Virus record (IMG/VR): IMGVR_UViG_2582580966_000010 | Reading direction: 5' to 3' (one strand) | Length of the DNA stretch: 14,048 nucleotides | Source of the DNA: a virus | Lineage: Duplodnaviria; Heunggongvirae; Uroviricota; Caudoviricetes | Shown here: positions 1 through 14,048 of the stretch, one piece after another | Position numbering within the stretch: position 1 is the first letter of the stretch | Layout: every line of letters begins with the position of its first letter | Notes under the pieces: model-generated | Databases searched by the model: none | The model's input: only the letters and a program-made list of their open reading frames with translations | Told to the model about the DNA's origin: nothing | Translations under genes and position numbers: made by a program

Positions 1-145
1 GTTTATCACAACATGTGTGTACGCCATCAAACCACGAGAAATAATCAATTATGACGCAGGTATCGTATTAATTGATCTGCATCAAATTAACGTAAAAGCA
101 ACTTCAGATAATACAAATCAGCAACACTGAATATGGGAAAACATT

Positions 146-346
146 ATGTCATCAAAGAACAGAACCCGCAGAACAACAACCCGCAACATCCGATTTCCAA
201 ACCAGATGATTGAACAAATTAACATCGCTCTTGATCTGAAAGGTTCAGGAAACTTTTCAGCGTGGGTTATTGAAGCCTGCAGGAGAAGGCTGGCAACAGA
301 TGCAACGCATCTGCGCCCGGCCAGCATGAAAAATAACGAGAAATGA
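146..346 (+). CDS. Small ribbon-helix-helix-like DNA-binding protein (Arc/CopG-like; resembles DUF3950/YlcI-type prophage proteins)
   Basis: 66-aa ORF with ATG at 146. The pattern RNIRFPNQMIEQINIAL...GNFSAWVIEACRRRL fits a beta-strand followed by two helices, as in RHH repressors. It is the only convincing plus-strand gene at this end of the window. The SD is weak. Confidence 0.45.
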   Translation: MSSKNRTRRTTTRNIRFPNQMIEQINIALDLKGSGNFSAWVIEACRRRLATDATHLRPASMKNNEK

Positions 347-477
347 ACGTTCGGTTACAGGAGCAGGTACCCACTGTCCTCCAACAATATTTCATCTTCA
401 TATCCGACGGAACAAGACTTACCCTGCCGGGATGTACAGAATAACAACAGAGTGATAATTAATTTCTGATGAAATAA

Positions 478-804
478 TCAGGGTGCAGAAGGACTAAAGA
501 TAAACGTTTTCTTCACGCCTTTACACGGCCTGTCCTTCTCAAATCGCCATTTTGCCATCGCCTTTACAACCTGCTCATCAAACAAATGGTGCGGCTCTGA
601 ACGGATAAACTCAATTCGGGTGACAGTACCATCAGCACCAATATCAAACTTCACATCAACCCGTCCCTTTATATAATTTGCCGCTGCATAGGCCGGATAT
701 TGTGGTAATGCCTTAACCAACTGTCGGGGCATATCTGTTTTATGTTGCGTACAGCCCATAACCAGAGAAGACAACAAAATAATTAACGGAAGGTTTCTTT
801 TCAT
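478..804 (-). CDS. Lipoprotein with TonB C-terminal-like domain
   Basis: Signal peptide with lipobox-like LVMGC (MKRNLPLIILLSSLVMGC). The C-terminal region PQYPAYAAANYIKGRVDVKFDIGADGTVTRIEFIRSEPHHLFDEQVVKAMAKWRFEK matches the TonB_C/TolA-C fold signature. ATG at 804 has GGGA placed 6 nt upstream; the ORF track begins at an upstream GTG (819). Confidence 0.55.
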   Translation of the reverse strand: MKRNLPLIILLSSLVMGCTQHKTDMPRQLVKALPQYPAYAAANYIKGRVDVKFDIGADGTVTRIEFIRSEPHHLFDEQVVKAMAKWRFEKDRPCKGVKKTFIFSPSAP

Positions 805-1148
805 TTTCATTCCCGGCACAGATAAGAATAAGTCTTATTCTAACAATGCCACCCTGTCGGTCATCAATCCTCTGCTTAATGGCAACGACAATTATCCGAC
901 TTAAATCACAAATCAGACACATGACATAACAGAGCTTGCGAGGTAACACATCGTCCGGTTTCTTCCACCATCGCACCGGACCAGCGACCATGAGGGGACA
1001 ACGCCGCGCTCCGTTAACACGGTAAACCCCGGTGTGTATCGTTTTTGATTATCCCCGCACACTCGCGCAGAGGAGTCTCCCGGTCGGGCTGCGGTCTCTG
1101 TTAATGCGGGGATACGGCGACAATACCGCGCATGGTTAATAAGGTCGC

Positions 1149-1373
1149 TCAACACACTGGCTGTAATGCAGCGGATACCATGCGGCATTTAGCGGCATTC
1201 ATCGTACACTCAACGGTTAGCTCTTCATTCGTGGCATTCACCTGAAAGGTCCGGGAGTGTAATTGCGTACATTTACCACTGAACGAACCTTCAACAAGAA
1301 CACGACCACGCTGCAAAATACGGAACGGAATTGTTCCCTGAAAAGGCTTTACGGTTACCAGTAATTTCTTCAT
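1149..1373 (-). CDS. Hypothetical small protein (74 aa) downstream of Rz
   Basis: ATG at 1373 preceded by a GGAGA SD. The N-terminal two-thirds (MKKLLVTVKPFQGTIPFRILQRGRVLVEGSFSG...) looks protein-like, but the C-terminus is Cys/Arg-rich and may be degenerate. Confidence 0.35.
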   Translation of the reverse strand: MKKLLVTVKPFQGTIPFRILQRGRVLVEGSFSGKCTQLHSRTFQVNATNEELTVECTMNAAKCRMVSAALQPVC

Positions 1374-1396
1374 GCATTCTCCGGATAACAAAAATA

Positions 1397-1864
1397 CTAG
1401 TTAATACACTGAGTGCGGATATAGTCCTGCGCCCCTTCCAGTTGCTTCTGCATTGTCATCAACCGCTCTCTGAGGGTGAAATAATCCCGTTCAGCGGTGT
1501 CTGCCAGTCGGGGGCCGGTTGCATTATCCACGCGGGCGGTGCCGGTGGCTTCACGCACGGAACCTGGACAGGTGGCGTTGATACGCAGGCTGCGGCGACC
1601 AGCGGCAACGTCAGCGCGCAGAGTTTCATTTTCAGCTCTCGCATCGGCTAACTCCTTTGTGTATTTTTCATCCAGCGCAGCAACATCACGCTGACGCTGC
1701 TGCATGTCAGTAATGGTTGTGTTTGCCAGCTCCAGCTCTCTGGCTTTTTTATCGCGCTGCGCTTTGTAGGTGATGGCGTTATCGCGGTAATGATTCAGCC
1801 CCAGACTAAGCACACCACAGGCTACCAGCAGGACAATAATCACCACACACAGAACACGGTTCAT
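1397..1864 (-). CDS. Rz: Rz i-spanin (inner-membrane spanin subunit)
   Basis: Strong similarity to lambda Rz as remembered: N-terminal TM followed by [15 protein letters not shown]...[15 protein letters not shown]...AAGRR...[23 protein letters not shown]. Start chosen at MNRVL (ATG 1864) to match lambda Rz length; the ORF track extends to an upstream GTG. Confidence 0.9.
1459..1644 (-). CDS. Rz1: Rz1 o-spanin (outer-membrane lipoprotein spanin), embedded in Rz in the +1 frame
   Basis: 61-aa ORF wholly inside Rz in another frame. It has a lipobox (LVAAAC) and the proline-rich motif [30 protein letters not shown], nearly identical to lambda Rz1. Confidence 0.85.
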
Positions 1865-1963
1865 ATCACCACCAACGGATTGCCCAGACCAGAACAGCAA
1901 TGGCCACAATACGAATGGCAAATGCCATTGCCCGAATAAGTTCAGCACTCATCTTTTTAAAGT

Positions 1964-2146
1964 TCACGATTTCAGCGCAATGACCAGTTTTGCCAGCCCA
2001 TACAGTATCGGAGACACAGCGATACCAACCGCCACCCACTTAATAGCAAAAGCCAGCGCTCTGCTGATGTCATCAGTTACTGGCGCTTTCAGTTCAAGGC
2101 CGTTTTTCATAGTCAACCTCAACAGAATTCGTTTATACTTTTCCAT
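1964..2146 (-). CDS. Hypothetical 60-aa tail-anchored membrane protein between endolysin and Rz
   Basis: ATG at 2146 with a strong SD (AAGGGAG). Charged N-terminal half and a hydrophobic C-terminal helix (ALAFAIKWVAVGIAVSPILYGLAKLVIAL). An upstream in-frame ATG at 2179 is also possible. Confidence 0.45.
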   Translation of the reverse strand: MEKYKRILLRLTMKNGLELKAPVTDDISRALAFAIKWVAVGIAVSPILYGLAKLVIALKS

Positions 2147-2179
2147 GTTCTCCCTTGCCTTATCCAAGGTCAGAAACAC

Positions 2180-2212
2180 AAAACCCCGCTTGCAGCCAAC
2201 AAACGGGGTTTT
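2180..2212. terminator. Bidirectional intrinsic terminator-like hairpin between endolysin and the 60-aa ORF
   Basis: AAAACCCCG-cttgcagccaacaaa-CGGGGTTTTT: a GC stem flanked by an A-run on one side and a T-run on the other, so it gives a U-tract on both strands. Confidence 0.45.
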
Positions 2213-2302
2213 TACTTTTATTCACTTAGTTTTTGTTAGTTCGCAGGATTTCGTGTTATCCGTCCGTGTGAGCAAACCGCATTTTTCAGCAAAATATTCT
2301 GC

Positions 2303-2836
2303 TTATCTGTCAATTCCCCAGCACGCCAGCGCACTCTCCTGGTCGCGACGGGATACCTGACCGTAACAGTTGTTTGAGCGAATACGGCAGTCTCTGCCAC
2401 CGTCCTTAATCCACCAGCGAATCGCTTCGCATGCTCCCCTGCGATCACCTGCATTAATTCGTCTGTAAAACGTCGACGGGAAACACTTACCGGGACCAAT
2501 GTTGTACGGACAGAATGACGCGATCCCCGCTTTCTGGGGTTCGGTCAGCGGCACTCTGATGTTTTTCTCCACCCACGCCAGCGCTTTATCACGCTCAATG
2601 GCGTTAACCTGGTCGCATTTTTCCTTCGACAACTTCATGCCCGGAACGACAGGTTTGCCATCCACCATGATGGCACCACGGCAGATGGTCCAGATACCCG
2701 CACCATCACGGTATGCCGTGGTGTGGTTGCCTTCTTTTTCATCCAGAAACTGGTCGAGAATTTCAGGCGCAGACGCACCAGCGGCAATCAGCGCCAGAAC
2801 GGCAGCCGACAGGCCGTATCTGATTTTTGCGTTCAT
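2303..2836 (-). CDS. R: SAR (signal-anchor-release) endolysin, T4-lysozyme-like muramidase (GH24)
   Basis: Gly/Ala-rich weakly hydrophobic N-terminal SAR segment (YGLSAAVLALIAAGASAPEIL), followed by the catalytic E-x8-D-x5-T spacing (EGNHTTAYRDGAGIWT) seen in phage 21 R-type lysozymes. It pairs with the upstream pinholin. Confidence 0.9.
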   Translation of the reverse strand: MNAKIRYGLSAAVLALIAAGASAPEILDQFLDEKEGNHTTAYRDGAGIWTICRGAIMVDGKPVVPGMKLSKEKCDQVNAIERDKALAWVEKNIRVPLTEPQKAGIASFCPYNIGPGKCFPSTFYRRINAGDRRGACEAIRWWIKDGGRDCRIRSNNCYGQVSRRDQESALACWGIDR

Positions 2837-2961
2837 GGATATTTATCAGGATTTATCGGTTCCGAATCCCTGGATATGTTAAGTCTTCAGCCCGCCAGTG
2901 GTGGGCACTGGCGTAAACTCAACAATGCGAGATGGCTGCCTCGCAAAGATAAGGAACAGAT

Positions 2962-3237
2962 ATGAGTGAAGAAAATAGCAAAGAGAATACAGCACTTTTT
3001 GACAGAATTTTTACTCTTGAGTTACAGGTCGGTTTTCTTCTCCCAAAGATAATCAAAGCAATGGATGCACTAAGTAAAAATAACGCTGTGTCAGATTACC
3101 TGATCGCCGAAATGGAACATCTAATTAAAGAAATACCAAAGACAGTTGCTCGTGATGATAAAAGATTCCTCAAGGCTGCTGAAGATGCTCTTTCAACAGT
3201 GAAGCGCAGCTTAGATGCGCCGCGCGATCAAGAATAG
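2962..3237 (+). CDS. Hypothetical 91-aa helical protein, antisense to the late operon (moron-like)
   Basis: ATG at 2962 with SD AAGGA at 6-nt spacing. AT-rich. The opposite strand over 2837-3169 has no ORF. It is followed by its own plus-strand intrinsic terminator. Its 3' end overlaps the 3' end of the converging 176-aa gene by 68 bp. Confidence 0.5.
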   Translation: MSEENSKENTALFDRIFTLELQVGFLLPKIIKAMDALSKNNAVSDYLIAEMEHLIKEIPKTVARDDKRFLKAAEDALSTVKRSLDAPRDQE

Positions 3238-3700
3238 TTTCTTTCATTTCATCTGCTGCAAGCACCTCATTTTTTGTTGGGGTGCTTTTTTTCAATTCAG
3301 CGATATAGCACTCCAGTTTTTCAATGCGTGATTCAATATCATCGTTTTCTGACCGCAATGCCGTCGGTGGCGTCTTCAGAGAACCAGTAATTATTCCCGG
3401 TAGTTTTCCTCTGTAGGTTATCAACACATCCTGCGCCTCTAAAATTATGGGGCGCTTTTCCGGCAACGGACCATCCCCTTCACATAACCCGGCAGCAACA
3501 TCCATGAAAAACTGCTTCGCCTGCTTTTTCGCCTCAGCTTCGTAAAACTCCAGCGTGGCATCTTCAGTACGGTCAAGACTAATCGCCACATCTGGCAACA
3601 ACAGTGACGGATACCCACCAATTTCCAGTGCCACAGTAACAGTAATCTTATTCGGGTAATTATTTATCCCTTTAACAACCAGTTCGTATTTTTTCTTCAT
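3170..3700 (-). CDS. Hypothetical 176-aa protein translationally coupled downstream of the holin
   Basis: ATG at 3700 lies 4 nt after the holin stop, with a GGAGAG SD inside the holin 3' end. Predicted C-terminal coiled coil (ENDDIESRIEKLECYIAELKK). No motif I recognise. Confidence 0.6.
   Translation of the reverse strand: MKKKYELVVKGINNYPNKITVTVALEIGGYPSLLLPDVAISLDRTEDATLEFYEAEAKKQAKQFFMDVAAGLCEGDGPLPEKRPIILEAQDVLITYRGKLPGIITGSLKTPPTALRSENDDIESRIEKLECYIAELKKSTPTKNEVLAADEMKETILDRAAHLSCASLLKEHLQQP
3261..3292 (+). terminator. Intrinsic terminator for the plus-strand 91-aa gene
   Basis: AGCACC...GGTGC stem followed by TTTTTTT on the plus strand only; the minus-strand RNA has no U-tract after the hairpin. 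The loop is long (14 nt), so confidence is moderate. Confidence 0.4.
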
Positions 3701-3704
3701 CGCT

Positions 3705-3920
3705 TTACTCTCCCCGCGCCGCCTTACGACGGTCCTCTCTGATTTTGAAATACAGGTTAGTCAGATATGTCAGCAGCCCAAACAGCAGACTTCCCAGTAC
3801 GCCTATTGCCGCCCACTGAGACGGGGAAACCCTGTCCAGCAGCTGCAGGAACCAGTAGCCCGTTCCCACCGCTGACGTGGTGTATGACACACCTGTTGTG
3901 ATTTTTTCCATCTGGTACAT
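3705..3920 (-). CDS. S: Class II holin (phage 21 S-like pinholin)
   Basis: 71-aa ORF. The sequence [51 protein letters not shown] is near-identical to S21/EssD-type holins as remembered. Possible dual-start motif M1-Y-Q-M4. Strong SD (GGGAG). Confidence 0.9.
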
Positions 3921-3995
3921 ACCCCGTCTCCCGCAATCCGGAAGCTCACAACAACAAGAGGGGCATCAGCTCACACCGACAGCCCCTGCGCATGG

Positions 3996-4265
3996 TTACA
4001 TCATCATTTCGCCGTCAGGCTGAGGCTCACTGCTACCATCAGGCTGAGACCCGACGCCATCTGAAACAGCACTGTCATCCGCAATGCCTTCCGGCTCCGG
4101 AACAGTCGGTGCGCCCAGCAGTTCATCCAGAATGGCATCCACTTCTGCATCAAGACGCGCCTCAAGGTTCTGCCGAAGTTGCTGTTTCAGTGCGCTTCTG
4201 ACTTCTTCAGAGCGCAGGACTTCCTTCACTGCTTCAGCAGTGACCAGCGATTTTATTTCTGACAT
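3996..4265 (-). CDS. Hypothetical small acidic protein (about 89 aa)
   Basis: ORF with a helical N-terminal region (MSEIKSLVTAEAVKEVLRSEEVRSALKQQLRQNLEARLDAEVDAILDELLG) and an acidic, low-complexity C-terminus. Start chosen at the internal ATG (4265) because the upstream extension is low-complexity. SD is weak. Confidence 0.4.
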   Translation of the reverse strand: MSEIKSLVTAEAVKEVLRSEEVRSALKQQLRQNLEARLDAEVDAILDELLGAPTVPEPEGIADDSAVSDGVGSQPDGSSEPQPDGEMMM

Positions 4266-4302
4266 GGTATTTTCTCGTTGAAAGGTGTTGTTAAGAAAGT
4301 TG

Positions 4303-4485
4303 CTACGGAATGAGAGGCTCTTCGGGTTTTGTTCCGGCTGACTGACTGGCACTGATTTTCTCAGCGGCCCTTTTGTCAATCTGCCTGCGCCAGAAATCTC
4401 TCACGACTCTGTACCCACCAGAAAGAAGATACAGCACACAAACTGCTGTACAGAAATACAACATAATCAGCTGTAAAAATGTCAT
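4303..4485 (-). CDS. Hypothetical 60-aa membrane protein
   Basis: ATG at 4485 with a GGAGA SD 7 nt upstream. N-terminal TM helix (FLQLIMLYFCTAVCVLYLLSGG) followed by a basic segment. Confidence 0.45.
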   Translation of the reverse strand: MTFLQLIMLYFCTAVCVLYLLSGGYRVVRDFWRRQIDKRAAEKISASQSAGTKPEEPLIP

Positions 4486-4633
4486 TATTCATCTCCATTA
4501 TTGACATGGTCAATGCCTGCCAGTAAAAAACTCCTGCATTTTTTGCTCAGCATATTTTTGCTAAGGATGTAGCGACTTCTGCCGCCGGTTCTGGCTCCTT
4601 GTTTTCCCTGCCACGGCGGTCTTTTTTTCCTGC

Positions 4634-6577
4634 TTACGGGTTATTCACTTCCACTGCGATACTGTCAATCAGTACCGGGTAAGTCGCATTTTTAGTGATA
4701 TCGGTCACGCGCAACTTGTCTGCCGTAAACGTGCCGACCGGAGACTGCGACAGCATGAATGGTGTCCCGTCCTTACCATCAATGACCGGCGTCACCTCAA
4801 TACTGTTGTTACCGGCAAAACGGAAGCCCAGCGTATGCCATTCGTTATTAAATGCGCCGAATGACCCCAGCTTCGTGTTCTGCGCCGTGTTTCCTTTGTG
4901 ATACATCACGTTAAGGTCTGTGGCATCGCTCTGTACGTAAAACGATGCCAGCAGGTTATGACCGGCATTACCTTCCAGTGTGACGCCCTGAGGAAGCGAA
5001 GAAACCGGCCAGTACAGCGCCAGTGCGTACTGATTAGCCGTAAGCGCGCCATCGAGTTTAAAACGACAACTGACAAGACCACCTTTACCCAGCAGGTCCG
5101 CACCATTACCAGCATCATGCTCAAGGTACCAGGGGGCTCTTCCTGTTTCCTTGGTCAGTTTCATTGCCTTACCCCCGCTGGCTCCGGCATCATCCACGAT
5201 TTGAGCCTTGCCACCTCCGGCAGCCCAACCCTGTGGTGTCAACCGTCCTTCAGACTCAGATGCCCGGTAAGCAAATAGCGTACTCATCGTCGTGGTGTCT
5301 GCGGGTGGCGTGGACGGTTTTGATGGTGTATCAGGTGACGGCTTCTCATCCGGTGGTGTCACGGTCTGCCCGCGCATCAATTCAGCCGTGCGCCCTGCAT
5401 GGAGCATAATAGCTGAGGCCAGACGGTCTGAAATGACGCCCCTGCGTGCCCATGAGCTGAAATGGCTGTCACGCTGTGTCGAAACAAAACTGCCCTGGGT
5501 TCGGGATGCTGCACCGTAATACCCGACAGCCACAATATCCGGGTCTTCCGCCGGAGCATTCGTTGGCGTGCTCTGTCCATTCTCATCCGTCAGGAACGGT
5601 ACAAAGAAAATATTCTGTGCTTCCCTGCCCTTGTAACCGCCATATACCGCCTCATATTTATCGGCGTTAAGATTCTTCCAGTAATACGTGGTGTCACCAC
5701 AAATCCACGGCACCGAGCCAGCACTTCCGCCAACACACTGTGCAGAATATGCAGCCATATCAGCCCTGAACTGCTGCACCATAGTGGTAAACAGGCCGCT
5801 GTGCTGCTGACTGCCGTCCGCAAGATCATTTTCCCCCTGCATCCATACCACGGCCAGAAGCCTGTTTTTCGGGTTCTTCGACAGCGCCGCTTTTGTACGG
5901 AAGAGAAAATCCTGATACAGCGGTTTACCCACTCCCCAGCGGGCTGAATTTGCCGATGCGCCAGACGTTTCGCTGAACGTGCCGTCATTACCCACGGTTA
6001 AACCAGCCCCGCCACGGCAACAGGGCACCAGAAGAATCCCGGCATTCTGCGGGATATAAGGCAGAAGTTTTTTGGCAATATGCAGCCCCTGACCGACAGT
6101 CCCGTACTGGCCCTTACTCAGGTCTGCATGAGGATGGTTAAGTGCGCTCATGTCCTGAACATCATGCAGACAGTGGTCTGCCGGAATAACGTCATTGTAT
6201 GCACAGGTATCACCACCCGGCGTCACAGTGCTGCGACGGGCCAGCTGCTTAATACGGGAGTCAGGGCGATCATAGGTCTCCGGCAGAGGAAGCCCCTCAC
6301 CATAGGCCATACCGTTCGACTGCCCGGCCAGGGGAATAACGTAGTAATACTCCGGTTCAGTGGTAGCCACTCCCGGAGAGCCACCAGCCCCTGTGTCGGG
6401 CACAACCACAGGCGTGGTCACATCACCCTCTGCGGCAATGGCCTGCATCAGTGTATAAGGCGTGATAGCCACAGGACTGCCAAACGGCTGCCAGCCTTCC
6501 TTCAGTTTTTGTGTCAGTCGCTCCGCAAGGTCTGACGGCGACGCCGCCCTGACCACGTCATAGTGTTTAAATGCCAT
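4634..6577 (-). CDS. nanS-p: Prophage-encoded sialate O-acetylesterase (NanS-p-like; DUF1737 N-domain plus SASA/SGNH esterase plus C-terminal lectin-like domain)
   Basis: 647-aa ORF. Start chosen at MAFKHYDVV (ATG 6577) with a strong SD (GGAGGA); the ORF track begins 10 codons upstream. It carries the SASA-family catalytic serine motif GQSN (YYYVIPLAGQSNGMAYGE) and the conserved block VVWMQGENDL. Its position between the tRNA/cargo site and the holin matches the large esterase ORF downstream of stx in Stx phages. Confidence 0.8.
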   Translation of the reverse strand: MAFKHYDVVRAASPSDLAERLTQKLKEGWQPFGSPVAITPYTLMQAIAAEGDVTTPVVVPDTGAGGSPGVATTEPEYYYVIPLAGQSNGMAYGEGLPLPETYDRPDSRIKQLARRSTVTPGGDTCAYNDVIPADHCLHDVQDMSALNHPHADLSKGQYGTVGQGLHIAKKLLPYIPQNAGILLVPCCRGGAGLTVGNDGTFSETSGASANSARWGVGKPLYQDFLFRTKAALSKNPKNRLLAVVWMQGENDLADGSQQHSGLFTTMVQQFRADMAAYSAQCVGGSAGSVPWICGDTTYYWKNLNADKYEAVYGGYKGREAQNIFFVPFLTDENGQSTPTNAPAEDPDIVAVGYYGAASRTQGSFVSTQRDSHFSSWARRGVISDRLASAIMLHAGRTAELMRGQTVTPPDEKPSPDTPSKPSTPPADTTTMSTLFAYRASESEGRLTPQGWAAGGGKAQIVDDAGASGGKAMKLTKETGRAPWYLEHDAGNGADLLGKGGLVSCRFKLDGALTANQYALALYWPVSSLPQGVTLEGNAGHNLLASFYVQSDATDLNVMYHKGNTAQNTKLGSFGAFNNEWHTLGFRFAGNNSIEVTPVIDGKDGTPFMLSQSPVGTFTADKLRVTDITKNATYPVLIDSIAVEVNNP

Positions 6578-6660
6578 TATTCCTCCCCTTTCCGGGATTT
6601 TCCTCAACAGTTGCGGGCCACGGTCCGGCTACACGGAGAATCAAAAGAGGAGAACCGCAG

Positions 6661-6696
6661 CCCGCAAAACGAAAAAGGCCGCGCAGTTGCGCAGCC
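6661..6696 (-). terminator. Intrinsic terminator (minus strand) upstream of nanS-p
   Basis: Minus-strand RNA forms GGCUGCGC-aacu-GCGCGGCC (8 bp including one G-U pair), followed by UUUUUCGUUUU. Confidence 0.45.
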
Positions 6697-6760
6697 TTAT
6701 CACAGATGGTAAAAATCAGAACACGATAATAAAAATACCTGATGTATATTCATGCGCCCC

Positions 6761-6788
6761 GCCCGCCACTCACTGCGGGCTTTTTTTT
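6761..6788 (+). terminator. Intrinsic terminator (plus-strand orientation)
   Basis: GCCCGC-cactcact-GCGGGC followed by T8 on the plus strand. Confidence 0.5.
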
Positions 6789-6796
6789 GCCCATAG

Positions 6797-6823
6797 AAAA
6801 GCCCCTCCGGAGAGGGGCTTTTT
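6797..6823. terminator. Bidirectional intrinsic terminator downstream of the TerB operon
   Basis: AAAA-GCCCCTC-cgga-GAGGGGC-TTTTT: a perfect 7-bp GC stem with an A-run and a T-run on either side. Confidence 0.55.
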
Positions 6824-7063
6824 ACAGTGGTAGTGTAGACAATTTTGCATGGTGCCGGGTGCCTCCCGGTGAGTTCAGTATCAGCACCTGAACCCGCACA
6901 GAAAGGATAAGGGTCGGTGACAAAACACCAGTTGCTGATTGCCCCTCCGCACAGGGGGATTCACCATGCCAGTTTCTTTTAACAAACTCCCCGCAAACCA
7001 GACAACAGTCAACCGCCTGAATTGTGAGGTATTTAAAAATTTCAACGGGTAACTGATACCCTG

Positions 7064-7225
7064 CTAATCGCCTGATGCTTTCTTTTTCAGCAACGGGAAA
7101 GCAACAACCACCACACCCGCCACCAGCACACCGTCAGCCAGCACTGACATTATCCGGCTGCTGAAGTCCACCATCACCACCATCACTACCAGAAACAGCA
7201 GGAGCGCAACCACAGCCAGACGCAT
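7064..7225 (-). CDS. Hypothetical 53-aa hydrophobic microprotein (predicted two TM segments), coupled to the TerB-like gene
   Basis: Translated by hand from the reverse complement: MRLAVVALLLFLVVMVVMVDFSSRIMSVLADGVLVAGVVVVAFPLLKKKASGD. The ATG at 7225 lies 8 nt after the TerB stop. It falls below the 60-aa cutoff of the ORF track. Confidence 0.4.
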   Translation of the reverse strand: MRLAVVALLLFLVVMVVMVDFSSRIMSVLADGVLVAGVVVVAFPLLKKKASGD

Positions 7226-7233
7226 TTTTACCG

Positions 7234-7665
7234 TCACAGATGATTCTCCAGACGAAGGCCCAGAACACCGGCAATCTCTTCCAGCACCTTGCGCTCTTCC
7301 GGCTCTATTTCGCCGTCTGCTTCGGCAATGGCCACCGCCACATCCAGCACGTCTTCCGCTTCACGCGTATCGTGTTTCACATCCTCGATCTCACGTAACG
7401 CCGCTCGACGACCAATTTTAAAGTTCGTATCCAGCTGACCGATAATGGTTGCGCTAATCGCATTAATTTCTGACGTAAACGCGGACAACGCAGGCTGGTT
7501 ACGCAAGACCTGCTCGATCTTCGCTTTCTCTGAAGCCTCACATTCACCATCTGCATAGGCCACCAGATAGGCAGCATTAATAACCGCCTGTGCCAGATCA
7601 CGTTTCTCAAACTTTTTAATTTCCACTGCCGCTCGGCGGGCTTTTTTACCAAAAATACCAAACAT
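7234..7665 (-). CDS. TerB-family (tellurite-resistance TerB-like) protein
   Basis: 143-aa ORF from MFGIFGKK (ATG 7665, SD AAAGGA). Two TerB-type repeats (AAYLVAYADGECEASEKAKIEQVL and DVAVAIAEADGEIEPEERKVLEEIAGVLGL) match the helical motif of TerB proteins. Confidence 0.7.
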   Translation of the reverse strand: MFGIFGKKARRAAVEIKKFEKRDLAQAVINAAYLVAYADGECEASEKAKIEQVLRNQPALSAFTSEINAISATIIGQLDTNFKIGRRAALREIEDVKHDTREAEDVLDVAVAIAEADGEIEPEERKVLEEIAGVLGLRLENHL

Positions 7666-7835
7666 CGTGACGTTCCTTTGGGTGGGTGAGCCAACGCCCG
7701 GGAGCGATCTGCCCACAGAGAAAGTCACACTGACCACTCCGTAAGCTCACCCCCGAAAGGCTCTGTGGTTGATATGCGCCGGGCGTGGCGCGGATACAAA
7801 AAAGGCCCGCAAAAGCGAGCCGGGAAAAATAAGTC

Positions 7836-7912
7836 TGGCGCGTTGTACTGGATTCGAACCAGTGACCGATTGCTTAGAAGGCAATTGCTCTGTCCGGCTG
7901 AGCTAACAACGC
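7836..7912 (-). tRNA. tRNA-Arg (anticodon UCU)
   Basis: Hand-folded cloverleaf: acceptor GCGTTGT/ACAACGC, D-arm GCTC...GAGC, anticodon stem ATTGC/GCAAT with loop CTTCTAA, T-arm CTGG-TTCGAAT-CCAG, then discriminator and an encoded CCA. Confidence 0.8.
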
Positions 7913-7928
7913 AGGATACAGATAATGA

Positions 7929-8002
7929 ACCGCCTTCGGGGATCCGAACTCCGCGCAACCAGCTTCGAAGGCTGGCGCTCTTTCCTGATGAGCTAATGGC
8001 GG
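7929..8002 (-). tRNA. tRNA-like gene, Arg (anticodon UCG), imperfect and without encoded CCA; possibly degenerate
   Basis: Cloverleaf with anticodon stem CCAGC/GCTGG and loop CTTCGAA. The acceptor stem has one A-A mismatch and the T-stem one A-C mismatch. The 3' end is followed by TCA rather than CCA. Confidence 0.5.
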
Positions 8003-8009
8003 TATGTGA

Positions 8010-8085
8010 TGGTGGCCCTTGCTGGATTTGAACCAGCGACCTGGCGATTATGAGTCGCTCGCTCTCACCACTGAGCTAAAGGGCC
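8010..8085 (-). tRNA. tRNA-Ile2 (anticodon CAU, ileX/ileZ-like; a Met assignment cannot be excluded from sequence alone)
   Basis: Sequence GGCCCTTTAGCTCAGTGGTGAGAGCGAGCGACTCATAATCGCCAGGTCGCTGGTTCAAATCCAGCAAGGGCCACCA. The anticodon stem-loop matches E. coli ileX-type tRNA as remembered. Perfect acceptor stem and an encoded CCA. Confidence 0.8.
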
Positions 8086-8113
8086 GAGCCAAAAAATAAT
8101 AATCAGATGAAAA

Positions 8114-8827
8114 TCAATAATCAAGCCCTTGCCTGGATACATATCTGTCTGGCGGGAAGCCATAATAGCGGTGAAATACAGAAATAAAGTAGGACCTGCT
8201 TGAATAACCGCATTTTTCTGCTATAGCCTGTCCATATCCATGCCGGGAACATAACATATTTACAGCAACACGCATCCGCTCTTCCAGCAACAAGCGACTG
8301 AACATGCCCCCTTCATTTTTCAGTTTTGTCTTTAACAAACTCTCACTCATATGCAACTGTAGAGCAATCGCACAAAGCGTCCAGCTTGCTGATATATCTG
8401 TCTGAATTATCGCCCTGACTTTGGCACTTATGCTGGATAAACATCCACTTAAAAACAATGACATCCGTTCATCTGTTTCAAACAGAGACAGGCAGGCCAT
8501 CATAAGAAACATATCCGTGGCCTCTCCGGAAAATCCCTGGCTGGTAATTAAAGCCGCAGCCAACGCAGGATTGTTGGGTTCCAGCAACAGGTAAAGCGGA
8601 ATGTCAGTCAGACGAGTCCTCGTCAGCTTATGCTGACTTTCCAGATATTGACTTACGACGGATTCGCTTATATCGACAATTTTAACTTTGCCATAATGCA
8701 TAAGGAAAAGCTCCCTGATGCATTTGGTGGCCAGAACAACTGAGCCTGGCTTAAGTGACAACGTATCCTTTTCAAGAAAAATATTAATTGGGGAGCAAAC
8801 CATGATAACTGAACAGACAACAGCCAT
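8114..8827 (-). CDS. AraC-family transcriptional regulator (AppY-like, no sugar-binding domain)
   Basis: 237-aa, AT-rich ORF. The C-terminal dual HTH region (WTLCAIALQLHMSESLLKTKLKNEGGMFSRLLLEERMRVAVNMLCSRHGYGQAIAEKCGYSSRSYFISVFHRYYGFPP) is typical of the AraC family, and the N-terminus MAVVCSVIMVCS resembles AppY. Confidence 0.75.
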   Translation of the reverse strand: MAVVCSVIMVCSPINIFLEKDTLSLKPGSVVLATKCIRELFLMHYGKVKIVDISESVVSQYLESQHKLTRTRLTDIPLYLLLEPNNPALAAALITSQGFSGEATDMFLMMACLSLFETDERMSLFLSGCLSSISAKVRAIIQTDISASWTLCAIALQLHMSESLLKTKLKNEGGMFSRLLLEERMRVAVNMLCSRHGYGQAIAEKCGYSSRSYFISVFHRYYGFPPDRYVSRQGLDY

Positions 8828-8960
8828 TATAATTTTACTTTCATTAGCAATTGGTTAGCTCAATTATAGCCCCAAAAGGTAAATTATCATCAACACATAA
8901 GCAAAGGACTGACAGGTGTCGCCCCCCACCAGCCGCCCATTCACCACAAATAAAAAGCCT

Positions 8961-9158
8961 TCAGGACTGAAGGCGTCTGTAACAACCGCACTGATAGTCT
9001 GCCAGACCCACCATAACAAGCTGGGTCAGTATTAACTGGCAGCGTTCGCGTGAAAGGTAAGTATTCTGCGCAATCTCCCCGACGGTCGCCGGTTCGGTGA
9101 CGCTTAATTCATTAAACACCACTCTGGCGGTTTCTGTCATATCCTGCTGTTTTAGCAT
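8961..9158 (-). CDS. Hypothetical 65-aa protein, possible winged-helix DNA-binding fold
   Basis: Start chosen at MLKQQDM (ATG 9158), which has an SD-like GGAAAAGGGA upstream. The segment ATVGEIAQNTYLSRERCQLILTQLVMVGLADY resembles a recognition helix plus wing. The upstream ORF-track extension is Cys-rich and unlikely. Confidence 0.35.
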   Translation of the reverse strand: MLKQQDMTETARVVFNELSVTEPATVGEIAQNTYLSRERCQLILTQLVMVGLADYQCGCYRRLQS

Positions 9159-9280
9159 GTCTTTTTCCCTTTTCCGGTTAACGTGACACACCAATAACTC
9201 TTGTCGAAAAAGCCAGCAAGCTGAAAGACAGGTATTCACCGCCACCAGCGCGTTTACTGTACTGACGCGATTTCAGTCAT

Positions 9281-9303
9281 AAAAAACCCGCCAGGCGGCG
9301 GGG
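9281..9303 (-). terminator. tR'-like intrinsic terminator downstream of Q
   Basis: Minus-strand RNA: CCCGCC-gccu-GGCGGG followed by UUUUUU. The plus-strand RNA has no U-tract. Lies about 80 nt downstream of the Q stop. Confidence 0.55.
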
Positions 9304-9344
9304 TGTAAAAAATCTTCTAACGTCAGGCATAAAACGCCCATCGT

Positions 9345-9380
9345 TAGAGCGAATTTACCACAGATTCGGGAAAAATCAAC
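9345..9380 (-). promoter_or_regulatory. Candidate late promoter pR' (sigma70, extended -10) immediately downstream of Q
   Basis: On the minus strand: -35 TTGATT (9379-9374), 16-nt spacer, TGg-TAAATT extended -10 (9357-9352). The predicted short transcript would end at the terminator at 9281-9303, matching the lambdoid pR'-qut-tR' arrangement. Confidence 0.4.
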
Positions 9381-9384
9381 AACA

Positions 9385-10206
9385 CTATCGCGTTACCCTC
9401 TTTAACTGCCGCTCCGCCCATGCCTCTTCAATGTCAAACCGAACCACCAACGTATCGTAAAAGCGTTTCACTGATTTTTTCCACGTATCAAGCGTGATAG
9501 CACTCGTCACTTTGCATATGGCATTAAATGCCTCCGTTGATGGTAGTCTTTCACAGCCACGACCACCACAACGCTGGCAGTCTCTGATAACAGGCATACC
9601 ACGTTTTACCGACTCTTCACGATGAATGGCGACACCACGCCCACGGCAATCCTTACAGGCGGTGGAAACCTCACCCTTTCCGCCACACTCCGGACAGGCA
9701 ACTTTTACCACCTCCCTGACTTTTTTCCATTCTTCCCAGTAAGACGGATACACACCTTTCGTACACTTTGCCCATACCGGCGGCTTACCATCCGGATACT
9801 GGACCTTGTTTGTAAAAACTACGCTTTCAATAAATTTTTCCCCATAGCAACAAGGGCACTGCTTTTTACTCGCTGCGCTGCGGGCATAATCCTCAAAAGC
9901 GTACGAAGCCATAATGCGCATCACTACCGGTTTTATTTCTGCCGGGAGTTTTCTTAACGCCGCCACGCGATCACACCGACTGAGTGCATATTCTGTCAGC
10001 AATTCTGTTGCCCGCTCTCTGTCATTCATACTAATGCCCATTTTCCCAAGGAACGCAGAAAACCCCATCCCAGCCCGATTCTGTGTCATGCCCTGCGCGG
10101 CCATCACATCAGTGATACTCAGCGCATCTTTCGACGTTGAGGCCGATGCATCAGTCAGGCCGGGGGATTTTGGGGAGTAGTATTTCGGTAAATCTTCCAG
10201 TTTCAT
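9385..10206 (-). CDS. Q: Late-gene antiterminator Q (QuuQ-like)
   Basis: 273-aa ORF. The N-terminus MKLEDLPKYYSPKSPGLTD...SITDVMAAQGM matches Qin QuuQ-type Q as remembered. Several CxxC pairs suggest a zinc-binding domain. It lies between rusA and pR'/tR'. Confidence 0.8.
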   Translation of the reverse strand: MKLEDLPKYYSPKSPGLTDASASTSKDALSITDVMAAQGMTQNRAGMGFSAFLGKMGISMNDRERATELLTEYALSRCDRVAALRKLPAEIKPVVMRIMASYAFEDYARSAASKKQCPCCYGEKFIESVVFTNKVQYPDGKPPVWAKCTKGVYPSYWEEWKKVREVVKVACPECGGKGEVSTACKDCRGRGVAIHREESVKRGMPVIRDCQRCGGRGCERLPSTEAFNAICKVTSAITLDTWKKSVKRFYDTLVVRFDIEEAWAERQLKRVTR

Positions 10207-10577
10207 TTTTTGACCTGCCCTGCAAGCATTATGGGGTAAATCTTCACCCCCAGACGTCCACCAGATACTGGCTGAGCACGAACGATATTGATTTCATCAA
10301 ACTGCTCATCGTCCATTAGCAACCCCGCATGCGTCAGCGCATCCAGCGGCGCTTTCAGAATATTGTCCAGGTCACGGCGGCGCTTATCCGGTGGCGCGGC
10401 AATAATCTTTATCGCCAGCCTTCCGGACAGGCTTAATTTCAGCCGCTGCTGGCGAACAATAAGCGCCACAGCCCGGCGATAACGCTCACCGGCTTTTGAT
10501 ACAAAATATGTGCTGCCACGACGTCGCCAGTAGGTGTTCACCGTCGGCGGGTAAGGCAAAACAAACTCTATACGCAT
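10203..10577 (-). CDS. rusA: Holliday-junction resolvase RusA
   Basis: 124-aa ORF with the RusA motif block PDKRRRDLDNILKAPLDALTHAGLLMDDEQ. Overlaps the Q start by 4 nt. Confidence 0.85.
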   Translation of the reverse strand: MRIEFVLPYPPTVNTYWRRRGSTYFVSKAGERYRRAVALIVRQQRLKLSLSGRLAIKIIAAPPDKRRRDLDNILKAPLDALTHAGLLMDDEQFDEINIVRAQPVSGGRLGVKIYPIMLAGQVKK

Positions 10578-10589
10578 CAGTAACCTCTT

Positions 10590-11639
10590 TTACCCGAGCA
10601 CGCCGGTTGCAAAGGCGTGATCAAGAAAACGAAAAATTAAATCAACCTGAGAGCCATGCTTTTCTTCGAACGCCAGCGGATCCGCATGAAGCTCGTTGTG
10701 ATGCTCCCGACACAGCGGTAGCGTGAAAATATCGTGAGATTTTGTCCCCATTCCGCCCTGACCATGACCAATCAGGTGATGGGGATCGTCGGCTGGCTTA
10801 CCACAACACGCACACGGCTGTGTCTTCACCCAGCGCGTGTATTTCTCGTTAACCCAGCGGCGACGTTTAGGTCGTTTCATGAAGGATTCCGGAGACTCCG
10901 GATCAACGGCAATGCTGACCACCGTCTTTTCCTGTGGTGGATTTTGTTGCTGGTGGACGTGAAGTGGCAGCGCAATATTTTTTGTGCGCTGCTTCAGTAT
11001 GCTGATGGCTGTCTGTTCTCCCGGTACGATGTCACTCTCACGGTATACGGAGCGGATTTTTTCCGCTGGTAATCCCAGCGAACGACGCGCTACTGCCTCA
11101 GGTAGTGCATCCACCACCTGATTGCAGGCCGCCCACCAGGATAATTCAGCCAGCGATAATTCACGCTCCTGTGTGCCATTCATTGCGTGACGAATGACGT
11201 CAATCATCCATGCTGACAGGTTTTGGTGAGCAAGTTGCTCAAGTGATTCGGAGGTCTGGTCACGCAACTGGTTGTCGCAGTGCCAGCACAACACCATTGC
11301 GCCGGTACCATAACGGTGAATGACGGTTTCACTGTGGTGATAATCGCCGTGTGGCCACTGGCAGGATTTAACATGGCGCAGTAACCAGTCAGACAATGCG
11401 CCAGCGCCACCAGCAGCACGAATCACTCGTTCGTCGCTGAAAAATGGCAGTAATGATTTATCCTCCGCCAGCGGCTGGCGAACGGCAGGAACGACCCCGG
11501 ACGACAGATTACGCATGCTTTTCGGTTCCGGCTCCACCAGTACCCGGGTATTGTGGAATACCGGCATGGATTCACGGCCCGGCTTAACGATCACCAGCCC
11601 GAGTTCCGGTACCAGAACAGGTCGAAGTAATACCCGCAC
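10590..11639 (-). CDS. ydfU: DUF968-family protein with C-terminal HNH-like zinc motif (YdfU-like; NinG-region protein)
   Basis: 349-aa ORF with an apparent GTG start; an internal ATG is also possible. Near-identical in pattern to Qin YdfU as remembered. C-terminal CACCGKPADDPHHLIGHGQGGMGTKSHDIFTLPLCREHHNELH. Confidence 0.75.
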   Translation of the reverse strand: MRVLLRPVLVPELGLVIVKPGRESMPVFHNTRVLVEPEPKSMRNLSSGVVPAVRQPLAEDKSLLPFFSDERVIRAAGGAGALSDWLLRHVKSCQWPHGDYHHSETVIHRYGTGAMVLCWHCDNQLRDQTSESLEQLAHQNLSAWMIDVIRHAMNGTQERELSLAELSWWAACNQVVDALPEAVARRSLGLPAEKIRSVYRESDIVPGEQTAISILKQRTKNIALPLHVHQQQNPPQEKTVVSIAVDPESPESFMKRPKRRRWVNEKYTRWVKTQPCACCGKPADDPHHLIGHGQGGMGTKSHDIFTLPLCREHHNELHADPLAFEEKHGSQVDLIFRFLDHAFATGVLG

Positions 11640-11640
11640 G

Positions 11641-11913
11641 TTACCTCCAGATGCGTTGCTGGAATGTGCGGGACGGACGCGGTGGGCGTTCAGAGTAAGG
11701 AAGCCTGACGGAGATTATCCAGTGACGATAATCGAGGCTGAGAGCTTTCTTAACCTCGAACCCGCGCCTGCGGTAAGAATGAATCAGCCATTCGGCCTGT
11801 TCTTCAGTACATGGTGGGTGTTGGTACCAGTCGGTTTTAAATGCGTGTGAACGCCGCTCATGCCGGATGGCAAGGTCGGTATCAGAATTGTGAAATTTGG
11901 TTTTGTGCGCCAT
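11641..11913 (-). CDS. Hypothetical 90-aa protein, in the position of Qin rem
   Basis: ATG at 11913. Its stop lies 1 nt before the DUF968 start. Assigned by position only (between hok and the ydfU-like gene). Confidence 0.45.
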   Translation of the reverse strand: MAHKTKFHNSDTDLAIRHERRSHAFKTDWYQHPPCTEEQAEWLIHSYRRRGFEVKKALSLDYRHWIISVRLPYSERPPRPSRTFQQRIWR

Positions 11914-11985
11914 CTGTTTTCTCTGCTGGCGCAGCAGGTGTCAGGTGTTCAGGCTGACGTGCGAATTGTAAACCAGAATGCCAGG

Positions 11986-12012
11986 AAAAAACAAAACCCG
12001 CCGAAGCGGGTT
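11986..12012 (-). terminator. Intrinsic terminator of the hok transcript
   Basis: Minus-strand RNA: AACCCGC-uucg-GCGGGUU followed by UUGUUUUUU, about 70 nt downstream of the hok stop. Confidence 0.6.
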
Positions 12013-12080
12013 AAGTGCGGGTGCGTTGAGGATGCCTGACACATCAGAGGTGGCGAGGGATTTCTCCCCCGCCAGGTCTC

Positions 12081-12236
12081 TTACTCCTCAGGTTCGTAAG
12101 CTGTGAAGACAGCGACCTCCGTCTGGCCGGTTCGGATTCGTACCTCGCAGAGGTCTTTCCTCGTTACCAGTGCCGTCACAATGACGGTTAAACAGATGAC
12201 GATCAGGGCGATTAGCATCGCCTTTTGCTGCTTCAT
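12081..12236 (-). CDS. hok: Hok-family type I toxin (identical in sequence to HokD/RelF as remembered)
   Basis: Hand translation gives MKQQKAMLIALIVICLTVIVTALVTRKDLCEVRIRTGQTEVAVFTAYEPEE (51 aa): one TM helix plus a periplasmic tail with conserved Cys. Confidence 0.9.
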   Translation of the reverse strand: MKQQKAMLIALIVICLTVIVTALVTRKDLCEVRIRTGQTEVAVFTAYEPEE

Positions 12237-12293
12237 AGCCTGCTTCTCCTTGCCTTTCGGCACGTAAGAGGCTAACCTACGTGTGTAGAGCAT
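12081..12293 (-). CDS. mok: mok-like overlapping reading frame (same frame as hok, upstream start)
   Basis: In-frame upstream extension MLYTRRLASYVPKGKEKQA running into hok, as in hok/mok/sok loci where mok translation is needed for hok translation. Confidence 0.55.
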   Translation of the reverse strand: MLYTRRLASYVPKGKEKQAMKQQKAMLIALIVICLTVIVTALVTRKDLCEVRIRTGQTEVAVFTAYEPEE

Positions 12294-12447
12294 AGATATG
12301 GCCTCAGATTAATGTTAAGCGTCTTGCCGGACGCGTAATGTTAACTGGGGCTTTTCTCTATCTGCCTTTTGGTGTTCATGCCTGAGACAGATAGCCTCAA
12401 GCACCCGCTGCAATTCTACTTAACTCTCCTTTTCCCGCAAACCGTTT

Positions 12448-12531
12448 TTATCCCCAGCGGCAAATCGAATACACCACCAGCGCCACCGCCATCGCAATTC
12501 CTACCGTTGTTAATGCTTCAGGCCAGGTCAT
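12448..12531 (-). CDS. Candidate 27-aa hydrophobic peptide (MTWPEALTTVGIAMAVALVVYSICRWG)
   Basis: ATG at 12531 preceded by GGAGGA at 9-nt spacing. Single predicted TM helix. Below the ORF-track cutoff; found by hand translation. Confidence 0.3.
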   Translation of the reverse strand: MTWPEALTTVGIAMAVALVVYSICRWG

Positions 12532-12626
12532 CGTAAAATATCCTCCACGCTTATCAGTCCGTTCCGCTCCAGATAACTCATCGCCTTATCCGGTAATTTG
12601 CAGTCTGGCTTCGCTTTCCTCAGTTG

Positions 12627-12872
12627 CTAGGTTAACTGCTTTACCAGCATGGTTAACTCATCGACCAGACGCTGATATCCCACTGGTTTGTATTCATGCA
12701 ATTTACCGGCTGGCTCTGCTGCCAGCGATACCAGTGCGATTTCCAGAACAGCAATATCCATCTTATATGTGCGGATGATGTCATGGTCGATTGTGCCCGG
12801 TATGCACAGTCTCTGTGCTTCAATAGTCTCCTCTGCGTGAGCTATTAACTGCTCTCTGGTAAAAGTCGTCAT
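12627..12872 (-). CDS. Hypothetical 81-aa protein, paralog of the upstream 55-aa gene
   Basis: ATG overlaps the stop of the upstream gene (ATGA). SD GAAGGGG inside the upstream gene. Shares the N-terminus MTTxTxE and the motif IALxSLxAEP with the 55-aa protein. Confidence 0.5.
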
Positions 12873-13036
12873 GCCGTAGCCCCTTCTTGATATTTTTCAA
12901 ACCAGAACACAACCGGCTCTGCTTCCAGCGATGCCAGCGCAATCCGTGCCAGTTCCATTTGTTCACCACGGGTAAGCCCGTTTTCAAGCGGGTTTTTAAT
13001 GAACAATTCAATACGTTCTTTGGTAATAGTGGTCAT
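12869..13036 (-). CDS. Hypothetical 55-aa protein ([55 protein letters not shown])
   Basis: Hand translation. ATG at 13036 with a strong SD (AAGGAG). Stop overlaps the next start (ATGA). Below the ORF-track cutoff. Confidence 0.45.
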
Positions 13037-13046
13037 GTGTTACTCC

Positions 13047-13310
13047 TTAACCCGCAGTGCTTTCAACTGATGAGGGGAACAAAATCTTTTCATCAAACCC
13101 TGCATTCATATCATGAACAGCAACACACCAATCCATCGACGAACGATTATCAAGAGCCTCCATGATTTCATCCATGCGACGTAGGTCATACAGGTAAATG
13201 CTTTTATCGCCAATGGTGTAAAAGCCAATTTTTTTCGGTGATGGACAGCGATCAAGAACTTCCTGTAATTCGTTCAACCATGCCCGTTCTTTTTTTGTCA
13301 AAGTTGCCAT
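13047..13310 (-). CDS. Hypothetical 87-aa protein
   Basis: Start chosen at MATLTKKERAWLNELQ (ATG 13310) with SD AAGGA; the upstream ORF-track extension is low-complexity. The stop lies 10 nt before the next gene. Confidence 0.5.
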   Translation of the reverse strand: MATLTKKERAWLNELQEVLDRCPSPKKIGFYTIGDKSIYLYDLRRMDEIMEALDNRSSMDWCVAVHDMNAGFDEKILFPSSVESTAG

Positions 13311-13311
13311 A

Positions 13312-13530
13312 TCAGTTTTCCTTATACGGATTAATTTTATTGTGCAGTGTGTTGAACGACGCCCATACAACGTCGGTATACAATTCAGTAACTGGCTCAA
13401 TTATTTTCCCGATTGCCCAGACAAAAATTAGAGGGGATATCGGTATCATCAATACGATAAACAGAATGAGAAACAAAAATTCTGTCGCTCTACTTTTTTG
13501 CGGATATTCTTTTCTGAATAATGTAGTCAT
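13312..13530 (-). CDS. Hypothetical 72-aa membrane protein
   Basis: AT-rich. Hydrophobic core FLFLILFIVLMIPISPLIFVWAIG. Its stop is 1 nt from the next start. Confidence 0.5.
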   Translation of the reverse strand: MTTLFRKEYPQKSRATEFLFLILFIVLMIPISPLIFVWAIGKIIEPVTELYTDVVWASFNTLHNKINPYKEN

Positions 13531-13562
13531 TTCTTACCGCCCTTTCGGGCGGCCTCCCGACA

Positions 13563-13775
13563 TTAATCGTTGTGGTAACTCATGGCTTCATTTGCAGCAT
13601 CAACCGGATCAACCTCCCACCAGCAATAATTTGGTGCGTTTCCTTCAGGTGTCCACGGTTCTAATTCATTTTTTGCCACATTCTCGTCGCCAGTAATTTT
13701 AAAAATCTGTTCAGAGAATTTTTTCACCCACTCGTTATATTTTTCAGTGTTAATAATTTTCTGTGTATTTGACAT
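13563..13775 (-). CDS. Hypothetical 70-aa acidic, Trp-rich protein; first gene after the IS1 end
   Basis: ATG at 13775 with a strong SD (GGAGG). AT-rich. No motif I recognise (…EPWTPEGNAPNYCWWEVDPVDAANEAM…). Confidence 0.5.
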   Translation of the reverse strand: MSNTQKIINTEKYNEWVKKFSEQIFKITGDENVAKNELEPWTPEGNAPNYCWWEVDPVDAANEAMSYHND

Positions 13776-13840
13776 AGATATACCTCCAGTTAAGGATTAA
13801 ATTTTATTTACAGTGCTGAACTTAATTATTCAGATTTGGA

Positions 13841-14048
13841 GGTAATGACTCCAACTTATTGATAGTGTTTTATGTTCAGATAATGCCCGATGACTTTGTC
13901 ATGCAGCTCCACCGATTTTGAGAACGACAGCGACTTCCGTCCCAGCCGTGCCAGGTGCTGCCTCAGATTCAGGTTATGCCGCTCAATTCGCTGCGTATAT
14001 CGCTTGCTGATTACGTGCAGCTTTCCCTTCAGGCGGGATTCATACAGC
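13841..14048 (-). mobile_element. IS1 insertion sequence, right-end portion (IRR at 13841-13863), continuing beyond the window
   Basis: The reverse complement of 13841-14048 matches the IS1 right end as remembered, ending ...CACTATCAATAAGTTGGAGTCATTACC, including the terminal inverted repeat GGTAATGACTCCAACTTATTGAT. Confidence 0.85.
13856..14048 (-). CDS. insB: IS1 transposase InsB, C-terminal part (5' end outside the window)
   Basis: The reading frame ends ...[21 protein letters not shown] with a stop at 13856-13858, matching the InsB C-terminus; the ORF runs off the window edge. Confidence 0.75.

Follow-up and report, generated by a model that had tools for sequence, protein, structure and literature searches.

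TonB boxes pair with strand β3 of TonB and approach the region around TonB residue 160, site-specific contacts between TonB and FecA in vivo are independent of energised TonB, and local secondary structure matters more for TonB-box function than individual side chains (Braun review, PMC11658791). According to later papers that cite the original work, engineered periplasmic TonB fragments inhibit transport by FecA and FhuA (Howard 2001, J Bacteriol 183:5885; cited in PMC6042079 and PMC9841981), overproduction of the periplasmic TonB domain inhibits TonB-dependent transporters and iron import (Howard 2001, via PMC9841981), and a TonB-box peptide lowers colicin killing and phi80 infection (Tuckman 1992, via PMC9841981). 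Phages also encode small lipoproteins of the inner leaflet, Llp in T5 and Cor in phi80, N15 and HK022, which act on a TonB-dependent transporter from the periplasm and exclude other phages; T5 Llp resides in the inner leaflet of the outer membrane and inactivates FhuA from the periplasmic side (bioRxiv 10.64898/2026.03.26.714494). A conceptual parallel is offered by the FimU-like pilins of Pseudomonas prophages, where a prophage expresses its own version of one part of an envelope apparatus of the host, itself exploited by phages, and thereby interferes with infection (PMC12952977).

Here we analyse a 14,048-nt stretch of phage DNA (the window) that encodes a small lipoprotein with a TonB-type C-terminal domain. 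With the C-terminal domain of E. coli TonB (P02929, ~150-239; structures 1u07, 2gsk and 2grx) the window protein shares the Pfam family, the fold, the PxYP motif, the aromatic core and strand β3; it differs in having neither the N-terminal membrane anchor nor the proline-rich spacer, nothing in it aligning to TonB 1-150, in carrying a lipoprotein anchor and in a C-terminus four residues shorter. As in the engineered fragments, an unenergised TonB periplasmic domain would be placed in the periplasm, but those fragments, as the citing papers portray them, were artificial, soluble and overproduced, whereas the window protein is natural, predicted to be lipid-anchored and preceded by a candidate promoter of its own; inhibition of the kind reported for those fragments is the mode of action that we propose. 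Its resemblance to Llp and Cor lies in being a small phage lipoprotein predicted at the inner leaflet of the outer membrane, and not in common descent, as no family is shared and the window protein matches only TonB_C and TonB_2 in Pfam; its biological role may nevertheless be similar to theirs. Furthermore, Llp is specific for FhuA and acts allosterically on its plug and loops, whereas a TonB mimic would target the common TonB box and would block energy-dependent steps rather than adsorption, affecting many transporters and colicins at once. Lambda Bor (and Lom) provides a positional likeness, namely a small prophage-expressed lipoprotein in the slot after Rz/Rz1; bor is nonetheless unrelated in sequence, lies on the opposite strand and coexists with the TonB_C gene in phage 21. 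Finally, the FimU-like pilins concern the type IV pilus and a different fold, and their effect was shown experimentally, whereas we infer a decoy role for the window protein. In the literature that we found, no family member has been the subject of a functional study, and no paper describes a conserved moron that combines a lipoprotein signal with TonB_C and in many cases follows a Fur box.

Lipoprotein signal and TonB-type domain

The gene is already annotated and its existence is not new: an identical CDS in RefSeq, where the 108-residue form is used, is named 'TonB family protein'. The features of the coding sequence are as follows.

478..804, minus strand: coding sequence of the TonB_C lipoprotein, 108 residues, from the open reading frame list and translation; ATG at 804, stop codon 478-480
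751..804, minus strand: signal peptide and lipobox, residues 1-18, MKRNLPLIILLSSLVMG-C, with the Cys18 codon at 751-753
724..750, minus strand: tether, residues 19-27 (TQHKTDMPR), of lower model confidence, linking the lipid anchor to the fold
493..723, minus strand: TonB C-terminal domain, residues 28-104, from Pfam, NCBIfam, PDB sequence alignment, AF2 and Foldseek

A GTG at 819 is a possible alternative start that would add five residues, and the mature product of the 108-residue frame would comprise 91 residues with a pI of 9.6, indicative of a basic domain. Database labels for the gene and its family include 'TonB family protein', 'TonB fragment', 'partial tonB-like membrane protein' and 'Rz-like spanin'.

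By sequence reading, the N-terminus MKRNLPLIILLSSLVMG has a basic n-region and a hydrophobic core, followed by a lipobox, LVMG-C18, that fits the PROSITE rule. The residue at position +2 is Thr in the window protein and Ser, Thr or Ala in its relatives, with no Asp among them. In E. coli, Asp at +2 serves as a Lol avoidance signal, and lipoproteins with another residue there are sorted to the outer membrane. Because Thr rather than Asp follows Cys18, outer membrane sorting is predicted, with the inner leaflet of that membrane as the probable site of the lipid anchor. Relatives with as little as 34% identity still have the lipobox cysteine, a residue other than Asp at +2 and the short tether: the cysteine is invariant in 9/9 full-length lipoprotein relatives (alignment A3), and all 21 distinct viral-contig relatives carry LxGC or LxAC. 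In the AF2 model, which was built on 22 relatives, the first strand begins at residue 28 and the spacing from the cysteine to the domain is 9-10 residues; mean pLDDT rises over the first three ten-residue blocks (residues 1-30) from 48 through 53 to 82 and exceeds 95 over residues 28-104.

The assignment of the folded part, for which the preliminary description had suggested a domain of the TonB or TolA C-terminal type, is clear on the TonB side. The protein scores 54.7 bits against Pfam TonB_C PF03544 (cutoff 24.6; E 1.4e-14) and 54.4 against NCBIfam TIGR01352 (cutoff 27.1), and its residues 24-108 align to E. coli TonB 151-235 over 85 residues without a gap at 37% identity. The best Foldseek matches of the model are the E. 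coli TonB C-terminal domains 1u07, 2gsk_B and 2grx_C (rmsd 1.0-1.4 Å, target-normalised TM 0.88-0.92); superposition on TonB as bound to BtuB and FhuA gives 1.0-1.2 Å. The TolA alternative, in contrast, did not survive: TolA structures reach only E 0.09-1 and TM 0.36-0.42 in Foldseek, there is no Pfam TolA match, and a TolA domain III fold was rejected on these grounds. Since the domain is of the TonB type and not TolA-like, Tol-dependent colicins are not among its expected targets. We likewise rejected identity with TonB as an energy transducer, given the lack of a transmembrane anchor and of a proline-rich spacer and a best score of 74 bits against the TonB equivalogs NF008080-NF008084, where the cutoff is 315. 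The viral structure library BFVD gave no match better than E 0.1, and hence no described viral structural relative, and the PADLOC defence-system library gave no meaningful match to the window protein.

At the residue level, both regions through which TonB contacts the TonB box are present in the window protein, namely the PxYP motif P34-Q35-Y36-P37, equivalent to TonB P161-P164, and strand β3 at residues 94-103. The aromatic core Y36, F53, F75, W86, F88 and F103 corresponds to TonB Y163, F180, F202, W213, Y215 and F230, and P34, Y36, F75 and W86 are invariant in an alignment of 19 sequences. Among the differences, TonB R166 and R171 are replaced by Tyr and TonB Q160 by Leu. TonB(Q160L) is a classical suppressor mentioned in the Braun review (PMC11658791); we nevertheless regard the Leu at this position as a curiosity only, because the equivalent of Q160 varies among family members.

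Genomic position, relatives and selection

The remainder of the window's annotated content, in order of coordinates along the window, is given below.

146-346, convergent to the TonB_C gene, beyond its 3' end: YlcI/YnfO gene
1397-1948 (Rz1 at 1459-1644), minus strand: Rz/Rz1 (Pfam Phage_lysis 2.8e-50, Rz1 4.3e-21)
2303-2836, minus strand: lysozyme, upstream of the TonB_C gene on the same strand
Between lysozyme and holin, late strand: DUF1327 open reading frame
3705-3920, minus strand: holin, upstream of the TonB_C gene on the same strand
Between holin and the NanS-p-like esterase, late strand: DUF826 open reading frame
4634-6607, late strand: NanS-p-like esterase
Ahead of the esterase in gene order, late strand: three tRNAs

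Holin, lysozyme and Rz/Rz1 thus all lie upstream on the same strand, in agreement with the preliminary description, which had placed the lipoprotein gene downstream of the lysis genes. About 590 bp devoid of a convincing open reading frame separate it from Rz/Rz1; in related prophages the left end of the window adjoins a lambda-type small terminase gene and the terminase genes come next, so that the slot of the TonB_C gene, between Rz/Rz1 and the packaging genes, is the bor slot of lambda. The further claim that the gene sits where lambda carries bor holds for position but not for replacement: bor is absent from the whole 14,048-nt window, phage 21 carries both bor and a TonB_C lipoprotein gene, and 'in place of bor' can therefore refer to position only. 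No terminator was found after the window TonB_C gene. Upstream of it, a conserved block (~940-1140) has no Rfam match and a structured-RNA fold z-score of -0.12, for which reasons a structured RNA was rejected there, and the block is not specific to the TonB_C gene because it is far commoner than the gene.

Presence of the gene in this single lysis-packaging slot is variable among related phages. It occupies the slot in RM8385, phage 21, JLK-2012 and phages of Klebsiella, Salmonella and Sodalis, and is absent from the equivalent slot in E. coli S88 and Sakai Sp6, a distribution that is a moron feature; we regard the TonB_C lipoprotein gene as a probable accessory ('moron') gene carried by a lambdoid prophage. 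The window allele is found in 417 of 5,426 complete E. coli genomes and also in Stx1a phages, Lys8385Vzw and JLK-2012, while a second allele of the phage 21 type, 72% identical and represented by phage 21, ev017, Perceval and UTI89, occurs in 1,225 complete E. coli genomes. Taken together, the two alleles are present in at most some 30% of complete E. coli genomes, with EHEC, UPEC (UTI89) and AIEC (LF82) strains among the carriers. Between the two, dN/dS is 0.13 at a dS of 1.37, where synonymous sites are saturated; the gene is under purifying selection and represents a conserved family member rather than a chance open reading frame. Several deposited variants have frameshifted C-termini.

An exhaustive profile search retrieved short relatives of 107-133 residues and 34-49% identity, nearly all with a lipobox and a few with an ordinary signal peptide. 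The family has motifs of its own, YPxYAxAN and SEPxHLFD, where TonB has YPARAQAL and AKPANMFE. In prophages of Klebsiella, Salmonella and Sodalis, the relatives have lysis genes on one side and packaging genes on the other, further copies occur in Erwinia, Gibbsiella and Rahnella, and homologues are found in chromosomes with no phage genes nearby. Indeed, a chromosomal copy on the lacZ-lacI side is shared by four Raoultella genomes and Klebsiella sp. R390, and we consider it vertically inherited since it is syntenic with flanks that are 80-94% identical. The sitABCD genes present a different picture: they are found in 6/6 distinct phage genomes with the phage-21-type allele, but in 0 phages with the window-type allele, and many sit phages are without a TonB_C lipoprotein gene. 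For these reasons the association is best read as the shared ancestry of one phage lineage, and a functional link to sitABCD was set aside in favour of lineage linkage.

Promoter and Fur-box sequences

The region upstream of the coding sequence contains the following elements.

837..864, minus strand: candidate σ70 promoter, with -35 ATGACC at 864-859, a 16-nt spacer ending in TG and -10 TAGAAT at 842-837
821..839: Fur-box remnant and palindrome, plus-strand sequence GATAAGAATAAGTCTTATT, matching the consensus GATAATGATAATCATTATC at 13/19 positions and overlapping the -10 hexamer and the likely transcription start
811..814, minus strand: probable ribosome-binding site with the sequence GGGA, 6 nt ahead of the start codon at 804

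The candidate promoter was identified by consensus scan as an extended -10 element, TGTTAGAAT; promoter-like sites in the scanned region are no commoner than expected by chance, and the scan taken alone is weak. The block ATTGTyAGAATAAGAC is, however, kept in the phage 21 allele, and the same extended -10 precedes the gene in its Salmonella, Klebsiella and Raoultella copies. In diverged relatives the extended -10 is followed by a Fur-box-like palindrome and then by a ribosome-binding site. We scored Fur boxes as matches to the 19-bp consensus, scanning 420,408 positions of the examined loci, with the following results at the gene's promoter.

Sodalis prophage: 17/19
Erwinia: 16/19
Klebsiella sp. 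chromosome: 16/19
Salmonella prophages: 15-16/19, with a perfect TGATAATtATTATCA core
Raoultella ornithinolytica chromosome: 15/19
Klebsiella phages: 12-14/19
Window, 821-839: 13/19
Phage 21: 10/19; compared with the window, 13 nt are deleted where the box would lie

Most relatives hence carry a 14-17/19 Fur box at the gene promoter. Matches of at least 15 occur at 6.7e-5 per position over the 420,408 positions, and those of at least 13 at 3.5e-4; all matches of at least 15 lie upstream of TonB_C lipoprotein genes, upstream of sitA, a known iron-regulated promoter whose box served as the positive control of the scan, or near cos or the small-terminase gene. The presence of these boxes at the relatives' promoters is new here and links the family with the regulon of iron and TonB-dependent transporters, and the gene is predicted from these sites to be Fur-repressed in most relatives. 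Moreover, an identical string, TAGTATTGATAATTATTATCAAT, is found in a Salmonella prophage copy and in the Klebsiella chromosomal copy, from which we conclude that promoter and operator accompanied the gene in its transfer between chromosome and phage. The Fur-box finding connects the cargo of a prophage with the iron regulon of its host and offers a cheap and direct experimental handle.

The E. coli alleles stand apart in this respect. In the window, nine windows of 19 bp, corresponding to seven sites, score at least 13/19, and although 821-839 sits exactly where relatives have their 14-17/19 boxes, we claim only a degraded Fur remnant for this copy on account of that background; Fur control of the window copy itself was set aside, a score of 13/19 being unremarkable alone. 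Published expression in a lysogen concerns the phage-21-type allele only: in LB-grown LF82, the Perceval copy, which has no box, was found by RNA-seq as a moron expressed 8-fold over the prophage background (PMC9928086, Table 1). This is consistent with an autonomous promoter no longer subject to Fur, and, their Fur operator being degraded, the E. coli prophage alleles are probably expressed more constitutively in the lysogen.

A possible decoy for TonB boxes and competing readings

Without the membrane anchor and the proline-rich rod of TonB, the window protein cannot couple to ExbB/ExbD. At the same time, an uncoupled domain could bind many TonB boxes, because the contacts are independent of energy and secondary structure outweighs individual side chains. 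We tentatively propose, while rating it at somewhat under an even chance, that the protein is an unenergised outer membrane decoy that would occupy TonB boxes in competition with TonB, its location, binding, inhibitory effect and benefit each being inferred. Of the interference with uptake that the preliminary description had envisaged, the TonB-dependent part is plausible. In such a model, the tether of some ten residues would hold the domain at the periplasmic mouth of outer membrane barrels, and strand β3 would pair by β-strand addition with the TonB boxes of FhuA, FepA, Cir, BtuB and others, and with those of group B colicins, at the periplasmic face. Entry of T1- and phi80-type phages, group B colicins and microcins by TonB-dependent routes would be reduced, at the cost of reduced siderophore and B12 uptake, and in Fur-controlled relatives production of the protein would coincide with the accumulation of these receptors in the outer membrane during iron starvation.

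The most far-reaching form of the proposal, a natural 'TonB decoy' in which one small protein renders the lysogen tolerant to TonB-dependent phages, group B colicins and microcins and is switched by Fur under iron starvation in most lineages, we consider rather doubtful. If true, exclusion would operate at the energy-coupling step common to all TonB-dependent receptors and not at one receptor. Should TonB-dependent uptake be damped, phage therapy and sensitivity to colicins and microcins would be affected, as would susceptibility to siderophore-conjugate antibiotics (cefiderocol-type 'Trojan horses'), and the protein would provide a natural tool to probe TonB-box engagement in vivo.

Several observations weigh against the proposed competition for TonB boxes. 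The replacement of R166 and R171 by Tyr and the variability of the Q160 equivalent across the family are among them, and a comparison of the central tail fibre J of phage 21 gave no evidence that carrier phages themselves use a TonB-dependent receptor, its C-terminus being a variant of the lambda family that shares 57% identity with the corresponding region of the lambda-derived phage DE3. If iron starvation switched on a general inhibitor of TonB, the host itself would be starved, which is paradoxical, and a pure phage-exclusion reading must account for the vertically inherited chromosomal copies and the Fur boxes. That Raoultella and a Klebsiella species retain a syntenic copy in the chromosome, preceded by a strong Fur box, suggests a function from which the iron-limited cell benefits, and not only exclusion.

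The paradox of a starvation-induced, chromosome-kept inhibitor of iron uptake leads us to raise a helpful or regulatory function, to which we assign a small though appreciable likelihood: the protein would be an envelope factor of iron starvation and a phage fitness gene like sitABCD, with exclusion at most a side effect. It might, for example, park on idle, unliganded transporters and thereby steer scarce TonB to loaded ones, or otherwise tune traffic. The strong Fur boxes ahead of both chromosomal and phage copies speak for such a factor, as do the syntenic, vertically inherited copy of the four Raoultella genomes and Klebsiella sp. R390 and the company of sitABCD in 6/6 distinct phage genomes with the phage-21-type allele, even though the latter looks like the ancestry of one phage lineage. 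The E. coli alleles, on the other hand, have lost most or all of the Fur box, and we know of no mechanism by which an unenergised TonB domain would aid transport; the overproduced periplasmic domain, as related in PMC9841981, inhibits it.

Competition for TonB boxes is also to be distinguished from a trap for TonB itself, in which the tethered domain would pair with the C-terminal domain of host TonB and hold it at the outer membrane. In crystals, isolated C-terminal domains of TonB are dimeric, two chains are listed for the closest structural match, 1u07, and all aromatic core residues of TonB are kept; the dimer interface need not persist at 37% identity, however, and the receptor complexes 2gsk and 2grx hold a monomeric domain. 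While nothing in the present data separates such a trap from TonB-box binding, we judge it improbable. A lower probability still is given to a structural role similar to that of Lpp or Pal, in which the domain would bind peptidoglycan or an abundant envelope protein and stabilise the envelope as a tether between cell wall and outer membrane. The TonB C-terminal domain has been reported to bind peptidoglycan, and a lipoprotein of the outer-membrane type whose tether is short and whose domain is basic (pI 9.6) would suit this purpose, but Pfam returned TonB_C and TonB_2 and no peptidoglycan-binding family, and Fur control in the relatives points to the iron-uptake machinery.

Two further readings are contradicted by the data and very improbable. 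That the gene is a dead fragment of a captured tonB, as the representation of only the C-terminal third of TonB and the frameshifted C-termini of several deposited variants might imply, is at odds with a dN/dS of 0.13 at saturated synonymous sites, a signal peptide and lipobox of its own conserved across genera, family-specific motifs unlike those of TonB, and a conserved promoter and operator. That it is a lysis accessory or spanin, equally improbable, follows the PHROG label of phrog_1267, which the protein matches over its full length (E 6e-43), and the location of a lipoprotein gene directly downstream of the lysis cassette on the late strand; yet the window already contains a complete Rz/Rz1 pair, some 590 bp away, the protein is a folded TonB domain and not a short proline-rich o-spanin, homologues occur in chromosomes away from phage genes, and the sister allele is expressed in a lysogen. 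An Rz1-type spanin identity was accordingly rejected, the true Rz/Rz1 lying elsewhere, and the PHROG name 'Rz-like spanin' for phrog_1267 is probably an annotation error.

Genes carried with the TonB-lipoprotein gene

Six distinct phage genomes have the phage-21-type allele of the TonB-lipoprotein gene, and in every one (6/6) the iron/manganese transporter sitABCD is also present (in phage 21 itself at L102 10968-14417), where it lies behind a 17/19 match to the Fur consensus. The TonB lipoprotein is absent from many sit phages, and sit is absent from the phages carrying the window-type allele. Other genes accompany the lipoprotein in more distant carriers. A Klebsiella phage with a TonB-lipoprotein gene also encodes a DUF1440 (YagU-like) membrane protein (L003 1286-1912). 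In Raoultella the chromosomal TonB-lipoprotein gene has, ~400 bp away, a gene (L085 8738-9301) with 60% identity to this one, and the pairing possibly reflects co-capture or a functional link. Directly after the TonB-lipoprotein gene of a Salmonella prophage stands a gene for an Ivy-family inhibitor of vertebrate lysozyme (L111 4449-4871; Pfam E 7e-19), so that this slot holds a second cargo gene that protects the envelope.

The alleles themselves vary at individual positions. P0001, the representative of the largest window-type-allele cluster (395 member sequences), encodes Glu at codon 47 (nt 664-666) and Arg at codon 94 (nt 523-525), and both the window and E. coli RM8385 encode Gly and Cys, respectively; Gly47 is nearly invariant in the TonB lipoprotein. 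Several phage-21-type variants have frameshifted C-termini. At the level of family annotation, phrog_1267 in the PHROG collection is labeled 'Rz-like spanin' (lysis), but its match to the TonB_C lipoprotein covers the full length (E 6e-43), and the name therefore looks like a propagated annotation error.

Fur-consensus matches near cos

Among the loci examined, all matches of at least 15/19 to the Fur consensus lie 5' of TonB-lipoprotein genes, 5' of sitA, or at cos/small-terminase sites. Those of the last class (15-17/19), which lie close to cos or 5' of the small-terminase gene, recur in several unrelated temperate phages:

L101 3471-3495 (E. coli S88): match ~6-30 nt left of the window's start
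L002 5051-5069: match adjoining cosQ of phage 21
L093 9665-9689: match close to cos or 5' of the small-terminase gene
L111 5212-5230 (Salmonella prophage): match in the same setting
L003 8616 (Klebsiella phage) and L116 7607: matches in the same setting

These could be Fur sites or look-alike AT-rich packaging or IHF sites.

A widespread block beside Rz and other features of the window

The interval between Rz and the TonB-lipoprotein gene holds a further conserved element:

~940-1140, minus strand: unannotated block of ~200 nt

It retains 88% identity with phage 21 even though the adjoining CDS is saturated at synonymous sites. Of 5,426 E. coli genomes, 1,911 contain the block, at 4,542 places in total, which makes it far commoner than the TonB-lipoprotein gene. 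The block has no Rfam match, its RNA fold is not significant (z -0.12), and we found no convincing ORF within it.

The lysis cassette of the window (1964-3920) is interrupted, both between holin and lysozyme (first three entries) and between lysozyme and Rz (last two):

3170-3700: DUF1327 ORF
2962-3237, opposite strand: 91-aa ORF
3260-3287: terminator-like hairpin after the 91-aa ORF
1964-2179: 71-aa ORF
2212-2180: strong hairpin preceding the 71-aa ORF

Finally, Rfam identifies the following RNAs in the window:

6789-6998, 7839-8085 and 12231-12406, all minus strand: the sRNA STnc100, three tRNA genes and the sok antitoxin RNA

Given the sok match, the window presumably contains a hok/sok module.

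Follow-up and report, generated by a model that had tools for sequence, protein, structure and literature searches.

The sequence analyzed here, which we call the window, is a stretch of 14,048 nucleotides from a virus (IMGVR_UViG_2582580966_000010). It corresponds to the late region of a lambdoid (Stx-/Qin-like) Escherichia coli prophage, with the late genes on the minus strand. The elements considered below are the following, in late-region order:

9385-10206, minus strand: gene of the Q antiterminator, the first of the late region
between Q and the holin gene: nanS-like esterase gene
3705-3920, minus strand: S21-type holin gene
3170-3700, minus strand: gene of a DUF1327/YdfR protein
2303-2836, minus strand: R21-type endolysin (lysozyme) gene, R, with an Ala/Gly-rich SAR-like N-terminus (PF00959, E = 3.3e-24), forming the 5' flank
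2180-2212, minus strand: GC-rich hairpin flanked by an A-tract (5') and a T-tract (3'), similar to a bidirectional intrinsic terminator and 5' boundary of the cassette described below
2147-2179, minus strand: leader in which CCUUG 2165-2169 and CAAGG 2153-2157 form a small stem-loop, and which contains the first Shine-Dalgarno sequence (SD1, GGGAG 2150-2154)
1964-2146, minus strand: small membrane-protein gene, long form of 60 aa with its ATG at 2146, MEKYKRILLRLTMKNGLELKAPVTDDISRALAFAIKWVAVGIAVSPILYGLAKLVIALKS
1964-2110, minus strand: internal-start form of the same gene, 48 aa (MKNGLE...), with ATG at 2108-2110 and a second Shine-Dalgarno sequence (SD2, GAGG 2117-2120)
2096-2120, minus strand: predicted helix of SD2 (GAGGUU 2115-2120) with GG..CCUU 2096-2101, the internal AUG being in the loop
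2110-2139, plus strand: antisense promoter-like motif TAGTCA-18 nt-TATACT, with the -10 hexamer TATACT at 2134-2139
1866-1952, minus strand: 28-codon paralog ORF, equivalent to the 3' part of a type B member of the same family (PHROG 4493, E = 3.8e-6)
1397-1864, minus strand: Rz i-spanin gene (PF03245, E = 1.6e-50), forming the 3' flank
1459-1644, minus strand: Rz1, embedded in Rz (PF06085, E = 4.3e-21)

The first interruption of the lysis cassette is a 91-aa ORF (2962-3237, plus strand; PHROG 18136), which lies between the endolysin gene and the YdfR-like gene in the direction opposite to the late operon, has its own plus-strand terminator-like site (3260-3287) and resembles a conventional opposite-strand moron. 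The minus-strand segments 6789-6998 and 7839-8085, between Q and the holin gene, hold the STnc100 sRNA (146 bits) and three tRNA genes, as is typical for Stx-like late regions. Finally, a lipoprotein with a TonB C-terminal domain (PF03544) is encoded at 478-807 on the minus strand, in the position of bor in lambda; PHROG 1267 labels its family as 'Rz-like spanin', which looks like a mis-annotation.

The genes homologous to R and Rz overlap in the Qin prophage of K-12, with nothing between them, and in the window they are separated by 438 nt, which must therefore be an insertion, as had been claimed in a preliminary description of this locus. In agreement with this, the G+C content is 42-48% over the insert (1925-2300); the corresponding values are 52-58% for the endolysin gene and 47-65% for Rz. 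The same description left a 99-nt gap between the small membrane-protein gene and Rz. Nevertheless, this segment is occupied by the 28-codon ORF, which is homologous to the transmembrane (TM) half of the small-protein family and has its stop one base before the ATG of Rz, so that its last codons, UGGUGGUGA, occupy the expected position of the Rz ribosome-binding site. In the PGAP annotation this ORF is a CDS in NCTC86, and in OkiPb01678 it is a fragment.

Two types of C-terminus were distinguished in the family. Type A members, to which the 60-aa gene of the window belongs, end in ...LYGLAKLVIALKS with their own stop, and type B members end in ...VLVWAIRWW with the stop packed against the start of the next gene (TGGTGGTGAtATG). 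In GER2, phiSTEC1575-Stx2k and loci L090-92, the type B gene is complete and lies directly against Rz or a lipoprotein gene. In the window, therefore, a complete type A gene precedes what is left of a type B gene, its 3' part. Derivation of the type B 'IRWW' end from the 'AIRWW' of the endolysin was rejected, as the DNA differs and the resemblance is probably a coincidence.

In most related E. coli loci, the slot before Rz holds an unrelated gene, absent from the window, that encodes a 43-aa membrane protein (MSDKLITLAKILCVIVGISFSLMLVALFLSMAWMMLSSSGLLG; PHROG 4906) and has a strong Shine-Dalgarno sequence (AGGGAGGA); it is found at L019 (3184-3331), in most IMG/VR loci and in L124 (2765-2896), from O157:H7. 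In TL-2011c, another small membrane ORF (PHROG 6632) is present in this slot. Since several distinct genes of small membrane proteins were found there, the R-Rz junction is a hotspot for such genes. In addition, a gene encoding a 60-aa lipoprotein (lipobox LLVGC; PHROG 7528), whose first 8 nt match those of Rz, replaces Rz directly 3' of type B genes in L091 (3119-3301), L094 (2149-2331) and L050; no Rz was seen in these three loci. Loci with this replacement have holin_8/holin_3_7 and GH108 or M15 endolysins.

The ORF at 1964-2146 encodes, as previously described, a 60-aa protein with one predicted C-terminal TM helix, which is followed by a tail of only 2-7 residues. The AlphaFold model (pLDDT 77) consists of a helix at residues 2-14, a hinge and a helix at residues 21-59 holding the hydrophobic segment. 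The protein matches over its full length PHROG 1115 (E = 6.6e-42) and PHROG 4493 (E = 3.5e-29), both without an assigned function, and searches with the small proteins of Pfam, NCBIfam, PADLOC (at E <= 0.1) and PDB sequences gave no match. Likewise, keywords, peptide strings and protein accessions did not retrieve any study of this gene from the searchable literature. The possibility that the ORF encodes a holin was rejected because there is no Pfam or PHROG holin match, the C-terminal tail is too short, as indicated above, and the gene lies downstream of R. Its assignment as an i-spanin or spanin was also discarded, since the TM helix is C-terminal, there is no lipobox and genuine Rz and Rz1 genes are located downstream.

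Miscalls are frequent among small ORFs, and for this one the start varies with the gene caller, giving products of 48, 60 or 71 aa. It could be argued, then, that the ORF is spurious or decaying and that the hairpin is merely the terminator of the endolysin gene. We regard this as very improbable, and the comparative data largely refute it. The comparison of codons 13-60 with the Salmonella copies gave a pN/pS of ~0.2, with 18, 7 and 36 variable sites at the first, second and third codon positions, respectively; the reading frame has stayed open in Escherichia, Salmonella and Lelliottia and in metagenomes; and the hairpin moves with the ORF and not with the endolysin gene. Lack of conservation, which the preliminary description had named as a reason to abandon the ORF, was therefore not found, and the small protein is under purifying selection.

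The gene has two possible translation starts. The internal ATG at 2110 is in frame with the long form and has a GAGG motif 6 nt 5' of it. Its Met is invariant in all members of the family, distant ones included, and GAGG or GGAGG is kept before it in nearly all lineages, even where the upstream peptide has diverged (GAGA and TAGG are rare variants). Because of this family-wide conservation, the 48-aa product would be at least as likely as the 60-aa one. The N-terminal extension present in the long form (xKYKRILLRLT) is basic and is conserved as protein in distant members.

The hairpin preceding the gene, whose minus-strand sequence from 2212 to 2180 is AAAACCCCGTTTGTTGGCTGCAAGCGGGGTTTT, outranks every other terminator-like site of the region 1300-4100 by a wide margin. 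It contains 14 pairs and folds with a dG of -21.6 kcal/mol (z = -4.9), and none of 200 shuffled sequences folded as well. It shows a GC-rich stem-loop with a U-tract immediately 3', as intrinsic terminators do. Its minus-strand tail is UUUU followed by GTGTTTCTGA and its plus-strand 3' sequence is UUUUUACUUUU. The A-runs on one side and the T-runs on the other, already noticed in the preliminary description, make it terminator-like on both strands, and it can be considered a credible predicted bidirectional terminator. Between 1964 and Rz, weak 5-bp stems were the only terminator-like sites.

A hairpin is located 5' of nearly every family member, and its stem sequence varies by lineage while pairing is kept. 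In the stem alignment 97.3% of the cells were paired and 9 cells had changed on both sides; the covariation score was 0.166 versus 0.042 in shuffled alignments, with none of 500 shuffles reaching as high a value. In a wider alignment of 12 lineages, both-side changes were observed at seven pairs of the hairpin. The distance between a strong GC hairpin and the internal Met is 63-72 nt in every lineage, with the exception of the Salmonella sopD remnant described below. These patterns show that the hairpin is maintained by compensatory changes.

The comparison of R-Rz junctions, which had been proposed as a check, was performed and revealed that the hairpin and the gene move as a unit of ~250 bp, also into slots without relation to lysis. 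The order is A-tract, GC hairpin, T-tract, leader of ~35 nt and ORF. Despite unrelated upstream genes, the block of homology always begins at the A-tract before the hairpin, which places the hairpin with the small gene. The main result of this work is that, by this comparison, the hairpin belongs to the cassette of the small gene and not to the endolysin. The terminator-like character on both strands, as seen in the preliminary description, was confirmed.

The genes found upstream of the cassette encode endolysins of four unrelated families (R21-type lysozyme, GH19, GH108 and Peptidase_M15_4), an antirepressor, or a 138-aa protein following a lambda-S-type holin, and at least three holin families accompany it. 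Distant members are located 3' of tail-fibre genes (DUF4376/Caudo_TAP) in L084, L097 and the Lelliottia locus L117, and between the baseplate spike and sheath-initiator genes of the myovirus-like elements L103-L106. Moreover, L098 (2923-3903) contains three tandem units of hairpin plus small membrane protein 3' of a lambda-E-like major capsid gene; in this array a 48-nt hairpin repeat occurs three times, and one or two genes of small membrane proteins come after each copy. The copies in tail-fibre, capsid and baseplate contexts lack neighbouring genes for a holin, an endolysin or a spanin. In all copies the cassette is co-oriented with the surrounding late genes. Terminator and small gene are, by these comparisons, a conserved unit present in several unrelated slots of late operons.

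A Salmonella chromosomal remnant beside sopD (L100-L102, 3001-3601) has an intact 49-aa member packed against Rz. In this remnant the holin and endolysin genes are gone and the upstream hairpin is replaced by a long perfect inverted repeat; its 49-aa protein is listed in 1647 blocks of the collection.

With the presence of at least 80% of the hairpin-plus-ORF query as criterion, the cassette was detected in 1036 of 5426 complete E. coli genomes (~19%), O157:H7 included. Only 14 of 50,697 deposited phage genomes had it, and 332 IMG/VR stretches encode a relative. A word-indexed protein search gave 119 homolog clusters, which come without exception from Escherichia, Salmonella or Shigella and bear the label 'hypothetical', and an exhaustive HMM search of 1.84 billion representatives gave only 21 matches. 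No relative was confirmed by a protein-profile scan of genome contigs, and a DNA-pattern scan gave mostly chance matches, those from Lelliottia and Sodalis being the only real ones. The small-protein family is, then, narrow yet common.

The large majority of the E. coli copies occupy the R-Rz junction. This location, the packing of type B members against the Rz start and the association of the small gene with Rz in the Salmonella remnant would be expected of a dedicated lysis-timing factor, one that binds or tunes the S21-type pinholin, the SAR endolysin or Rz/Rz1. The two starts, with a more basic long form, also recall the S107/S105 holin/antiholin pair, and small membrane accessory lysis proteins such as the releasin gp25 of Mu are known (PMC9239132). 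However, the same gene follows four unrelated endolysin families and coexists with at least three of holins, it is present where a small lipoprotein replaces Rz, it is found in tail-fibre, capsid and baseplate operons without any nearby lysis gene, and it lacks matches to holin, antiholin or spanin families. We consider a lysis-timing role unlikely, and so too a dedicated modulator of holin or spanin. The variety of holins and endolysins, together with the head, tail and baseplate contexts, argues against a specific lysis partner and favours an independent accessory function, which would be exerted at the inner membrane. From the two options of the preliminary description, a modulator of lysis or an independent moron, these contexts speak for an independent element and not for a specific holin or spanin partner.

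No sigma-70-like sense-strand promoter was found in the region 1300-4100 and, by manual reading, no sense-strand -10 hexamer with A2 and T6 exists between the hairpin and either start. A sense TATAAA in codons 4-5 was rejected as a promoter because it has neither T6 nor a -35 element; its bases five and six change in Salmonella, where the antisense hexamer stays intact. The absence of a sense promoter and the terminator upstream of the gene imply that the protein would be made only by terminator-resistant late transcription, and its dependence on Q-antiterminated transcription is the most likely mode of expression; the Q gene of the same prophage supports such late read-through. It had also been claimed that the terminator makes Rz/Rz1 expression depend on antitermination. 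This is true but trivial, since it applies to the whole late operon: in lambdoid phages all the genes downstream of tR' depend on Q.

We favour, with moderate confidence, the explanation that the locus carries a self-contained, mobile, moron-like accessory cassette of temperate Enterobacterales phages, expressed late under Q and acting at the inner membrane. Its parts would be a bidirectional intrinsic-terminator hairpin, a short leader with a ribosome-binding site and the gene of a single-pass inner-membrane protein, which two in-frame starts would render in forms of 60 and 48 aa. The cassette would have recombined into the normally overlapping R-Rz junction, ahead of a paralog fragment of 28 codons. 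The small gene would be silent in the lysogen, and synthesis of the protein would be confined to late lytic growth, when Q-modified RNA polymerase passes the terminator; the protein would then act on the inner membrane independently of the holin, endolysin or spanin of the phage.

Some observations fit this cassette less well. Classic morons have their own promoter upstream and a terminator downstream of the gene, and here the terminator is upstream and no promoter was seen. In the baseplate contexts (L103-L106) an efficient sense terminator would cut off essential downstream genes unless antiterminated, so the hairpin may be leaky or may serve mainly the other strand. In addition, the concentration of E. 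coli copies in the R-Rz slot leaves room for a possible lysis-related role.

A different way of reading the same gene is as one of lysogenic conversion or superinfection exclusion, expressed in the prophage from a promoter that the scans do not recognise and directed against a host membrane protein or the entry of phage DNA. HK97 gp15 acts in this way on incoming phage DNA, and small membrane proteins frequently regulate larger ones. The typical moron positions of some copies, for instance at the end of tail-fibre clusters, and purifying selection even in prophage remnants would agree with such a function. Nevertheless, it seems improbable, because there is no sigma-70-like sense promoter between the hairpin and either start, the terminator directly upstream isolates the gene from read-through, and no PADLOC match was obtained.

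Several features of the leader and the starts suggest that translation of the small gene in the favoured cassette is tightly gated. The preliminary description attributed a strong Shine-Dalgarno sequence to the gene, and GGGAG is indeed present, but it is only 3 nt from the ATG at 2146 and, in the fold, partly paired in the small stem. Among E. coli variants this leader stem is conserved and its loop is variable. In the Salmonella and GER2 variants, the first Shine-Dalgarno sequence and ATG give rise to a uORF of 8 codons, and its stop overlaps the GTG with which the main frame begins. The helix that hides SD2, by pairing with codons 4-5 of the internal form, was obtained both in the RNAalifold consensus over 12 lineages and in the single-sequence fold; given its little covariation, it is suggestive only. 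The same codon was used at a rate of 63% in the N-terminal extension versus 44% in the gene body (Fisher p = 4e-5, the comparisons not being independent), and rare Arg codons were kept in this extension (CGA 7/7 and AGG 7/8).

The plus-strand promoter-like motif overlaps the first codons of the gene. It is a 9/12 match with an 18-nt spacer, of which ~2.8 are expected by chance per 2.8 kb, and the motif T(A/G)G(T/A)CA-18-TATACT/TATAAT was found at the same place in 8 of 10 lineages, L096 and L098 being those without it. After synonymous recoding of codons, 2.4 lineages with the motif were expected and none of 2000 simulations reached 8, a result which overstates the significance because the motif falls on conserved codons and the lineages are related by descent. 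Read by eye, the segment from the hairpin to the internal start contains a single -10 hexamer with A2 and T6, which lies on the antisense strand. A plus-strand RNA of ~70-75 nt (~2145-2220) with a 5' stem-loop and a terminator is predicted; its 5' end would be complementary to the start codon of the long form, and from there it would run across SD1 to the plus-strand U-tract of the hairpin. The conserved motif hints at a short antisense RNA and at a control similar to that of type I toxins.

Rfam searches over 1964-2212, at gathering thresholds and at E <= 10, gave nothing credible, the best match being the rimP leader (E = 0.067, below threshold). AsxR/AgvB and Pas, sRNAs already described from EHEC/EPEC prophages, map upstream of the holin and not to this site. 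Additionally, a near-consensus promoter-like site (TTCACA-16-TATAAT, 11/12) lies at 650-677 on the plus strand, antisense to the gene of the TonB_C lipoprotein. The scan detected no terminator-like site on the plus strand from there to the hairpin, so that 2180-2212 would be the first point at which antisense transcripts crossing Rz stop.

These features allow a type-I-toxin-like module to be proposed tentatively. A cis-antisense RNA from the promoter in codons 1-5 would gate a small toxic or depolarising membrane protein: by crossing SD1 and the start codon and ending at the hairpin, it would block translation of the long form, which in turn would be needed to open the helix that hides the Shine-Dalgarno sequence of the internal start. 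Such a module is compatible with the cassette favoured above, to which it would add a layer of control. It would account for a hairpin that is terminator-like on both strands in nearly all lineages without any annotated convergent gene needing it, for the sole -10 hexamer being antisense and kept in position well above expectation, and for the excess of synonymous conservation in the N-terminal extension. The predicted sequestering of SD2, the translational coupling of uORF and GTG in the Salmonella and GER2 variants, the tandem duplication, also seen in many type I loci, and a layout parallel to that of hok/mok/sok point in the same direction. In addition, the protein has the size and hydrophobicity of type I toxins (at most 60 aa; here 48 or 60 aa, with one TM helix). 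However, the promoter match is of a quality common by chance, its position coincides with conserved codons in lineages of shared ancestry, two lineages lack it, the putative toxin has no promoter of its own, and the TM helix is C-terminal, which is not the case in most type I toxins. Furthermore, no Pfam or NCBIfam match to known toxin families (Hok, Ldr, TisB, Ibs, ShoB, Fst and others) and no similarity to an Rfam antitoxin were found. A bolder version, of a probability similarly low, would be a new family of antisense-RNA-gated membrane toxins inside phage late operons, in which the ~70-nt RNA would silence the gene in the lysogen, late read-through would overwhelm this RNA and release a membrane-active peptide at lysis, and the hairpin would act as the repeat for duplication or movement.

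About one fifth of the complete E. coli genomes, O157:H7 strains included, carry this unit, whose gene is labelled 'hypothetical' in the databases. Recognising terminator and gene as one mobile cassette changes the way in which R-Rz 'interruptions' should be annotated, and the unit is a simple, testable object of 250 bp, in which a conserved leader precedes two starts and an antisense RNA may be encoded. If antisense control is true, it would represent a new type-I-like family and a new way for phages to keep a membrane-active peptide harmless during lysogeny. Otherwise, the cassette would still be a clean example of a promoter-less, antitermination-dependent moron.

No description of this cassette was found in the searchable literature, and known systems resemble it in part. 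As in hok/mok/sok, there is a small membrane protein with two nested starts, the downstream one being structurally hidden according to our prediction, a possible antisense promoter in the 5' coding region, an antisense terminator hairpin in the mRNA leader and tandem copies. In contrast to hok/mok/sok, there is no sequence or Rfam similarity, the TM helix lies at the C-terminus, the putative toxin lacks its own promoter, and both the antisense RNA and toxicity are only predicted here. The same prophage contains a hok/sok type I module, as a sok antitoxin RNA was identified at 12231-12406 on the minus strand (Rfam RF01794, 117 bits). The hokW-sokW locus of the Sakai prophage Sp5 is reported to aid phage release (PMC8621323).

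STnc6030 of the Salmonella prophage BTP1 is an experimentally shown antisense RNA of the late operon, which is made in lysogens and acts on late mRNA (PMC7067206); it was the sole precedent that a wider literature search on morons and type I systems brought up. The candidate transcript described here shares with it the location inside a prophage late operon, but STnc6030 is longer than 700 nt and antisense to tail genes, whereas the RNA of the cassette is predicted and of ~70 nt. With respect to dual-start holins (lambda S107/S105 and phage 21 S71/S68), the cassette protein also has two in-frame starts a few codons apart, in a lysis cassette, and extra N-terminal positive charge in the longer form. 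Unlike them, it has one TM helix and almost no C-terminal tail, its gene is 3' of the endolysin gene, it has no holin family match and it is also found outside lysis cassettes. The releasin gp25 of Mu (PMC9239132) and LydB of P1 are, similarly, small membrane proteins encoded beside a SAR endolysin and a spanin; nevertheless, the cassette protein shows no homology to them and also accompanies GH19, GH108 and M15 endolysins or lies away from lysis genes.

Finally, morons are the elements with which the cassette should be compared most closely; their definition is that of Juhala and Hendrix, with bor and lom of lambda and gp15 of HK97 as examples. The cassette differs from lambdoid morons in that no sigma-70 promoter of its own was detected, its terminator is upstream and not downstream of the gene, and the gene, which points in the direction of the late operon, apparently relies on read-through. 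Similarly to them, it consists of an extra small gene and a factor-independent terminator interposed between genes that are adjacent in related phages, has a base composition different from that of its flanks and occupies several late-operon slots. On these grounds it could be filed as a promoter-less, terminator-led moron, which departs from two of the defining features of the class, the own promoter and the downstream terminator, and retains the interposition and the distinct base composition.

Follow-up and report, generated by a model that had tools for sequence, protein, structure and literature searches.

A constrained, mobile antisense gene nested in the 3′ end of a long ydfR between the holin and lysozyme genes of a lambdoid prophage

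Introduction

What occupies the 868 bp (2837-3704) that separate the holin gene from the endolysin gene in the lambdoid prophage of IMG/VR record IMGVR_UViG_2582580966_000010, and do the two converging open reading frames (ORFs) found there belong together? A sequence-only reading of this 14,048-nucleotide stretch (hereafter the window) had taken the whole holin-endolysin (S-R) interval to be a two-gene insertion between the lysis genes, consisting of a 176-aa ORF on the minus strand and an autonomous 91-aa ORF on the plus strand, here called gene A. We examined the family membership, sequence constraint, transcription signals and distribution of both ORFs, and weighed the explanations that might account for their arrangement.

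Results

Layout of the lysis region

The positions that the sequence-only reading had given for the holin gene, the lysozyme gene, the 868-bp interval, both ORFs and their 68-bp overlap were all reproduced from the ORF map and the sequence. The holin gene (3705-3920, minus strand) encodes a 71-aa class II holin of the S21 type (Pfam PF04971 Phage_holin_2_1, E 9e-33), which also matched the PHROG holin families phrog_9876 and phrog_20, and it is the upstream neighbour of the 176-aa ORF in the late operon. The downstream neighbour of the interval is the lysozyme (endolysin) gene (2303-2836, minus strand), which encodes a 177-aa protein (PF00959, E 3.3e-24; phrog_7 endolysin) whose N terminus, judged by eye alone, looks like the signal-anchor-release (SAR) type. 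Between them, the 176-aa ORF occupies 3170-3700 on the minus strand, with its ATG 4 nt past the holin stop codon and a Shine-Dalgarno (SD) sequence, GGAGAG, 8 nt 5′ of that ATG. Gene A occupies 2962-3237 on the plus strand, with the SD sequence AAGGA (2951-2955) 6 nt 5′ of its ATG, and the two ORFs overlap tail to tail over 3170-3237. The minus-strand late region comprises DUF968, RusA, the Q antiterminator (9385-10206), an AraC-type gene, three tRNAs, a TerB-like gene, the STnc100 sRNA, a NanS-p-type esterase, DUF1378, DUF826, the holin, the interval, the lysozyme and Rz/Rz1, and from Q through Rz all these genes lie on the minus strand. No stx gene was found in the late region.

The minus-strand ORF is a long ydfR

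Residues 1-112 of the 176-aa ORF (3365-3700, minus strand) matched Pfam PF07041 (DUF1327, the YdfR family) over profile positions 1-92 of 93 with 150.6 bits (E 1.5e-44), against a gathering cut-off of 25 bits. PGAP names its homologue in a 98.4%-identical E. coli locus, as well as thousands more, "YdfR family protein"; at the 98.4%-identical locus it annotates the first 114 codons only, as a pseudogene described as "incomplete; missing C-terminus". The position is also that of ydfR, between a class II holin gene and a lysozyme gene in a lambdoid prophage. Furthermore, of 5,426 complete E. coli genomes, 3,092 had ydfR-like DNA at the S-R junction, mostly as the DUF1327 part alone; in lambdoid prophages of E. 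coli, ydfR is what this site usually contains.

The forms of ydfR were surveyed in 80 sampled IMG/VR loci. The commonest class encoded 114 aa and left ~50 bp from its stop codon to the lysozyme (R) start. The family is modular, with short forms of 113-118 aa and long forms of 161-329 aa that add a conserved LRSEKDDIESRIEKLE helix and variable tails. In blastn alignment with L012, a locus of the commonest short form, window positions 2700-2904 and 3365-3800 were contiguous, which placed a 460-bp long-form indel at 2905-3364, and a relic of the short-form C terminus (SLRQCPPLAG*, cf. ...GSLKTPPLA*) was readable on the minus strand at 2884-2915. AlphaFold2 (AF2) predicted a beta-sheet and a helix for residues 1-73 of YdfR. 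Among the YdfR forms, functional data were found in the literature for Qin YdfR alone, which binds the N-terminal catalytic half of RNase E via its first 72 residues, co-purifies with RNA and is not toxic when overproduced (PMC13232886).

These results changed the sequence-only reading in several respects. It had recognised no motif in either protein; sequence and structure searches agreed with it for gene A, which matched nothing characterised, and contradicted it for the 176-aa ORF, which carries DUF1327 at a score far above the cut-off. Its contrast between this locus and Qin ydfR fails because the 176-aa ORF is itself a YdfR, only longer, as the PGAP name of the homologue agrees. The supposed two-gene insertion therefore includes a gene that is ordinarily present at the junction, and 868 bp overstates the insert, because the extra DNA relative to the commonest short form amounts to only ~460 bp.

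Gene A is conserved and constrained

Gene A matched phrog_18136, a PHROG without assigned function, with an E value of 5e-53, and its homologues in Salmonella, Enterobacter and Citrobacter were 58-72% identical. Its dN/dS was 0.08-0.22 between genera, and 0.11-0.19 within E. coli vs 0.9-1.9 in the antisense control frame. These substitution patterns showed gene A to be a genuine constrained gene, beyond a chance antisense frame. The encoded protein is acidic (pI 5.2) and is predicted to be soluble and cytoplasmic; its AF2 model is a three-helix bundle with a mean pLDDT of 75. No transmembrane segment was found in the gene A protein or in the tail of YdfR, where the maximum 19-residue hydropathy was 1.3 and 0.38, respectively.

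Function searches gave little to name the product by. Gene A had no significant Pfam or NCBIfam match, its PHROG matches were to families without assigned function only, and a fold search of its protein with Foldseek against PDB and BFVD returned no significant match; the same sequence and fold searches of the partner ORFs likewise returned none. Against the defence-protein models of PADLOC-DB v2, the best E values of gene A were 0.007 and 0.047, too weak to count as a match, and the 176-aa ORF matched none. When the gene A profile was run against 1.84 billion representatives, only 9 relatives were retrieved, forming one small family, and a genome-contig search with the profile gave no match. 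Among isolated phages, gene A occurred only in Escherichia phage CharmingMan, at 63% identity. A literature search yielded no mention of gene A, and a search on morons and holins yielded nothing specific. Nothing resembling a type I toxin-antitoxin of the hok/sok kind was detected either, as neither a hydrophobic toxin nor an Rfam match was found in 2780-3420; over this leader and overlap region the L10_leader family scored E 0.12, below threshold. The hok/sok of the whole stretch lies at 12231-12406, away from the S-R interval. Our best guess is that the gene A product benefits the lysogen through protein binding and is not part of lysis.

Gene A travels as a cassette with its own signals

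A terminator scan detected a plus-strand terminator at 3260-3293, with a stem at 3260-3287 followed by TTTTTC, inside the ydfR tail, and the same scan found no minus-strand terminator at 3260-3293. The stem is AAGCACC/GGTGCTT in the window and AAGCGTC/GACGCTT in Citrobacter, and a different hairpin is present in Salmonella; RNAalifold gave 9 pairs, 4 of which showed compensatory changes across genera. With its own SD sequence, a terminator on the plus strand only and a covarying stem, gene A has the autonomy that had been ascribed to it.

The upstream region and 5′ leader of gene A (2868-2961, plus strand) are conserved across four genera. A candidate -10 element, TATGTT (2875-2880, plus strand), lies in this block, followed by two plus-strand leader hairpins. 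Hairpin 1 (2893-2913) has 8 pairs, none of them broken in 7 sequences and 2 with compensatory changes, and its G-U pairs are workable only in plus-strand RNA; the other genera have a different stem in place of hairpin 2 (2927-2944). The minimum-free-energy fold of the leader includes both hairpins and is thermodynamically unexceptional (z -0.98). Because no sigma-70 consensus promoter was found in 2837-2961, upstream of gene A, we can only infer its transcription start and its expression in the lysogen. A sigma-54 or sigma-E promoter in the conserved upstream block was unconvincing by eye, and the invariant ATGGCTG has too short an SD spacing to be accepted as the start of a leader peptide.

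In blastn comparisons with the Salmonella, Enterobacter and Citrobacter loci, similarity spanned 2868-3292 (to 3336 in Citrobacter) on the plus strand, and the mobile cassette therefore comprises gene A with ~95 nt on its 5′ side and its terminator. It is ~430 bp long, low in GC and nested antisense in the ydfR 3′ end; GC was 0.38-0.40 over 2900-3200 vs 0.54-0.58 in the holin and lysozyme genes. Elsewhere, the cassette was located between tail genes M and L, after the tape-measure gene, in a 485-aa gene-HNH/terminase gap and upstream of the holin gene, the tail-gene and terminase-side sites being those of Salmonella and Enterobacter and the holin-side site that of Citrobacter. At 4 of the 5 positions the late genes on either flank lie antisense to it, and in this it is a classic moron; the exception is Citrobacter, where the right-hand neighbour lies on gene A's own strand. 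Comparison of these loci showed that the cassette moves among unrelated late-region positions in prophages of four genera. Moreover, the DUF1327 domains with which it is paired range from 51% to 100% identity to that of the window, and its occurrence with a domain only 51% identical indicates that cassette and domain recombine independently. Absence from collinear relatives (the short form without 2905-3364), an own terminator and a deviant GC content are the marks of a moron, of which only a recognisable sigma-70 promoter is missing. The S-R junction had been described as a moron site, and the gene A cassette, sitting there and missing from otherwise collinear short-form loci, agrees with that description.

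The ydfR tail is a small late-strand ORF fused to DUF1327

The long-form tail of ydfR (3170-3364, minus strand; residues 113-176, 64 residues) reads antisense across the gene A terminator and the last 22 codons of gene A, and is predicted to form a helical hairpin, with AF2 helices at residues 118-137 and 143-173 (pLDDT ~70-76). In every non-E. coli context, a small late-strand ORF overlaps gene A tail to tail. This ORF, in Salmonella, Enterobacter and Citrobacter, is 51-59 aa long, has its own ATG and a strong SD sequence, and is homologous to residues 118-176 of the window's YdfR; the long-form tail is therefore this small ORF fused to DUF1327. Either the small minus-strand ORF or the ydfR tail was beside gene A in every context seen, a companionship that a single-gene moron model does not require.

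Judged from substitution patterns, protein-level constraint on the small ORF and the tail is weak. The small ORF showed a dN/dS of 0.6-1.0 between genera, and its KKSxPxK motif is the antisense of the gene A terminator. Within the 68-bp overlap, the window differs from another gene A-bearing locus, L023, by 3 synonymous and 1 non-synonymous changes in the gene A frame and by 0 and 4, respectively, in the ydfR frame, indicating that the last 22 tail residues are dictated by the frame of gene A. Over 3238-3364, dN/dS was 0.47-0.60 in the ydfR frame vs 1.06-1.24 in the control frame, with 0.48 for the DUF1327 domain, and the tail stays in frame in the 176-, 211- and 305-aa ydfR forms; the ydfR tail is probably translated. 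At one locus (L024) the tail is frameshifted and gene A intact, and at five others (L030-L034) the gene A start is deleted and the ydfR tail intact. An obligate partnership between gene A and the tail is thus not supported.

Gene A is rare, and related layouts are common

Gene A-specific DNA was found in 45 of 5,426 E. coli genomes, with a query coverage of at least 80% in 29 of the 45. Among the 40 records listed, 14 had a split or partial match, consistent with a 100-bp deletion, or a shorter match. This deletion, which was present in 5 of 15 E. coli-type IMG/VR loci (L030-L034), lies between CAAAGATAA repeats and removes the SD sequence, the start and the first 28 codons of gene A. Being rare and often having its start deleted, gene A is therefore dispensable. 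Of the contents that the sequence-only reading had envisaged for the S-R junctions of related prophages (nothing, a ydfR-like gene or the present pair), ydfR is the usual one; the pair is not the norm, and gene A DNA is rare there.

The convergent layout as such, which had been thought unusual, turned out to be frequent. A 176/183-aa ydfR overlapped over 53 bp by an unrelated convergent 86-aa phrog_2572 gene was present at no fewer than 72 of the 79 loci of a second IMG/VR sample. Phage 86 carries a 268-aa ydfR with a convergent phrog_1853 gene, and Salmonella and Citrobacter loci pair a ydfR-tail-like 63-aa ORF with a convergent phrog_2411 gene; no credible convergent gene accompanies the 296- to 329-aa ydfR forms. 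The terminator scan found none in the phrog_2572 and phrog_1853 versions. Phage PhiR5_1 is a hybrid that has a phrog_2572 gene yet retains gene A's terminator and final 20 codons.

Discussion

The ydfR gene and the gene A cassette, which share the S-R interval, have different histories, and the locus contains an autonomous, constrained and mobile antisense gene with a one-way terminator inside a Q-dependent late operon. We consider the interval to be a long ydfR with a nested antisense moron that is expressed in the lysogen and silenced by late transcription, a reading to which we assign a probability of roughly 60%. By analogy with morons and with convergent phage transcripts, gene A would be transcribed alone in the lysogen, where the late operon is silent, and its terminator would keep antisense transcription out of ydfR and the holin gene. 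Upon induction, Q-antiterminated late transcription would meet the cassette head-on, pass the hairpin and reach the endolysin gene, because the hairpin has no T-run in that direction. Gene A would then be shut off by polymerase collision and antisense pairing.

Three other readings are each less well supported than this moron model. Gene A and the ydfR tail, or its 51-59-aa equivalent, might be a two-component module, one part made late and the other made antisense, with mutual control via the 68-bp overlap and perhaps mutual binding as a helical bundle; it could be a switch coupled to lysogeny and lysis, an exclusion system or a toxin-antitoxin-like pair. In its favour, the small ORF is open, equipped with an ATG and a strong SD sequence and co-oriented with the late genes wherever gene A occurs, the tail is predicted to be a helical hairpin and the gene A protein a three-helix bundle, other long ydfR forms carry convergent genes (phrog_2572, with its 53-bp overlap, and phrog_1853), and a tail-like 63-aa ORF accompanies a fourth such gene, phrog_2411. 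However, we think such a module unlikely, given the between-genera dN/dS of 0.6-1.0 in the small ORF, a KKSxPxK motif that is the antisense of the gene A terminator and a C terminus fixed by gene A's frame. The two parts also break independently (the tail frameshift in L024 and the gene A start deletion in L030-L034), the 296- to 329-aa ydfR forms do without a credible convergent gene, and neither product has a transmembrane segment or a toxin-like feature. Also quite unlikely is the view of PGAP, on which E. coli carries gene A as a neutral or decaying passenger and the tail arose by accident, where ydfR reads on into inserted DNA. The flag "incomplete; missing C-terminus", the presence of gene A DNA in only 45 of 5,426 genomes, the start-site deletion in about a third of the sampled copies and the evolution of the ORF's last 22 codons according to gene A's frame would all fit such decay, but strong purifying selection acts on gene A across four genera, and the tail shows, over 3238-3364, a dN/dS of ~0.5 like that of the DUF1327 domain vs 1.06-1.24 in the control, remains in frame in the 176-, 211- and 305-aa forms and has a helical prediction of fair confidence.

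A role in tuning lysis appears very unlikely. Here, pairing of the plus-strand RNA with the S-R late mRNA, or an effect of the proteins on the holin or endolysin, would alter the dosage of endolysin or the timing of lysis. The E. coli cassette does lie exactly between the holin and endolysin genes and the Citrobacter cassette directly upstream of the holin gene, and the binding of Qin YdfR to the catalytic half of RNase E and its co-purification with RNA (PMC13232886) make an RNA-decay role at the locus conceivable. Against this stand the Salmonella and Enterobacter cassettes, which are placed among tail and terminase genes, distant from the lysis genes; neither protein has a membrane segment like those of holin regulators, and the commonest ydfR form at the junction comes without the cassette. 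A wider proposal, which we regard as quite improbable, is that the ydfR 3′ end is a cassette-exchange slot, where tails and at least four convergent genes make up two-part modules for lysogeny-to-lysis coupling. The convergent genes concerned (phrog_18136, 2572, 1853 and 2411) are mutually unrelated, and their partners are tails or stand-alone small ORFs. If the proposal were true, synthesis of one partner would be confined to the lysogen and that of the other to late transcripts, and the activity would be directed at the host, possibly via the YdfR-RNase E contact, for example as an exclusion or defence switch.

For annotation, the apparent insert is mostly ordinary ydfR, and a plausible misreading is thereby corrected. 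On the moron model, gene A is a small, well-defined and rare moron, strongly constrained, mobile across four genera and with no known match, which makes it a compact candidate lysogenic-conversion gene. Add-on genes of the moron type are an already well-known kind, and gene A is an uncharacterised new member. E. coli lambdoid S-R junctions recurrently carry convergent small genes over the ydfR end, a layout relevant to work on ydfR, which was recently tied to RNase E, or on prophage accessory genes. This recurrent cassette slot at the ydfR end is the aspect that deserves most attention.

Comparison with known systems

The moron concept came from comparisons of HK97 and HK022, and lambda bor and lom are lambdoid examples. 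Like these, gene A is an extra gene that is missing in collinear relatives, has its own terminator and SD sequence, is low in GC and lies inside the late operon. Unlike them, it is not intergenic but shares 68 bp of coding sequence with the resident gene in whose 3′ end it is nested, it is always accompanied by a small ORF on the late strand, and it has no recognisable sigma-70 promoter and a cargo of an uncharacterised family. Convergent antisense units of temperate phages are also familiar from the lambda OOP RNA, which lies opposite the cII 3′ end, and from P22 sar. The gene A unit resembles these in being a short convergent transcript, stopped inside the opposite gene by a terminator of its own and overlapping the 3′ end of that gene; it differs in encoding a conserved protein and in having no Rfam match. 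Because that protein is under purifying selection, the antisense unit is not merely a regulatory RNA.

The common ydfR-phrog_2572 arrangement, of which phage PhiR5_1 (PV340545) is an example, has the same order of holin, long ydfR, convergent ~86-aa gene and lysozyme, and its left flank is the same up to window position 2912, whereas its convergent gene is unrelated to gene A (22% identity) and no terminator was detected with it. The closest counterpart of the 176-aa protein is YdfR of Qin. Both have the DUF1327 domain, are encoded between a class II holin gene (essQ type) and a lysozyme gene (rrrQ type), and lie on the same strand as the holin gene and tightly coupled to it. The present protein has 176 aa vs 103-118 aa, and its extra 64-residue helical tail overlaps a convergent gene. 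Qin YdfR is the only form for which binding to RNase E has been demonstrated (PMC13232886), and the N-terminal domain is conserved in the 176-aa form.

Deletion at the gene A start and features of its leader

Of the 15 E. coli-type IMG/VR loci, five (L030-L034) have lost the start of gene A, the 91-aa plus-strand ORF antisense to the 3′ end of ydfR. In these, a deletion of 100 bp bounded by two CAAAGATAA repeats (window 2944-2952 and 3045-3053) removed its SD, its start codon and the first 28 codons, and the 176-aa ydfR remained unbroken in these loci. About one-third of the E. coli genome records listed gave a partial match fitting the same deletion.

Upstream of gene A, the loop of leader hairpin 2 carries an invariant ATGGCTG (window 2932-2952; L011 3971-4000; L008 about 3971-4000), which opens a 6-codon mini-ORF (MAASQR*) in E. 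coli and a 5-codon one (MADYL*) in Salmonella. The motif shares the gene A frame in Citrobacter and Enterobacter, where its use would lengthen gene A by 10 residues. Because its GGCUG is complementary to an invariant CAGCC at window 2888-2892, an alternative pairing in the leader is possible.

Accessory genes beside gene A and ydfR in other prophages

In three Salmonella loci (L004, L006, and L007), a second antisense ORF of 132 aa (4822-5220, plus strand) lies between tail gene M and the tape-measure gene, approximately 560 bp past the gene A cassette. Since both this ORF and gene A are antisense, the tail operon of these loci holds two backward-facing accessory genes. In the Enterobacter-type context, a 485-aa gene adjoins the cassette (L203 678-2511; L008 4359-5816); it is annotated as a glycosyltransferase in Escherichia phage CharmingMan (L203, PP925830) and may be a lysogenic-conversion gene in its own right.

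Directly upstream of the holin in five Salmonella and Citrobacter loci (L015-L019; about 3001-3430), a 63-aa ORF overlaps a convergent 83-aa gene that is phrog_2411 and not gene A. The first ~30 residues of the 63-aa ORF, MTLEQRVEILER...KKSTPGK, are held in common with the stand-alone ydfR-tail-like small ORF, and its C-terminal end, ...ITGSLRAPVKL, is similar to YdfR residues 104-113. The arrangement of the segments resembles that of a ydfR 3′ end that has been permuted.

Other accessory loci of the prophage

The gap between the lysozyme and Rz genes is a further variable accessory slot of the lysis cassette. In the window it holds a 71-aa ORF of phrog_1115 (1964-2179, minus strand; function not assigned) with a hydrophobic stretch at its C-terminal end, and in related loci other small ORFs or an antirepressor gene instead. 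Upstream of the DUF968/RusA/Q block, Rfam sok matches a hok/sok-type antitoxin RNA (12231-12406, minus strand) at 117 bits; it represents a genuine type I toxin-antitoxin in the same prophage, away from the gene A/ydfR locus.

Between Q and the NanS-p-type esterase, all on the minus strand, are the sRNA STnc100 (145.6 bits) with three tRNA genes (6789-8085), a TerB-like ORF (7234-7737) and an AraC-family ORF (8114-8827). This interval, which like the whole window contained no stx gene, is the site of stxAB in Stx phages.

Follow-up and report, generated by a model that had tools for sequence, protein, structure and literature searches.

The closest described relatives of the locus examined here are the tciA-tciB-tciC genes of phage P1, annotated also in D6, JLK-2012 and CharmingMan, in which the same TerB-family gene is followed by an overlapping gene of the DUF3927 family. 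The names tciA and tciB are said to go back to the P1 genome paper. In the literature that was searched, no experiments on the function of TciA or TciB were found, and the name tci reflects homology only.

In the plasmid ter cluster (terZABCDEF), as in tciAB, a TerB-fold gene stands directly upstream of a gene for a membrane protein. TerB has been reported as the partner of TerC at the inner membrane (PMC11003894) and as membrane-associated (Millman preprint), and the phenotypes of the cluster include phage inhibition and colicin resistance; however, TerC is a large integral membrane protein to which TciB (57 residues, two hydrophobic segments) bears no relation, and TerA, TerZ, TerD, TerE and TerF have no counterparts among the open reading frames of the DNA described below. 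A TerB-like domain also works beside a membrane anchor, as is proposed for TciA, in DjlA, where it adjoins a membrane helix, in DUF533 (PF04391), and in the defence systems Shango and Bunzi, which include TerB domains (Millman preprint). In these cases the anchor, a J-domain or enzymatic domains are fused to it, or helicase or ATPase partners are encoded, whereas in tciAB a gene of its own, coupled to that for TciA, would supply the anchor, and no enzymatic partner is present.

The DNA analysed here, called the window, is the whole stretch of 14,048 nucleotides of the viral record IMGVR_UViG_2582580966_000010, and the locus is a tciA-tciB cargo ("moron") cassette in the late region of a lambdoid prophage of E. 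coli. As a discovery the pair is of little weight, since hundreds of E. coli genomes already have tciAB in their annotation: the genes are named, have their own Pfam and PHROG families, and occur in at least 789 of 5426 complete E. coli genomes (at least 15%), with several copies in O157:H7. What is contributed here is a tally of the coupling, a non-homologous partner in Pseudomonas, the carriage of the pair by virulent phages, and its placement in a late operon with no promoter of its own.

The two genes and their relatives

The pair and its immediate surroundings comprise the following features:

7666-7803, minus strand: leader of tciA, with an AAGGA Shine-Dalgarno sequence at 7678-7674 in which no sigma-70-like promoter could be found on the minus strand
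7234-7665, minus strand: tciA (start ATG 7665-7663, stop TGA 7236-7234; 143 aa), a predicted cytoplasmic TerB-family protein
7234-7249, minus strand: putative translational-coupling junction, with GGAG at 7249-7246, an 8-nt spacer, and GTG 7237-7235 overlapping TGA 7236-7234
7064-7237, minus strand: tciB (start GTG 7237, stop TAG 7066-7064; 57 aa), a DUF3927 protein with two hydrophobic segments

The genes of this region are all on the minus strand.

The assignment of the 143-aa product to the TerB family, already made in the initial annotation, is borne out. The protein scores 59.8 bits with the Pfam TerB profile PF05099 (E 3.9e-16; cut-off 24.4), the alignment covering positions 2-109 of the 118 in the profile; its homology to a solved TerB protein is detectable, at an E-value of only 6e-8, and its AlphaFold model resembles the all-helical TerB-like folds; the NCBIfam DjlA model and DUF533 are matched weakly as well. 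The N-terminus, residues 1-24, is basic and amphipathic, and an acidic helical bundle makes up the rest; in two alignments its two ADG-x5-E motifs (D39/G40/E46 and D117/G118/E124) show no or almost no variation. This duplicated acidic motif is the proposed site of ligand or metal binding.

The second gene had been described as a 53-aa, two-TM microprotein beginning 8 nt after tciA that the ORF track had missed, and here the reading has to be divided. The open reading frame is real: its score with DUF3927 (PF13064), 71 bits where 25 would suffice (E 7e-20 to 9e-20), places it far beyond chance, and hydropathy analysis gives two hydrophobic segments; the ends of the protein are basic. Elsewhere it has not been overlooked, however, since RefSeq and GenBank carry it as "DUF3927 family protein" or "TciB", the RefSeq labels of the pair being "TerB family" and "DUF3927 family". 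Nor is the start at ATG 7225, which yields the 53 residues and the 8-nt gap, the better supported one. Translation most likely begins at GTG 7237 and gives 57 residues, as is suggested by the GTGA overlap with the tciA stop, the GGAG upstream, the RefSeq annotation of the identical locus with exactly the 174-nt coding sequence from this GTG, and the additional N-terminal M-x-x-K-x-R, which is kept in the TciB homologues when they are aligned (P1 TciB and others). The identical 57-aa coding sequence was found on 443 contigs. A tblastn search of the phage collection with the 53-aa protein gave no match, probably because of the low-complexity filter, as Pfam, PHROG and the alignments then identified TciB.

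As in P1-type cassettes, the window holds a TciA orthologue and, immediately downstream, a TciB orthologue. P1 TciA and the TciA of the window share 52.8% identity over 143 of 143 residues, the latter belonging over its full length to phrog_632 (E 3.2e-69); TciB of the window falls in phrog_1470, "TciB-like" (E 8.8e-21), P1 TciB is likewise a DUF3927 protein (E 1.7e-26), and in JLK-2012 DNA that is 95% identical is annotated as tciA and tciB. Both cassettes are phage cargo and often lie in a tRNA-rich region. They differ in their neighbourhood, which is the interval between tRNAs and esterase of a lambdoid late operon in the window and the dmt-ban interval in P1, and in a 9-nt duplication of three codons (VVM) in the first hydrophobic segment that distinguishes the tciB allele of the window from that of P1. 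They differ also in tciC, which is present in P1 but has no counterpart in the window, where 65 nt separate tciB from STnc100 and no third hydrophobic open reading frame follows; in ChrisDB and CharmingMan, too, the frames that follow tciB are not hydrophobic, so that tciC stands outside the conserved core.

The cargo slot and its transcription

On either side of the pair, in the order in which a late transcript would cross them, the window contains:

9385-10206, minus strand: gene for the antiterminator Q (Pfam PF03589, E 9e-51)
9287-9379, minus strand: putative pR' and tR' directly after Q, with TTGATT at 9379-9374, a 16-nt spacer and TAAATT at 9357-9352, then AACGATGGG; tR' at 9302-9287
7836-8085, minus strand: cluster of three tRNAs, one with anticodon CAT (tRNA-Ile in RefSeq), then Arg(tcg) and Arg(tct), from ARAGORN, Rfam and RefSeq
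7804-7821, minus strand: hairpin resembling an intrinsic terminator, in the gap between tRNA-Arg(tct) and tciA (terminator scan; dG -14.0 kcal/mol, z -3.6)
6789-6998, minus strand: sRNA STnc100 (Rfam RF02076, full length, 145.6 bits, E 6.5e-33)
6795-6826, minus strand: terminator of STnc100 (dG -23.1, z -5.3)
6675-6698, minus strand: second strong hairpin resembling a terminator, ahead of the nanS-p-like esterase gene (terminator scan; dG -19.2, z -4.3)

The order of Q, tRNAs, cargo, nanS-p-like esterase and lysis genes, from which a position equivalent to that of stx had been proposed, is thus confirmed. The tRNA cluster corresponds to ileZ-argN-argO of the Stx phages, and in an Stx2a phage stx2AB lies in the same slot as tciAB, between argO and an STnc100-like stretch. 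STnc100, which is common to the Stx phages (their matches to the window cover about 6775-7027), forms the downstream boundary of the slot. The likeness to stxAB is one of position and organisation, both being two-gene cassettes downstream of Q and tRNAs of the ileZ-argN-argO type, upstream of STnc100 or a similar stretch and of nanS-p, within what would be a Q-dependent late transcript; the proteins are unrelated, the stx product being a toxin that is exported and targets the animal host, those of tciAB intracellular and membrane proteins.

The bracketing of the pair by terminators has to be redrawn. The hairpins at 6661-6823 to which it had been ascribed all lie downstream, one of them being the terminator of STnc100, and the terminator on the upstream side is that at 7804-7821. 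A hairpin at 6761-6780 of the minus strand proved no better than shuffled sequences, and a relaxed Rfam scan of 6550-7850 returned nothing besides STnc100. Between 7804 and 7665 of the minus strand the promoter scan found no sigma-70-like promoter, with the proviso that a simple consensus scan may miss non-canonical or regulated promoters, and stx1 has a promoter of this kind of its own. Judged from the sequence, then, tciAB appears to sit between terminators within a Q-dependent late transcription unit, with no detectable promoter of its own. The transcript reading through it would come from the putative pR' at 9287-9379, which we take to be such from its resemblance to the pR' of lambda; it was assigned by eye, and its score of 8/12 is below the threshold of the promoter scan, while tR' is supported both by the terminator scan and by folding.

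Coupling and conservation of the pair

A conserved association of the TerB gene with a downstream microprotein, as had been suspected, is found well beyond the window. When loci were sampled starting from TciA, 121 of the 124 that could be evaluated, that is, those with sufficient downstream sequence to judge, have a gene for a small membrane protein that starts between -5 and +7 nt from the tciA stop. The pairing is kept from 100% to about 33% TciA identity and in temperate as well as virulent phages, this diversity coming from the scan of GTDB genomes, as the IMG/VR scan returned only relatives of 96-100% identity, which bear on the integrity of the open reading frames. By partner there are 111 loci of the DUF3927 type and 10 of a Pseudomonas type, a tally that is descriptive and not an independent test, as it comes from a re-scan with HMMs built on the same loci.

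The DUF3927 partner extends over Enterobacterales, Pasteurellaceae and Aeromonadaceae. In Pseudomonas phages its coupled position is taken by an unrelated, single-pass membrane protein; that this might be a divergent TciB was considered and rejected, as hhalign of the two partner families gave a probability of 0.7%. Vibrio K479 and Sinorhizobium phiM5 have a TerB protein with no adjacent gene for a small membrane protein, so that TerB can act without such a neighbour. DUF3927 genes without tciA were truncated in every case among the sampled loci (CFT073 and others). Among the carriers of tciAB are strictly virulent phages, namely the N4-like SP-058 and Zuri, the Erwinia jumbo phage ChrisDB and Pantoea LIET2.

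Proximity to tRNAs was also considered as an obligatory trait of tciAB. Of 40 diverse loci, however, only about 9 have a tRNA no more than 3 kb away, and the trait was not kept as a core feature.

Possible roles in phage growth

The carriage of the pair by virulent phages, the transcription of tciA, tciB and tciC during lytic growth of P1 (P1vir infection), the detection of TciA peptides in purified P1 virion preparations and the placement in a late unit point to a function that serves the phage in lytic growth. The pair is dispensable for plaque formation: CRISPRi in P1 scored tciA/B/C as non-essential, and the tciABC operon is missing from about half of one P1 subgroup. Truncated remnants of tciAB, in CFT073 and others, were also counted towards dispensability.

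The role that we propose would have the following elements: (i) TciA and TciB would probably be produced in similar quantities, for the most part from the late transcript antiterminated by Q; (ii) TciB, to which we would give an even chance of behaving in this way, would form a hairpin in the inner membrane with both ends in the cytoplasm and would recruit or partner the acidic TciA at the cytoplasmic face, an arrangement resembling that of TerB with TerC or, within DjlA, of the TerB domain with the adjoining membrane helix; (iii) and finally, more tentatively, the complex might shield the inner membrane of the producing cell during lytic development from insults directed at the envelope, such as the entry of DNA from a superinfecting phage, pore-forming colicins or a premature loss of membrane potential. 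For this last element the phage inhibition and colicin resistance associated with the plasmid ter cluster offer a parallel, and the idea of superinfection has been raised for the standalone TerB of jumbo phages (PMC7824862). As regards the second element, the charges of the two proteins, with a basic amphipathic N-terminus and an acidic body in TciA and basic ends in TciB, speak for a link to the membrane, whereas the AF2 model of a natural frameshift fusion of TciA and TciB (P0127; pTM 0.62) gave no confident packing, the TciB part being a single long helix of low confidence (pLDDT 50-77).

Other explanations would take the same pair to different ends. The initial annotation saw in it an effector module, for abortive infection or membrane stress, and in the first form TciB would be a membrane-damaging toxin which TciA, as a TerB sensor, restrains or triggers, killing the superinfected lysogen. 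This would agree with a small hydrophobic protein translationally coupled to a soluble partner, with the TerB domains of Shango and Bunzi, with the phage inhibition of the ter cluster, and with the truncation of the DUF3927 genes without tciA, as expected if a lone toxin were intolerable, although ordinary prophage decay explains these remnants equally well. However, PADLOC, which includes Shango and Bunzi, gave no credible match (for TciA at best PDC-S48, E 0.0032 and 14.6 bits, below threshold; for TciB none), and there are no helicase or ATPase neighbours among the open reading frames of the window; no promoter is visible for expression in the lysogen, the own lytic growth of P1 includes transcription of tciAB, and strictly virulent phages, which would gain nothing from early killing of the host, carry the pair. 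Thus the evidence favours a membrane role in the lytic cycle over abortive infection, which we regard as unlikely; what had been said of the fold, the slot and the coupled pair is retained, the defence reading finds no direct support, and the broad notion of membrane stress stays plausible. To the same unlikely degree, the pair could, as the plasmid ter cluster does, confer resistance to tellurite or to oxidative or metal stress, in this case by lysogenic conversion. The homology to TerB, the annotation as "tellurite resistance", the mention of tciA and tciB in the literature as possible fitness morons, and a slot that is classic for cargo affecting the host, such as stx, all speak for it. Against it are the absence of other ter genes among the open reading frames of the window, the promoterless placement between terminators and, again, the virulent carriers; besides, the smallest resistance construct cited is terBCDEF, with TerC deemed the key protein (PMC11003894), and the authors on PMBT3 argue that terB alone ought not to confer resistance.

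That the pair modulates the triggering of the holin, or the membrane potential, shortly before lysis is quite improbable. TciB is small and has two hydrophobic segments, as do many holins and antiholins; in lambdoid prophages and in the Actinobacillus phage pPE4 Q precedes the pair and the holin or endolysin genes follow it, with the orders Q-tciAB-lysozyme or tciAB-holin at other loci, and here the lysis genes would be on the same late transcript; but holin, endolysin and Rz/Rz1 genes are already present in the window, the holin gene lying 3.1 kb from tciAB with STnc100, the esterase, DUF1378 and DUF826 intervening, P1 and P1-like elements hold the pair in the dmt-ban interval, in N4-like and jumbo phages no annotated lysis gene adjoins it, and across relatives the pair is not consistently within the lysis cassette beside the endolysin. 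Most improbable of all is a decoy, TciA mimicking the host proteins with TerB domains (Ter, Shango, Bunzi) and so blocking their signalling. The presence of TerB domains in defence systems and of the pair in virulent phages would be in keeping with it, and phages are known to counter host defences with homologues of the domains used in them, but a dedicated membrane partner specific to the host clade is not obviously needed for this purpose.

In summary, the explanation that we prefer, that of a tciAB cargo cassette expressed late, whose products would act together at the membrane in the lytic cycle, has as a whole a little better than an even chance of being correct, the protective function being its more tentative part. 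The interest of tciAB lies in how common the pair is, in its place in a privileged late-operon slot of the stx type, and in its TerB domain; the exchange of the membrane partner from clade to clade with the coupling kept, and the carriage by virulent phages, offer starting points for experiments. We would suggest, as a possibility to be held with some reserve, that TciA and its coupled membrane partner are a minimal, self-sufficient TerB module for lytic growth, with the membrane subunit exchanged according to the host clade, that blocks at the inner membrane the entry of DNA from competing phages or of pore-forming colicins. If so, tciAB would be the simplest experimental handle on the way in which TerB domains sense and act, in the ter cluster, DjlA, Shango and Bunzi alike.

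The tciA/tciB pair and the stx slot

The feature at 7064-7665 is an already known pair, tciA/tciB, and since both genes are known and annotated its novelty is low. A stretch of JLK-2012 that is 95% identical to the window's pair carries the tciA/tciB annotation, and phage P1 has tciA (53% identical), a tciB that overlaps the tciA stop and is a strong DUF3927 member (E 1.7e-26), and tciC. RefSeq labels the first protein 'tellurite resistance TerB family protein' and the second 'DUF3927 family protein'; in PHROGs TciA belongs to phrog_632 ('tellurite resistance') and TciB to phrog_1470 ('TciB-like inhibition of cell division or resistance to colicin'), both in the category 'moron, auxiliary metabolic gene and host takeover'. 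By megablast, at least 80% of the 602-bp pair is found in 789 of 5426 complete E. coli genomes, O157:H7 among the carriers, at up to 8 places per genome. The papers cited here repeat the homology-based name: tciA/tciB as possible morons of the tRNA region (PMC6799933), tciABC as a variable region that about half of one P1 subgroup has lost (PMC9603915), a TciA homologue of 'role unknown' in a lytic N4-like phage (PMC4319500), tciA/B/C as non-essential by CRISPRi in P1 (PMC10695390), and standalone TerB in Erwinia jumbo phages, with competition against superinfecting phages as its proposed use (PMC7824862).

In this part of the window every gene lies on the minus strand, and the coordinates that the initial annotation gave for the start and stops of the pair's reading frames are exact, apart from the start of tciB.

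Features around tciA/tciB, in order of transcription
9385-10206, minus: Q antiterminator (PF03589)
8961-9245, minus: small ORF without a Pfam or NCBIfam name; phrog_331 (unknown function); its 65-aa version is TrmB family in RefSeq
8114-8827, minus: AraC-family regulator
7836-8085, minus: three tRNAs
7234-7665, minus: tciA, 143-aa ORF (ATG 7665-7663, TGA 7236-7234)
ending at 7064, minus: tciB, small hydrophobic ORF (TAG 7066-7064)
6789-6998, minus: sRNA STnc100 (Rfam RF02076, full-length, 145.6 bits)
4634-6607, minus: nanS-p-like esterase (DUF1737 + SASA + DUF6645)
between esterase and holin, minus: DUF1378 and DUF826 genes
3705-3920, minus: holin
3170-3700, minus: DUF1327 protein, 176 aa, between the holin and lysozyme genes
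2303-2836, minus: lysozyme
after lysozyme, minus: Rz/Rz1

The pair had been placed in the cargo site equivalent to that of stx, and the comparison bears this out. The Stx2a phage WGPS6 runs from Q through ileZ-argN-argO and stx2A-stx2B to a stretch matching the STnc100 region of the window, past which come a 645-aa esterase, two small genes, and then holin, endolysin and Rz; Shigella phage 75/02 has the same order without the tRNAs. With stx at the same position in both, tciAB occupies exactly the position of stxAB, that is, the identical slot.

Several neighbours deserve mention in their own right. STnc100 separates tciB from the esterase gene. The AraC-family regulator, between Q with its tR'-like hairpin and the tRNAs, and with the small ORF upstream, is most similar in NCBIfam to YdeO and GadX, under their cut-offs, and has its own promoter-like site at 8890-8863 (10/12); it is reminiscent of PatE/Psr, regulators encoded by prophages of EHEC. 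The CAT-anticodon tRNA (8010-8085, minus) is 'Met' according to ARAGORN, while the identical gene is tRNA-Ile in RefSeq and ileZ in Stx phages, implying that its anticodon is modified with lysidine. A hok/sok type I toxin-antitoxin locus (12081-12406, minus) stands upstream of the DUF968-RusA-Q block; its sok RNA scores 117 bits (RF01794) and its Hok/Gef ORF matches PF01848 (E 2.9e-23). Downstream of the lysis cassette, the 113-aa ORF at 478-819 (minus) is lipoprotein-like and has a TonB C-terminal domain (PF03544, E 1.4e-14), at the place corresponding to a 'TonB family protein' in JLK-2012. In S1-CAM-01-A, the closest E. coli genome, a YdfR-family gene stands in place of the DUF1327 gene. 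A 2026 preprint models the prophage sRNA PasD and STnc100 jointly with one consensus structure, and reports that pasD immediately precedes the esterase gene, with TerB among the conserved neighbours of the PasA/PasC sRNAs (PMC13192938).

The two proteins

The TerB fold proposed for the 143-aa protein holds: TciA scores 59.8 bits against Pfam TerB (cut-off 24.4), its residues 15-137 match the solved Klebsiella TerB (2jxu) by sequence (E 6e-8), and its AlphaFold2 model, from 27 homologues, is all-helical and confident (pLDDT 88.7, pTM 0.83). A duplicated ADG-x5-E motif is conserved (D39/G40/E46 and D117/G118/E124), and residues 1-24 form an amphipathic, basic stretch (+4.5), the rest of the protein being strongly acidic (-12).

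TciB matches DUF3927 (PF13064) at 71 bits (cut-off 25) and consists of two hydrophobic stretches split by D-F-S-S-R, with basic residues at each end, for which the simplest reading, following the positive-inside rule, would be a membrane hairpin with both termini cytoplasmic. Its start had been set at ATG 7225, 8 nt past the TerB stop, giving 53 aa; GTG 7237, giving 57 aa, is better supported, because it overlaps the tciA stop as GTGA with GGAG 8 nt upstream, because RefSeq annotates exactly this CDS in a 100%-identical locus, because the residues gained fit the homologues' conserved N-terminal M-x-x-K-x-R, and because the exact 57-aa protein is present on 443 contigs of a public collection. 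This allele carries a 9-nt tandem duplication (VVM, 7171-7179 region) that adds three residues to the first hydrophobic segment, the commoner allele having 54 aa, and from its wide distribution over those contigs it is presumably functional. Two rare database proteins, P0127 (197 aa) and P0185 (170 aa), are TciA-TciB fusions via a frameshift at the overlap, which could be either a true mutation or a sequencing error; an AlphaFold2 model of P0127 gives no confident packing of TciA on TciB, which speaks neither for nor against contact.

Conservation of the pairing

We collected 128 loci with TciA homologues, from 80 IMG/VR prophage contigs (96-100% identity), 36 species genomes (38-97%) and annotated phages, and in 124 there was enough downstream sequence to judge the partner. 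A DUF3927-type gene follows in 111 and a different small membrane-protein gene in 10, while in three (an E. coli prophage with a deletion, Sinorhizobium phiM5 and Vibrio K479) the partner is absent, a tally which is descriptive, as the HMMs were built from the same loci; the partner alignments themselves are unambiguous. In every positive locus the partner starts -5 to +7 nt from the TciA stop. With a DUF3927-type gene in 111 and a partner of either kind in 121 of the 124 loci, neither outcome that was to refute the initial observation, an unconserved microprotein ORF or a TerB gene that is always alone, is seen.

The second partner, of 67-73 aa, has a single N-terminal hydrophobic helix and a conserved tail, C-x2-YG-x-QTER-x-T…VGCMV…W-x-PR-x-E-x-R, with two Cys. 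Among the 128 loci it is confined to phages and prophages of Pseudomonas (AF, Zuri and nine genomes), corresponds to PHROG 27356, 'unknown function', and does not resemble TciB in a profile comparison (hhalign probability 0.7%). That an unrelated membrane partner has been swapped in with the coupling kept argues that the functional unit is TerB together with a small membrane protein.

Partner genes and remnants in the compared loci
L005 1932-2153: Pseudomonas-type partner
L131 1643-1846: Pseudomonas-type partner
L100, L102, L104, L106, L109, L112-L114: also Pseudomonas-type partner
L124 3986-4117: truncated DUF3927 remnant (E. coli CFT073)
L125 3024-3140: truncated DUF3927 remnant

The many 'solo' DUF3927 genes of E. 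coli, that of CFT073 for example, are truncated leftovers lacking tciA; the prophages that hold them are decayed, with iraM beside an esterase gene that is also truncated. In about 1570 genomes the match covers only a part of the pair. In phage AF the partner gene is unannotated, and Zuri's labels look displaced, with 'dCTP deaminase' on the TerB gene and 'tellurite resistance protein' on the partner. A Pantoea prophage (L093) has a second, divergent TerB-like ORF at 4203-4616 (PF05099, E 9e-5, just under cut-off), some 0.8 kb downstream of its tciAB.

As for placement, lambdoid prophages (Pantoea, CharmingMan, Actinobacillus pPE4) have Q, tciAB and then lysis genes, and P1-like elements dmt, tciAB and then ban/DnaB; strictly virulent carriers are N4-like Salmonella SP-058, Pseudomonas Zuri, Erwinia jumbo ChrisDB and Pantoea LIET2. 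All loci whose flanking genes were checked are phage or prophage, several genome loci having flanking ORFs without a Pfam match. The tRNA link is incidental, as no more than about 9 of 40 diverse loci have tRNA genes close by.

Expression and possible role

Directly past the Q stop stand TTGATT-16 nt-TAAATT, then AACGATGGG, then a hairpin with a T-run (9302-9287), an arrangement which we take to resemble lambda pR' with its pause element and tR'. We infer a pR'-like late promoter here; at 8/12 it fell below the threshold of a simple scan. A terminator-like hairpin (7804-7821, dG -14, z -3.6) lies between tRNA-Arg and tciA, and the same kind of scan found no sigma-70-like promoter on the minus strand from there to the tciA ATG. 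Terminator hairpins had been described as bracketing the pair, but those indicated are all downstream, one being the STnc100 terminator (dG -23.1, z -5.3); a further terminator lies at 6675-6698 (dG -19.2, z -4.3). On the most economical reading of these signals, tciAB, like stx2, would owe most of its transcription to Q-modified polymerase following induction. P1 independently supports expression in the lytic phase: its tciA/B/C genes are transcribed in the course of P1vir infection, and peptides of TciA were detected when purified virion preparations were analysed.

In summary, the original observation is confirmed with small corrections and its interpretation is in part supported. A TerB-fold cytoplasmic protein is coupled to a small membrane protein in temperate and virulent phages, the membrane partner is replaced by host clade, and the pair is dispensable. 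By analogy with TerB-TerC (PMC11003894), with DjlA, whose TerB domain stands beside its own membrane helix, and with TerB itself, which is reported to be membrane-associated, TciA and TciB could act jointly at the cytoplasmic face of the inner membrane. They would serve the phage during lytic growth. We tentatively favour, as a possibility, that they shield the membrane of the producing cell from superinfecting phages or pore-forming colicins, given the non-tellurite phenotypes of the ter cluster, the jumbo-phage proposal (PMC7824862) and a host-clade-specific partner, which fits a host-envelope target.

Abortive infection, as first suggested, or a toxin-antitoxin module would suit the small size and hydrophobicity of TciB and the occurrence of TerB domains in Shango and Bunzi, but it is unlikely, for virulent phages carry the pair, no lysogen promoter was seen and PADLOC gives no credible match. 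Host stress or tellurite resistance is also improbable, as the window has no other ter genes and the smallest resistance construct cited is terBCDEF (PMC11003894). Still more doubtful is a role in the timing of lysis, since the neighbourhoods in P1, N4-like and jumbo phages are non-lysis, and a decoy against TerB-based defences, which is pure speculation, seems very improbable. The tciAB pair keeps its interest as a very common stx-slot cassette built on the enigmatic TerB domain.

Follow-up and report, generated by a model that had tools for sequence, protein, structure and literature searches.

PsrB (prophage-encoded secretion regulator B) is the product of Z2104 in Escherichia coli O157:H7 EDL933, where the gene belongs to prophage CP-933O / O-island 57; the name is used for Z2104 throughout the literature consulted (PMC10877973, PMC8565820, PMC4456613). 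The protein binds the hdeA and gadE promoters directly and raises acid resistance, and its effect on the LEE type III secretion system is an indirect repression (PMC10877973, PMC8565820, PMC4456613). Deletion of psrB alone in O157 has little effect on secretion (PMC10877973). A relative with a published identity to PsrB of 90%, PsrA, is encoded by psrA (z1789), which the reviews assign to O-island 50. PatE (Z0321 / ECs_0287, prophage CP-933H / Sp1), another AraC-like protein from a prophage, activates gadE and hdeA as well and is reported to act on the same hdeA promoter region as PsrB (PMC10877973). The biology of PsrB, in which a phage AraC protein commandeers the acid-resistance circuit of GadE and in this way affects type III secretion, was described for O157:H7 between 2011 and 2015.

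The DNA analyzed here (the window, 14,048 nt of a Caudoviricetes genome, IMG/VR record IMGVR_UViG_2582580966_000010) is a lambdoid late region with genes for RusA, Q, tRNAs, holin, lysozyme and Rz. When the window as a whole was compared with complete E. coli genomes, no record covered more than 75% of it, and its particular mosaic was found in none. The preliminary description had an AraC-family regulator here, carried as late-operon cargo with tR′ on one side and the tRNAs on the other, and each of these features is present (Table 1), the regulator as an intact ORF of 237 codons.

Table 1. Features of the psrB locus and its late-operon surroundings (window coordinates).
Feature	Position	Strand	Basis
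Terminator-like hairpin after the tRNA cluster, the first strong one downstream of psrB	7804..7821	-	7 pairs, 6 of them G-C, then TTTTTT
Three tRNA genes, ileZ-argN-argO type: CAU, Arg-UCG, Arg-UCU	7836..8085	-	ARAGORN, RefSeq
Exchangeable AT-rich cargo cassette ("moron"), promoter plus psrB, about 835 bp	8090..8924	-	Homology breaks, GC
psrB allele, AraC/XylS-family regulator, 237 aa	8114..8827	-	ORF listing, Pfam, 233/237 identity to Z2104
Predicted sigma-70 promoter of psrB (ATGATA, 16-nt spacer, TATAAT)	8863..8890	-	10/12 consensus matches; inferred
Intrinsic-terminator-like hairpin (GCCTTCAG-TCCT-GAAGGC then TTTTTATTT)	8957..8974	-	Hairpin scan; overlaps small-ORF stop codon
Small winged-helix-like ORF, 65 aa, PHROG 331, RefSeq "TrmB family"	8961..9158	-	PHROG 331, E 7e-37
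tR′-like intrinsic terminator (CCCGCC-GCCT-GGCGGG then TTTTTT)	9281..9302	-	6 G-C pairs plus T run; strong
pR′-like late promoter (TTGATT, 16 nt, TGgTAAATT)	9352..9379	-	Read from sequence, 8/12
Q antiterminator, 273 aa	9385..10206	-	PF03589, E 9.3e-51

The regulator gene is an allele of psrB. Its product matches that of Z2104 (WP_000301797.1, from O157:H7 WS4202, an EDL933 derivative) over all 237 residues with 98.3% identity, differing only by the substitutions A103V, C152G, H196Y and I204V, the second of which falls within the first helix-turn-helix region; the nucleotide identity is 99.0%. Z2104 was itself identified by placing published primers (PMC4763077) on the EDL933-derived WS4202 genome, where the pairs for Z2100, Z2101, Z2102, Z2104, Z2108 and Z2109 are colinear. 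The spacing from Z2100 to Z2104, 2597 bp, matches the published coordinates exactly, and that from Z2104 to Z2108 is 98 bp less than published. On the window, the Z2104 pair delimits the expected 158-bp amplicon (8410-8567). The exact 237-aa protein of the window is present on 252 public contigs. The closest characterized AraC homolog is therefore a regulator that has already been studied, and the idea of a prophage-borne regulator at this position is right but not new.

O157:H7 and O55:H7 also hold a second psr copy (WP_000261909/10), which shares with the window gene its family, its length and a slot adjacent to an ileZ-type tRNA. The encoded protein is 89.9% identical to that of the window and about 90% identical to Z2104, a value that agrees with the published identity between PsrA and PsrB, and the second copy is probably PsrA. 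A psr gene was sought in CP-933N of re-sequenced EDL933 and in Sp6 of Sakai and found in neither; these prophages share with the window only the pR′ region, up to position 9164. The second O157 copy resides in a prophage other than CP-933N, and so we infer, rather than read directly, its identity as PsrA.

The window protein has two domains. A double helix-turn-helix DNA-binding domain occupies residues of about 134-233 and is recognized by both HTH_AraC (E 7.8e-12) and HTH_18 (E 5.8e-10) above the Pfam gathering scores, in keeping with the AraC-family membership originally proposed. The same domain resembles GadX (structure 3mkl) in sequence (E 6e-19) and in predicted fold (TM 0.90, rmsd 1.4 Å). 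It is preceded by an N-terminal domain, residues 1 to about 130, that can be aligned along its whole length with the corresponding domains of PatE, GadW, YdeO and AppY. The characterization of the protein as lacking a ligand-binding domain was imprecise in this respect, as an N-terminal domain of that length is common to these relatives. The best NCBIfam matches are YdeO and GadX (the NF007407/NF007432 pair), with residues 1-229 aligning to positions 1-230 of the YdeO model. Orthology to either protein was rejected, given scores of 108.6 bits against an equivalog cut-off of 348 for YdeO and 87.4 bits against 500 for GadX. Judged by sequence, the protein is a member of the GadX/GadW/YdeO/AppY/PatE subfamily of AraC/XylS regulators.

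Two starts can be considered for the gene. No Shine-Dalgarno sequence is evident ahead of the first ATG of the 237-aa ORF, a GGAG precedes Met43, and some database annotations of psr use the corresponding 195-aa form. The Met43 start was rejected in spite of its better Shine-Dalgarno sequence: homology to PatE, GadW, YdeO and AppY extends through residues 1-42, and BLASTP alignments to all four proteins begin at residue 1. The longer form was chosen on the basis of this N-terminal homology.

The gene resides on a segment that behaves as an exchangeable unit. Homology of phage 1720a-02 to the window breaks off at 8089 and 8925, and that of phiP27 at 8089 and 8891; in both phages a DNA methyltransferase gene takes the place of psrB, an alternative met with in some Stx phages. 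The flanks, 7787-8089 and 8925-9302, are common to the window and the methyltransferase-carrying phages. Presence of the segment is thus variable between conserved flanks, and its base composition is distinct, two of the properties looked for in a moron: the window has 49.6% GC and Q 50%, whereas the cassette has 42.0% and the psrB coding sequence 43.7%. The AT-richness noted at the outset is accordingly real, if modest. The cassette occupies the first variable slot of the lambdoid late operon, between the small winged-helix-like ORF and the ileZ-type tRNA, which has the anticodon CAU and is called as Met by ARAGORN and as Ile by RefSeq.

The small ORF upstream, which starts at the ATG at 9158 and is the first ORF after tR′, had been regarded as part of the same cargo, and this view does not hold. 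It is frameshifted or absent beside some intact psr genes, and conserved counterparts with 78-92% identity are found in Escherichia, Salmonella, Klebsiella, Citrobacter and Buttiauxella. The 63-65-aa form, beginning MLKQQDMTE, is kept across these genera, and an alternative 94-aa form with a GTG start is probably not real, given the conservation of the 65-aa start. The ORF is thus a conserved component of the phage backbone across Enterobacteriaceae, older than the psrB cargo and separable from it. RefSeq names its product either "TrmB family transcriptional regulator" or "hypothetical protein". The window protein itself matches Pfam TrmB below the cut-off (E 0.0044, 17.3 bits against 25.6); among 20 homologs, however, TrmB is matched by 19, DprA_WH by 18 (best E 3.4e-8) and MarR_2 by 13. 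A single-sequence AF2 model contains three helices at a confidence too low for fold searching (pLDDT 60), and a profile search of the 65-aa protein against the PDB gave matches at chance level only.

The position of psrB, right where the late operon begins and adjoining the gene of a second putative DNA-binding protein, might suggest that PsrB, with or without the small winged-helix-like protein, controls late genes, tRNAs or the downstream TerB/TciB-like genes instead of host genes. Such a role is extremely improbable. Four or more different Q types are found beside the psr cassette, and the genes downstream of it vary (TerB, stx2k or holins directly); the methyltransferase takes its slot in related phages, the small ORF is dispensable beside psr, and the published targets of PsrB are host genes.

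Expression of the cassette would differ between the lysogenic and induced states. The pR′-like promoter, with TTGATT at 9379-9374 and a −10 hexamer at 9357-9352, begins 6 nt past the Q stop codon and, at 8 of 12 consensus positions, lies under the threshold of the promoter scanner. It is followed by an AACGAT −10-like element (9345-9340), a candidate pause element that, with the TAAATT hexamer, is reminiscent of lambda pR′. Beyond these is the tR′-like hairpin itself (9302-9287). In a lysogen, transcripts from pR′ would end at tR′, and any readthrough would be expected to end at the small-ORF terminator. With pR′ transcripts so stopped, psrB is most likely expressed from a promoter of its own. 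The candidate sigma-70 site (8890-8863) belongs to the cassette, close to the upstream boundary, and ends 36 nt before the ATG. By scan alone, this prediction is statistically no better than chance: 3 sites were scored in all and 2.4 ± 1.8 in shuffled sequence, with no enrichment. Its hexamers, however, are invariant in all seven alleles compared, the coding sequences of which diverge by up to 15%.

Upon induction, it is probable from the gene order that Q-modified RNA polymerase starting at pR′ would pass these terminators, and that psrB would be co-transcribed with the tRNAs and lysis genes. Overexpression of the regulator in the induced state, as the preliminary description proposed, would be a reasonable expectation from its place downstream of pR′. 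The hairpin scan detected no terminator directly after psrB; the first strong one is found beyond the tRNAs. A related arrangement exists in phage phiSTEC1575-Stx2k, in which a psr allele is situated between the antiterminator gene and stx2k. Toxin expression from the late promoter is established for other Stx2 phages. If stx2k is expressed in this manner, its transcript must cross psr.

As for the targets of the window protein, the preliminary description had envisaged that a prophage-borne regulator here could rewire host genes, and precisely such an effect is published for the nearly identical O157 protein, on gadE and hdeA and indirectly on type III secretion. By analogy with that 98%-identical protein, the window allele would activate gadE and hdeA and might, in a host that carries the LEE, indirectly repress its type III secretion. 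Binding would presumably be to AT-rich promoter sites of hdeA and gadE, and the glutamate-dependent acid-resistance regulon would then be switched on via GadE.

Of 5426 complete E. coli genomes, 726 (about 13%) carry the gene, and 1324 genomic copies are counted. Far from being a pseudogene in related prophages, the ORF is intact in all eight of the related loci inspected, each of them in a prophage or phage, and the gene is under purifying selection there (dN/dS 0.19-0.45 among seven alleles, with dS reaching 0.2-0.38). Alleles also occur outside the EHEC group: the carriers include ETEC isolates, O16:H6 isolates and O104:H4. O104:H4 is not known to carry the LEE.

These data also bear on whether the cassette might be silenced by H-NS, with psrB irrelevant in the host and retained through prophage hitch-hiking. 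The low GC content, the annotated psrB start without a Shine-Dalgarno sequence, the minor effect of a psrB deletion on O157 secretion (PMC10877973) and the truncated or domain-less variants in databases (P0029, P0036, P0047) would all accord with silence. Silent carriage nevertheless appears improbable in light of the dN/dS values and the intact ORFs, the persistence of psr where the neighboring small ORF is frameshifted or lost, the conserved promoter hexamers, and the acid-resistance phenotype published for PsrB (PMC10877973).

Overall, the window most probably carries a psrB allele on an exchangeable cassette, expressed from its own promoter in the lysogen, activating host acid resistance and read through by Q-modified polymerase on induction, with the small ORF as a separate element of the backbone; a probability of roughly 85% is assigned to this combined reading. 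A genuine regulator of host physiology, carried by a prophage, was recovered from raw sequence. What the analysis adds is modest context, namely the cassette boundaries, the methyltransferase as the other cargo found at this site, the intactness of psr across Q types and non-EHEC isolates, and the separability of the small ORF; current understanding is unchanged by it. Conceivably, the psr cassette is a general phage-borne switch of the GadE regulon in many LEE-less E. coli lineages (ETEC, O104:H4, commensal), perhaps wired to induction through Q-dependent readthrough that would deliver a pulse of PsrB along with the tRNAs (and with the toxin in Stx2k phages), and the 65-aa winged-helix-like protein is, separately, a late-stage regulator across Enterobacteriaceae; this broader picture is speculative and on balance unlikely.

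The other characterized relatives are all more distant from the window protein than PsrB is. PatE is 37% identical and colinear over its full length (E 1e-53), and its gene is found where a degraded prophage ends instead of in a Q-tRNA slot. The chromosomal acid-fitness regulators GadW and YdeO are 35% and 31% identical, respectively, over their full length, and GadX, a third such regulator, is 42% identical over the DNA-binding domain only. Together with AppY of the DLP12 prophage, these proteins have a regulatory node in common with PsrB, gadE and the acid fitness island, although the genomic contexts of their genes are unlike the psrB slot. The preliminary description had likened the regulator to AppY, and the comparison is sound at the level of the subfamily: AppY aligns over its full length (E 1e-33), is likewise prophage-borne and binds gadE directly (PMC10057817), an activity that makes the analogy apt. 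As a specific assignment the comparison fails. An AppY ortholog or equivalent would mainly activate hya and appCBA, the anaerobic and phosphate-starvation operons, and would stabilize RpoS as DLP12 AppY does, and it is very improbable that the window protein is one. At 28.6%, its identity to AppY is under that to PatE, GadW and YdeO and far under that to PsrB (98%); appY is located beside ompT at the far end of DLP12, a different place in the prophage; and regulation of hya or app by Psr proteins is absent from the reviews (PMC10877973, PMC8565820, PMC4456613).

The virulence regulators Rns, CsvR and ToxT, AraC proteins with a fatty-acid-binding N-terminal domain, are the best-matching whole-chain structures when the AF2 model is searched with Foldseek (E 1e-9 to 1e-6), and they match PsrB by sequence over residues 110-230 as well. 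The model was built from a 13-sequence alignment and is good for the DNA-binding domain only. Its N-terminal half has pLDDT values of 42-76, and superposition on Rns/ToxT gives a TM of about 0.4 and an rmsd of about 15 Å, so these matches carry no implication for a fold or ligand pocket. The N-terminal region of PsrB is moreover about 30 residues shorter than those of Rns, CsvR and ToxT.

The closest counterpart of the locus is CP-933O itself, in which the same slot is formed by Q, the small ORF, psr, tRNAs, TerB, DUF3927, the SASA esterase and holin. Several differences set the two apart. The Q gene is of the PF03589 type in the window and of the DUF1133 type in CP-933O, and there are three tRNAs in the window against two in WS4202. 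An association with type III effector loci and Pch (PerC-like) regulators is one mark of the Psr family; no PerC-family ORF is found among the window ORFs, the tail/effector end of the prophage lying outside the window; at the position of the PerC/Pch gene of CP-933O, the window contains a TonB_C lipoprotein gene instead.

Searches for ORFs, tRNAs, Pfam domains and PHROG families place the window in a lambdoid prophage, where it spans the late-regulatory and lysis region on the minus strand (see table). None of the collection's complete E. coli genomes has the full mosaic (1-14048), the top coverage being 75% at 93% identity; over the central 1.9 kb, strain S1-CAM-01-A matches at 99.8% identity. 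The interval marked out in the preliminary description, 8114-9158, is the exact span from the stop codon of an AraC-family gene to the ATG of a small ORF. The features described for that interval are confirmed; their earlier interpretation was broadly correct, with errors on some points.

Features of the late-regulatory and lysis region, in minus-strand order
Feature	Coordinates	Strand	Remarks
hok/sok-type toxin-antitoxin module	12081-12406	-	Rfam sok antitoxin RNA, 117 bits, 12231-12406; mok/hok-like ORF, 70 aa, 12081-12293
DUF968 gene	10590-11639	-	
RusA	10203-10577	-	
Q antiterminator	9385-10206	-	PF03589, E 9e-51
Short non-coding stretch		-	between Q and small ORF
pR'-like promoter	9379-9352	-	TTGATT, 16-nt spacer, TGgTAAATT
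tR'-like terminator	9302-9287	-	CCCGCCGCCTGGCGGG then T6
Small ORF	8961-9158	-	
Hairpin with T-run	8974-8957	-	overlaps small-ORF stop codon
Sigma-70-like site	8890-8863	-	ATGATA, 16 nt, TATAAT; predicted
AraC-family ORF (psrB)	8114-8827	-	
Three tRNA genes	8010-8085, 7927-8003, 7836-7912	-	
tRNA terminator	7821-7804	-	
TerB-family gene, then DUF3927/TciB-like gene	7064-7737	-	after tRNAs
STnc100 sRNA	6789-6998	-	Rfam, 145.6 bits, full-length model
DUF1737-SASA-DUF6645 esterase	4634-6607	-	
Holin, lysozyme, Rz		-	after esterase
Lipoprotein-like ORF	478-819	-	113 aa; TonB C-terminal domain, E 1.4e-14

Several of these elements lie outside the interval. The TerB-family (PHROG 'tellurite resistance') and TciB-like genes directly follow the tRNAs and their terminator, where Stx phages have their stx genes. 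Between the TciB-like ORF and the SASA esterase, the STnc100 element may be EvrS, a 154-nt EHEC sRNA located between z1789 and the esterase gene z1793 of CP-933N (PMC11774850). The sok RNA overlaps the mok/hok-like ORF, and the lipoprotein-like ORF, between Rz and a DUF3950 gene, stands where CP-933O of O157 has a PerC/Pch regulator gene. The first tRNA, with a CAU anticodon, is called Met by ARAGORN; the identical gene is tRNA-Ile (ileZ type) in RefSeq, and the tRNA is presumably lysidine-modified.

Judged by its sequence, the AraC gene is an allele of a gene already named and characterised, psrB. It scores above the Pfam gathering thresholds for HTH_AraC (E 7.8e-12) and for HTH_18 (E 5.8e-10), and is no chance ORF. 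The best NCBIfam matches, YdeO (E 3.9e-31, residues 1-229) and GadX, are both far under their equivalog cut-offs. A psr gene occurs in 726 of 5426 complete E. coli genomes, at 1324 places and at full length in all. O157:H7 genomes have two copies, one of them 99.0% DNA-identical to the window gene, and the product of the copy in WS4202, an EDL933 derivative, is identical to the window protein at 233 of 237 residues. The link to the Z numbers came from published primers for the O-island 57 genes Z2100, Z2101, Z2102, Z2104, Z2108 and Z2109 (PMC4763077). All six primer pairs are colinear on the WS4202 locus, where the Z2100-to-Z2104 distance (2597 bp) matches the published one exactly and Z2104-to-Z2108 is 98 bp shorter than published. 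The AraC gene contains the Z2104 primer pair, which yields the expected 158-bp product in the window (8410-8567). Z2104 is psrB, whose product is reported to bind the hdeA (-132 to -45) and gadE promoters, to raise acid resistance at pH 2.5-3.5 and, jointly with its paralogue PsrA (90% identical), to repress LEE type III secretion indirectly via GadE and YhiF (PMC10877973, PMC8565820, PMC4456613). Dual translation starts are possible: a GGAG Shine-Dalgarno sequence precedes Met43 by 9 nt (8690-8716, minus strand, codons 38-46), the first ATG is without one, and older annotations use the 195-aa form from Met43.

Reviews assign psrA (z1789) to O-island 50, or CP-933N. In re-sequenced EDL933 (CP-933N) and in Sakai (Sp6), that prophage lacks psr, the small ORF and the tRNAs; Sp6 (locus L003, 13063-13391) and CP-933N (L004, 16663-16991) keep only the Q-pR' region, to window position 9164. 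O157 has its second psr copy elsewhere, in a prophage (L016) where it adjoins an 'ECs1072 family' gene. An error in naming, or in the original assembly, may account for this discrepancy.

Phages that do not carry psr delimit the cassette. Common to the window are 7787-8089 (tRNAs) and 8925-9302 (small ORF and tR') in phage 1720a-02, and 7787-8089 and 8891-9302 in phiP27; in many Stx2a phages nothing but the tRNAs and the small-ORF segment is shared. These flank limits place the psrB cassette at about 8090-8924, with a GC content of 42.0% against 49.6% for the window. Between the shared flanks both 1720a-02 and phiP27 have a 1059-bp DNA methyltransferase gene (L009, 1829-2887; L011, 2627-3685), and apparently other related Stx2 phages do as well. 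The slot that these genes occupy, from the small winged-helix ORF to the ileZ tRNA, works as an exchange point: some prophages have psr there, other phages a DNA methyltransferase.

The small ORF is a backbone gene in its own right, no partner of PsrB, contrary to its description as part of the cargo, since it is present in phages without psr and is frameshifted beside an intact psr in O55:H7, O157 86-24 and ETEC1748 and absent in A34. The conserved form has 63-65 aa, starts MLKQQDMTE and belongs to PHROG 331, a family of unknown function. Homologues (78-92% identity) occur in Escherichia, Salmonella, Klebsiella, Citrobacter, Buttiauxella and Scandinavium, a far wider range of genera than that of PsrB, which a protein database search found only in Escherichia and Shigella. 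Its designation as winged-helix-like is fair: the window protein matches TrmB weakly (E 0.0044, 17.3 bits, cut-off 25.6), and among 20 homologues TrmB is matched by 19, the DprA winged helix by 18 (best E 3.4e-8) and MarR_2 by 13.

Inspection of eight psr loci (S1-CAM-01-A, O157 WS4202, O157 86-24, O55:H7 DEC5E, O16:H6 CU37RT-2, ETEC1748, genet isolate A34 and phiSTEC1575-Stx2k) showed that Q is of at least four types among them and that the downstream genes differ. In all eight, psr is an intact 714-nt ORF adjoining an ileZ-type tRNA, so that the regulator does not appear as a pseudogene in these relatives. Pairwise dN/dS values of 0.19-0.45 among seven alleles (dS up to 0.38) indicate moderate purifying selection; a minority of variants in the protein database are truncated or domain-less, and some copies thus decay. 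Alleles also occur in O104:H4, which is LEE-negative, in ETEC and in commensal-type isolates, suggesting that what all carriers have in common would be a role in switching on acid resistance, not in controlling secretion.

The proposed placement downstream of pR' and tR' is borne out by a promoter-like site that starts 6 bases past the Q stop codon, read from the sequence at 8/12 consensus matches, slightly below the promoter scanner's threshold, and by the strong terminator that follows. We take its TAAATT hexamer and a downstream AACGAT element to resemble lambda pR' and its pause signal. In the 1.9-kb stretch, terminator-like hairpins outnumber expectation (8 found vs 2.1 +/- 1.7 expected); downstream of psrB, the terminator scan found none before the one past the tRNAs. 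A search for the regulator's own promoter returned the sigma-70-like site (10/12 matches) at the cassette's upstream edge, ending 36 nt before the psrB ATG. Across seven alleles, with up to 15% difference between their coding sequences, neither the two hexamers nor an overlapping TTGATG varies, and A34, with a different upstream context, is one of the seven. We infer that this site is the psrB promoter, a reading held to that strength because the scanner's overall promoter count was not above chance.

This layout fits a picture in which, without Q, pR' transcripts would stop at tR' and any readthrough at the small-ORF terminator, while psrB would be transcribed from its own predicted promoter, perhaps with the tRNAs; once the prophage is induced, Q-modified polymerase would pass through the whole stretch without stopping. 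In phiSTEC1575-Stx2k (L010, 2505-4828), the tRNAs and stx2k are separated from the antiterminator gene by a psr allele (91% identical), and a late transcript to the toxin genes would have to cross that allele. In other Stx2 phages the late transcript is established as reaching the toxin genes. The phiSTEC1575-Stx2k allele is immediately upstream of the tRNAs, and an IraM-like anti-adapter gene lies just downstream of the toxin genes.

In pairwise comparisons with Sakai and K-12 proteins, the window protein aligns over its full length with PatE (37% identity, 1e-53), GadW (35%, 5e-40), YdeO (31%, 3e-33) and AppY (29%, 1e-33), and over the DNA-binding domain only with GadX (42%, 5e-24). The label 'AppY-like' therefore holds at the level of the subfamily only, AppY ranking below PatE, GadW and YdeO in identity. 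Nor is the protein simply without a ligand-binding domain, as had been proposed: the N-terminal domains of PatE, GadW, YdeO and AppY have a homologous counterpart in residues 1-130. In an AF2 model built on a 13-sequence alignment, the double helix-turn-helix domain is confident and superposes on the GadX structure 3mkl (TM 0.90, rmsd 1.4 A); the N-terminal half, five short strands and then helices, is uncertain (pLDDT 42-76), and whole-chain matches to Rns, CsvR and ToxT reach a TM of only about 0.4. The functional analogy with AppY is good, because AppY too is a direct activator of gadE (PMC10057817). The two genes differ in setting, appY being next to ompT at the far end of DLP12, whereas psrB in the window lies behind Q.

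Follow-up and report, generated by a model that had tools for sequence, protein, structure and literature searches.

The toxin gene hok lies on the minus strand at 12081-12236 of the window, by which we mean the whole stretch of viral DNA analysed here, 14,048 nt in length. Translation from 12236 to 12081 gives a protein of 51 residues, MKQQKAMLIALIVICLTVIVTALVTRKDLCEVRIRTGQTEVAVFTAYEPEE, and the Shine-Dalgarno (SD) sequence GGAG is found upstream of its start, at 12246-12249. The Pfam family HOK_GEF (PF01848) recognizes this protein with 81.6 bits for a cut-off of 22, the whole profile being covered. RefSeq holds the identical protein as 'HokD' under WP_000813254.1, also in a K-12-like strain. 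In a second strain with the same accession the hok coding sequence is 98-100% identical to that of the window. Only two synonymous bases separate hok of the window from K-12 hokD.

The longer mok reading frame (minus strand, 12081-12293, 70 codons) opens at an in-frame ATG at 12293, continues as a mok-type extension of 70 amino acids through hok and ends at the common stop. It matches phrog_251, 'MokW-like host killing', with 113 bits, and its layout is that of K-12 mokC/hokC and of 933W mokW/hokW. The mok SD, GAGG (minus strand, 12302-12305), precedes the mok ATG by 8 nt; both this SD and the mok AUG are invariant among 67 distinct relatives. By analogy with the hok/mok/sok family, hok would be translated through mok, the two being coupled.

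Downstream of hok, the transcript has an intrinsic terminator at 12012-11995 of the minus strand: a stem of 7 bp, five of them G-C pairs, followed by the tail TTGTTTTTTC in a T-run that reaches approximately 11986. Four of its pairs change on both sides among the relatives. Several weak Rfam matches, among them rsmX and CRISPR repeats, all fall on this terminator hairpin and stay below threshold.

On the other side, the -10 box of the hok promoter, TAGAAT (minus strand, 12413-12418), is conserved to at least 95% in 77 related loci and sits 6 nt upstream of a G at 12406. As this G is the common start of the Rfam model, of the alignment to plasmid R1 and of the tac element described below, we take it as +1. 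The predicted -35 region, TTTGCGG (minus strand, 12435-12441), is a weak match to the consensus, 16-17 nt away from the -10 box; its TTnGC positions are at least 94% conserved across the 77 related loci, and the sequence further upstream diverges. From +1 down to the terminator, the predicted full-length hok mRNA has about 418 nt (minus strand, 11989-12406). Its minimum free energy (MFE) is -173.1 kcal/mol with a z-score of -6.59, and none of 100 shuffled sequences folds as well.

An initial annotation, made from the letters of the DNA, had described an intact Hok identical to HokD/RelF, accompanied by a mok frame and a terminator, and in this it was right. The functional unit is nevertheless wider than the interval 12081-12447 that it had marked: it extends from the terminator (11995) and the fbi element (12019-12031) to the hok -35 region (~12441).

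Regulatory folds and conservation of the hok mRNA

We name the elements tac, fbi, ucb and dcb as they are defined in the model of plasmid R1 (PMC9841398). The tac element, GGGUGCUUGAGG, makes up the predicted 5' end of the mRNA (minus strand, 12395-12406) and is invariant in the 67 relatives. Its 3' partner is the fbi element, CCUCAACGCACCC, at 12019-12031 of the same strand. In the unconstrained MFE fold the two form a helix of 12 pairs with a single bulge. This helix is 100% paired in the 67 relatives, where two pairs pass from G-C to G-U and no double compensatory changes occur. The ucb or anti-SD element, GCCCC (minus strand, 12347-12351), is likewise invariant in the relatives; in the same unconstrained fold of the full-length RNA it pairs with the mok SD, which is thereby sequestered.

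A candidate for dcb, UAGCCUCUU, is present at 12266-12274 of the minus strand. It is complementary to the mok SD, with which it could form a GAGGC/GCCUC duplex of -9.3 kcal/mol, and it overlaps the sok -10 box of the other strand. In R1, a sok-promoter mutation lies in dcb (PMC9841398), and we infer from these likenesses that 12266-12274 corresponds to dcb. When the RNA is truncated at its 3' end, the MFE fold keeps a local 5' hairpin, which resembles the described metastable structure, and leaves the mok SD closed. The tac/ucb 'open' form comes 1.5 kcal/mol above this minimum, and the SD/dcb pairing is not formed. As the truncated folds keep the SD closed, the refolding step of activation rests on the R1 literature.

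The leader is also recognized by Rfam model RF01794, 'sok', at 12231-12406; the match reaches 117.1 bits (E = 1e-26), the gathering score being 59, and covers all model positions (1-157 of 157). It is on the strand of hok and stops at the hok AUG. The match thus attests to the conservation of the leader but, taken alone, does not show that an antisense transcript exists. A match to isrK, seen at a permissive threshold, was discarded: it scores 27 bits, for a gathering score of 50.

Loci with the same toxin were collected from IMG/VR, where 80 viral contigs encode an identical Hok. The full leader is present in 77 of them; two carry the relE junction known from K-12 and one has another truncation. 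The leader of the window is the commonest allele in this set. In the alignment of 67 distinct relative sequences, 96.0% of the cells are able to pair according to the structure derived from the window, compared with 34-42% when the partners are slid. Double-sided changes affect nine pairs, where shuffles give 4.0 +/- 1.6 (only one shuffle in 500 reaches nine). The structure itself came from one member of the alignment, and the relatives are so similar that most pairs never vary. Upstream of +1, conservation sets in abruptly near -40, and it stops just past the terminator; with such sharp borders, the cassette is a separate, self-contained unit of about 450 bp. Of 5426 complete E. coli genomes, 3833 contain 80% or more of the segment 11960-12450. 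The matching places number 12,608 in all, with a median of two per genome and a maximum of ten, and 68 phage records contain at least 80% of the locus.

The sok antisense gene

On the plus strand, opposite the leader, we located the antisense gene that the initial annotation had failed to find. Its -35 box, TTGCCT (12250-12255), and its -10 box, TAACCT (12273-12278), are separated by a spacer of 17 nt, and all three are identical in 933W/Sp5. The alignment to 933W is gap-free between the mok start and the 3' end of sokW, by which sokW (AF125520, 58664-58734) maps to 12285-12355 of the window's plus strand. With the coordinates transferred in this way, the predicted Sok has 71 nt: a single-stranded 5' tail of 15 nt, a long hairpin at 12300-12352 and the end UUUU(CUCU). 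Its predicted fold has -28.6 kcal/mol and a z-score of -5.40, with none of 200 shuffles folding as well. It spans the mok SD and start codon and is complementary to the mok translation-initiation region. Its tail-plus-hairpin form corresponds to that of R1 Sok. When an R1-type plasmid locus is aligned, TTGCGC and TATCCT fall at the positions of the -35 and -10 boxes of the window; we take these to be the R1 sok boxes.

Among the 67 relatives, the -35 box reads TTGCCT in 54 and TTGACC in 13, and the -10 box TAACCT in 54, TAATCT in eight and a related variant in five. The -10 box TAACCT agrees with the consensus at three positions out of six, and both hexamers of the hok promoter are poor as well. 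A generic sigma-70 scan of 11900-12700, with a limit of four matches out of six per hexamer, called neither the hok nor the sok promoter, both being below this limit. The only promoter that it proposed (minus strand, 12318-12289, TTAACA-18-TATGCT) is inside the leader and at chance level, with one call for 0.6 expected, and was rejected.

The closest experimental counterpart is hokW-sokW of Sp5 (Takada et al. 2021, PMC8621323). There, HokW is toxic and is neutralized by sokW expressed from its own promoter; a mutant of the sokW promoter loses the protection, which sokW in trans restores; sokW RNA is detected by northern blot; and the system depends in part on RNase III and Hfq. Judging by primers YO-421/YO-422 of that work, the mutation probably turned the sense heptamer TAGGTTA into CCGGCTC, thus altering the antisense -10 sequence TAACCTA (PMC8621323). 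The heptamer is unchanged in the window.

Could hok persist here without a working sok, silenced by the pairing of its mRNA ends, by absent transcription or by Sok acting in trans? The half-matching -10 box and the silence of the generic scan would allow it, and the several related copies often found in an E. coli genome could supply the Sok. However, this promoter does not differ from the one of sokW, which drives a detectable antitoxin RNA and unmasks toxicity when mutated; the -35 and -10 boxes show conservation among the 67 relatives, whereas bases a few nucleotides away vary freely; and the hairpin of Sok and its U-run are intact. We hold this explanation to be very improbable.

We conclude that the window carries a complete type I toxin-antitoxin locus hok/mok/sok, sok included, of the hokW-sokW kind found in prophages; judged from its sequence and from its characterized relatives, we put the probability of this reading at about 0.9. 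All the sequence elements are present, intact and conserved. The suspicion that sok might be missing finds no support: promoter and predicted RNA lie inside the interval that had been flagged. The same goes for its corollary, that hok must be silenced by other means or be dead. A clear sok promoter and its target are found, and this makes the locus a standard hok/sok locus, as that annotation had itself foreseen for such a case.

Known relatives and the arrangement in K-12 Qin

Over 442 nt the locus is 93.7% identical to hokW-mokW-sokW of 933W/Sp5 (AF125520), where mokW, hokW and the 71-nt sokW are annotated. The elements follow each other in the same order and with the same spacing, and the sequences of the sok promoter, tac, ucb and fbi are identical. 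Both antisense RNAs have the extended hairpin, and mok is in frame with hok in both loci. The toxins have 46 of 51 residues in common; the five differences are at the C-terminus, FTAYEPEE in the window and FVDYESEK in HokW. After fbi the two loci differ, the stem-loop of the window's terminator having no aligned counterpart in 933W. Their placement differs too: the cassette of the window is in a nin region, that of 933W near the right end.

The hok/mok/sok (parB) locus of plasmid R1 obeys the same grammar. In R1 as in the window, the mRNA begins with the tac sequence GG(G)yGCUUGAGGCU, complementary to a 3' fbi, an AGCCCC ucb faces the GAGG of the mok SD, AAGGAGAAG precedes the hok AUG, and the sok boxes stand at aligned positions (TTGCGC/TATCCT in R1, TTGCCT/TAACCT in the window). 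The Hok protein of the window is distant from that of R1, to which its close relative HokW is 44% identical (PMC8621323). In R1, moreover, mok and hok are read in different frames, while those of the window are in frame; the Sok hairpin of the window is about 18 nt longer; and the R1 locus is plasmid-borne, with proven post-segregational killing. The chromosomal hokC(gef)/mokC/sokC locus of K-12 shares with the window an in-frame mok, a stop common with hok and a closely alignable leader. Its annotated sokC begins 9 nt within mok and extends upstream. This locus reaches only about 80% identity to the window, its sokC, of 59 nt, is without the extended tip of the hairpin, and an IS186 is inserted 20 bp downstream of hokC.

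The features of the hok/mok/sok family that show in a sequence, namely the Hok toxin, mok with its SD, an antisense Sok with its promoter, the predicted tac/fbi pairing and the Rfam match, are all found at the window locus. Compared with hokW-sokW it represents a different allele, of a known kind. Its discovery value is small: it is a textbook cassette, with a close relative annotated and studied, and is present in most E. coli genomes.

The window itself is a mosaic segment of a lambdoid prophage, of which the best phage record covers at most 36%. The cassette is in its nin region, upstream of the DUF968, RusA and Q genes. Upstream of hok, the open reading frames can be assigned to phage families without known function (phrog_660, phrog_3323 and phrog_1714); downstream of it come a phrog_1212 protein, a homologue of DUF968/YdfU, RusA and antiterminator Q and, beyond Q, a gene for an AraC-family regulator (8114-8827), three tRNA genes and the STnc100 sRNA. 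The K-12 proteins RelE and RelB, compared by tblastn with the whole window, give chance matches only (E = 2.4, the best, and 3.9). Hence the observation that a relBE pair of the Qin type is absent, and that unrelated small genes stand upstream of hok instead, is accurate.

The interpretation attached to it, of a hok that was kept while its relBE neighbour went missing, has to be reversed. K-12 hokD (relF), in the relBEF operon of Qin, encodes a Hok protein identical to that of the window and has a similar position in its prophage, upstream of a ydfU (DUF968) homologue; the DUF968 block of the window is 84.8% identical to Qin ydfU. The hokD block itself is 98.1% identical to the window over 11987-12250 only, from the terminator to 14 nt before the hok ATG. 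The homology thus ends on the first base of the sok -35 box, the only base of this box that K-12 keeps. Everything upstream of window position 12250 is occupied in Qin by relE and relB: K-12 hokD is devoid of the mok start, sokT, the sok -10 box, ucb, tac and the hok promoter. In K-12, rem comes between hokD and the genes on the ydfU side; the window has none of relB, relE and rem. In the relBEF arrangement hokD directly follows relB-relE and has no leader of its own, whereas the window possesses the full leader of 170 nt. Since the homology stops at 12250 and relE-relB stand in the place of the leader, K-12 has the truncated form and the window the complete one. The relBE-hokD arrangement of K-12 is derived as well as truncated, its leader and sok having been lost to relE.

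These relations bear on annotation. RefSeq records name only 'hokD' at such loci and omit mok and sok. Because the Rfam 'sok' model is on the hok-sense strand, automatic annotation either misses the Sok gene or places it on the incorrect strand, and this is probably why the antisense gene had looked missing. K-12 'hokD', being a truncated form, is a poor reference for the family.

Expression, possible roles and variation of the Sok tail

Expression, processing and biological role at the window locus are inferred by analogy with the characterized relatives. A weak promoter (-10 TAGAAT, 12418-12413) would give a stable hok mRNA of ~418 nt, in which the 5' tac pairs with the 3' fbi and ucb holds the mok SD. 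As a result of these pairings, the full-length RNA is proposed to be neither translated nor bound by Sok. Slow trimming of the 3' end would remove fbi, and the RNA would refold and expose the mok SD and start codon. Meanwhile, the stronger antisense promoter (plus strand, 12250-12278) would produce the unstable 71-nt Sok. Its single-stranded 5' tail would pair across the mok initiation region and block translation of mok and of the coupled hok, and the pairing of Sok with the hok mRNA would trigger cleavage by RNase III. Once Sok is no longer replenished, Hok would be made and the inner membrane depolarized. The supply could cease when the prophage is induced, when the element is lost or when transcription is shut off.

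Such a locus could help lysis and phage release, promote retention of the prophage or exclude other phages. For hokW-sokW, sokW disappears after mitomycin C and HokW appears before the endolysin (PMC8621323). Deletion of hokW-sokW halves phage release, and upon induction the presence of the locus is associated with an earlier growth arrest and a twofold release (PMC8621323). On the other hand, the intact chromosomal hokA, hokB and hokC, tested earlier, gave no post-segregational killing (summarized in bioRxiv 10.1101/2025.08.07.668861), and therefore a 'complete' locus need not be one that kills upon loss.

In the same vein, the locus of the window might be an inert relic like chromosomal hok of K-12: transcribed and regulated, unable to kill, and hitch-hiking in its prophage. 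The prophage may indeed be cryptic, its 14-kb window being mosaic and covered by no phage record beyond 36%. Yet the locus has suffered no IS insertion, truncation or frameshift, and its regulatory elements are conserved under apparent constraint. Moreover, expression of the HokD peptide is listed as toxic (bioRxiv 10.1101/2025.08.07.668861), and the 94%-identical hokW-sokW has an induction phenotype (PMC8621323). We consider inertness unlikely.

As to which function prevails, R1 hok/sok is reported to exclude phage T4. In line with this, the locus could serve mainly as an abortive-infection or exclusion device, fired when a phage shuts off host transcription, and not for retention or lysis. 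Its cassette has the sharp borders of a moron, at about -40 and just past the terminator, and hok genes are four-fold enriched in prophages (bioRxiv 10.1101/2025.08.07.668861). The same survey, however, sees no enrichment of hok near defence systems (bioRxiv 10.1101/2025.08.07.668861), and the only direct data on the subfamily favour help in lysis and phage release (PMC8621323); the sequence itself does not discriminate between the roles. We consider exclusion as the main role unlikely, too.

Independently of function, the aligned relatives differ in a peculiar manner: nearly all of their variation is concentrated in nucleotides 106-128 of the mRNA, a stretch of 23 nt at 12301-12279 of the window. 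In the hok-sense direction this hotspot consists of the spacer between the mok SD and AUG and of mok codons 2-5. Read on the opposite strand, it comprises the 5' tail of Sok together with the short stretch that separates the sok -10 box from the Sok start. Pairwise diversity per site is 0.30 in the hotspot and 0.014 at third-codon positions of hok, about 20 times less; selecting the loci by an identical Hok biases the latter figure toward low values. This selection does not touch the difference from the remainder of the leader: the other non-coding parts have diversities of 0.03-0.08, except for the terminator segment with 0.13. The hotspot exists as 17 alleles in this alignment and as 19 among the 120 loci of a second scan.

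Three pairs of contigs from the same genome allow co-resident copies to be compared; one pair has the same allele and two have different ones, numbers that carry no statistical power. In the literature, we found nothing specific on diversification of the Sok tail or on cross-talk between hok paralogues beyond the statement that chromosomal Sok RNAs of K-12 do not repress R1 hok. The hotspot could result from neutral drift, through a lack of constraint where an antisense RNA and its target co-vary automatically. Tentatively, and against what we consider the better odds, it may instead reflect selection for distinct specificity alleles of Sok. If true, Sok alleles would act like 'incompatibility groups', in that co-resident or incoming prophages would not neutralize each other's toxin. 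In the 5' tail of Sok and mok codons 2-3, the window has the allele CTCTAC and 933W has CTGAAC.

Variation and structure of the Sok region

Among otherwise near-identical hokD/W cassettes in the alignment of 67 distinct relatives, variation is concentrated on both strands at window positions 12279-12301. This hotspot overlaps the 5' single-stranded tail of Sok, the spacer between the Shine-Dalgarno sequence (SD) and AUG of mok, and mok codons 2-5. Its diversity per site reaches 0.30, against 0.014 at the third-codon positions of hok, and 17-19 alleles were counted. No variation is seen in the mok SD, the mok AUG and the sok promoter boxes that flank the hotspot.

In the hairpin of Sok and of its target in the hok mRNA, sokT, there is a GC-rich tip of ~16-18 nt (12316-12336) that is extra in comparison with R1, K-12 hokC and the Rfam consensus; it reads GCGUC-UUGCCG-GACGC on the Sok strand. 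Because of this tip the window's Sok is 71 nt long, whereas sokC has 59 nt; R1 Sok measures ~64 nt. The tip is present in 62 of the 67 relatives. The remaining five carry instead a different and short hairpin, three of whose pairs are changed on both sides.

The Rfam family RF01794, labelled 'sok antitoxin', matches the window at 12231-12406 on the minus strand. It is built on the hok-sense strand and the last bases of its consensus are the hok AUG, so that an Rfam-based annotation would place 'sok' on the wrong strand, with a length of 176 nt. At homologous loci in RefSeq records hokD alone is annotated; mok and sok are absent.

The Tyr47 codon of hok

The codon for Tyr47 of hok, TAC, is followed by G (12095-12098, minus strand, within CUUACGAA). 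The resulting UACG motif, invariant in 67/67 aligned relatives, fits the context of A-to-I editing by TadA, for which the predicted recoding would be Tyr to Cys.

Surroundings of the cassette

A 27-codon ORF (12448-12531, minus strand), whose 3' end lies just upstream of the hok promoter, encodes the hydrophobic peptide MTWPEALTTVGIAMAVALVVYSICRWG. Searches of Pfam and PHROG with this peptide gave no match. The ORF is kept, with substitutions, in 14 of the 80 related contigs, and is likewise conserved with substitutions in Sp5/933W, whose homology with the window starts at the ATG of this ORF; the 933W record leaves it without annotation.

Directly downstream of the hok terminator lies a mosaic junction, at about 11930-11995 (compared regions 3001-4156 of L003 and 2128-2379 of L002, two comparison sequences). 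Strain CREC-U1 and phage vB_EcoS-689R5 have ~665 extra bp here, including a gene for a hypothetical protein of 130 aa; in K-12 Qin, rem occupies the junction after the hok terminator, and 933W diverges from the window immediately after fbi, the 3' element of the hok mRNA (12019-12031, minus strand).

Further features are found elsewhere on the minus strand. A match to the STnc100 sRNA scores 145.6 bits (6789-6998), and a gene for an AraC-family regulator of 237 aa (8114-8827) stands between the antiterminator gene Q and a cluster of three tRNA genes, Met(CAT), Arg(TCG) and Arg(TCT) (7836-8085). In Stx phages a tRNA cluster adjoins Q, and the cluster of the window is similar to it.

Follow-up and report, generated by a model that had tools for sequence, protein, structure and literature searches.

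The described systems that come closest to the locus considered here are the type I toxins, the small membrane-protein modulators, the accessory genes of lambdoid phages and the mok-hok pair. The type I toxins (viz. Hok/Gef, Ldr, Ibs, ShoB, DinQ and TisB) are hydrophobic, single-helix peptides of 19-51 aa that are borne by mobile elements, and the small open reading frame (ORF) of 27 codons that is the subject of this work resembles them in these respects and also physically adjoins a hok locus. However, in contrast to these toxins, no antisense RNA was found for the small ORF, it lacks a promoter of its own and a long structured 5' UTR, its Shine-Dalgarno (SD) sequence is unsequestered, its translation is coupled to that of an upstream gene, and no match to the toxin families is seen. 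The small modulators that were compared (viz. MgtS, 31 aa; AcrZ, 49 aa; KdpF, 29 aa; PmrR, 29 aa; and YohP, 27 aa) are similar to it in the size of the peptide, the possession of one (here predicted) transmembrane helix, the flanking aromatic residues and a small-residue face; they are likewise missed by gene callers, and binding to a larger membrane protein by helix-helix contact would be expected in both cases. The small ORF differs from the MgtS/AcrZ/KdpF class, however, in being phage-borne and in forming part of a phage early operon instead of a stress regulon. With the accessory genes (morons) of the ea and nin regions of lambdoid phages it shares its neighbours (Ead/Ea22-like, EaA, DUF551, DUF4014 and DUF7167 genes), its location in early-left or nin regions, its exchange as a single gene within mosaic genomes and the fact that it is dispensable in many relatives. 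Classical morons possess their own promoter and terminator, whereas the small ORF has no promoter and usually depends for its translation on the gene in front; further, a length of 27 codons is, to our knowledge, much shorter than that of any named ea or nin gene. The mok-hok pair provides a precedent for overlapping frames in which the translation of one ORF drives that of a small membrane peptide, but this coupling takes place inside the hok mRNA, which is the target of Sok, whereas the small ORF lies outside that mRNA and has an unrelated phage gene in front of it as its coupling partner.

The window, i.e. the whole stretch of 14,048 nucleotides that was analysed, is an E. coli lambdoid prophage. 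Along the minus strand, which is the direction followed here, it starts with replication-region genes, a string of small nin-like genes and a 55-aa gene (12869-13036), which are followed by an 81-aa ORF (12627-12872), the 27-aa ORF and the hokD locus, and then by a 90-aa gene, DUF968, RusA, the Q antiterminator, three tRNAs and the sRNA STnc100. The features relating to the small ORF and the gene preceding it are as follows:

12448..12531, minus strand: the 27-codon small ORF, with its ATG at 12531-12529 and its TAA at 12450-12448, encoding MTWPEALTTVGIAMAVALVVYSICRWG
12541..12546, minus strand: Shine-Dalgarno sequence GGAGGA, 9 nt 5' of the small-ORF ATG and inside a part of the upstream gene that was formerly coding
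12627..12872, minus strand: the upstream gene, of 81 aa here (TGG>TAG at 12627-12629) and of 114 aa in relatives
12528-12626, minus strand: the formerly coding remainder of the upstream gene, lying beyond the premature TAG
12528..12531, minus strand: the ATGA start/stop overlap, whose TGA (12530-12528) terminates the 114-aa gene where this is intact, as in relatives

The original prediction described this ORF as a hydrophobic 27-aa peptide behind a GGAGGA at ideal spacing. The ORF and its SD sequence are as described, but the spacing requires a correction, as the 9-nt spacer between GGAGGA and the ATG (TATTTTACG), although workable, is among the longer of those usually found. The hydrophobic nature of the peptide is borne out by a GRAVY of 1.13 over the whole length of the 27 residues and by a core of 19 residues, ALTTVGIAMAVALVVYSIC, whose mean is 2.16 on the Kyte-Doolittle scale. 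This core is a segment of bilayer length and it is flanked by the tryptophans W3 and W26, which, together with M1, P4, A6, G11 and A15, are invariant across the homologs of the small ORF. The peptide is therefore predicted from its sequence to form one transmembrane helix with a single pass through the membrane. Trp3 and Trp26 are 23 positions apart, corresponding to about 34 Å of helix, a spacing that would roughly place one Trp at each membrane interface, and Arg25, the only basic residue in the peptide and located near its C-terminus, suggests by the positive-inside rule an orientation with the N-terminus out and the C-terminus in. A small-residue face appears, on reading the sequence, to be formed by G11xxxA15. 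In some genomes in-frame hexanucleotide expansions, (AM)n or (AV)n, are also observed, which lengthen the peptide to 29, 31 or 35 aa; their toleration argues for a loose constraint on the length of the helix. It should be noted that the last 2.5 kb of the window contain 38 ORFs of at least 20 aa, and due to this the occurrence of a 27-codon ORF is, by itself, not beyond chance. It is the conservation of this ORF that marks it as more than a chance occurrence.

For examining conservation, 120 viral contigs were retrieved with a degenerate pattern based on codons 1-7, and 111 of these carried true homologs, and these, along with the other loci of this analysis, make up a set of 118 copies; as the pattern fixes the first seven codons, the viral-contig set is biased towards close relatives. 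Exactly 27 codons are retained in 113 of the 118 copies, and the remaining five comprise one that is cut by a contig end, one with an in-frame deletion of 6 nt, two in which the stop is lost and one that is rearranged. Disruption of the ORF in close homologs had been named at the outset as an observation that would count against a gene, but among the 117 complete copies no more than 3 show a truncation or an extension. The 113 intact copies represent 51 DNA haplotypes, and for the codons that the search pattern did not fix (8-27) a pS of 0.21 and a pN of 0.074 were obtained, giving an in-frame pN/pS of 0.35, a value that is only moderate and derives from pairwise comparisons that are not independent; reading of these columns in the two shifted frames gives ratios of 0.93 and 1.32. 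More divergent members, viz. MNWPEAFTAVGVAIAVAFILYSLFRWG (BP-4795), MSWPDAIVTLGMVFAAAFVVYSICRWG (PhiR12_5) and MTWPEAFTTVGVVMAVAFAVYSVCRWG (TH18), form pairs differing by up to 31% at the DNA level in which the start, the length and the position of the stop are all kept, while the identity of the stop codon varies (TAA, TGA or TAG). The dN/dS values for divergent pairs are 0.13-0.55, as against values mostly close to 1 or higher in the other frames, with a Fisher p of 2e-4 to 1e-3 in the three most distant pairs.

These results also bear on the possibility that the 84 nt are not a gene and are conserved for a non-coding role, e.g. as a linker for recombination or as an RNA element, so that the frame would be incidental. 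The mosaic-module joints that are found at both ends of the unit (described below) are of the kind that a linker would show, and the unit, which is below the length called by the annotations examined, is almost never annotated. However, the substitutions are conservative and biased by codon position in this frame only, and the start, the stop position, the SD sequence and the ATGA are kept among divergent copies in unrelated contexts. Further, the fold z-scores relative to shuffled sequences are +1.5 and +0.9, i.e. there is no excess stability over the controls, and no Rfam family overlaps the small ORF. The RNA-element form of this proposal was discarded on the basis of the fold z-scores and the codon-position bias, and a non-coding nature of the unit is altogether very unlikely. 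Based on the purifying selection in frame and the conservation of the start, the stop and the ribosome-binding site (RBS), we conclude that the small ORF is protein-coding. The original prediction of a gene is thus upheld, and the 27-codon frame is very probably a real gene, and probably a translated one, for a tiny membrane-spanning phage peptide.

The relationship of the small ORF to the gene in front of it is seen most clearly in the relatives of the window. In other E. coli strains, loci that are nearly identical to the window (99.9%) carry the annotation of a hypothetical protein of 114 aa, WP_000206826.1, whose CDS ends at the ATGA overlap in KMi006, ABU 83972 and others, and the TGG>TAG change is the single difference in 501 nt between the window and strain KMi006. 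The GGAGGA falls in the last codons of this intact gene (...S V E D I L R stop), for which no Pfam family was found in a Pfam scan. Because the premature TAG is 96 nt 5' of the ATG, the coupling would be lost in the window and translation of the small ORF would rely there on the GGAGGA alone. Elsewhere the arrangement is nearly invariant, as in 116 of the 118 loci the ATG of the small ORF overlaps, as ATGA, the TGA of a long upstream ORF. These overlapped ORFs are open for tens to hundreds of codons and their C-termini are of at least four unrelated kinds:

...SVEDILR: the family of the window, without a Pfam match
...PEPPQEVNQ: DUF551 proteins
...NIEQ(E/K)VN(Q/R): the 933W L0139 / Stx2-II c34 family
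...KKKGMNQ: an 'EaA' protein

A GGAG or GAGG core is present 5-11 nt 5' of the ATG in 112 of 117 loci. The RBS occurs in two versions, viz. GGAGGATATTTTACGATGA and (C)AGGAGGTGAATCAATGA, and as the second of these is common to upstream genes that are otherwise unrelated, the last ~14 nt before the ATG appear to travel with the ORF. In phages of the BP-4795 type the small ORF exactly fills the gap of 87 nt between annotated genes. The ATGA overlap leaves no room for a promoter belonging to the small ORF, and no sigma-70-like promoter was predicted inside the upstream gene by a consensus scan; the small ORF is in this regard unlike an autonomous moron. A terminator is located directly 3' of its stop in many contexts where hok is not immediately adjacent. 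A programmed -1 frameshift leading from the upstream gene into the small ORF was also considered and set aside, as reading of the sequence revealed no slippery heptamer at either version of the RBS.

The close coupling raises the question of whether the peptide serves the protein encoded in front of it, as a detachable 'tail anchor' with its own RBS that would be made in step with an upstream early protein of the Ead/Ea22, EaA or DUF551 type and would tether or recruit this protein to the inner membrane. In three cases an in-frame fusion is indeed seen, with the 27 residues of the peptide as the C-terminal tail of the protein encoded upstream; two of these fusions involve diverged Ead/Ea22-like proteins of 143 aa (in 6 contigs) and 206 aa, and the third a 78-aa protein occupying the nin slot upstream of hok. 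The fusions are a weak indication that the product of the upstream gene can be anchored in the membrane by the peptide, and the persistence of ATGA coupling with unrelated partners is in accordance with such a role. However, the diversity of the upstream C-termini makes a specific protein-protein contact unlikely, and since an indel of 1 nt at the ATGA overlap easily produces fusions, those observed may be accidents. Based on these considerations, an anchoring role is regarded as rather unlikely.

In comparisons between genomes, the small ORF behaves as a unit of its own. The blastn matches of the unit start exactly at the ATG, the mosaic joints occur either at the ATG or ~14 nt before it as well as directly after the stop, and many differing downstream junctions are found right 3' of the stop; the small ORF is found 5' of a hokD/hokW locus, of an intrinsic terminator or of DUF4222-xis-int. 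One example of the exchange is provided by E. coli W and 5CRE51, in which the ...CGATGA of the upstream gene is kept but is followed by an unrelated insert that carries a different unannotated ORF of 59 aa with two helices; in 5CRE51 the hokD module that comes after this insert is the same. Three separable modules can thus be distinguished, viz. the upstream gene, the 84-nt ORF and the hok locus, and, judged from these junctions, the adjacency of hok in the window is a linkage of two separate accessory modules.

The unit is widely distributed. Among 5,426 complete E. coli genomes, 1,631 contain it, with a total of 3,105 matches and up to 7 per genome, and in all of the matching records but one the matches cover at least 80% of the 84 nt. 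By tblastn the peptide is found in 94-95 phage records at 59-100% identity, and its carriers are many phages of E. coli, Shigella and Salmonella, including the Stx phages 933W, VT2-Sakai, Min27, BP-4795 and ArgO145, the P1-like SJ46, and the rV5-like Av-05 and vB_EcoM_TH18. It is also present in 226 plasmids of E. coli and Salmonella, which are mostly non-mobilizable and ~90-120 kb in size; the copy in the P1-like phage SJ46 is of the same kind as that in these plasmids. A profile search of 1.84 billion representatives recovered, from metagenomes, divergent members of 24-33 aa, which belong to operons where small phage-like genes are tightly packed. When genome contigs were scanned with a degenerate 20-mer, chance matches from unrelated phyla overwhelmed the result, only one E. 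coli match being among those listed, and due to this the taxonomic range given here rests on the phage, plasmid and protein collections.

We now consider the hok locus, the components of which are located in the window as follows:

12413..12440, minus strand: putative hok promoter, with which the hok module begins, with -35 TTGCGG at 12440-12435, a 16-nt spacer and -10 TAGAAT at 12418-12413
12231..12406, minus strand: 5' leader of the hok mRNA, matched by the Rfam RF01794 'sok' model (117 bits, E 6e-28, positions 1-157)
12081..12293, minus strand: mok, 70 aa, an in-frame N-terminal extension, from the ORF list
12081-12236, minus strand: hokD, 51 aa, WP_000813254.1 in relatives
12285..12355, plus strand: putative Sok antisense RNA, placed by transferring the sokW annotation of 933W by alignment

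The match of the RF01794 model is on the hok-sense strand and runs from +1 (GGGUGCUUGAGG...) up to the hok AUG. The putative -10 of hok is 6 nt before position one of this leader and aligns with the TATAAT of K-12 hokC, and the same promoter is present in identical form in 933W; the promoter scan made no call here, as only 3 of 6 positions match in the -35. The mokW/hokW genes are annotated likewise in 933W, where the arrangement is also the same, viz. L0139, the unannotated small ORF and sokW/mokW/hokW. The original prediction situated the small ORF in the leader region upstream of mok and proposed that it could be a leader peptide regulating hok/mok expression. However, the small ORF, which is 211 nt upstream of the hokD ATG (12236), ends at 12448, and the leader model starts only at 12406. 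The stop of the small ORF is thus 42 nt before the probable 5' end of the hok mRNA and 7 nt before the putative -35, so that the ORF would be outside the hok transcript, and Sok, as placed by homology, ends ~92 nt short of it.

A leader or regulatory function could in principle also be exerted from this position, if translation of the small ORF, or its termination 7 nt before the hok -35, controlled hok transcription or read-through transcripts. The abutting of the small-ORF stop on the putative hok promoter would be consistent with such control, and a hok-type gene (hokD/hokW) is found on the same strand in 76 of the 109 copies for which enough downstream sequence is available, most often at a distance of exactly 210-211 nt and in the others at ~374, ~460 or >1,000 nt. 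However, it will be incorrect to interpret this association as showing that the two are inherited together. No hok is present in 33 of the 109 copies (about 30%), and what follows these is, for example, DUF4222-xis-int, a convergent pair of type II TA genes or an intrinsic terminator that is strong. Further, K-12 hokC shares the hok leader and the -10 but nothing upstream of these and is without the small ORF, as is K-12 hokD, and in other strains the hok module, which recombines independently, is located behind a different ORF. The selection described above is also on the amino-acid sequence and not merely on the act of translation, and the published functional hokW-sokW constructs are described with an arabinose promoter, with the ORF unmentioned. 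The leader reading is in our view already largely refuted by the anatomy of the locus and it is extremely unlikely. By its position and its junctions, the small ORF is a separate unit upstream of the hok promoter and no part of hok regulation.

The original prediction also suggested membership in the type I toxin class, which is not supported by our results. In its size and hydrophobicity the peptide is similar to the toxins of the ShoB, DinQ and TisB class. However, due to the ATGA overlap seen in 116 of the 118 copies, there is no promoter with an RBS-occluding 5' UTR belonging to the small ORF; its SD sequence is touched only by a weak 7-bp hairpin and no SD-occluding fold is predicted. The search for an antisense RNA on the plus strand that had been proposed gave no sigma-70-like promoter on the opposite strand within 12000-12950 by a consensus scan (which is not transcript mapping), and no type I antisense antitoxin was thus identified. 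Matches to the described toxin families (HOK_GEF, Ldr, Ibs, TisB and others) are likewise absent in Pfam and NCBIfam. A broader form of this proposal is that the peptide is a membrane toxin which kills the host or arrests its growth without necessarily being a canonical type I toxin, possibly a kil-like peptide of the early operon; it would depolarise or perturb the inner membrane upon prophage induction and be silenced by repression of the operon, not by an antisense RNA. In addition to the features of the peptide, the confinement of the gene to early operons of phages, which are off in lysogens, its frequent proximity to another membrane toxin, viz. hok, and the presence in some genomes of a different small membrane ORF in the same slot all accord with this proposal. 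However, a strong, unobstructed SD sequence combined with coupled translation is the opposite of the tight translational repression of known type I toxins, as many as 7 copies are tolerated in one genome, and fusions of the peptide to upstream proteins persist. Toxicity of the small ORF on over-expression is possible, but a toxin as its function is unlikely.

The description of the ORF as unannotated holds for the near-identical loci in RefSeq/PGAP and for 933W and VT2-Sakai, but not for the records of a few GenBank submitters, who label it 'prophage protein', 'bacteriophage protein' or 'hypothetical protein' with no function given. Scans of the peptide against Pfam, NCBIfam and PHROGs with E up to 10 gave matches at chance level only, viz. 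DUF883_C (0.029), KdpF (0.12) and phrog_4612 (0.011); these chance-level profile matches include KdpF and a glycine-zipper domain. When a padded in-frame translation of 45 aa was used in a protein search, only copies from E. coli, Shigella and Salmonella were retrieved, bearing the names 'hypothetical', 'bacteriophage protein' or, wrongly, 'DUF551 partial', and a search with a concatenate of divergent peptide variants gave almost no matches. The clustering of the exact peptide with DUF551 proteins of 121 and 185 aa is an artefact, as those proteins end in ...PEPPQEVNQ and do not contain the peptide. In the searchable literature no paper contains the peptide sequence, and no Ribo-seq or proteomic record of it was found in searchable text and supplements. 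The supplements of an EHEC Sakai Ribo-seq study are without the peptide, the shortest size class described in that study being 30-39 aa; in the hokW-sokW paper no upstream ORF is mentioned; and SMP3 and SMP7, the sORFs for which a CFT073 small-protein preprint prints coordinates, differ from the 27-aa ORF. Further, no homolog of the small ORF is present in Qin, Rac and DLP12, the three lambdoid prophages of K-12 that were checked, and due to this it has no EcoCyc name or K-12 gene name.

Taking these observations together, we consider it likely that the small ORF is a translationally coupled gene for a single-pass inner-membrane peptide of the early operons of temperate enterobacterial phages, which is exchanged as a one-gene mosaic unit. 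According to this interpretation, the small ORF would be transcribed within the polycistronic early transcript of the nin or ea region, and ribosomes terminating on the preceding gene would re-initiate at its ATG, with some direct initiation at the SD sequence. The product would most likely be a small inner-membrane accessory protein that is made during phage early gene expression and it may act by helix-helix contact with a membrane protein of the host or the phage. It is probably a widespread small phage membrane protein of a known kind that most annotation has missed.

The unit is carried by ~30% of complete E. coli genomes and by the reference Shiga-toxin phages 933W and VT2-Sakai, where it is unannotated, and small-protein surveys of K-12 would miss it, as none of the three lambdoid prophages checked contains it. 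It provides a clean example of a gene-sized mosaic unit, of 84 nt, that has a conserved translational-coupling signal, and it is otherwise an ordinary find, viz. a small membrane protein shorter than the genes that automated annotation usually calls. For the hok loci of these phages, the finding means that the conserved block 5' of the hokD/hokW promoters would be a separate coding gene, and that hok-sok deletions or clones reaching upstream may remove or include the small ORF.

In other genomes, the 27-codon small ORF (window 12448-12531, minus strand), which is predicted to encode a single-pass membrane peptide, varies within its transmembrane segment, where hexanucleotide repeats have been expanded in frame (viz. 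AMAM... or AVAV...) to give homologues of 29, 31 and 35 aa. The expanded homologues, all of them from other genomes, are the proteins P0064, P0066, P0072, P0074, P0077 and P0078. Codons 13-20 of the small ORF contain a GCGRTG quasi-repeat, which appears to be slippage-prone. A homologue of a different kind is the protein P0083 of another genome, in which codons 1-20 of the small ORF are joined to a 20-aa sequence identical to that encoded at window 13859-13921 on the plus strand. The joining of these two sequences in one protein implies that a rearrangement junction between the small ORF and the 13859-13921 region is present elsewhere.

At three loci, the 27-residue segment is fused in frame to the C-terminus of an upstream protein:

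L259 2501-2932, Ead/Ea22-like protein with the 27-residue tail, ahead of DUF4222-xis-int
L258 156-776, Ead/Ea22-like protein with the 27-residue tail, ahead of DUF4222-xis-int
L267 2001-2237, 78-aa protein with the 27-residue tail, in the nin slot ahead of hok

The position of the small ORF is occupied in E. coli 5CRE51 (L256 1206-1385) by an unannotated 59-aa ORF that is unlike it. This ORF, MKNALQFLFVAFWLFVSCMPIIFTARYMEKVDVLILIFGYINALFLGVFMAVMCIEYWR, has two hydrophobic segments and is preceded by a GGAGG SD; the same insert is found in E. coli W (L255). The insert begins after the ...CGATGA of the upstream gene, and the ORF is followed by the hokD promoter in 5CRE51, but by an ISNCY transposase fragment in E. 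coli W.

In the window, the upstream gene, whose product in relatives is the 114-aa hypothetical protein WP_000206826.1, is cut to 81 aa by a TGG>TAG nonsense mutation (12627-12629, minus strand). This copy is a fresh pseudogene, because the mutation is the sole difference over 501 nt from the near-identical locus of E. coli KMi006. The DUF968 (ydfU-like) gene, at window 10590-11639, is intact (349 aa), whereas its KMi006 counterpart (L001 1591-2640) carries an internal stop and is annotated as a pseudogene, despite near-identity elsewhere. The window also contains the following RNA genes:

6789-6998, minus strand, STnc100 sRNA (145.6 bits)
7836-8085, minus strand, tRNA genes Met(cat), Arg(tcg) and Arg(tct), downstream of Q

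Together (6789-8085) these resemble Stx phages in layout.

Immediately 3' of hokD, stem-loops and a terminator are spanned by a sub-threshold Rfam match to isrK (window 11991-12072, minus strand; 27 bits versus a gathering score of 50). Antisense to the hok terminator and 3' end lies another 59-aa ORF (window 11860-12039, plus strand), annotated in KMi006 as the hypothetical protein WP_001112736.1, which looks like a doubtful gene call. On the 5' side, the Rfam family RF01794 ("sok antitoxin") matches window 12231-12406 on the minus strand, which spans the hok leader between +1 and the AUG of hok. Because the strand matched is that of the hok mRNA and not the antisense Sok strand, a match to this family is a marker of the hok leader, and its orientation must not be mistaken for that of Sok.

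Follow-up and report, generated by a model that had tools for sequence, protein, structure and literature searches.

A probable mosaic joint with a chimeric orfA and a nonsense-truncated orfB in the early accessory region of a Rac/Qin-like lambdoid prophage

Ea22 of phage lambda combines a conserved N-terminal part and an oligomerising part with swappable C-terminal domains, of which DUF551 is one portable example (PMC10834534). It is established that phages, lambda among them, exchange DNA with defective prophages via short stretches of diverged homology (PMC3945230). Multicopy yfdQR together with yfdS or yfdT suppresses hda-185, with its DnaA-dependent over-initiation, and YfdR binds DnaA (PMC4776307). 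In the Qin prophage the gene order is relB-relE-hokD-rem-ydfU, as was correctly stated in the original prediction for the locus described here.

The window, meaning the whole 14,048-nt stretch of DNA analysed (IMG/VR record IMGVR_UViG_2582580966_000010), corresponds in gene content to a Rac/Qin-like lambdoid prophage, specifically to its early-right and late-regulatory region. In transcription order along the minus strand, the end of an IS1 element is followed by a 70-aa ORF, a DUF4014 gene, an 87-aa ORF, orfA, orfB and a 27-aa ORF (orfC). Next come hokD/sok (12081..12406, minus strand, directly downstream of the pair and outside it), a 90-aa ORF, a DUF968 (YdfU-like) gene, RusA and the Q antiterminator, and after Q lie AraC-type and TerB-like morons, a NanS-p-like esterase, holin, lysozyme and Rz. 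The nearest complete genome is that of E. coli E7476, which is 99.9% identical across 1.6 kb and carries the same genes in a prophage at ompW with racR, ydaT and dicB; the whole window had no match at ≥80% in a set of 5,426 complete E. coli genomes. Taken together, the anatomical and evolutionary data make it probable that the pair is a mosaic joint with a chimeric orfA and an amber orfB in a decaying locus. The joint would lie in a hypervariable accessory segment of the early-right operon, bounded by the replication genes on one side and by hok, rem, ydfU, rusA and Q on the other.

Several neighbours deserve description in their own right. The segment at 13841..14048, which we take to be an IS1 end from its terminal repeat, interrupts the early operon ahead of orfA and the genes for the 70-aa, DUF4014 and 87-aa products. 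It abuts the 70-aa ORF and detaches the operon from the promoter region that precedes it. The identical junction occurs in a metagenome contig (L005), where it is accompanied by Pfam DDE_Tnp_IS1. The 90-aa ORF (11641-11913, minus strand) lies at the site of 'rem', flanked by hokD and the DUF968 gene. It has no Pfam match, and its counterpart in contig L007 is called as Pfam Rem. An Rfam match to sok (RF01794, 117 bits; 12231-12406, minus strand) lies directly 3' of orfC and overlaps the hokD leader. As read here, hok/sok is confirmed as an intact-looking locus adjoining apparently decayed genes. Downstream of Q, the AraC-family HTH protein (237 aa) and the TerB-like protein (167 aa), encoded at 7234-8827 on the minus strand, resemble moron cargo.

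orfA (13036..12869, minus strand) encodes 55 aa and has a strong Shine–Dalgarno sequence, AAGGAG, 7 nt upstream. orfB as read in the window (12872..12627, minus strand) encodes 81 aa, comprising an N-terminal module (N-module) hairpin, a linker and the first 17 residues of a C-module helix. Stop and start overlap as ATGA at 12869..12872 on the minus strand, as originally reported, and an SD-like GAAGGGG lies within the end of orfA, 8-14 nt upstream of the orfB ATG. The N-terminal similarity that had been noticed between the two products proved significant: BLASTP gave 33% identity over 54 columns (E=4e-6, as a single comparison), and both N-termini match common PHROG profiles (phrog_660, 60, 3323 and 5117). 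Individually, orfA matched phrog_3323 (1e-19) and phrog_60 (4e-18). The shared N-module spans ~45-55 aa, starting MT(T)xT(K/R)E and ending IAL(A/V)SL(E/A)AEP, and both proteins carry it. The sequence underlying the terminal IALxSLxAEP motif forms a 29-nt direct repeat of 86% identity (12712-12740 versus 12915-12943), within 30-nt motif islands at 12914..12943 in orfA, where it marks the module switch point, and at 12711..12740 in orfB (both minus strand). Homologues of both genes are widespread, again in line with expectation, and the 80 or more copies of orfA and orfB are 99-100% identical to their respective counterparts.

The view of the pair as a tandem duplicate did not survive. Outside the motif the two N-modules are only 46% identical in DNA and represent distinct variants; on this ground and on that of the chimeric origin of orfA, simple tandem duplication was rejected. 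So was a single gene split by a frameshift, since both ORFs start with a module and possess a complete N-terminus, and fusions are rare. The 167-168-aa orfA-orfB fusions P0046 and P0047 have 1 to 3 member sequences each and appear to be secondary events. Of the pseudogene possibility, named in the original prediction as a refutation, one part stands and one falls: the 81-aa product is a nonsense-truncated allele, and the two ORFs are not frameshift halves of one gene.

orfA is identical to RefSeq WP_000207997.1; databases name it 'Eaa' or 'DUF551 partial', and in phage vB_EcoS-689R5 it is called 'EaA protein'. Its residues 1-42, which form the N-module (12912..13036, minus strand), together with 14 nt upstream, equal the 5' end of a DUF551-type gene in L003 (2625..2209) with one base differing. 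Its last 13 residues and the ATGA (12869..12916, minus strand) reproduce exactly the 3' end of an HNH endonuclease gene (WP_001229294.1), and this part carries both GAAGGGG and the junction. By DNA alignment and protein comparison, identity to the DUF551-type gene runs to ..GAGCCGGT and identity to the HNH gene starts at CCGGTTGTG.., so that the two identities overlap in the 5-nt sequence CCGGT (12912..12916, minus strand), a signature of microhomology-mediated deletion. In other prophages, this HNH gene lies directly upstream of orfB. orfA would thus have originated by a deletion that used the CCGGT microhomology to join a module end to the last 13 codons of the HNH gene normally preceding orfB. 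With this tail, orfA inherited the ribosome-binding region of the HNH gene and its ATGA junction to orfB. Correspondingly, the HNH catalytic motif and zinc-binding cysteines are absent from orfA, which holds only the last 13 residues of WP_001229294.1. The DUF551 domain (PF04448) is absent from both proteins, which have no Pfam match at E≤1, and orfA keeps only the DUF551-type leader. orfA is undamaged in each of the ~65 loci where it occurs, inducible phages included, and small proteins consisting of the N-module only are common; orfA may be a functional small protein and not a by-product.

A survey of what precedes orfB bears directly on the ATGA junction. Among 88 orfB instances, 63 (the window and minor variants included) have the 55-aa chimera upstream, 20 the 121-aa HNH gene and three a 61-aa chimera with a different N-variant; the remaining two have no called upstream ORF. 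A 4-nt overlap with the upstream gene is reported for all 88. The junction and the final codons (..QEGATA) recur on the 55-aa chimera, the 61-aa chimeras and the 121-aa HNH gene alike, and an unrelated 171-aa gene in L007 and L010, ending ..QEGSAA, overlaps orfB by the same 4 nt. The HNH gene also precedes N-module–DUF551 genes with this overlap. Module genes start ATG-ACN (Met-Thr), and any in-frame upstream ORF therefore ends in their TGA. From these comparisons, the junction appears to travel with the orfB translation-initiation region. In 19 of 80 viral contigs, orfB is the sole N-module gene within 3 kb, and 13 of the 80 have three such genes in that distance. Additional N-module genes, for example of 136, 146 or 221 aa, are seen in IMG/VR contigs L015, L054 and L076, and the module is often present in several copies per phage.

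The original prediction took the overlap as strict translational coupling and proposed a heteromeric pair. The stop/start overlap and a downstream ribosome-binding site inside orfA are indeed those of a coupled pair; the junction does not appear to be specific to orfA, however, as it goes with whatever precedes orfB, and orfB stands alone in the 19 contigs. It is accordingly unlikely that orfA serves as a partner or regulator that binds the orfB hairpin, or other N-module proteins, with the ATGA setting their stoichiometry. Such a complex would suit the same hairpin predicted in both proteins, and orfA-type chimeras do precede orfB in 66 of the 88 instances, in inducible phages as well, yet orfB elsewhere lies behind the HNH or 171-aa gene with an unchanged junction. 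The constant integrity of orfA, the HNH-tail chimeras formed with at least three N-variants and the presence of up to three N-module genes per 3-kb region would also accord with it. They are set against an orfA tail that is itself a putative deletion by-product and against a window orfB that is devoid of the conserved C-module. For P0046, a naturally fused A-B protein taken as a stand-in for an A:B complex, AF2 predicted no confident packing (pLDDT 55, pTM 0.35), which is a weak test, as the orfA half was modelled without alignment depth.

AF2 modelling of the 114-aa form of orfB from a 28-sequence alignment predicted an N-module helical hairpin (helices 6-26 and 30-51, pLDDT above 90), a disordered linker and a three-helix C-module of pLDDT ~70, with an overall pTM of 0.43. 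The corresponding helices of orfA (residues 6-14 and 23-36) were present in a low-confidence model only. Scans of orfA, 114-aa orfB, orfC and their neighbours against Pfam, NCBIfam and PADLOC returned nothing for A, B or C. A sequence profile search of the PDB found only designed coiled coils at E≥0.05, and Foldseek of the 114-aa model against the PDB yielded generic helical hairpins only, none of them below E=0.7.

The N-module heads many lambdoid "Eaa"/DUF551/YfdT-type proteins, and a profile search recovered 622 proteins at E≤1e-3. Across 1.84 billion representatives, a profile search returned 961 clusters (50% identity) at E≤1e-3; Ead_Ea22, DUF551 and dATP-dGTP_PPHyd were the only Pfam partners among the 84 long clusters. 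Behind the N-module, related phages carry DUF551, dATP/dGTP pyrophosphohydrolase, Ead/Ea22-like regions or the 45-aa C-module. Individual proteins display the exchange of parts: P0075 (101 aa) has the orfA N-module joined at the motif to the orfB body; P0110 combines the orfB N-module with DUF551; P0134, a Salmonella 'Eaa', has the orfA N-module, a middle region and an orfB-type C-module; and P0142 joins DUF551 to the C-module. Among 244 motif-bearing proteins, a sample biased in that it comprises the matches of our own searches, ~7 major N-variants can be told apart, each joined to as many as 19 different post-motif tails. Common tails in this set occur with several N-variants, and the HNH-tail chimera with at least three. 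The C-module is also found in the gp45/45.1 region of N15 and in ST64B, HNH-orfB occurs in the Stx2a phage ArgO145, and the unit orfA-orfB-orfC-hok is present in the inducible phages vB_EcoS-689R5 and PhiR49_2.

Genes with only 45-53% identity in the upstream module DNA are 77-97% identical to one another in the 30-nt motif. By this pattern, the motif is apparently a switch point at which N-variants and C-terminal parts are reassorted, and the islands of identity fit exchange by relaxed homologous recombination via short patches. Two portable modules that are absent from Pfam, the N-terminal hairpin and the 45-aa C-module, are defined here, together with an in-frame 30-nt patch for putative recombination. 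They span ~1000 protein clusters of enterobacterial phages, K-12 YfdT included, and their definitions could aid domain annotation and the study of accessory gene shuffling in lambdoid phages.

The usual orfB gene encodes 114 aa (12872..12528; annotated in E7476 as WP_000206826.1). In the window, codon 82 is an amber codon (TAG, 12627..12629, minus strand) owing to a G-to-A change at base 12628; in every close relative examined it is TGG (Trp). This codon is the sole difference between the window and E7476 in 651 aligned bases. A 60-nt probe with the codon at its centre matched 544 complete E. coli genomes, none at 100% identity, so that none has the amber allele. Nor was the allele found in any of 80 IMG/VR viral contigs with the gene, all of which have G at that base, and an exact-pattern scan of GTDB species-representative genomes gave no match. 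The exact 81-aa product is recorded on ~10-15 contigs, with some of these calls (L006, L009) being contig-end artefacts, compared with at least 1000 records for the 114-aa form. True amber loci are L005 and L008, with the gene order of the window, and L007 and L010, with the 171-aa upstream ORF. In the latter two (L007 743-988 and L010 764-1009), amber orfB has a slightly different downstream haplotype. The occurrence of the amber behind two upstream genes could reflect one origin followed by recombination near the orfB start, or recurrent G-to-A change; in either case it could indicate spread or recurrence and not one-off decay.

The untranslated remainder of the 114-aa gene (12528..12626, minus strand) encodes the conserved C-module, ..QLRKAKPDCKLPDKAMSYLERNGLISVEDILR, and a TGA stop. 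The truncation removes a stretch that is nearly invariant in diverged homologues (..QL.KAKPDCKLPDKAM.YL.RNGLIS.ED.LR). The C-module, with the pattern ELTMLVKQL..KAKPDCKLPDKAMDYLxRNGLISxEDxLR, is thus encoded and not translated in the window, where the product stops at residue 81. The product of the TGG allele carries the module, and the 114-aa protein matches phrog_660 at E=8e-43. The rare Trp82-to-amber mutation would strip orfB of its conserved C-module, and the amber codon together with the IS1 upstream suggests a locus in decay.

Could both ORFs, the 55-aa form in intact phages included, be nothing but non-functional remnants that persist only through being young and short? Although the amber codon, the upstream IS1 and the chimeric origin of orfA at a microhomology are what such debris would be expected to exhibit, the 114-aa protein is highly conserved, its C-module is nearly invariant across diverged homologues and it is present in inducible phages. 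The copies are too similar to one another for a dN/dS comparison to reveal selection, and the more distant homologues are mosaic, which leaves room for this reading; E. coli O157:H7 ATCC 43894 has a split version of a longer gene: at 2589-3074 of L004, a 53-aa N-module ORF and an 81-aa C-module ORF lie 78 bp apart, resembling a split 167-aa phrog_660-type gene such as P0119. Against it, small proteins of the orfA type recur with different N-variants. As a general account, debris is distinctly unlikely. It is plausible for the window, with its amber codon and IS1, and less so for the 114-aa gene generally, because that gene is conserved. The locus is better described as ordinary lambdoid mosaicism that has, in the window, also decayed.

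orfC is a 27-aa hydrophobic ORF (MTWPEALTTVGIAMAVALVVYSICRWG; 12448..12531, minus strand, or 12531..12451 without its stop) with its own GGAGGA Shine–Dalgarno sequence. The stop of full-length orfB overlaps the orfC ATG as ATGA at 12528-12531, and translation of the window orfB ends 96 nt short of orfC; the amber at codon 82 thus uncouples orfC from orfB here. orfC is annotated in vB_EcoS-689R5, as a 36-aa version, and could be a small membrane protein. A 34-aa analogue follows the DUF551 gene in L003, and rare orfB-orfC fusion proteins are known (P0055, P0073). One 90% cluster also includes orfC although its representative, a 185-aa DUF551 protein, does not contain the peptide; this placement probably stems from an error of clustering or annotation.

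A set of two, in fact three, small overlapping genes, the third for a small hydrophobic peptide, adjoins hok/sok in the relBE slot of Qin and might recall a toxin-antitoxin-like or defence module, and the original prediction held that the pair replaces relBE. That replacement is not borne out: orfB adjoins hok/sok here and parDE elsewhere, and thus coexists with a toxin-antitoxin system next door. For type II toxin-antitoxin systems, Pfam, NCBIfam and PADLOC gave no family match, nor did they match defence families, and the model, a helical hairpin with short helices, has no DNA-binding antitoxin fold. Moreover, the genes run in the direction of the early operon and reassort individually, each as a module of its own, which leaves a toxin-antitoxin-like or defence role most improbable. 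Overall, the original prediction was only partly right: the paralogous modules are real, and neither the dedicated coupled pair nor the toxin-antitoxin replacement is supported.

In intact phages, orfA and orfB would possibly be early accessory proteins made on induction, with the hairpin as the scaffold for self-association or docking and the C-module as effector, a tentative assignment. There is a slim chance that the hairpin is a shared oligomerisation interface through which module-only orfA and amber orfB modulate their paralogues, and that the 30-nt motif is a selected recombination linker. If so, such microproteins would form joint assemblies with full-length paralogues, encoded by their own or by a co-resident prophage, as a microprotein or dominant-negative layer, and the in-frame linker would allow effector domains to be swapped among lambdoid phages while the scaffold stays shared. 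The results on orfA and orfB open no long-standing question. Their main value is as a correction, in that a tidy 'coupled paralogue pair' can arise from deletion, module exchange and nonsense decay.

Compared with described systems, the locus shares its slot upstream of hokD, rem and ydfU with relBE of Qin, although orfA and orfB have neither homology to relBE nor toxin-antitoxin features. The PHROG families matched by the pair (phrog_660, phrog_3323 and phrog_60) are all of 'unknown function', and the 81-aa product of the window differs from phrog_660 in being without its C-terminal stretch. As for lambdoid and P22-like 'Eaa' and DUF551 proteins, such as YfdS and P0134, the first 42 aa of orfA equal the N-terminus of one DUF551-type gene, whereas the DUF551 domain itself is in neither orfA nor orfB. 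YfdT of K-12 (prophage CPS-53, 101 aa), a small protein of a prophage accessory operon, has the same N-module (MTTFTNKELIKEIKERISSLEVRDDIERRAYEIALVSLEVEP) and a C-terminal part that differs from those of orfA and orfB; its start overlaps the stop of the preceding yfdS (DUF551) by 1 nt (L011 7512-8179). This link to hda-185 suppression, which is genetic, is the only functional hint. yfdS and yfdT are interchangeable in that suppression although YfdS is without a clear N-module. Lambda Ea22 and its relatives with the Ead_Ea22 domain are encoded in the exo-xis region, unlike orfA and orfB, which lie downstream of the replication genes and have no sequence match to Ead_Ea22. Some C-module homologues nevertheless carry Ead_Ea22, and the two systems follow the same design principle in a mosaic early accessory region.

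Follow-up and report, generated by a model that had tools for sequence, protein, structure and literature searches.

Two small genes beside an IS1 end

Near the right-hand end of the window, by which we mean the whole stretch of tailed-phage DNA that was analysed (14,048 nt), two small open reading frames (ORFs) encode proteins of 70 and 72 amino acids (Table 1). Both ORFs were confirmed, on the minus strand and at the coordinates given in an earlier note on this DNA, and the character that the note ascribed to their products was confirmed as well. The 70-aa protein is acidic and rich in tryptophan (pI 4.47; 13 D/E versus 6 K/R; 4 Trp), and the 72-aa protein is a single-TM protein with one hydrophobic stretch at approximately residues 17-44 (Kyte-Doolittle peak 2.96), preceded by a basic N-terminus. 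Purifying selection acts on both ORFs, with a median dN/dS of 0.18 for the 70-aa ORF (21 alleles) and 0.22 for the 72-aa ORF (34 alleles).

Table 1. Features at the right-hand end of the window.
Feature	Position	Strand	Description
IS1 right end	13838-14048	minus	runs inward from terminal inverted repeat GGTAATGACTCCAACTTATTGATAG; element cut short by the end of the window
AT-rich intergenic remnant	13776-13837	minus	25.8% GC; box AATCCTTAACTGGAGG at 13783-13798
70-aa ORF	13563-13775	minus	acidic, Trp-rich soluble protein; PHROG 4659; no Pfam family
SD-like GGGAG	13554-13558	minus	directly 5' of hairpin; AGGAG or GGGAG in most other copies; putative SD
Hairpin GCCGCCC-GAAA-GGGCGGU	13536-13553	minus	7-bp stem (six G-C and a closing G.U); GNRA tetraloop
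A-rich spacer AAGAA	13531-13535	minus	from hairpin to DUF4014 start codon; no usable SD
72-aa ORF	13312-13530	minus	DUF4014 family single-pass membrane protein; PHROG 1832; basic N-terminus; tail ...LHNKINPY
87-aa acidic protein gene	13047-13310	minus	PHROG 1714; same operon, begins 1 nt past DUF4014 stop; included for context

In thousands of E. coli records, features that match positions 13838-14048 carry the annotation 'IS1-like element IS1A family transposase', and the IS1 transposase genes point in the same direction as both ORFs. Sequence and orientation of this IS1 end are identical to those of the IS1 copies that lie beside the 70-aa gene in loci L253, L254 and L259, where the IS1 products match the IS1 transposase Pfam families. 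The pair had been described as abutting the element; the IS1 end is present, but since its terminal repeat begins at 13838, a gap of 62 nt separates it from the 70-aa gene. The insertion point lies inside a conserved intergenic region, whose remnant is collinear with intact prophages such as those of ATCC 25922 and L252; in these, some 43 nt separate the insertion point from the end of the DUF977 gene. Within box AATCCTTAACTGGAGG of the remnant, the motif GGAGG (13783-13787) stands 7 nt ahead of the ATG of the 70-aa gene. The exact IS1 junction was found in no complete E. coli genome. An intact phage would transcribe both genes as part of its delayed-early rightward operon, from which the IS1 element, located 62 nt upstream, would sever them here.

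Two catalogued protein families

Both genes are already catalogued lambdoid accessory genes, one encoding a DUF4014 protein and the other a protein present in the PHROG collection only. The 72-aa protein matched Pfam DUF4014 (PF13198) with E = 3.7e-26 and 91.8 bits, above the gathering cut-off of 23.2 bits and over the entire model (residues 1-72 on model positions 1-72 of 72), and PHROG 1832 with E = 2.1e-45. It has the family's architecture of about 72 residues with one hydrophobic helix and a conserved C-terminal motif, and resembles PF13198 members in its basic N-terminus, Pro-kinked hydrophobic helix and LHNKINPY tail. The AF2 model is one kinked helix (residues 14-28 plus 32-66; pLDDT 82). 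Homologs include L0067 of phage 933W (approximately 92% identity), gp46 of epsilon15 (51%) and gp39 of ES18, in addition to proteins of epsilon34, HK225 and MG40. In alignments of the 933W, epsilon15 and MG40 proteins with database members, G41, E45, E49, Y51, W56 and L62-H63-N64-K65-x-N67-P68 are invariant. From its charge distribution, the protein probably adopts an N-in/C-out topology, and the conserved tail may bind a host envelope protein.

Such a protein could on its own be an envelope-directed factor, acting in superinfection exclusion or inhibiting a membrane enzyme such as an O-antigen acetyltransferase. Its single-pass topology with a strongly conserved extramembrane tail fits this reading, some database records label homologs 'acetyltransferase inhibitor', and small phage proteins of 40-90 aa that alter the O-antigen, the Gnarl proteins, have been described (PMC12373910). 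However, the label could be traced to no experiment, and the GenBank record of epsilon15 calls its homolog hypothetical; five peptide strings taken from the two ORFs were all absent from the Gnarl supplements (PMC12373910), and the literature searched held no mention of DUF4014. Moreover, the DUF4014 gene sits in early operons of the lytic cycle and appears not to be a prophage-expressed moron with its own promoter. We thus regard an envelope-directed role as distinctly unlikely. Searches by individual names gave only unrelated papers for 'L0067' among the matches listed, no match for the homolog gp27 in the epsilon34 genome paper, and no source in the literature searched for the PHROG label phrase 'released from the phage upon host infection'.

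The 70-aa protein matched PHROG 4659 over its full length (E = 4.8e-51; residues 1-70 on profile positions 1-70 of 70). It had no match in Pfam, NCBIfam or PADLOC, and a profile search of PDB sequences returned nothing below E = 0.6. The PHROG 4659 family is narrow, consisting of Escherichia and Shigella proteins and two distant relatives; the distant relatives P0242 and P0243 match the profile too. A phmmer search over 1.84 billion representatives gave eight matches, two of them full-length distant relatives with the common motif DPVDAANEA(M/L)SY; three others, very large repetitive proteins, were taken as spurious. The AF2 model has three helices, with a pLDDT of 76 that only one of five models reached, and a Foldseek search with it against PDB and BFVD found nothing at E < 1. 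A 58-aa acidic, Trp-rich protein that occupies the same slot in other phages was rejected as a relative because of an hhalign probability of 0.3%. Gp16 of phage ArgO145, a PHROG 4659 member, is 90% identical to the 70-aa protein, and its gene is followed by a DUF7167 gene where DUF4014 stands in the window. The small 70-aa product probably works in the cytoplasm by binding a factor of the host or the phage.

A hairpin in a shared intergenic junction

The hairpin with a GAAA loop that the earlier note had reported near the second start codon is real, although it lies about 2-3 nt away from the position given there (13538-13556). Its 6-bp G-C core occupies 13537-13552, and the DUF4014 start codon follows 5 nt past the 7-bp stem, or 6 nt past the core. 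Allowing three mismatches, the window contains one match to the hairpin versus 0.02 expected, and the hairpin in its 40-nt context folds at -18.8 kcal/mol (z = -3.6). Conservation of the hairpin was borne out: among 80 loci selected solely for the 70-aa gene, 78 carry an intact copy. In the other two a degraded form (-8 kcal/mol) precedes another gene, so the hairpin is dispensable there. The SD-like box before the hairpin is conserved in nearly all contexts, with GGGAUG in its place in six of the 80 loci.

Among the variants of the hairpin (23 sequences), 92.5% of cells are paired. Stem variants mostly have U in place of C, which preserves pairing (as G.U) only on the sense RNA, and a loop variant changes GAAA to GGCA, which is still GNRA. 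Covariation in the 23 variants equalled the shuffle mean, and conservation of the structure is therefore without statistical support. No hairpin family was found by an Rfam search of 12000-14048 up to E = 10, the sole significant match being sok. Two known kinds of element were considered for the hairpin. An intrinsic terminator was ruled out because the hairpin has no U-tract behind it: the sense strand continues with UAAGAAAUGAC and the opposite strand with CCUCCCGAC. Nor was the hairpin among the calls of the terminator scan. A boxB/nut site was rejected on loop size and position. The boxB of lambda has a 5-bp stem and a five-base loop and lies just downstream of pL/pR, beside boxA. The present hairpin shares with it a short GC stem, a purine-rich GNRA-type loop and a place in an early phage transcript, but has a four-base loop and a 7-bp stem and is located past the replication genes. 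The early region of hairpin-bearing prophages encodes YdaS/YdaT-type proteins.

The hairpin is one part of a conserved intergenic junction of the form 'AATCCTTAAC(C/T)GGAGG ... (A/G)GGAG + GCCGCCC-GAAA-GGGCGGU + 5-10 nt + start codon'. The exact 18-mer of the hairpin occurs in at least 120 contigs of IMG/VR, for the most part at sites that do not follow the 70-aa gene, and the junction stands ahead of at least seven apparently unrelated first genes, often in the absence of either ORF; the hairpin-to-start spacer measures 5-10 nt for 64 of 66 distinct first genes. In 151 instances box AATCCTTAACTGGAGG heads a gene-free form of the junction, which aligns with the flanks of the 70-aa ORF and has a 23-nt spacer exactly at the site of this ORF. 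DUF4014 genes of the 933W/epsilon15 type are placed differently, being found behind an Ead/Ea22-like gene of the leftward exo-xis/ea region and lacking an upstream hairpin, whereas the gene in the window lies past the replication genes in the rightward operon. Because the element precedes at least seven apparently unrelated genes and is missing from the DUF4014 genes of 933W and epsilon15, these comparisons indicate that the hairpin does not belong specifically to the DUF4014 gene but is part of a reusable junction.

A candidate split ribosome-binding site

Upstream of the DUF4014 gene, the SD GGGAG ends 23 nt before the AUG, and there is no other strong SD. This layout, i.e. a distant SD, a stable intervening hairpin and a spacer (AAGAA) without a usable SD, is that of a split ribosome-binding site, and it is likewise found before most other genes that follow the junction. 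Folding of the 18-nt hairpin would cut the distance between SD and AUG from 23 to approximately 5 nt, so that on the RNA the hairpin would probably serve as the bridge in a split ribosome-binding site. Two such sites have been shown experimentally in phage T4, by mutation and structure probing: in gene 38 folding shortens the distance from 22 to 5 nt, and in gene 25 the SD lies 27 nt from the AUG (PMC3014915). By analogy with these genes, with which it shares a strong SD at too great a distance, a hairpin in the gap and a remaining distance of about 5 nt on folding, the junction may act as a split ribosome-binding site. In contrast to T4, where each case concerns one gene, the junction is common to many downstream genes.

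The hairpin might instead be mainly an element of RNA 3' ends or stability, a processing or pause site shielding the message upstream of it, or a leaky terminator, with no part in translating the next gene. A very stable GC stem with a GNRA loop could plausibly act as a barrier to 3'-5' exonucleases, the hairpin marks the boundary between replication and accessory genes in many prophages, and the sense-strand bias of the wobble-preserving changes fits a role at the RNA level. For a leaky terminator at the entry to an accessory region, tR2 at the start of the lambda nin region offers an analogy. However, the hairpin lacks a following U-tract (GGGCGGUAAGAAAUG) and was not called by the terminator scan, and an element of this kind needs neither a constant SD directly 5' of it nor a start codon 5-10 nt 3' of it before unrelated genes. 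We consider this explanation rather unlikely. A role of the hairpin in translation or in message stability is possible, as a property of the junction rather than of the pair.

Probable recombination at the junction

Sequences that carry the junction diverge right after GGGCGGUA in at least five classes of downstream genes, and right before the SD in two classes of upstream genes. Several prophages contain two copies of the junction around a block of approximately 1.06-1.26 kb. Phage ArgO145 has two copies about 1.1 kb apart, one with the 70-aa gene and the second preceding DUF4014 with an identical UAAGAAAUG joint. At the DNA level, the conserved junction would probably be a homology patch for swapping neighbouring genes. 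The 70-aa ORF appears to be an optional insertion into the junction, which would take the junction's first GGAGG as its ribosome-binding site, and the present adjacency of the two genes probably arose by recombination between two junction copies such as those of ArgO145.

These same observations, the sharp points of divergence and the paired copies, would also be expected if the junction mattered as DNA alone, a patch of homology used by phage recombinases, and the RNA hairpin were incidental; homology-driven mosaicism in lambdoid phages is documented (PMC2327257, PMC3945230). A homology patch, however, has no need of a perfect palindrome, a GNRA loop or a fixed distance to the start codon, and the hairpin variants favour pairing on the sense strand, though not in a statistically secure way. 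A purely DNA-level role thus seems unlikely to us, and we prefer a junction that would work on both RNA and DNA.

The slot behind the junction also bears on base composition. The pair is AT-rich as claimed, with 38.8% GC for 13312-13775 versus 49.6% for the whole window; a GC content this low is found in 0.6% of 464-nt segments, every one of which overlaps the same right-hand end (13058-13836). Low GC is not a mark of the pair itself, however, but typical of the slot: in related phages the 600 nt past the junction average 0.43 GC versus 0.50 in the replication genes upstream, whichever gene fills the slot.

Genomic context of the two genes

In intact prophages the order of genes is replication genes (HTH_36, IstB/DnaC-like, DUF1627, DUF977), 70-aa gene, DUF4014, small ORFs, hok, DUF968, RusA and Q. 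Homologs in Rac/Qin-like prophages lie between the replication genes and the hok/DUF968/RusA/Q block, and others are placed in the exo-xis/ea region of 933W, ArgO145, epsilon15 and P22-like phages. Over E. coli prophages and phages, the neighbours are replication genes, DUF977, Ead/Ea22-like, DUF7167, HNH, hok, DUF968 and RusA. None of the contexts read had an adjacent CDI, Rhs, bacteriocin or other toxin gene; the hok/sok locus, roughly 1 kb off with sok at 12231-12406 (Rfam), is a self-contained type I system. Neither protein matched a PADLOC defence model at E <= 1.

The two genes differ in abundance. Among 5426 complete E. coli genomes, DUF4014 was found at 1704 places in 1003 genomes and the 70-aa gene at 548 places in 445, so that DUF4014 copies are approximately three times as numerous and usually occur without the 70-aa gene. 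Phage records containing them numbered 127 and 8, respectively, and in none of the 8 are the two adjacent, as seen directly for ArgO145 and from separate gene matches for the others. In the 80 IMG/VR loci with the 70-aa gene, DUF4014 was adjacent in 47, whereas in the other 33 it lay 1.1 kb away (6 loci) or was absent within 4 kb (27 loci). The PHROG 1714 gene lies downstream of DUF4014 in 45 of the 47 loci with adjacent genes, and is found alone in other phages. Within the complete E. coli genomes, the majority of 70-aa genes adjoin a DUF4014 gene. Coverage of the pair reaches 80% or more in approximately 485 E. coli records, with nucleotide identities as low as 89%, which either the shared ancestry of one widespread prophage block or selection for adjacency would explain.

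The earlier note had likened the pair to an immunity or exclusion module. A functional pair, for instance a soluble factor and a membrane protein in immunity or superinfection exclusion, would account for the fact that, in E. coli chromosomes, the 70-aa gene is most often found next to DUF4014, and for the adjacency in more than half of the IMG/VR loci. This frequent adjacency in E. coli genomes leaves a functional link some standing, and in temperate phages small membrane proteins frequently act in exclusion. Against such a link, the far commoner DUF4014 gene does without the 70-aa gene in 933W, epsilon15, epsilon34, ES18 and P22-like phages, the 70-aa gene does without a nearby DUF4014 gene in the 27 loci above and is never next to one in phage records, neither a toxin neighbour nor a defence match was found, and recombination between repeated copies of the junction accounts for the adjacency. 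We therefore judge a functional pair very improbable. The suggestion of an immunity or exclusion module did not hold up, the homologs being ordinary lambdoid early-region genes of the composition typical of their slot, separable and without a toxin partner in the contexts read. The idea of separate acquisition fared better: the genes are mosaic and separately mobile, and each is found elsewhere without the other.

It is likely that the two genes, unrelated to each other, are accessory genes of a lambdoid prophage of Rac/Qin type that recombination at a common junction brought together, rather than a dedicated module. They would take the first places in the variable, AT-rich accessory region downstream of the replication genes. 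They resemble the ORFs of the lambda nin and exo-xis regions and lambdoid morons in being small, AT-rich, dispensable-looking and of unassigned function, and in lying between essential early modules, found in some close relatives but not in others, with their limits at gene borders. Strictly defined, a moron brings its own promoter and terminator and is active in the prophage state, whereas a consensus scan around 13312-13837 called neither for the present ORFs, though weak promoters in the AT-rich upstream region could escape such a scan.

Implications for lambdoid phages

The pair is very probably no hidden immunity or toxin-related module. Both families, although uncharacterised, are very frequent in Stx phages and in the prophages of E. 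coli and Shigella; among 5,426 complete E. coli genomes, those with related copies number from several hundred to roughly one thousand. We tentatively propose, as a possibility that we hold to be less than even, that 'SD + GNRA hairpin + short A-rich spacer + start codon' forms a portable plug-in site in lambdoid phages of the Rac/Qin-like kind and in some Stx phages, which on the RNA would be a split ribosome-binding site giving incoming genes a ready translation start, and on the DNA a homology patch. Separately, and as tentatively, either small protein could be a host-directed factor, e.g. an anti-defence or envelope-targeting one. If true, the plug-in site would carry the mechanism of T4 genes 25 and 38 into temperate phages and would tie gene expression to the shuffling of modules. 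The SD-hairpin junction is thus a simple, testable candidate for how accessory genes of lambdoid phages are expressed and exchanged.

Two small genes of catalogued families in a nin-like slot

Every gene at the window's right end lies on the minus strand. The earlier note had described here an AT-rich pair encoding an acidic, Trp-rich 70-aa protein and a 72-aa membrane protein, and ORF reading, pI, hydropathy and GC content confirmed this. The 70-aa protein is acidic (pI 4.47; 13 D/E versus 6 K/R; four Trp), and in the 72-aa protein a basic N-terminus precedes a single long hydrophobic stretch (approximately residues 17-44); the AlphaFold model of the latter protein is a single Pro-kinked helix continuing into a further helix (pLDDT 82). 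Median dN/dS across natural alleles was 0.18 for the 70-aa ORF and 0.22 for the 72-aa ORF; this purifying selection indicates that both are real genes. GC content is 38.8% at 13312-13775 compared with 49.6% for the whole window, and only 0.6% of same-size windows, all within this right-hand end, are equally low.

Coordinates of features in the window and in ArgO145
Feature	Position	Strand	Basis or remark
70-aa ORF (PHROG 4659)	13563-13775	minus	ORF reading
Hairpin GCCGCCC-GAAA-GGGCGGU	13536-13553	minus	sequence reading
72-aa ORF (DUF4014)	13312-13530	minus	ORF reading; 32-nt gap after 70-aa ORF
87-aa ORF	13047-13310	minus	ORF reading; starts 1 nt past 72-aa stop codon
hok/sok type I toxin-antitoxin locus, complete	12081-12406	minus	Rfam and ORF
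sok	12231-12406	minus	Rfam match, 117 bits
Hok/Gef-family ORF, includes mok-like upstream extension	12081-12293	minus	ORF
AraC-family regulator	8114-8827		
TerB-domain protein	7234-7737		
657-aa DUF1737-SASA esterase-DUF6645 protein	4634-6607		
ArgO145 junction copies	L261 2526-2612 and 3597-3870		

Both genes belong to families that are already catalogued. The 72-aa protein matches Pfam DUF4014 over its full length (91.8 bits, cut-off 23.2) and is also a member of PHROG 1832. Its homologs, which include 933W L0067, epsilon15 gp46 and genes in epsilon34, g341c, ES18, HK225 and P22-like MG40, share the N-terminus, the hydrophobic helix and a C-terminal LHNKINPY motif. The sole family match of the 70-aa protein was PHROG 4659, with no match in Pfam, NCBIfam or PADLOC. 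The range of this family is narrow: nearly all database homologs come from Escherichia/Shigella at >80% identity, and exhaustive searching across 1.84 billion representatives contributed just two distant full-length relatives, both carrying a C-terminal DPVDAANEA(M/L)SY motif. The predicted three-helix structure was of moderate and unstable confidence, and no structural neighbour was found for it. Weak multi-stretch phmmer matches of the 70-aa protein (E = 1e-6 to 1e-7) to three database proteins of 2565-3770 aa (P0244, P0245 and P0246) were taken to be repeat or composition artefacts.

A literature search found no experimental work on either family. Product names in circulation for DUF4014 ('released from the phage upon host infection', 'sugar acetyltransferase inhibitor', 'O-polysaccharide acetyltransferase inhibitor') could none of them be traced to an experiment, and the original epsilon15 record labels its homolog hypothetical.

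The order in intact prophages, as seen in E. coli ATCC 25922, runs from YdaS/YdaT-type early genes through an HTH replication initiator, a DnaC-like ATPase, DUF1627 and DUF977 to the 70-aa gene, after which come DUF4014, the 87-aa gene, more small ORFs, hok, DUF968, RusA and Q. The window matches the downstream series (hok/sok, DUF968, RusA, Q, then lysis genes), and the slot is the equivalent of the lambda nin region position. Cargo-like genes stand between Q and the lysis genes (4634-8827). The 55-aa and 81-aa ORFs at 12627-13036 have an N-terminal pattern in common, MTT.T.E..., as well as a later (A/V)SL(E/A)AEP motif that reappears in the Ead/Ea22-like N-terminal types found behind the junction in other loci; they match the same PHROGs (60, 660, 3323, 5117), covering the N-terminal part of larger phage proteins, and could be related to genes of this kind as short or truncated forms.

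The pair had been said to abut an IS1 end. The IS1 end does lie upstream, at a distance of 62 nt from the 70-aa start: the terminal repeat starts at 13838, and the junction reads ...GGAGTCATTACC followed by TCCAAATCTG (13837/13838). This junction was found in no complete E. coli genome. The insertion point falls in a conserved AT-rich intergenic region, approximately 43 nt beyond the point where DUF977 stops in intact prophages. Three other genomes (L253, L254 and L259, at ~5955) carry an independent insertion in the same orientation, 20 nt nearer the 70-aa gene; in these the pair is also rearranged, DUF4014 abutting ompW. Two independent insertions, in different lineages, 20 nt apart in one AT-rich region suggest a local IS1 target hot spot. 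The transposase genes read toward the pair. IS1 insertions have polarity, and from this general property we infer that both genes are uncoupled from the early rightward promoter.

The two genes are probably independent of each other

Complete E. coli genomes contain DUF4014 at 1704 places (1003 genomes) and the 70-aa gene at 548 places (445 genomes); among isolated phages the corresponding numbers are 127 and 8 records, and in none of these 8 was the 70-aa gene seen to adjoin DUF4014. DUF4014 has another position in 933W, epsilon15 and P22-like phages, where it follows an Ead/Ea22-like gene within the leftward exo-xis/ea region. We sought DUF4014 within 4 kb in 80 viral contigs retrieved by way of the 70-aa gene: it was adjacent in 47, 1.1 kb downstream in 6 and absent in 27. 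In phage ArgO145 three genes separate the two. On E. coli chromosomes, by contrast, the 70-aa gene most often does adjoin DUF4014: approximately 485 records match 80% or more of the pair, with identities as low as 89%. Shared descent of one successful prophage block and selection for adjacency are both compatible with this. A record assigned to Actinobacillus pleuropneumoniae phage vB_Apl-pPE4 (PP818812.1) has, unexpectedly for that host, the junction of E. coli type together with the DUF4014 region, the nucleotide identity being 90-97%.

A functional link between the two proteins is unlikely. The immunity or exclusion module that had been proposed found no support: no toxin gene (CDI, Rhs, bacteriocin or other) adjoined either gene in any context read, and the homologs proved to be ordinary lambdoid early-region genes, an outcome that the earlier note had itself named as refuting the idea. 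Mean GC was 0.43 in the 600 nt past the shared hairpin junction described below, whichever gene was present, versus 0.50 in the preceding replication genes. Low GC is therefore typical of the slot, and separate acquisition applies only in the general sense of mosaic accessory genes.

A hairpin junction shared by apparently unrelated genes

On the minus strand the 32-nt gap contains GGGAG, the hairpin and AAGAA, and the AUG follows. The hairpin is present as the earlier note had claimed, with coordinates corrected by 2-3 nt, and its fold is very stable, at -18.8 kcal/mol with 40 nt of context (z = -3.6). No Rfam family matched it. An intrinsic terminator was rejected, as no U-tract follows the stem, and a nut boxB was rejected on loop size and position.

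The hairpin was intact in 78 of the 80 loci and degraded in two, and directly past GGGCGGUA these loci continue into one of five downstream genes. At least 120 viral contigs contain the exact 18-mer, and most of them have a gene-free leader, AATCCTTAACCGGAGGGATTTCTGCACCCTCAGAACATCAGGAG, in front of it rather than the 70-aa gene. The window has the opening part of this leader, AATCCTTAAC(C/T)GGAGG, ahead of the ATG of the 70-aa gene; this ORF, together with 7 nt on its 5' side and 4 nt on its 3' side, therefore takes the place of a 23-nt spacer that separates two SD-like boxes. Gene-free copies of the junction also have another inverted repeat, GAGGG-N9-CCCUC (L084 3326-3344 and equivalent positions in other copies), which is weaker than the GNRA hairpin and lies immediately before it; in the window the 70-aa ORF stands in its place. 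Across the fetched loci at least seven apparently unrelated first genes follow the junction, including DUF7167, several DUF4014 alleles, two Ead/Ea22-like N-terminal types, two other families and a 43-aa membrane peptide. The stem lies 5-10 nt from the start codon in 64 of 66 distinct first proteins, and first genes of the 10-nt class have an additional GGAG of their own. The hairpin is absent upstream of DUF4014 in 933W and epsilon15. It is, then, a real, generic junction element.

The junction occurs twice per prophage in L095, L116, L150, L158 and ArgO145, with copies approximately 1.06-1.26 kb apart around an accessory-gene block. One ArgO145 copy holds the 70-aa gene and leads to DUF7167; the other is gene-free and joins DUF4014 through UAAGAAAUG, identical to the joint in the window. 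If such copies recombined, the enclosed block would be lost or exchanged, and exactly the 70-aa/DUF4014 arrangement of the window would result. Alternatively, the junction may be purely a DNA homology patch; PMC2327257 and PMC3945230 document lambdoid mosaicism driven by homology.

At the RNA level, the most likely role of the hairpin would be to bridge a distant SD. The sole strong SD of DUF4014 (GGGAG) ends 23 nt before the AUG, and the spacer after the hairpin contains no usable SD; folding of the 18-nt hairpin leaves 5 nt, and may thus bring the SD close to the AUG. T4 genes 38 (22 to 5 nt) and 25 (27 to 11 nt) likewise have a distant SD and an intervening structure that shortens the gap to the start codon, and there the structure was shown experimentally to enhance initiation (PMC3014915). 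Among 23 hairpin variants 92.5% of cells were paired. Stem changes were mostly C-to-U, which on the sense strand, and only there, preserves pairing as G.U; the single recurrent loop change, GAAA to GGCA, is still GNRA; one stem pair showed a double change, and covariation did not exceed a shuffle control. This natural variation is compatible with SD bridging, though not decisive, and the hairpin may instead act as an RNA stability element, as had also been proposed. The SD-hairpin junction is the only part of the region that might repay experiment.

Follow-up and report, generated by a model that had tools for sequence, protein, structure and literature searches.

The window, by which is meant the whole stretch of DNA analysed (14,048 bp), ends on its right inside an insertion sequence, and the outer end of that element faces a row of small prophage genes on the minus strand. 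The features of the element and of the DNA adjoining it are as follows.

13841..14048, minus strand: terminal 208 bp of an IS1 element, recognised by identity to complete 768-bp copies; the contig end cuts the element
13841..13863, minus strand: right inverted repeat (IRR) of IS1, GGTAATGACTCCAACTTATTGAT on the plus strand, matching exactly the IRR of complete copies whose limits are set by IRL and IRR
13856..14047, minus strand: 3' end of insB, 63 codons and the stop, matched by Pfam PF03400 (DDE_Tnp_IS1) and called as a gene in the source contig
13776..13840, minus strand: spacer remnant, 65 bp of a 105-bp AT-rich spacer, defined by alignment with IS1-free relatives
13832..13840, no strand assigned: AGATTTGGA, the 9 bp adjoining IS1, a candidate copy of the target-site duplication if the insertion was simple

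IS1 is an element of 768 bp with insA and insB', a programmed -1 frameshift and inverted repeats of about 23 bp, and its target duplication, typically 9 bp, flanks it as a direct repeat. When the region 13000-14048 was read on the plus strand, the outer end of IS1 was found to begin at 13841 (GGTAATGACTCCAACTTATTGATAGTG...). The bases from there to 14048 are identical at 208 of 208 positions to the last 208 bases of the complete 768-bp IS1 in two related loci (L003 and L009), and at 207 of 208 to the transposase copy annotated as 'IS1-like element IS1A family' in E. coli E7476, an identity far above chance. A minus-strand frame from 14047 to 13859 (63 residues) matches Pfam DDE_Tnp_IS1 with E = 9e-32 over positions 69-131 of 131. 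Because this frame encodes the C-terminus of InsB, the end present in the window is the insB-distal end, which is the IRR; IS1 is transcribed on the minus strand and insB heads toward 13841. The initial annotation had placed the right inverted repeat of an IS1 with its end at 13841 and had set that end next to a small-gene operon at a distance of 65 bp. The exact IRR match over 13841-13863 and the identity over the whole 208 bp bear this out, and the gap, 13776-13840, is followed by the ATG of the first small gene at 13775 on the minus strand.

Downstream of IS1, the cluster comprises the following features.

13563..13775, minus strand: first small gene, 70 aa, phrog_4659; annotated with identical protein sequence in many E. 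coli prophages
13312..13530, minus strand: DUF4014 gene
13047..13310, minus strand: ORF of 87 aa
12869..13036, minus strand: ORF of 55 aa
12627..12872, minus strand: ORF of 81 aa, apparently truncated, covering only the N-terminal third of phrog_660 (a 193-position profile)
12231..12406, minus strand: match to the sok RNA family (Rfam sok, 117 bits)
12081..12293, minus strand: hok/mok toxin gene (Pfam HOK_GEF)
12012..11995, minus strand: strong intrinsic terminator 3' of hok, AACCCGCTTCGGCGGGTT then TTGTTTTTTC

From its profile match the 81-aa ORF looks like a truncated gene; at 12627-12872 the source's gene caller gives a 44-aa product in its place. The gap between the first small gene and DUF4014 holds a GC-rich perfect hairpin, CCGCCC-GAAA-GGGCGG (13537-13552, minus strand), which has no U tract and may be an element of RNA stability or processing rather than a terminator. 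At 11995-12406 on the minus strand the type I toxin-antitoxin module hok/mok/sok is complete and is followed by the terminator. Past hok, the minus strand continues with a 90-aa ORF, DUF968, RusA and a 273-aa Q-type antiterminator, and past Q with an AraC-type gene, three tRNAs, a SASA-family esterase and the lysis cassette. The order cI, cro, replication genes, DUF977, small ORFs, hok, DUF968, RusA, Q and lysis genes, for which the window supplies the section running from small ORFs through lysis genes and IS1-free relatives supply the contiguous upstream part, is that of a nin-like region. Judged by this synteny, the 'small-gene operon' is a nin-like stretch in the rightward early (PR) operon of a lambdoid prophage.

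The region beyond Q holds several elements of its own. The tRNA cluster (Met-CAT, Arg-TCG and Arg-TCT, 7836-8085, minus strand) is situated downstream of Q as in Stx-type lambdoid phages, and no stx genes are present in the window. Between Q and the lysis cassette there is cargo (8114-8827, minus strand, and about 7064-7665), consisting of genes for an AraC-type regulator of 237 aa (HTH_18), a TerB-domain protein of 143 aa and a DUF3927 protein of 57 aa. A full-length match to the STnc100 sRNA family (145.6 bits; 6789-6998, minus strand) lies just upstream of the gene for the 647-aa DUF1737/SASA esterase.

The insertion site and the end of the contig

The site into which IS1 went was defined by megablast with 13000-14048 as query against 5426 complete E. 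coli genomes. In 399 of them the match spans 80% or more of the query, and the best matches run from 13000 to exactly 13840 with identity of up to 99.8%; in none of the 5426 does the match extend beyond 13840. With a slash marking the insertion point, the IS1-free sequence reads ...CAGATTTGGA / TTATGCTTTC..., and in the relative NZ_AP022105 it reads ...CAGATTTGGA / TTATGCTTTCTCTTCACG..., with the stop codon of DUF977 41 bp further on. Beyond DUF977, this relative has a replication-type gene, ydaT, cro and a LexA-family repressor, and in other relatives the order is integrase, exonuclease, dicB, repressor, cro, ydaT, replication genes, DUF977 and the small genes. A comparison with IS1-free homologs had been proposed in the initial annotation, and its outcome is a match up to 13840 followed by DUF977, replication genes, cro and cI. 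By gene order, IS1 is thus located in the spacer between the replication module and the nin-like stretch of the rightward early (PR) operon. The spacer, 105 bp from the DUF977 gene to the first small gene, has 31% G+C against 50% for the window, and its remnant (28% G+C) contains a strong Shine-Dalgarno sequence, GGAGG, at 13787-13783.

The same spacer is also a mosaic joint (window 13776-13840; L019 1638-1707; L020 1636-1702). A gene of 118 aa precedes the small gene in other prophage variants and terminates about 50 bp before it, and partial BLAST matches stop 3-6 bp from the IS1 insertion point.

IS1 has a regional preference for AT-rich DNA, and a second insertion into this spacer was encountered. 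Look-up of the 70-aa protein returned three loci (L003, L004 and L009) whose spacer also holds an IS1 in this orientation, at a point 22 bp nearer the gene. This IS1-in-spacer structure is found in CP022457, which is Shigella sonnei 2015C-3566 (PMC6456863), and is shared by CP104419 and CP146292. The S. sonnei-type copies occupy 9190-9957 in both L003 and L009 and 8770-9957 in L004, where the copy measures 1188 bp, with nt ~108-533 of IS1 in tandem duplicate, a duplication that may be real or an assembly artefact. The S. sonnei IS1 is flanked by a 9-bp duplication (CAGCACTGT / CGGCACTGT, an 8/9 match), and the 3' end of DUF977 is kept on its far side. At its junction the best -10 at 16-19 nt matches only 2-4 of 6 positions and none has T at position 6; this junction, too, is absent from the complete E. 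coli genomes. The prophage remnant around it is rearranged: 463 bp upstream of IS1, an IS3-family element cuts the early region, and the downstream genes are inverted. On this layout, the truncation of the early region in S. sonnei is the work of a different IS element and not of IS1.

The two insertions are alike in the 105-bp spacer they occupy, in the direction of the IRR toward the small gene and in sequence, being identical over the compared region. They differ in that the S. sonnei copy has both ends visible, shows its duplication, has a poor -10 and is surrounded by rearrangements due to other IS elements. Two independent hits of IS1 in one AT-rich spacer are what a target preference predicts, and since one of the two has no usable -10, a preference for AT-rich targets fits better than selection for a promoter. 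A shared orientation of two insertions is expected by chance in 50% of cases.

It had also been proposed that IS1 marks the place where the replication and immunity region was disrupted and that the early region of the prophage is likely truncated. Nothing in the window supports this claim. Look-up of the Q protein identified the window, 1-14048, as the entire draft contig JMGU01000263.1 (GCA_000687025.1; 14048 bp), with its right end 208 bp into IS1. Repeats are where short-read assemblies break, and the window stops inside IS1 because the assembly broke there. With the window end recognised as an assembly boundary, no apparent reason is left to assume a truncated early region, and the replication and immunity genes of this prophage may well be on another contig. 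The lesson for method is that a window ending inside a repeat at a contig boundary does not amount to a truncated prophage. The left end of the window is ordinary prophage DNA, in a YlcI/YnfO-family gene region that is matched end to end in three E. coli genomes.

A related proposal is that IS1 caused a deletion or rearrangement in which the replication and immunity region disappeared or changed place; unrelated DNA would then lie at the other end of the element, with no 9-bp duplication. IS1 does produce adjacent deletions and inversions, IS elements have extensively rearranged the related prophage remnant in S. sonnei, and the source assembly is fragmented, into at least 263 contigs as judged from the contig number. 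Such an event is nevertheless regarded as rather unlikely, given that the window holds no indication of it (the abrupt end being the assembly break), that the S. sonnei IS1, of which both ends are visible, is a simple insertion with a 9-bp duplication and DUF977 beyond it, and that a lambdoid late-regulatory and lysis region extends colinearly through the 14 kb downstream of IS1. Under a simple insertion, the sequence beyond IRL would be AGATTTGGA followed by TTATGCTTTCTC..., leading into DUF977, and the predicted second junction would consist of the IRL tip (...GGCAGCATCACC, in plus orientation of the window), AGATTTGGA and TTATGC. The nine letters that the initial annotation had offered as target site are these same ones, AGATTTGGA at 13832-13840, directly beside IS1. 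The predicted second junction is absent from GTDB representative genomes and from JGI metagenome contigs. The exact Q protein of the window occurs in the source contig and in only five short metagenome/Logan contigs, with no closed genome of the lineage among them.

The observed junction between IS1 and its flank is likewise absent from the 5426 complete E. coli genomes and, as a 36-mer and a 25-mer, from GTDB representative genomes and JGI metagenome contigs. That it is known from one draft contig only would fit a chimeric junction made during assembly, with no IS1 at this position in the genome. This is exceedingly improbable: the break and the first base of a perfect IRR coincide, as in a real insertion, contigs that stop shortly inside a repeat are the normal signature of a real repeat copy, and IS1-free relatives share 99.8% identity with the unique sequence as far as 13840. 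The identity, position, orientation and context of IS1 are established by the analysis, as is the nature of the window's end as the end of a contig.

The candidate hybrid promoter

The initial annotation had further pointed to a TTGGAG inside the IS1 end and an AATAAT about 18 nt downstream in the flank as the possible -35 and -10 of an IS-derived promoter for the small genes. Both hexamers are present where it had seen them.

13849..13854, minus strand: -35-like TTGGAG inside the IRR, facing outward, with 3/6 of TTGACA (the TTG)
13825..13830, minus strand: -10-like AATAAT in the prophage flank, with 5/6 of TATAAT, including A2 and T6

On the minus strand the spacing between the two is 18 nt, the TTGGAG ends 8 nt from the IS1 tip, and the TG of an extended -10 is missing. 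The candidate agrees with the consensus at 8 of 12 positions (3/6 and 5/6). A consensus scan of the window, with thresholds of at least 4/6 per hexamer and 9/12 overall, did not report TTGGAG-18-AATAAT, and sites of at least 8/12 occur at 3.1-3.7 per kb per strand across the window. The arrangement is therefore that of an outward -35 in the element with a -10 in the flank at 16-18 nt, and its quality does not rise above background.

The alignment itself is less common. For a random insertion of IS1, a -10 of at least 5/6 at 16-18 nt from the -35 of the IRR is met at 0.9% of window positions; in an IS1-free relative the figure is 4.6% over the 195 bases preceding the gene, a stretch that includes the AT-rich spacer. 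In the IS1-free spacer a scan for native promoters and terminators found none, and no hexamer containing TTG lies 16-19 nt from the AATAAT. In other prophage variants the position of the AATAAT is taken by CTGAATAAATAA (AATAAA), at the stop-codon region of the upstream gene; on this comparison the AATAAT is not a conserved phage element, as it varies among the variants.

Three other readings of the junction were considered and rejected. IS1 does not appear to displace or reuse a conserved phage promoter, as the AATAAT region is the stop end of the upstream gene and the small gene is internal to the operon. A complete outward promoter within the last 208 bp of IS1 was sought, and only a poor match, ATGACA-19-GAACAT, was obtained. 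A junction hairpin with a TTGGAG/CTCCAA stem (plus strand) was dismissed as a terminator, as it has no proper T tract and is antisense to the genes. The fold of a 101-nt junction RNA is no better than that of shuffled sequences (z = -1.5).

Hybrid promoters made by IS1 were reportedly described by Prentki et al. in 1986 (J Mol Biol 191:383). The inverted repeat of IS1 carries an outward -35 (PMC8764528, PMC4287979), and hybrid promoters arising from IS1 insertion are documented, with both papers citing Prentki 1986. At afaA in E. coli ST131, an IS1 hybrid promoter goes with a transcript rise of about 7 log2-fold (PMC8764528), and at pgaA in the EAEC strain 55989 such a promoter was proposed (PMC4287979); acrEF and TEM-6 are further cases cited in PMC8764528 and PMC4287979. 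A complete outward promoter within an IS1 end has also been described (PMC4287979), and operon fusions just downstream of IS1 were found to be transcribed both from an IS1 promoter and from upstream genomic promoters (PMC12428005). IS1 insertions at osmB and ugd left the neighbouring gene without activation (PMC8764528). A literature search for the hexamer combined with IS1 returned no relevant report.

In the window, a functional sigma-70 hybrid promoter, composed of TTGGAG (13854-13849) and AATAAT (13830-13825), would drive the small-gene cluster constitutively. The geometry argues for it: the -35 holds the TTG, the -10 reaches 5/6 with A2 and T6 at a spacing of 18 nt, only some 1-5% of random insertion positions align a 5/6 -10 so well, and the TTG brought by IS1 surpasses every candidate of the IS1-free spacer at that distance. 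The predicted transcript would have a 42-nt leader with a free and strong Shine-Dalgarno sequence, and the promoters at afaA in ST131 (PMC8764528) and at pga in EAEC 55989 (PMC4287979) provide experimental precedent for IS1-made hybrid promoters. Weighing on the other side are a match of just 8/12, which the scan missed and which is equalled 3-4 times per kb, a spacer of 18 rather than 17 nt, the missing extended -10, the silent neighbours at osmB and ugd (PMC8764528), and the S. sonnei insertion, which arose independently and has no usable -10. These considerations leave an active promoter of this kind doubtful. InsA, reported to bind the ends of IS1 (Zerbib 1990), would in addition overlap the -35. 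That the promoter would remain active even while the repressor shuts PR, with a start at about 13817 and termination after hok, is held with equal reserve. A hybrid promoter is thus plausible here as a mechanism documented for IS1, and its consensus match in the window is weak.

Predicted effects of the insertion and comparison with known systems

The arrangement is probably best accounted for by a standard IS1 in the AT-rich spacer between DUF977 and the small genes, as a passenger event with weak effect. In such an event, IS1 would have transposed into the AT-rich spacer of the PR operon of a lambdoid prophage of the Rac/Qin/Stx-phage type, driven by its own preference for AT-rich targets, with insB and the IRR oriented into the small-gene cluster. 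Every effect of this IS1 on transcription is inferred. The main expected effect is that the downstream genes would be cut off from PR and would then depend on transcription through or from IS1. Low-level outward transcription could take two routes, read-out of the weak insAB' transcript and a possible weak hybrid promoter with a predicted start near 13817; transcripts from upstream DNA may also read out of the IRR, with IS1 co-oriented with the cluster. During induction, IS1 would be polar on PR transcription, to go by the classical polarity of IS1. Transcripts that are not antiterminated would then cover the five small genes and hok and stop at 12012-11995, and DUF968, RusA, Q and the lysis genes would stay silent past the hok terminator.

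The junction also contains UUACCUCC (13838-13845, minus strand), formed partly by IS1 and partly by the flank, which is complementary to the GGAGG at 13783-13787. In the predicted fold of a read-out RNA (13898-13759; -19.4 kcal/mol), it pairs with the Shine-Dalgarno sequence of the first gene, and a transcript starting at the putative hybrid promoter would be without it. Since the junction fold is not better than shuffles (z = -1.5), this pairing is taken as a curiosity.

As a counterpoint to a passenger insertion, the same orientation of two insertions in one 105-bp spacer (n=2) could reflect selection. In an extended form of this idea, the spacer would be a recurrent and orientation-biased target of IS1 in independent Escherichia/Shigella lineages, and selection would retain insertions that disarm the prophage and keep the small genes expressed, with the anti-Shine-Dalgarno sequence favouring transcripts from the hybrid promoter. 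If so, hok, RusA, Q and the lysis genes would be uncoupled from PR, the outward -35 of IS1 or read-out would keep the small genes expressed in the lysogen, and hybrid-promoter transcripts would be translated while read-through ones would not, by way of the anti-Shine-Dalgarno sequence at the junction. This extended form is very unlikely.

On the passenger reading, the IS1 insertion here is ordinary, strain-specific and already known in kind, and its importance hardly extends past annotation at strain level. An active hybrid promoter would add one more case of a mechanism described for IS1 since 1986, and its target would be prophage genes without known function.

Compared with IS1A-type elements of E. 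coli and Shigella, the copy in the window has its IRR and the C-terminus of InsB intact and shows no difference in the element itself; only the insertion site is strain-specific, and the remainder of the element lies beyond the contig. The IS1 hybrid promoters at afaA and pgaA resemble the junction in having a -35 at the tip of the inverted repeat, a -10 in the flank at promoter spacing and a co-oriented gene downstream. Cases of that type come with measured activation or selected phenotypes, whereas the window offers a sequence match of 8/12 with an 18-nt spacer, and the small genes of the window, unlike the IS1-activated genes of the literature, are without known function. In the same literature, many IS1 insertions leave their neighbours unactivated.

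A parallel to the position of the insertion is provided by the polar IS insertions in the PR operon of lambda, r14 (IS1) and r32 (IS2), near cII/O. These are laboratory mutants with a demonstrated polarity that is relieved by N antitermination, whereas the polarity in the window is deduced. In both lambda and the window, the IS sits in the rightward early unit, upstream of PR-dependent genes.
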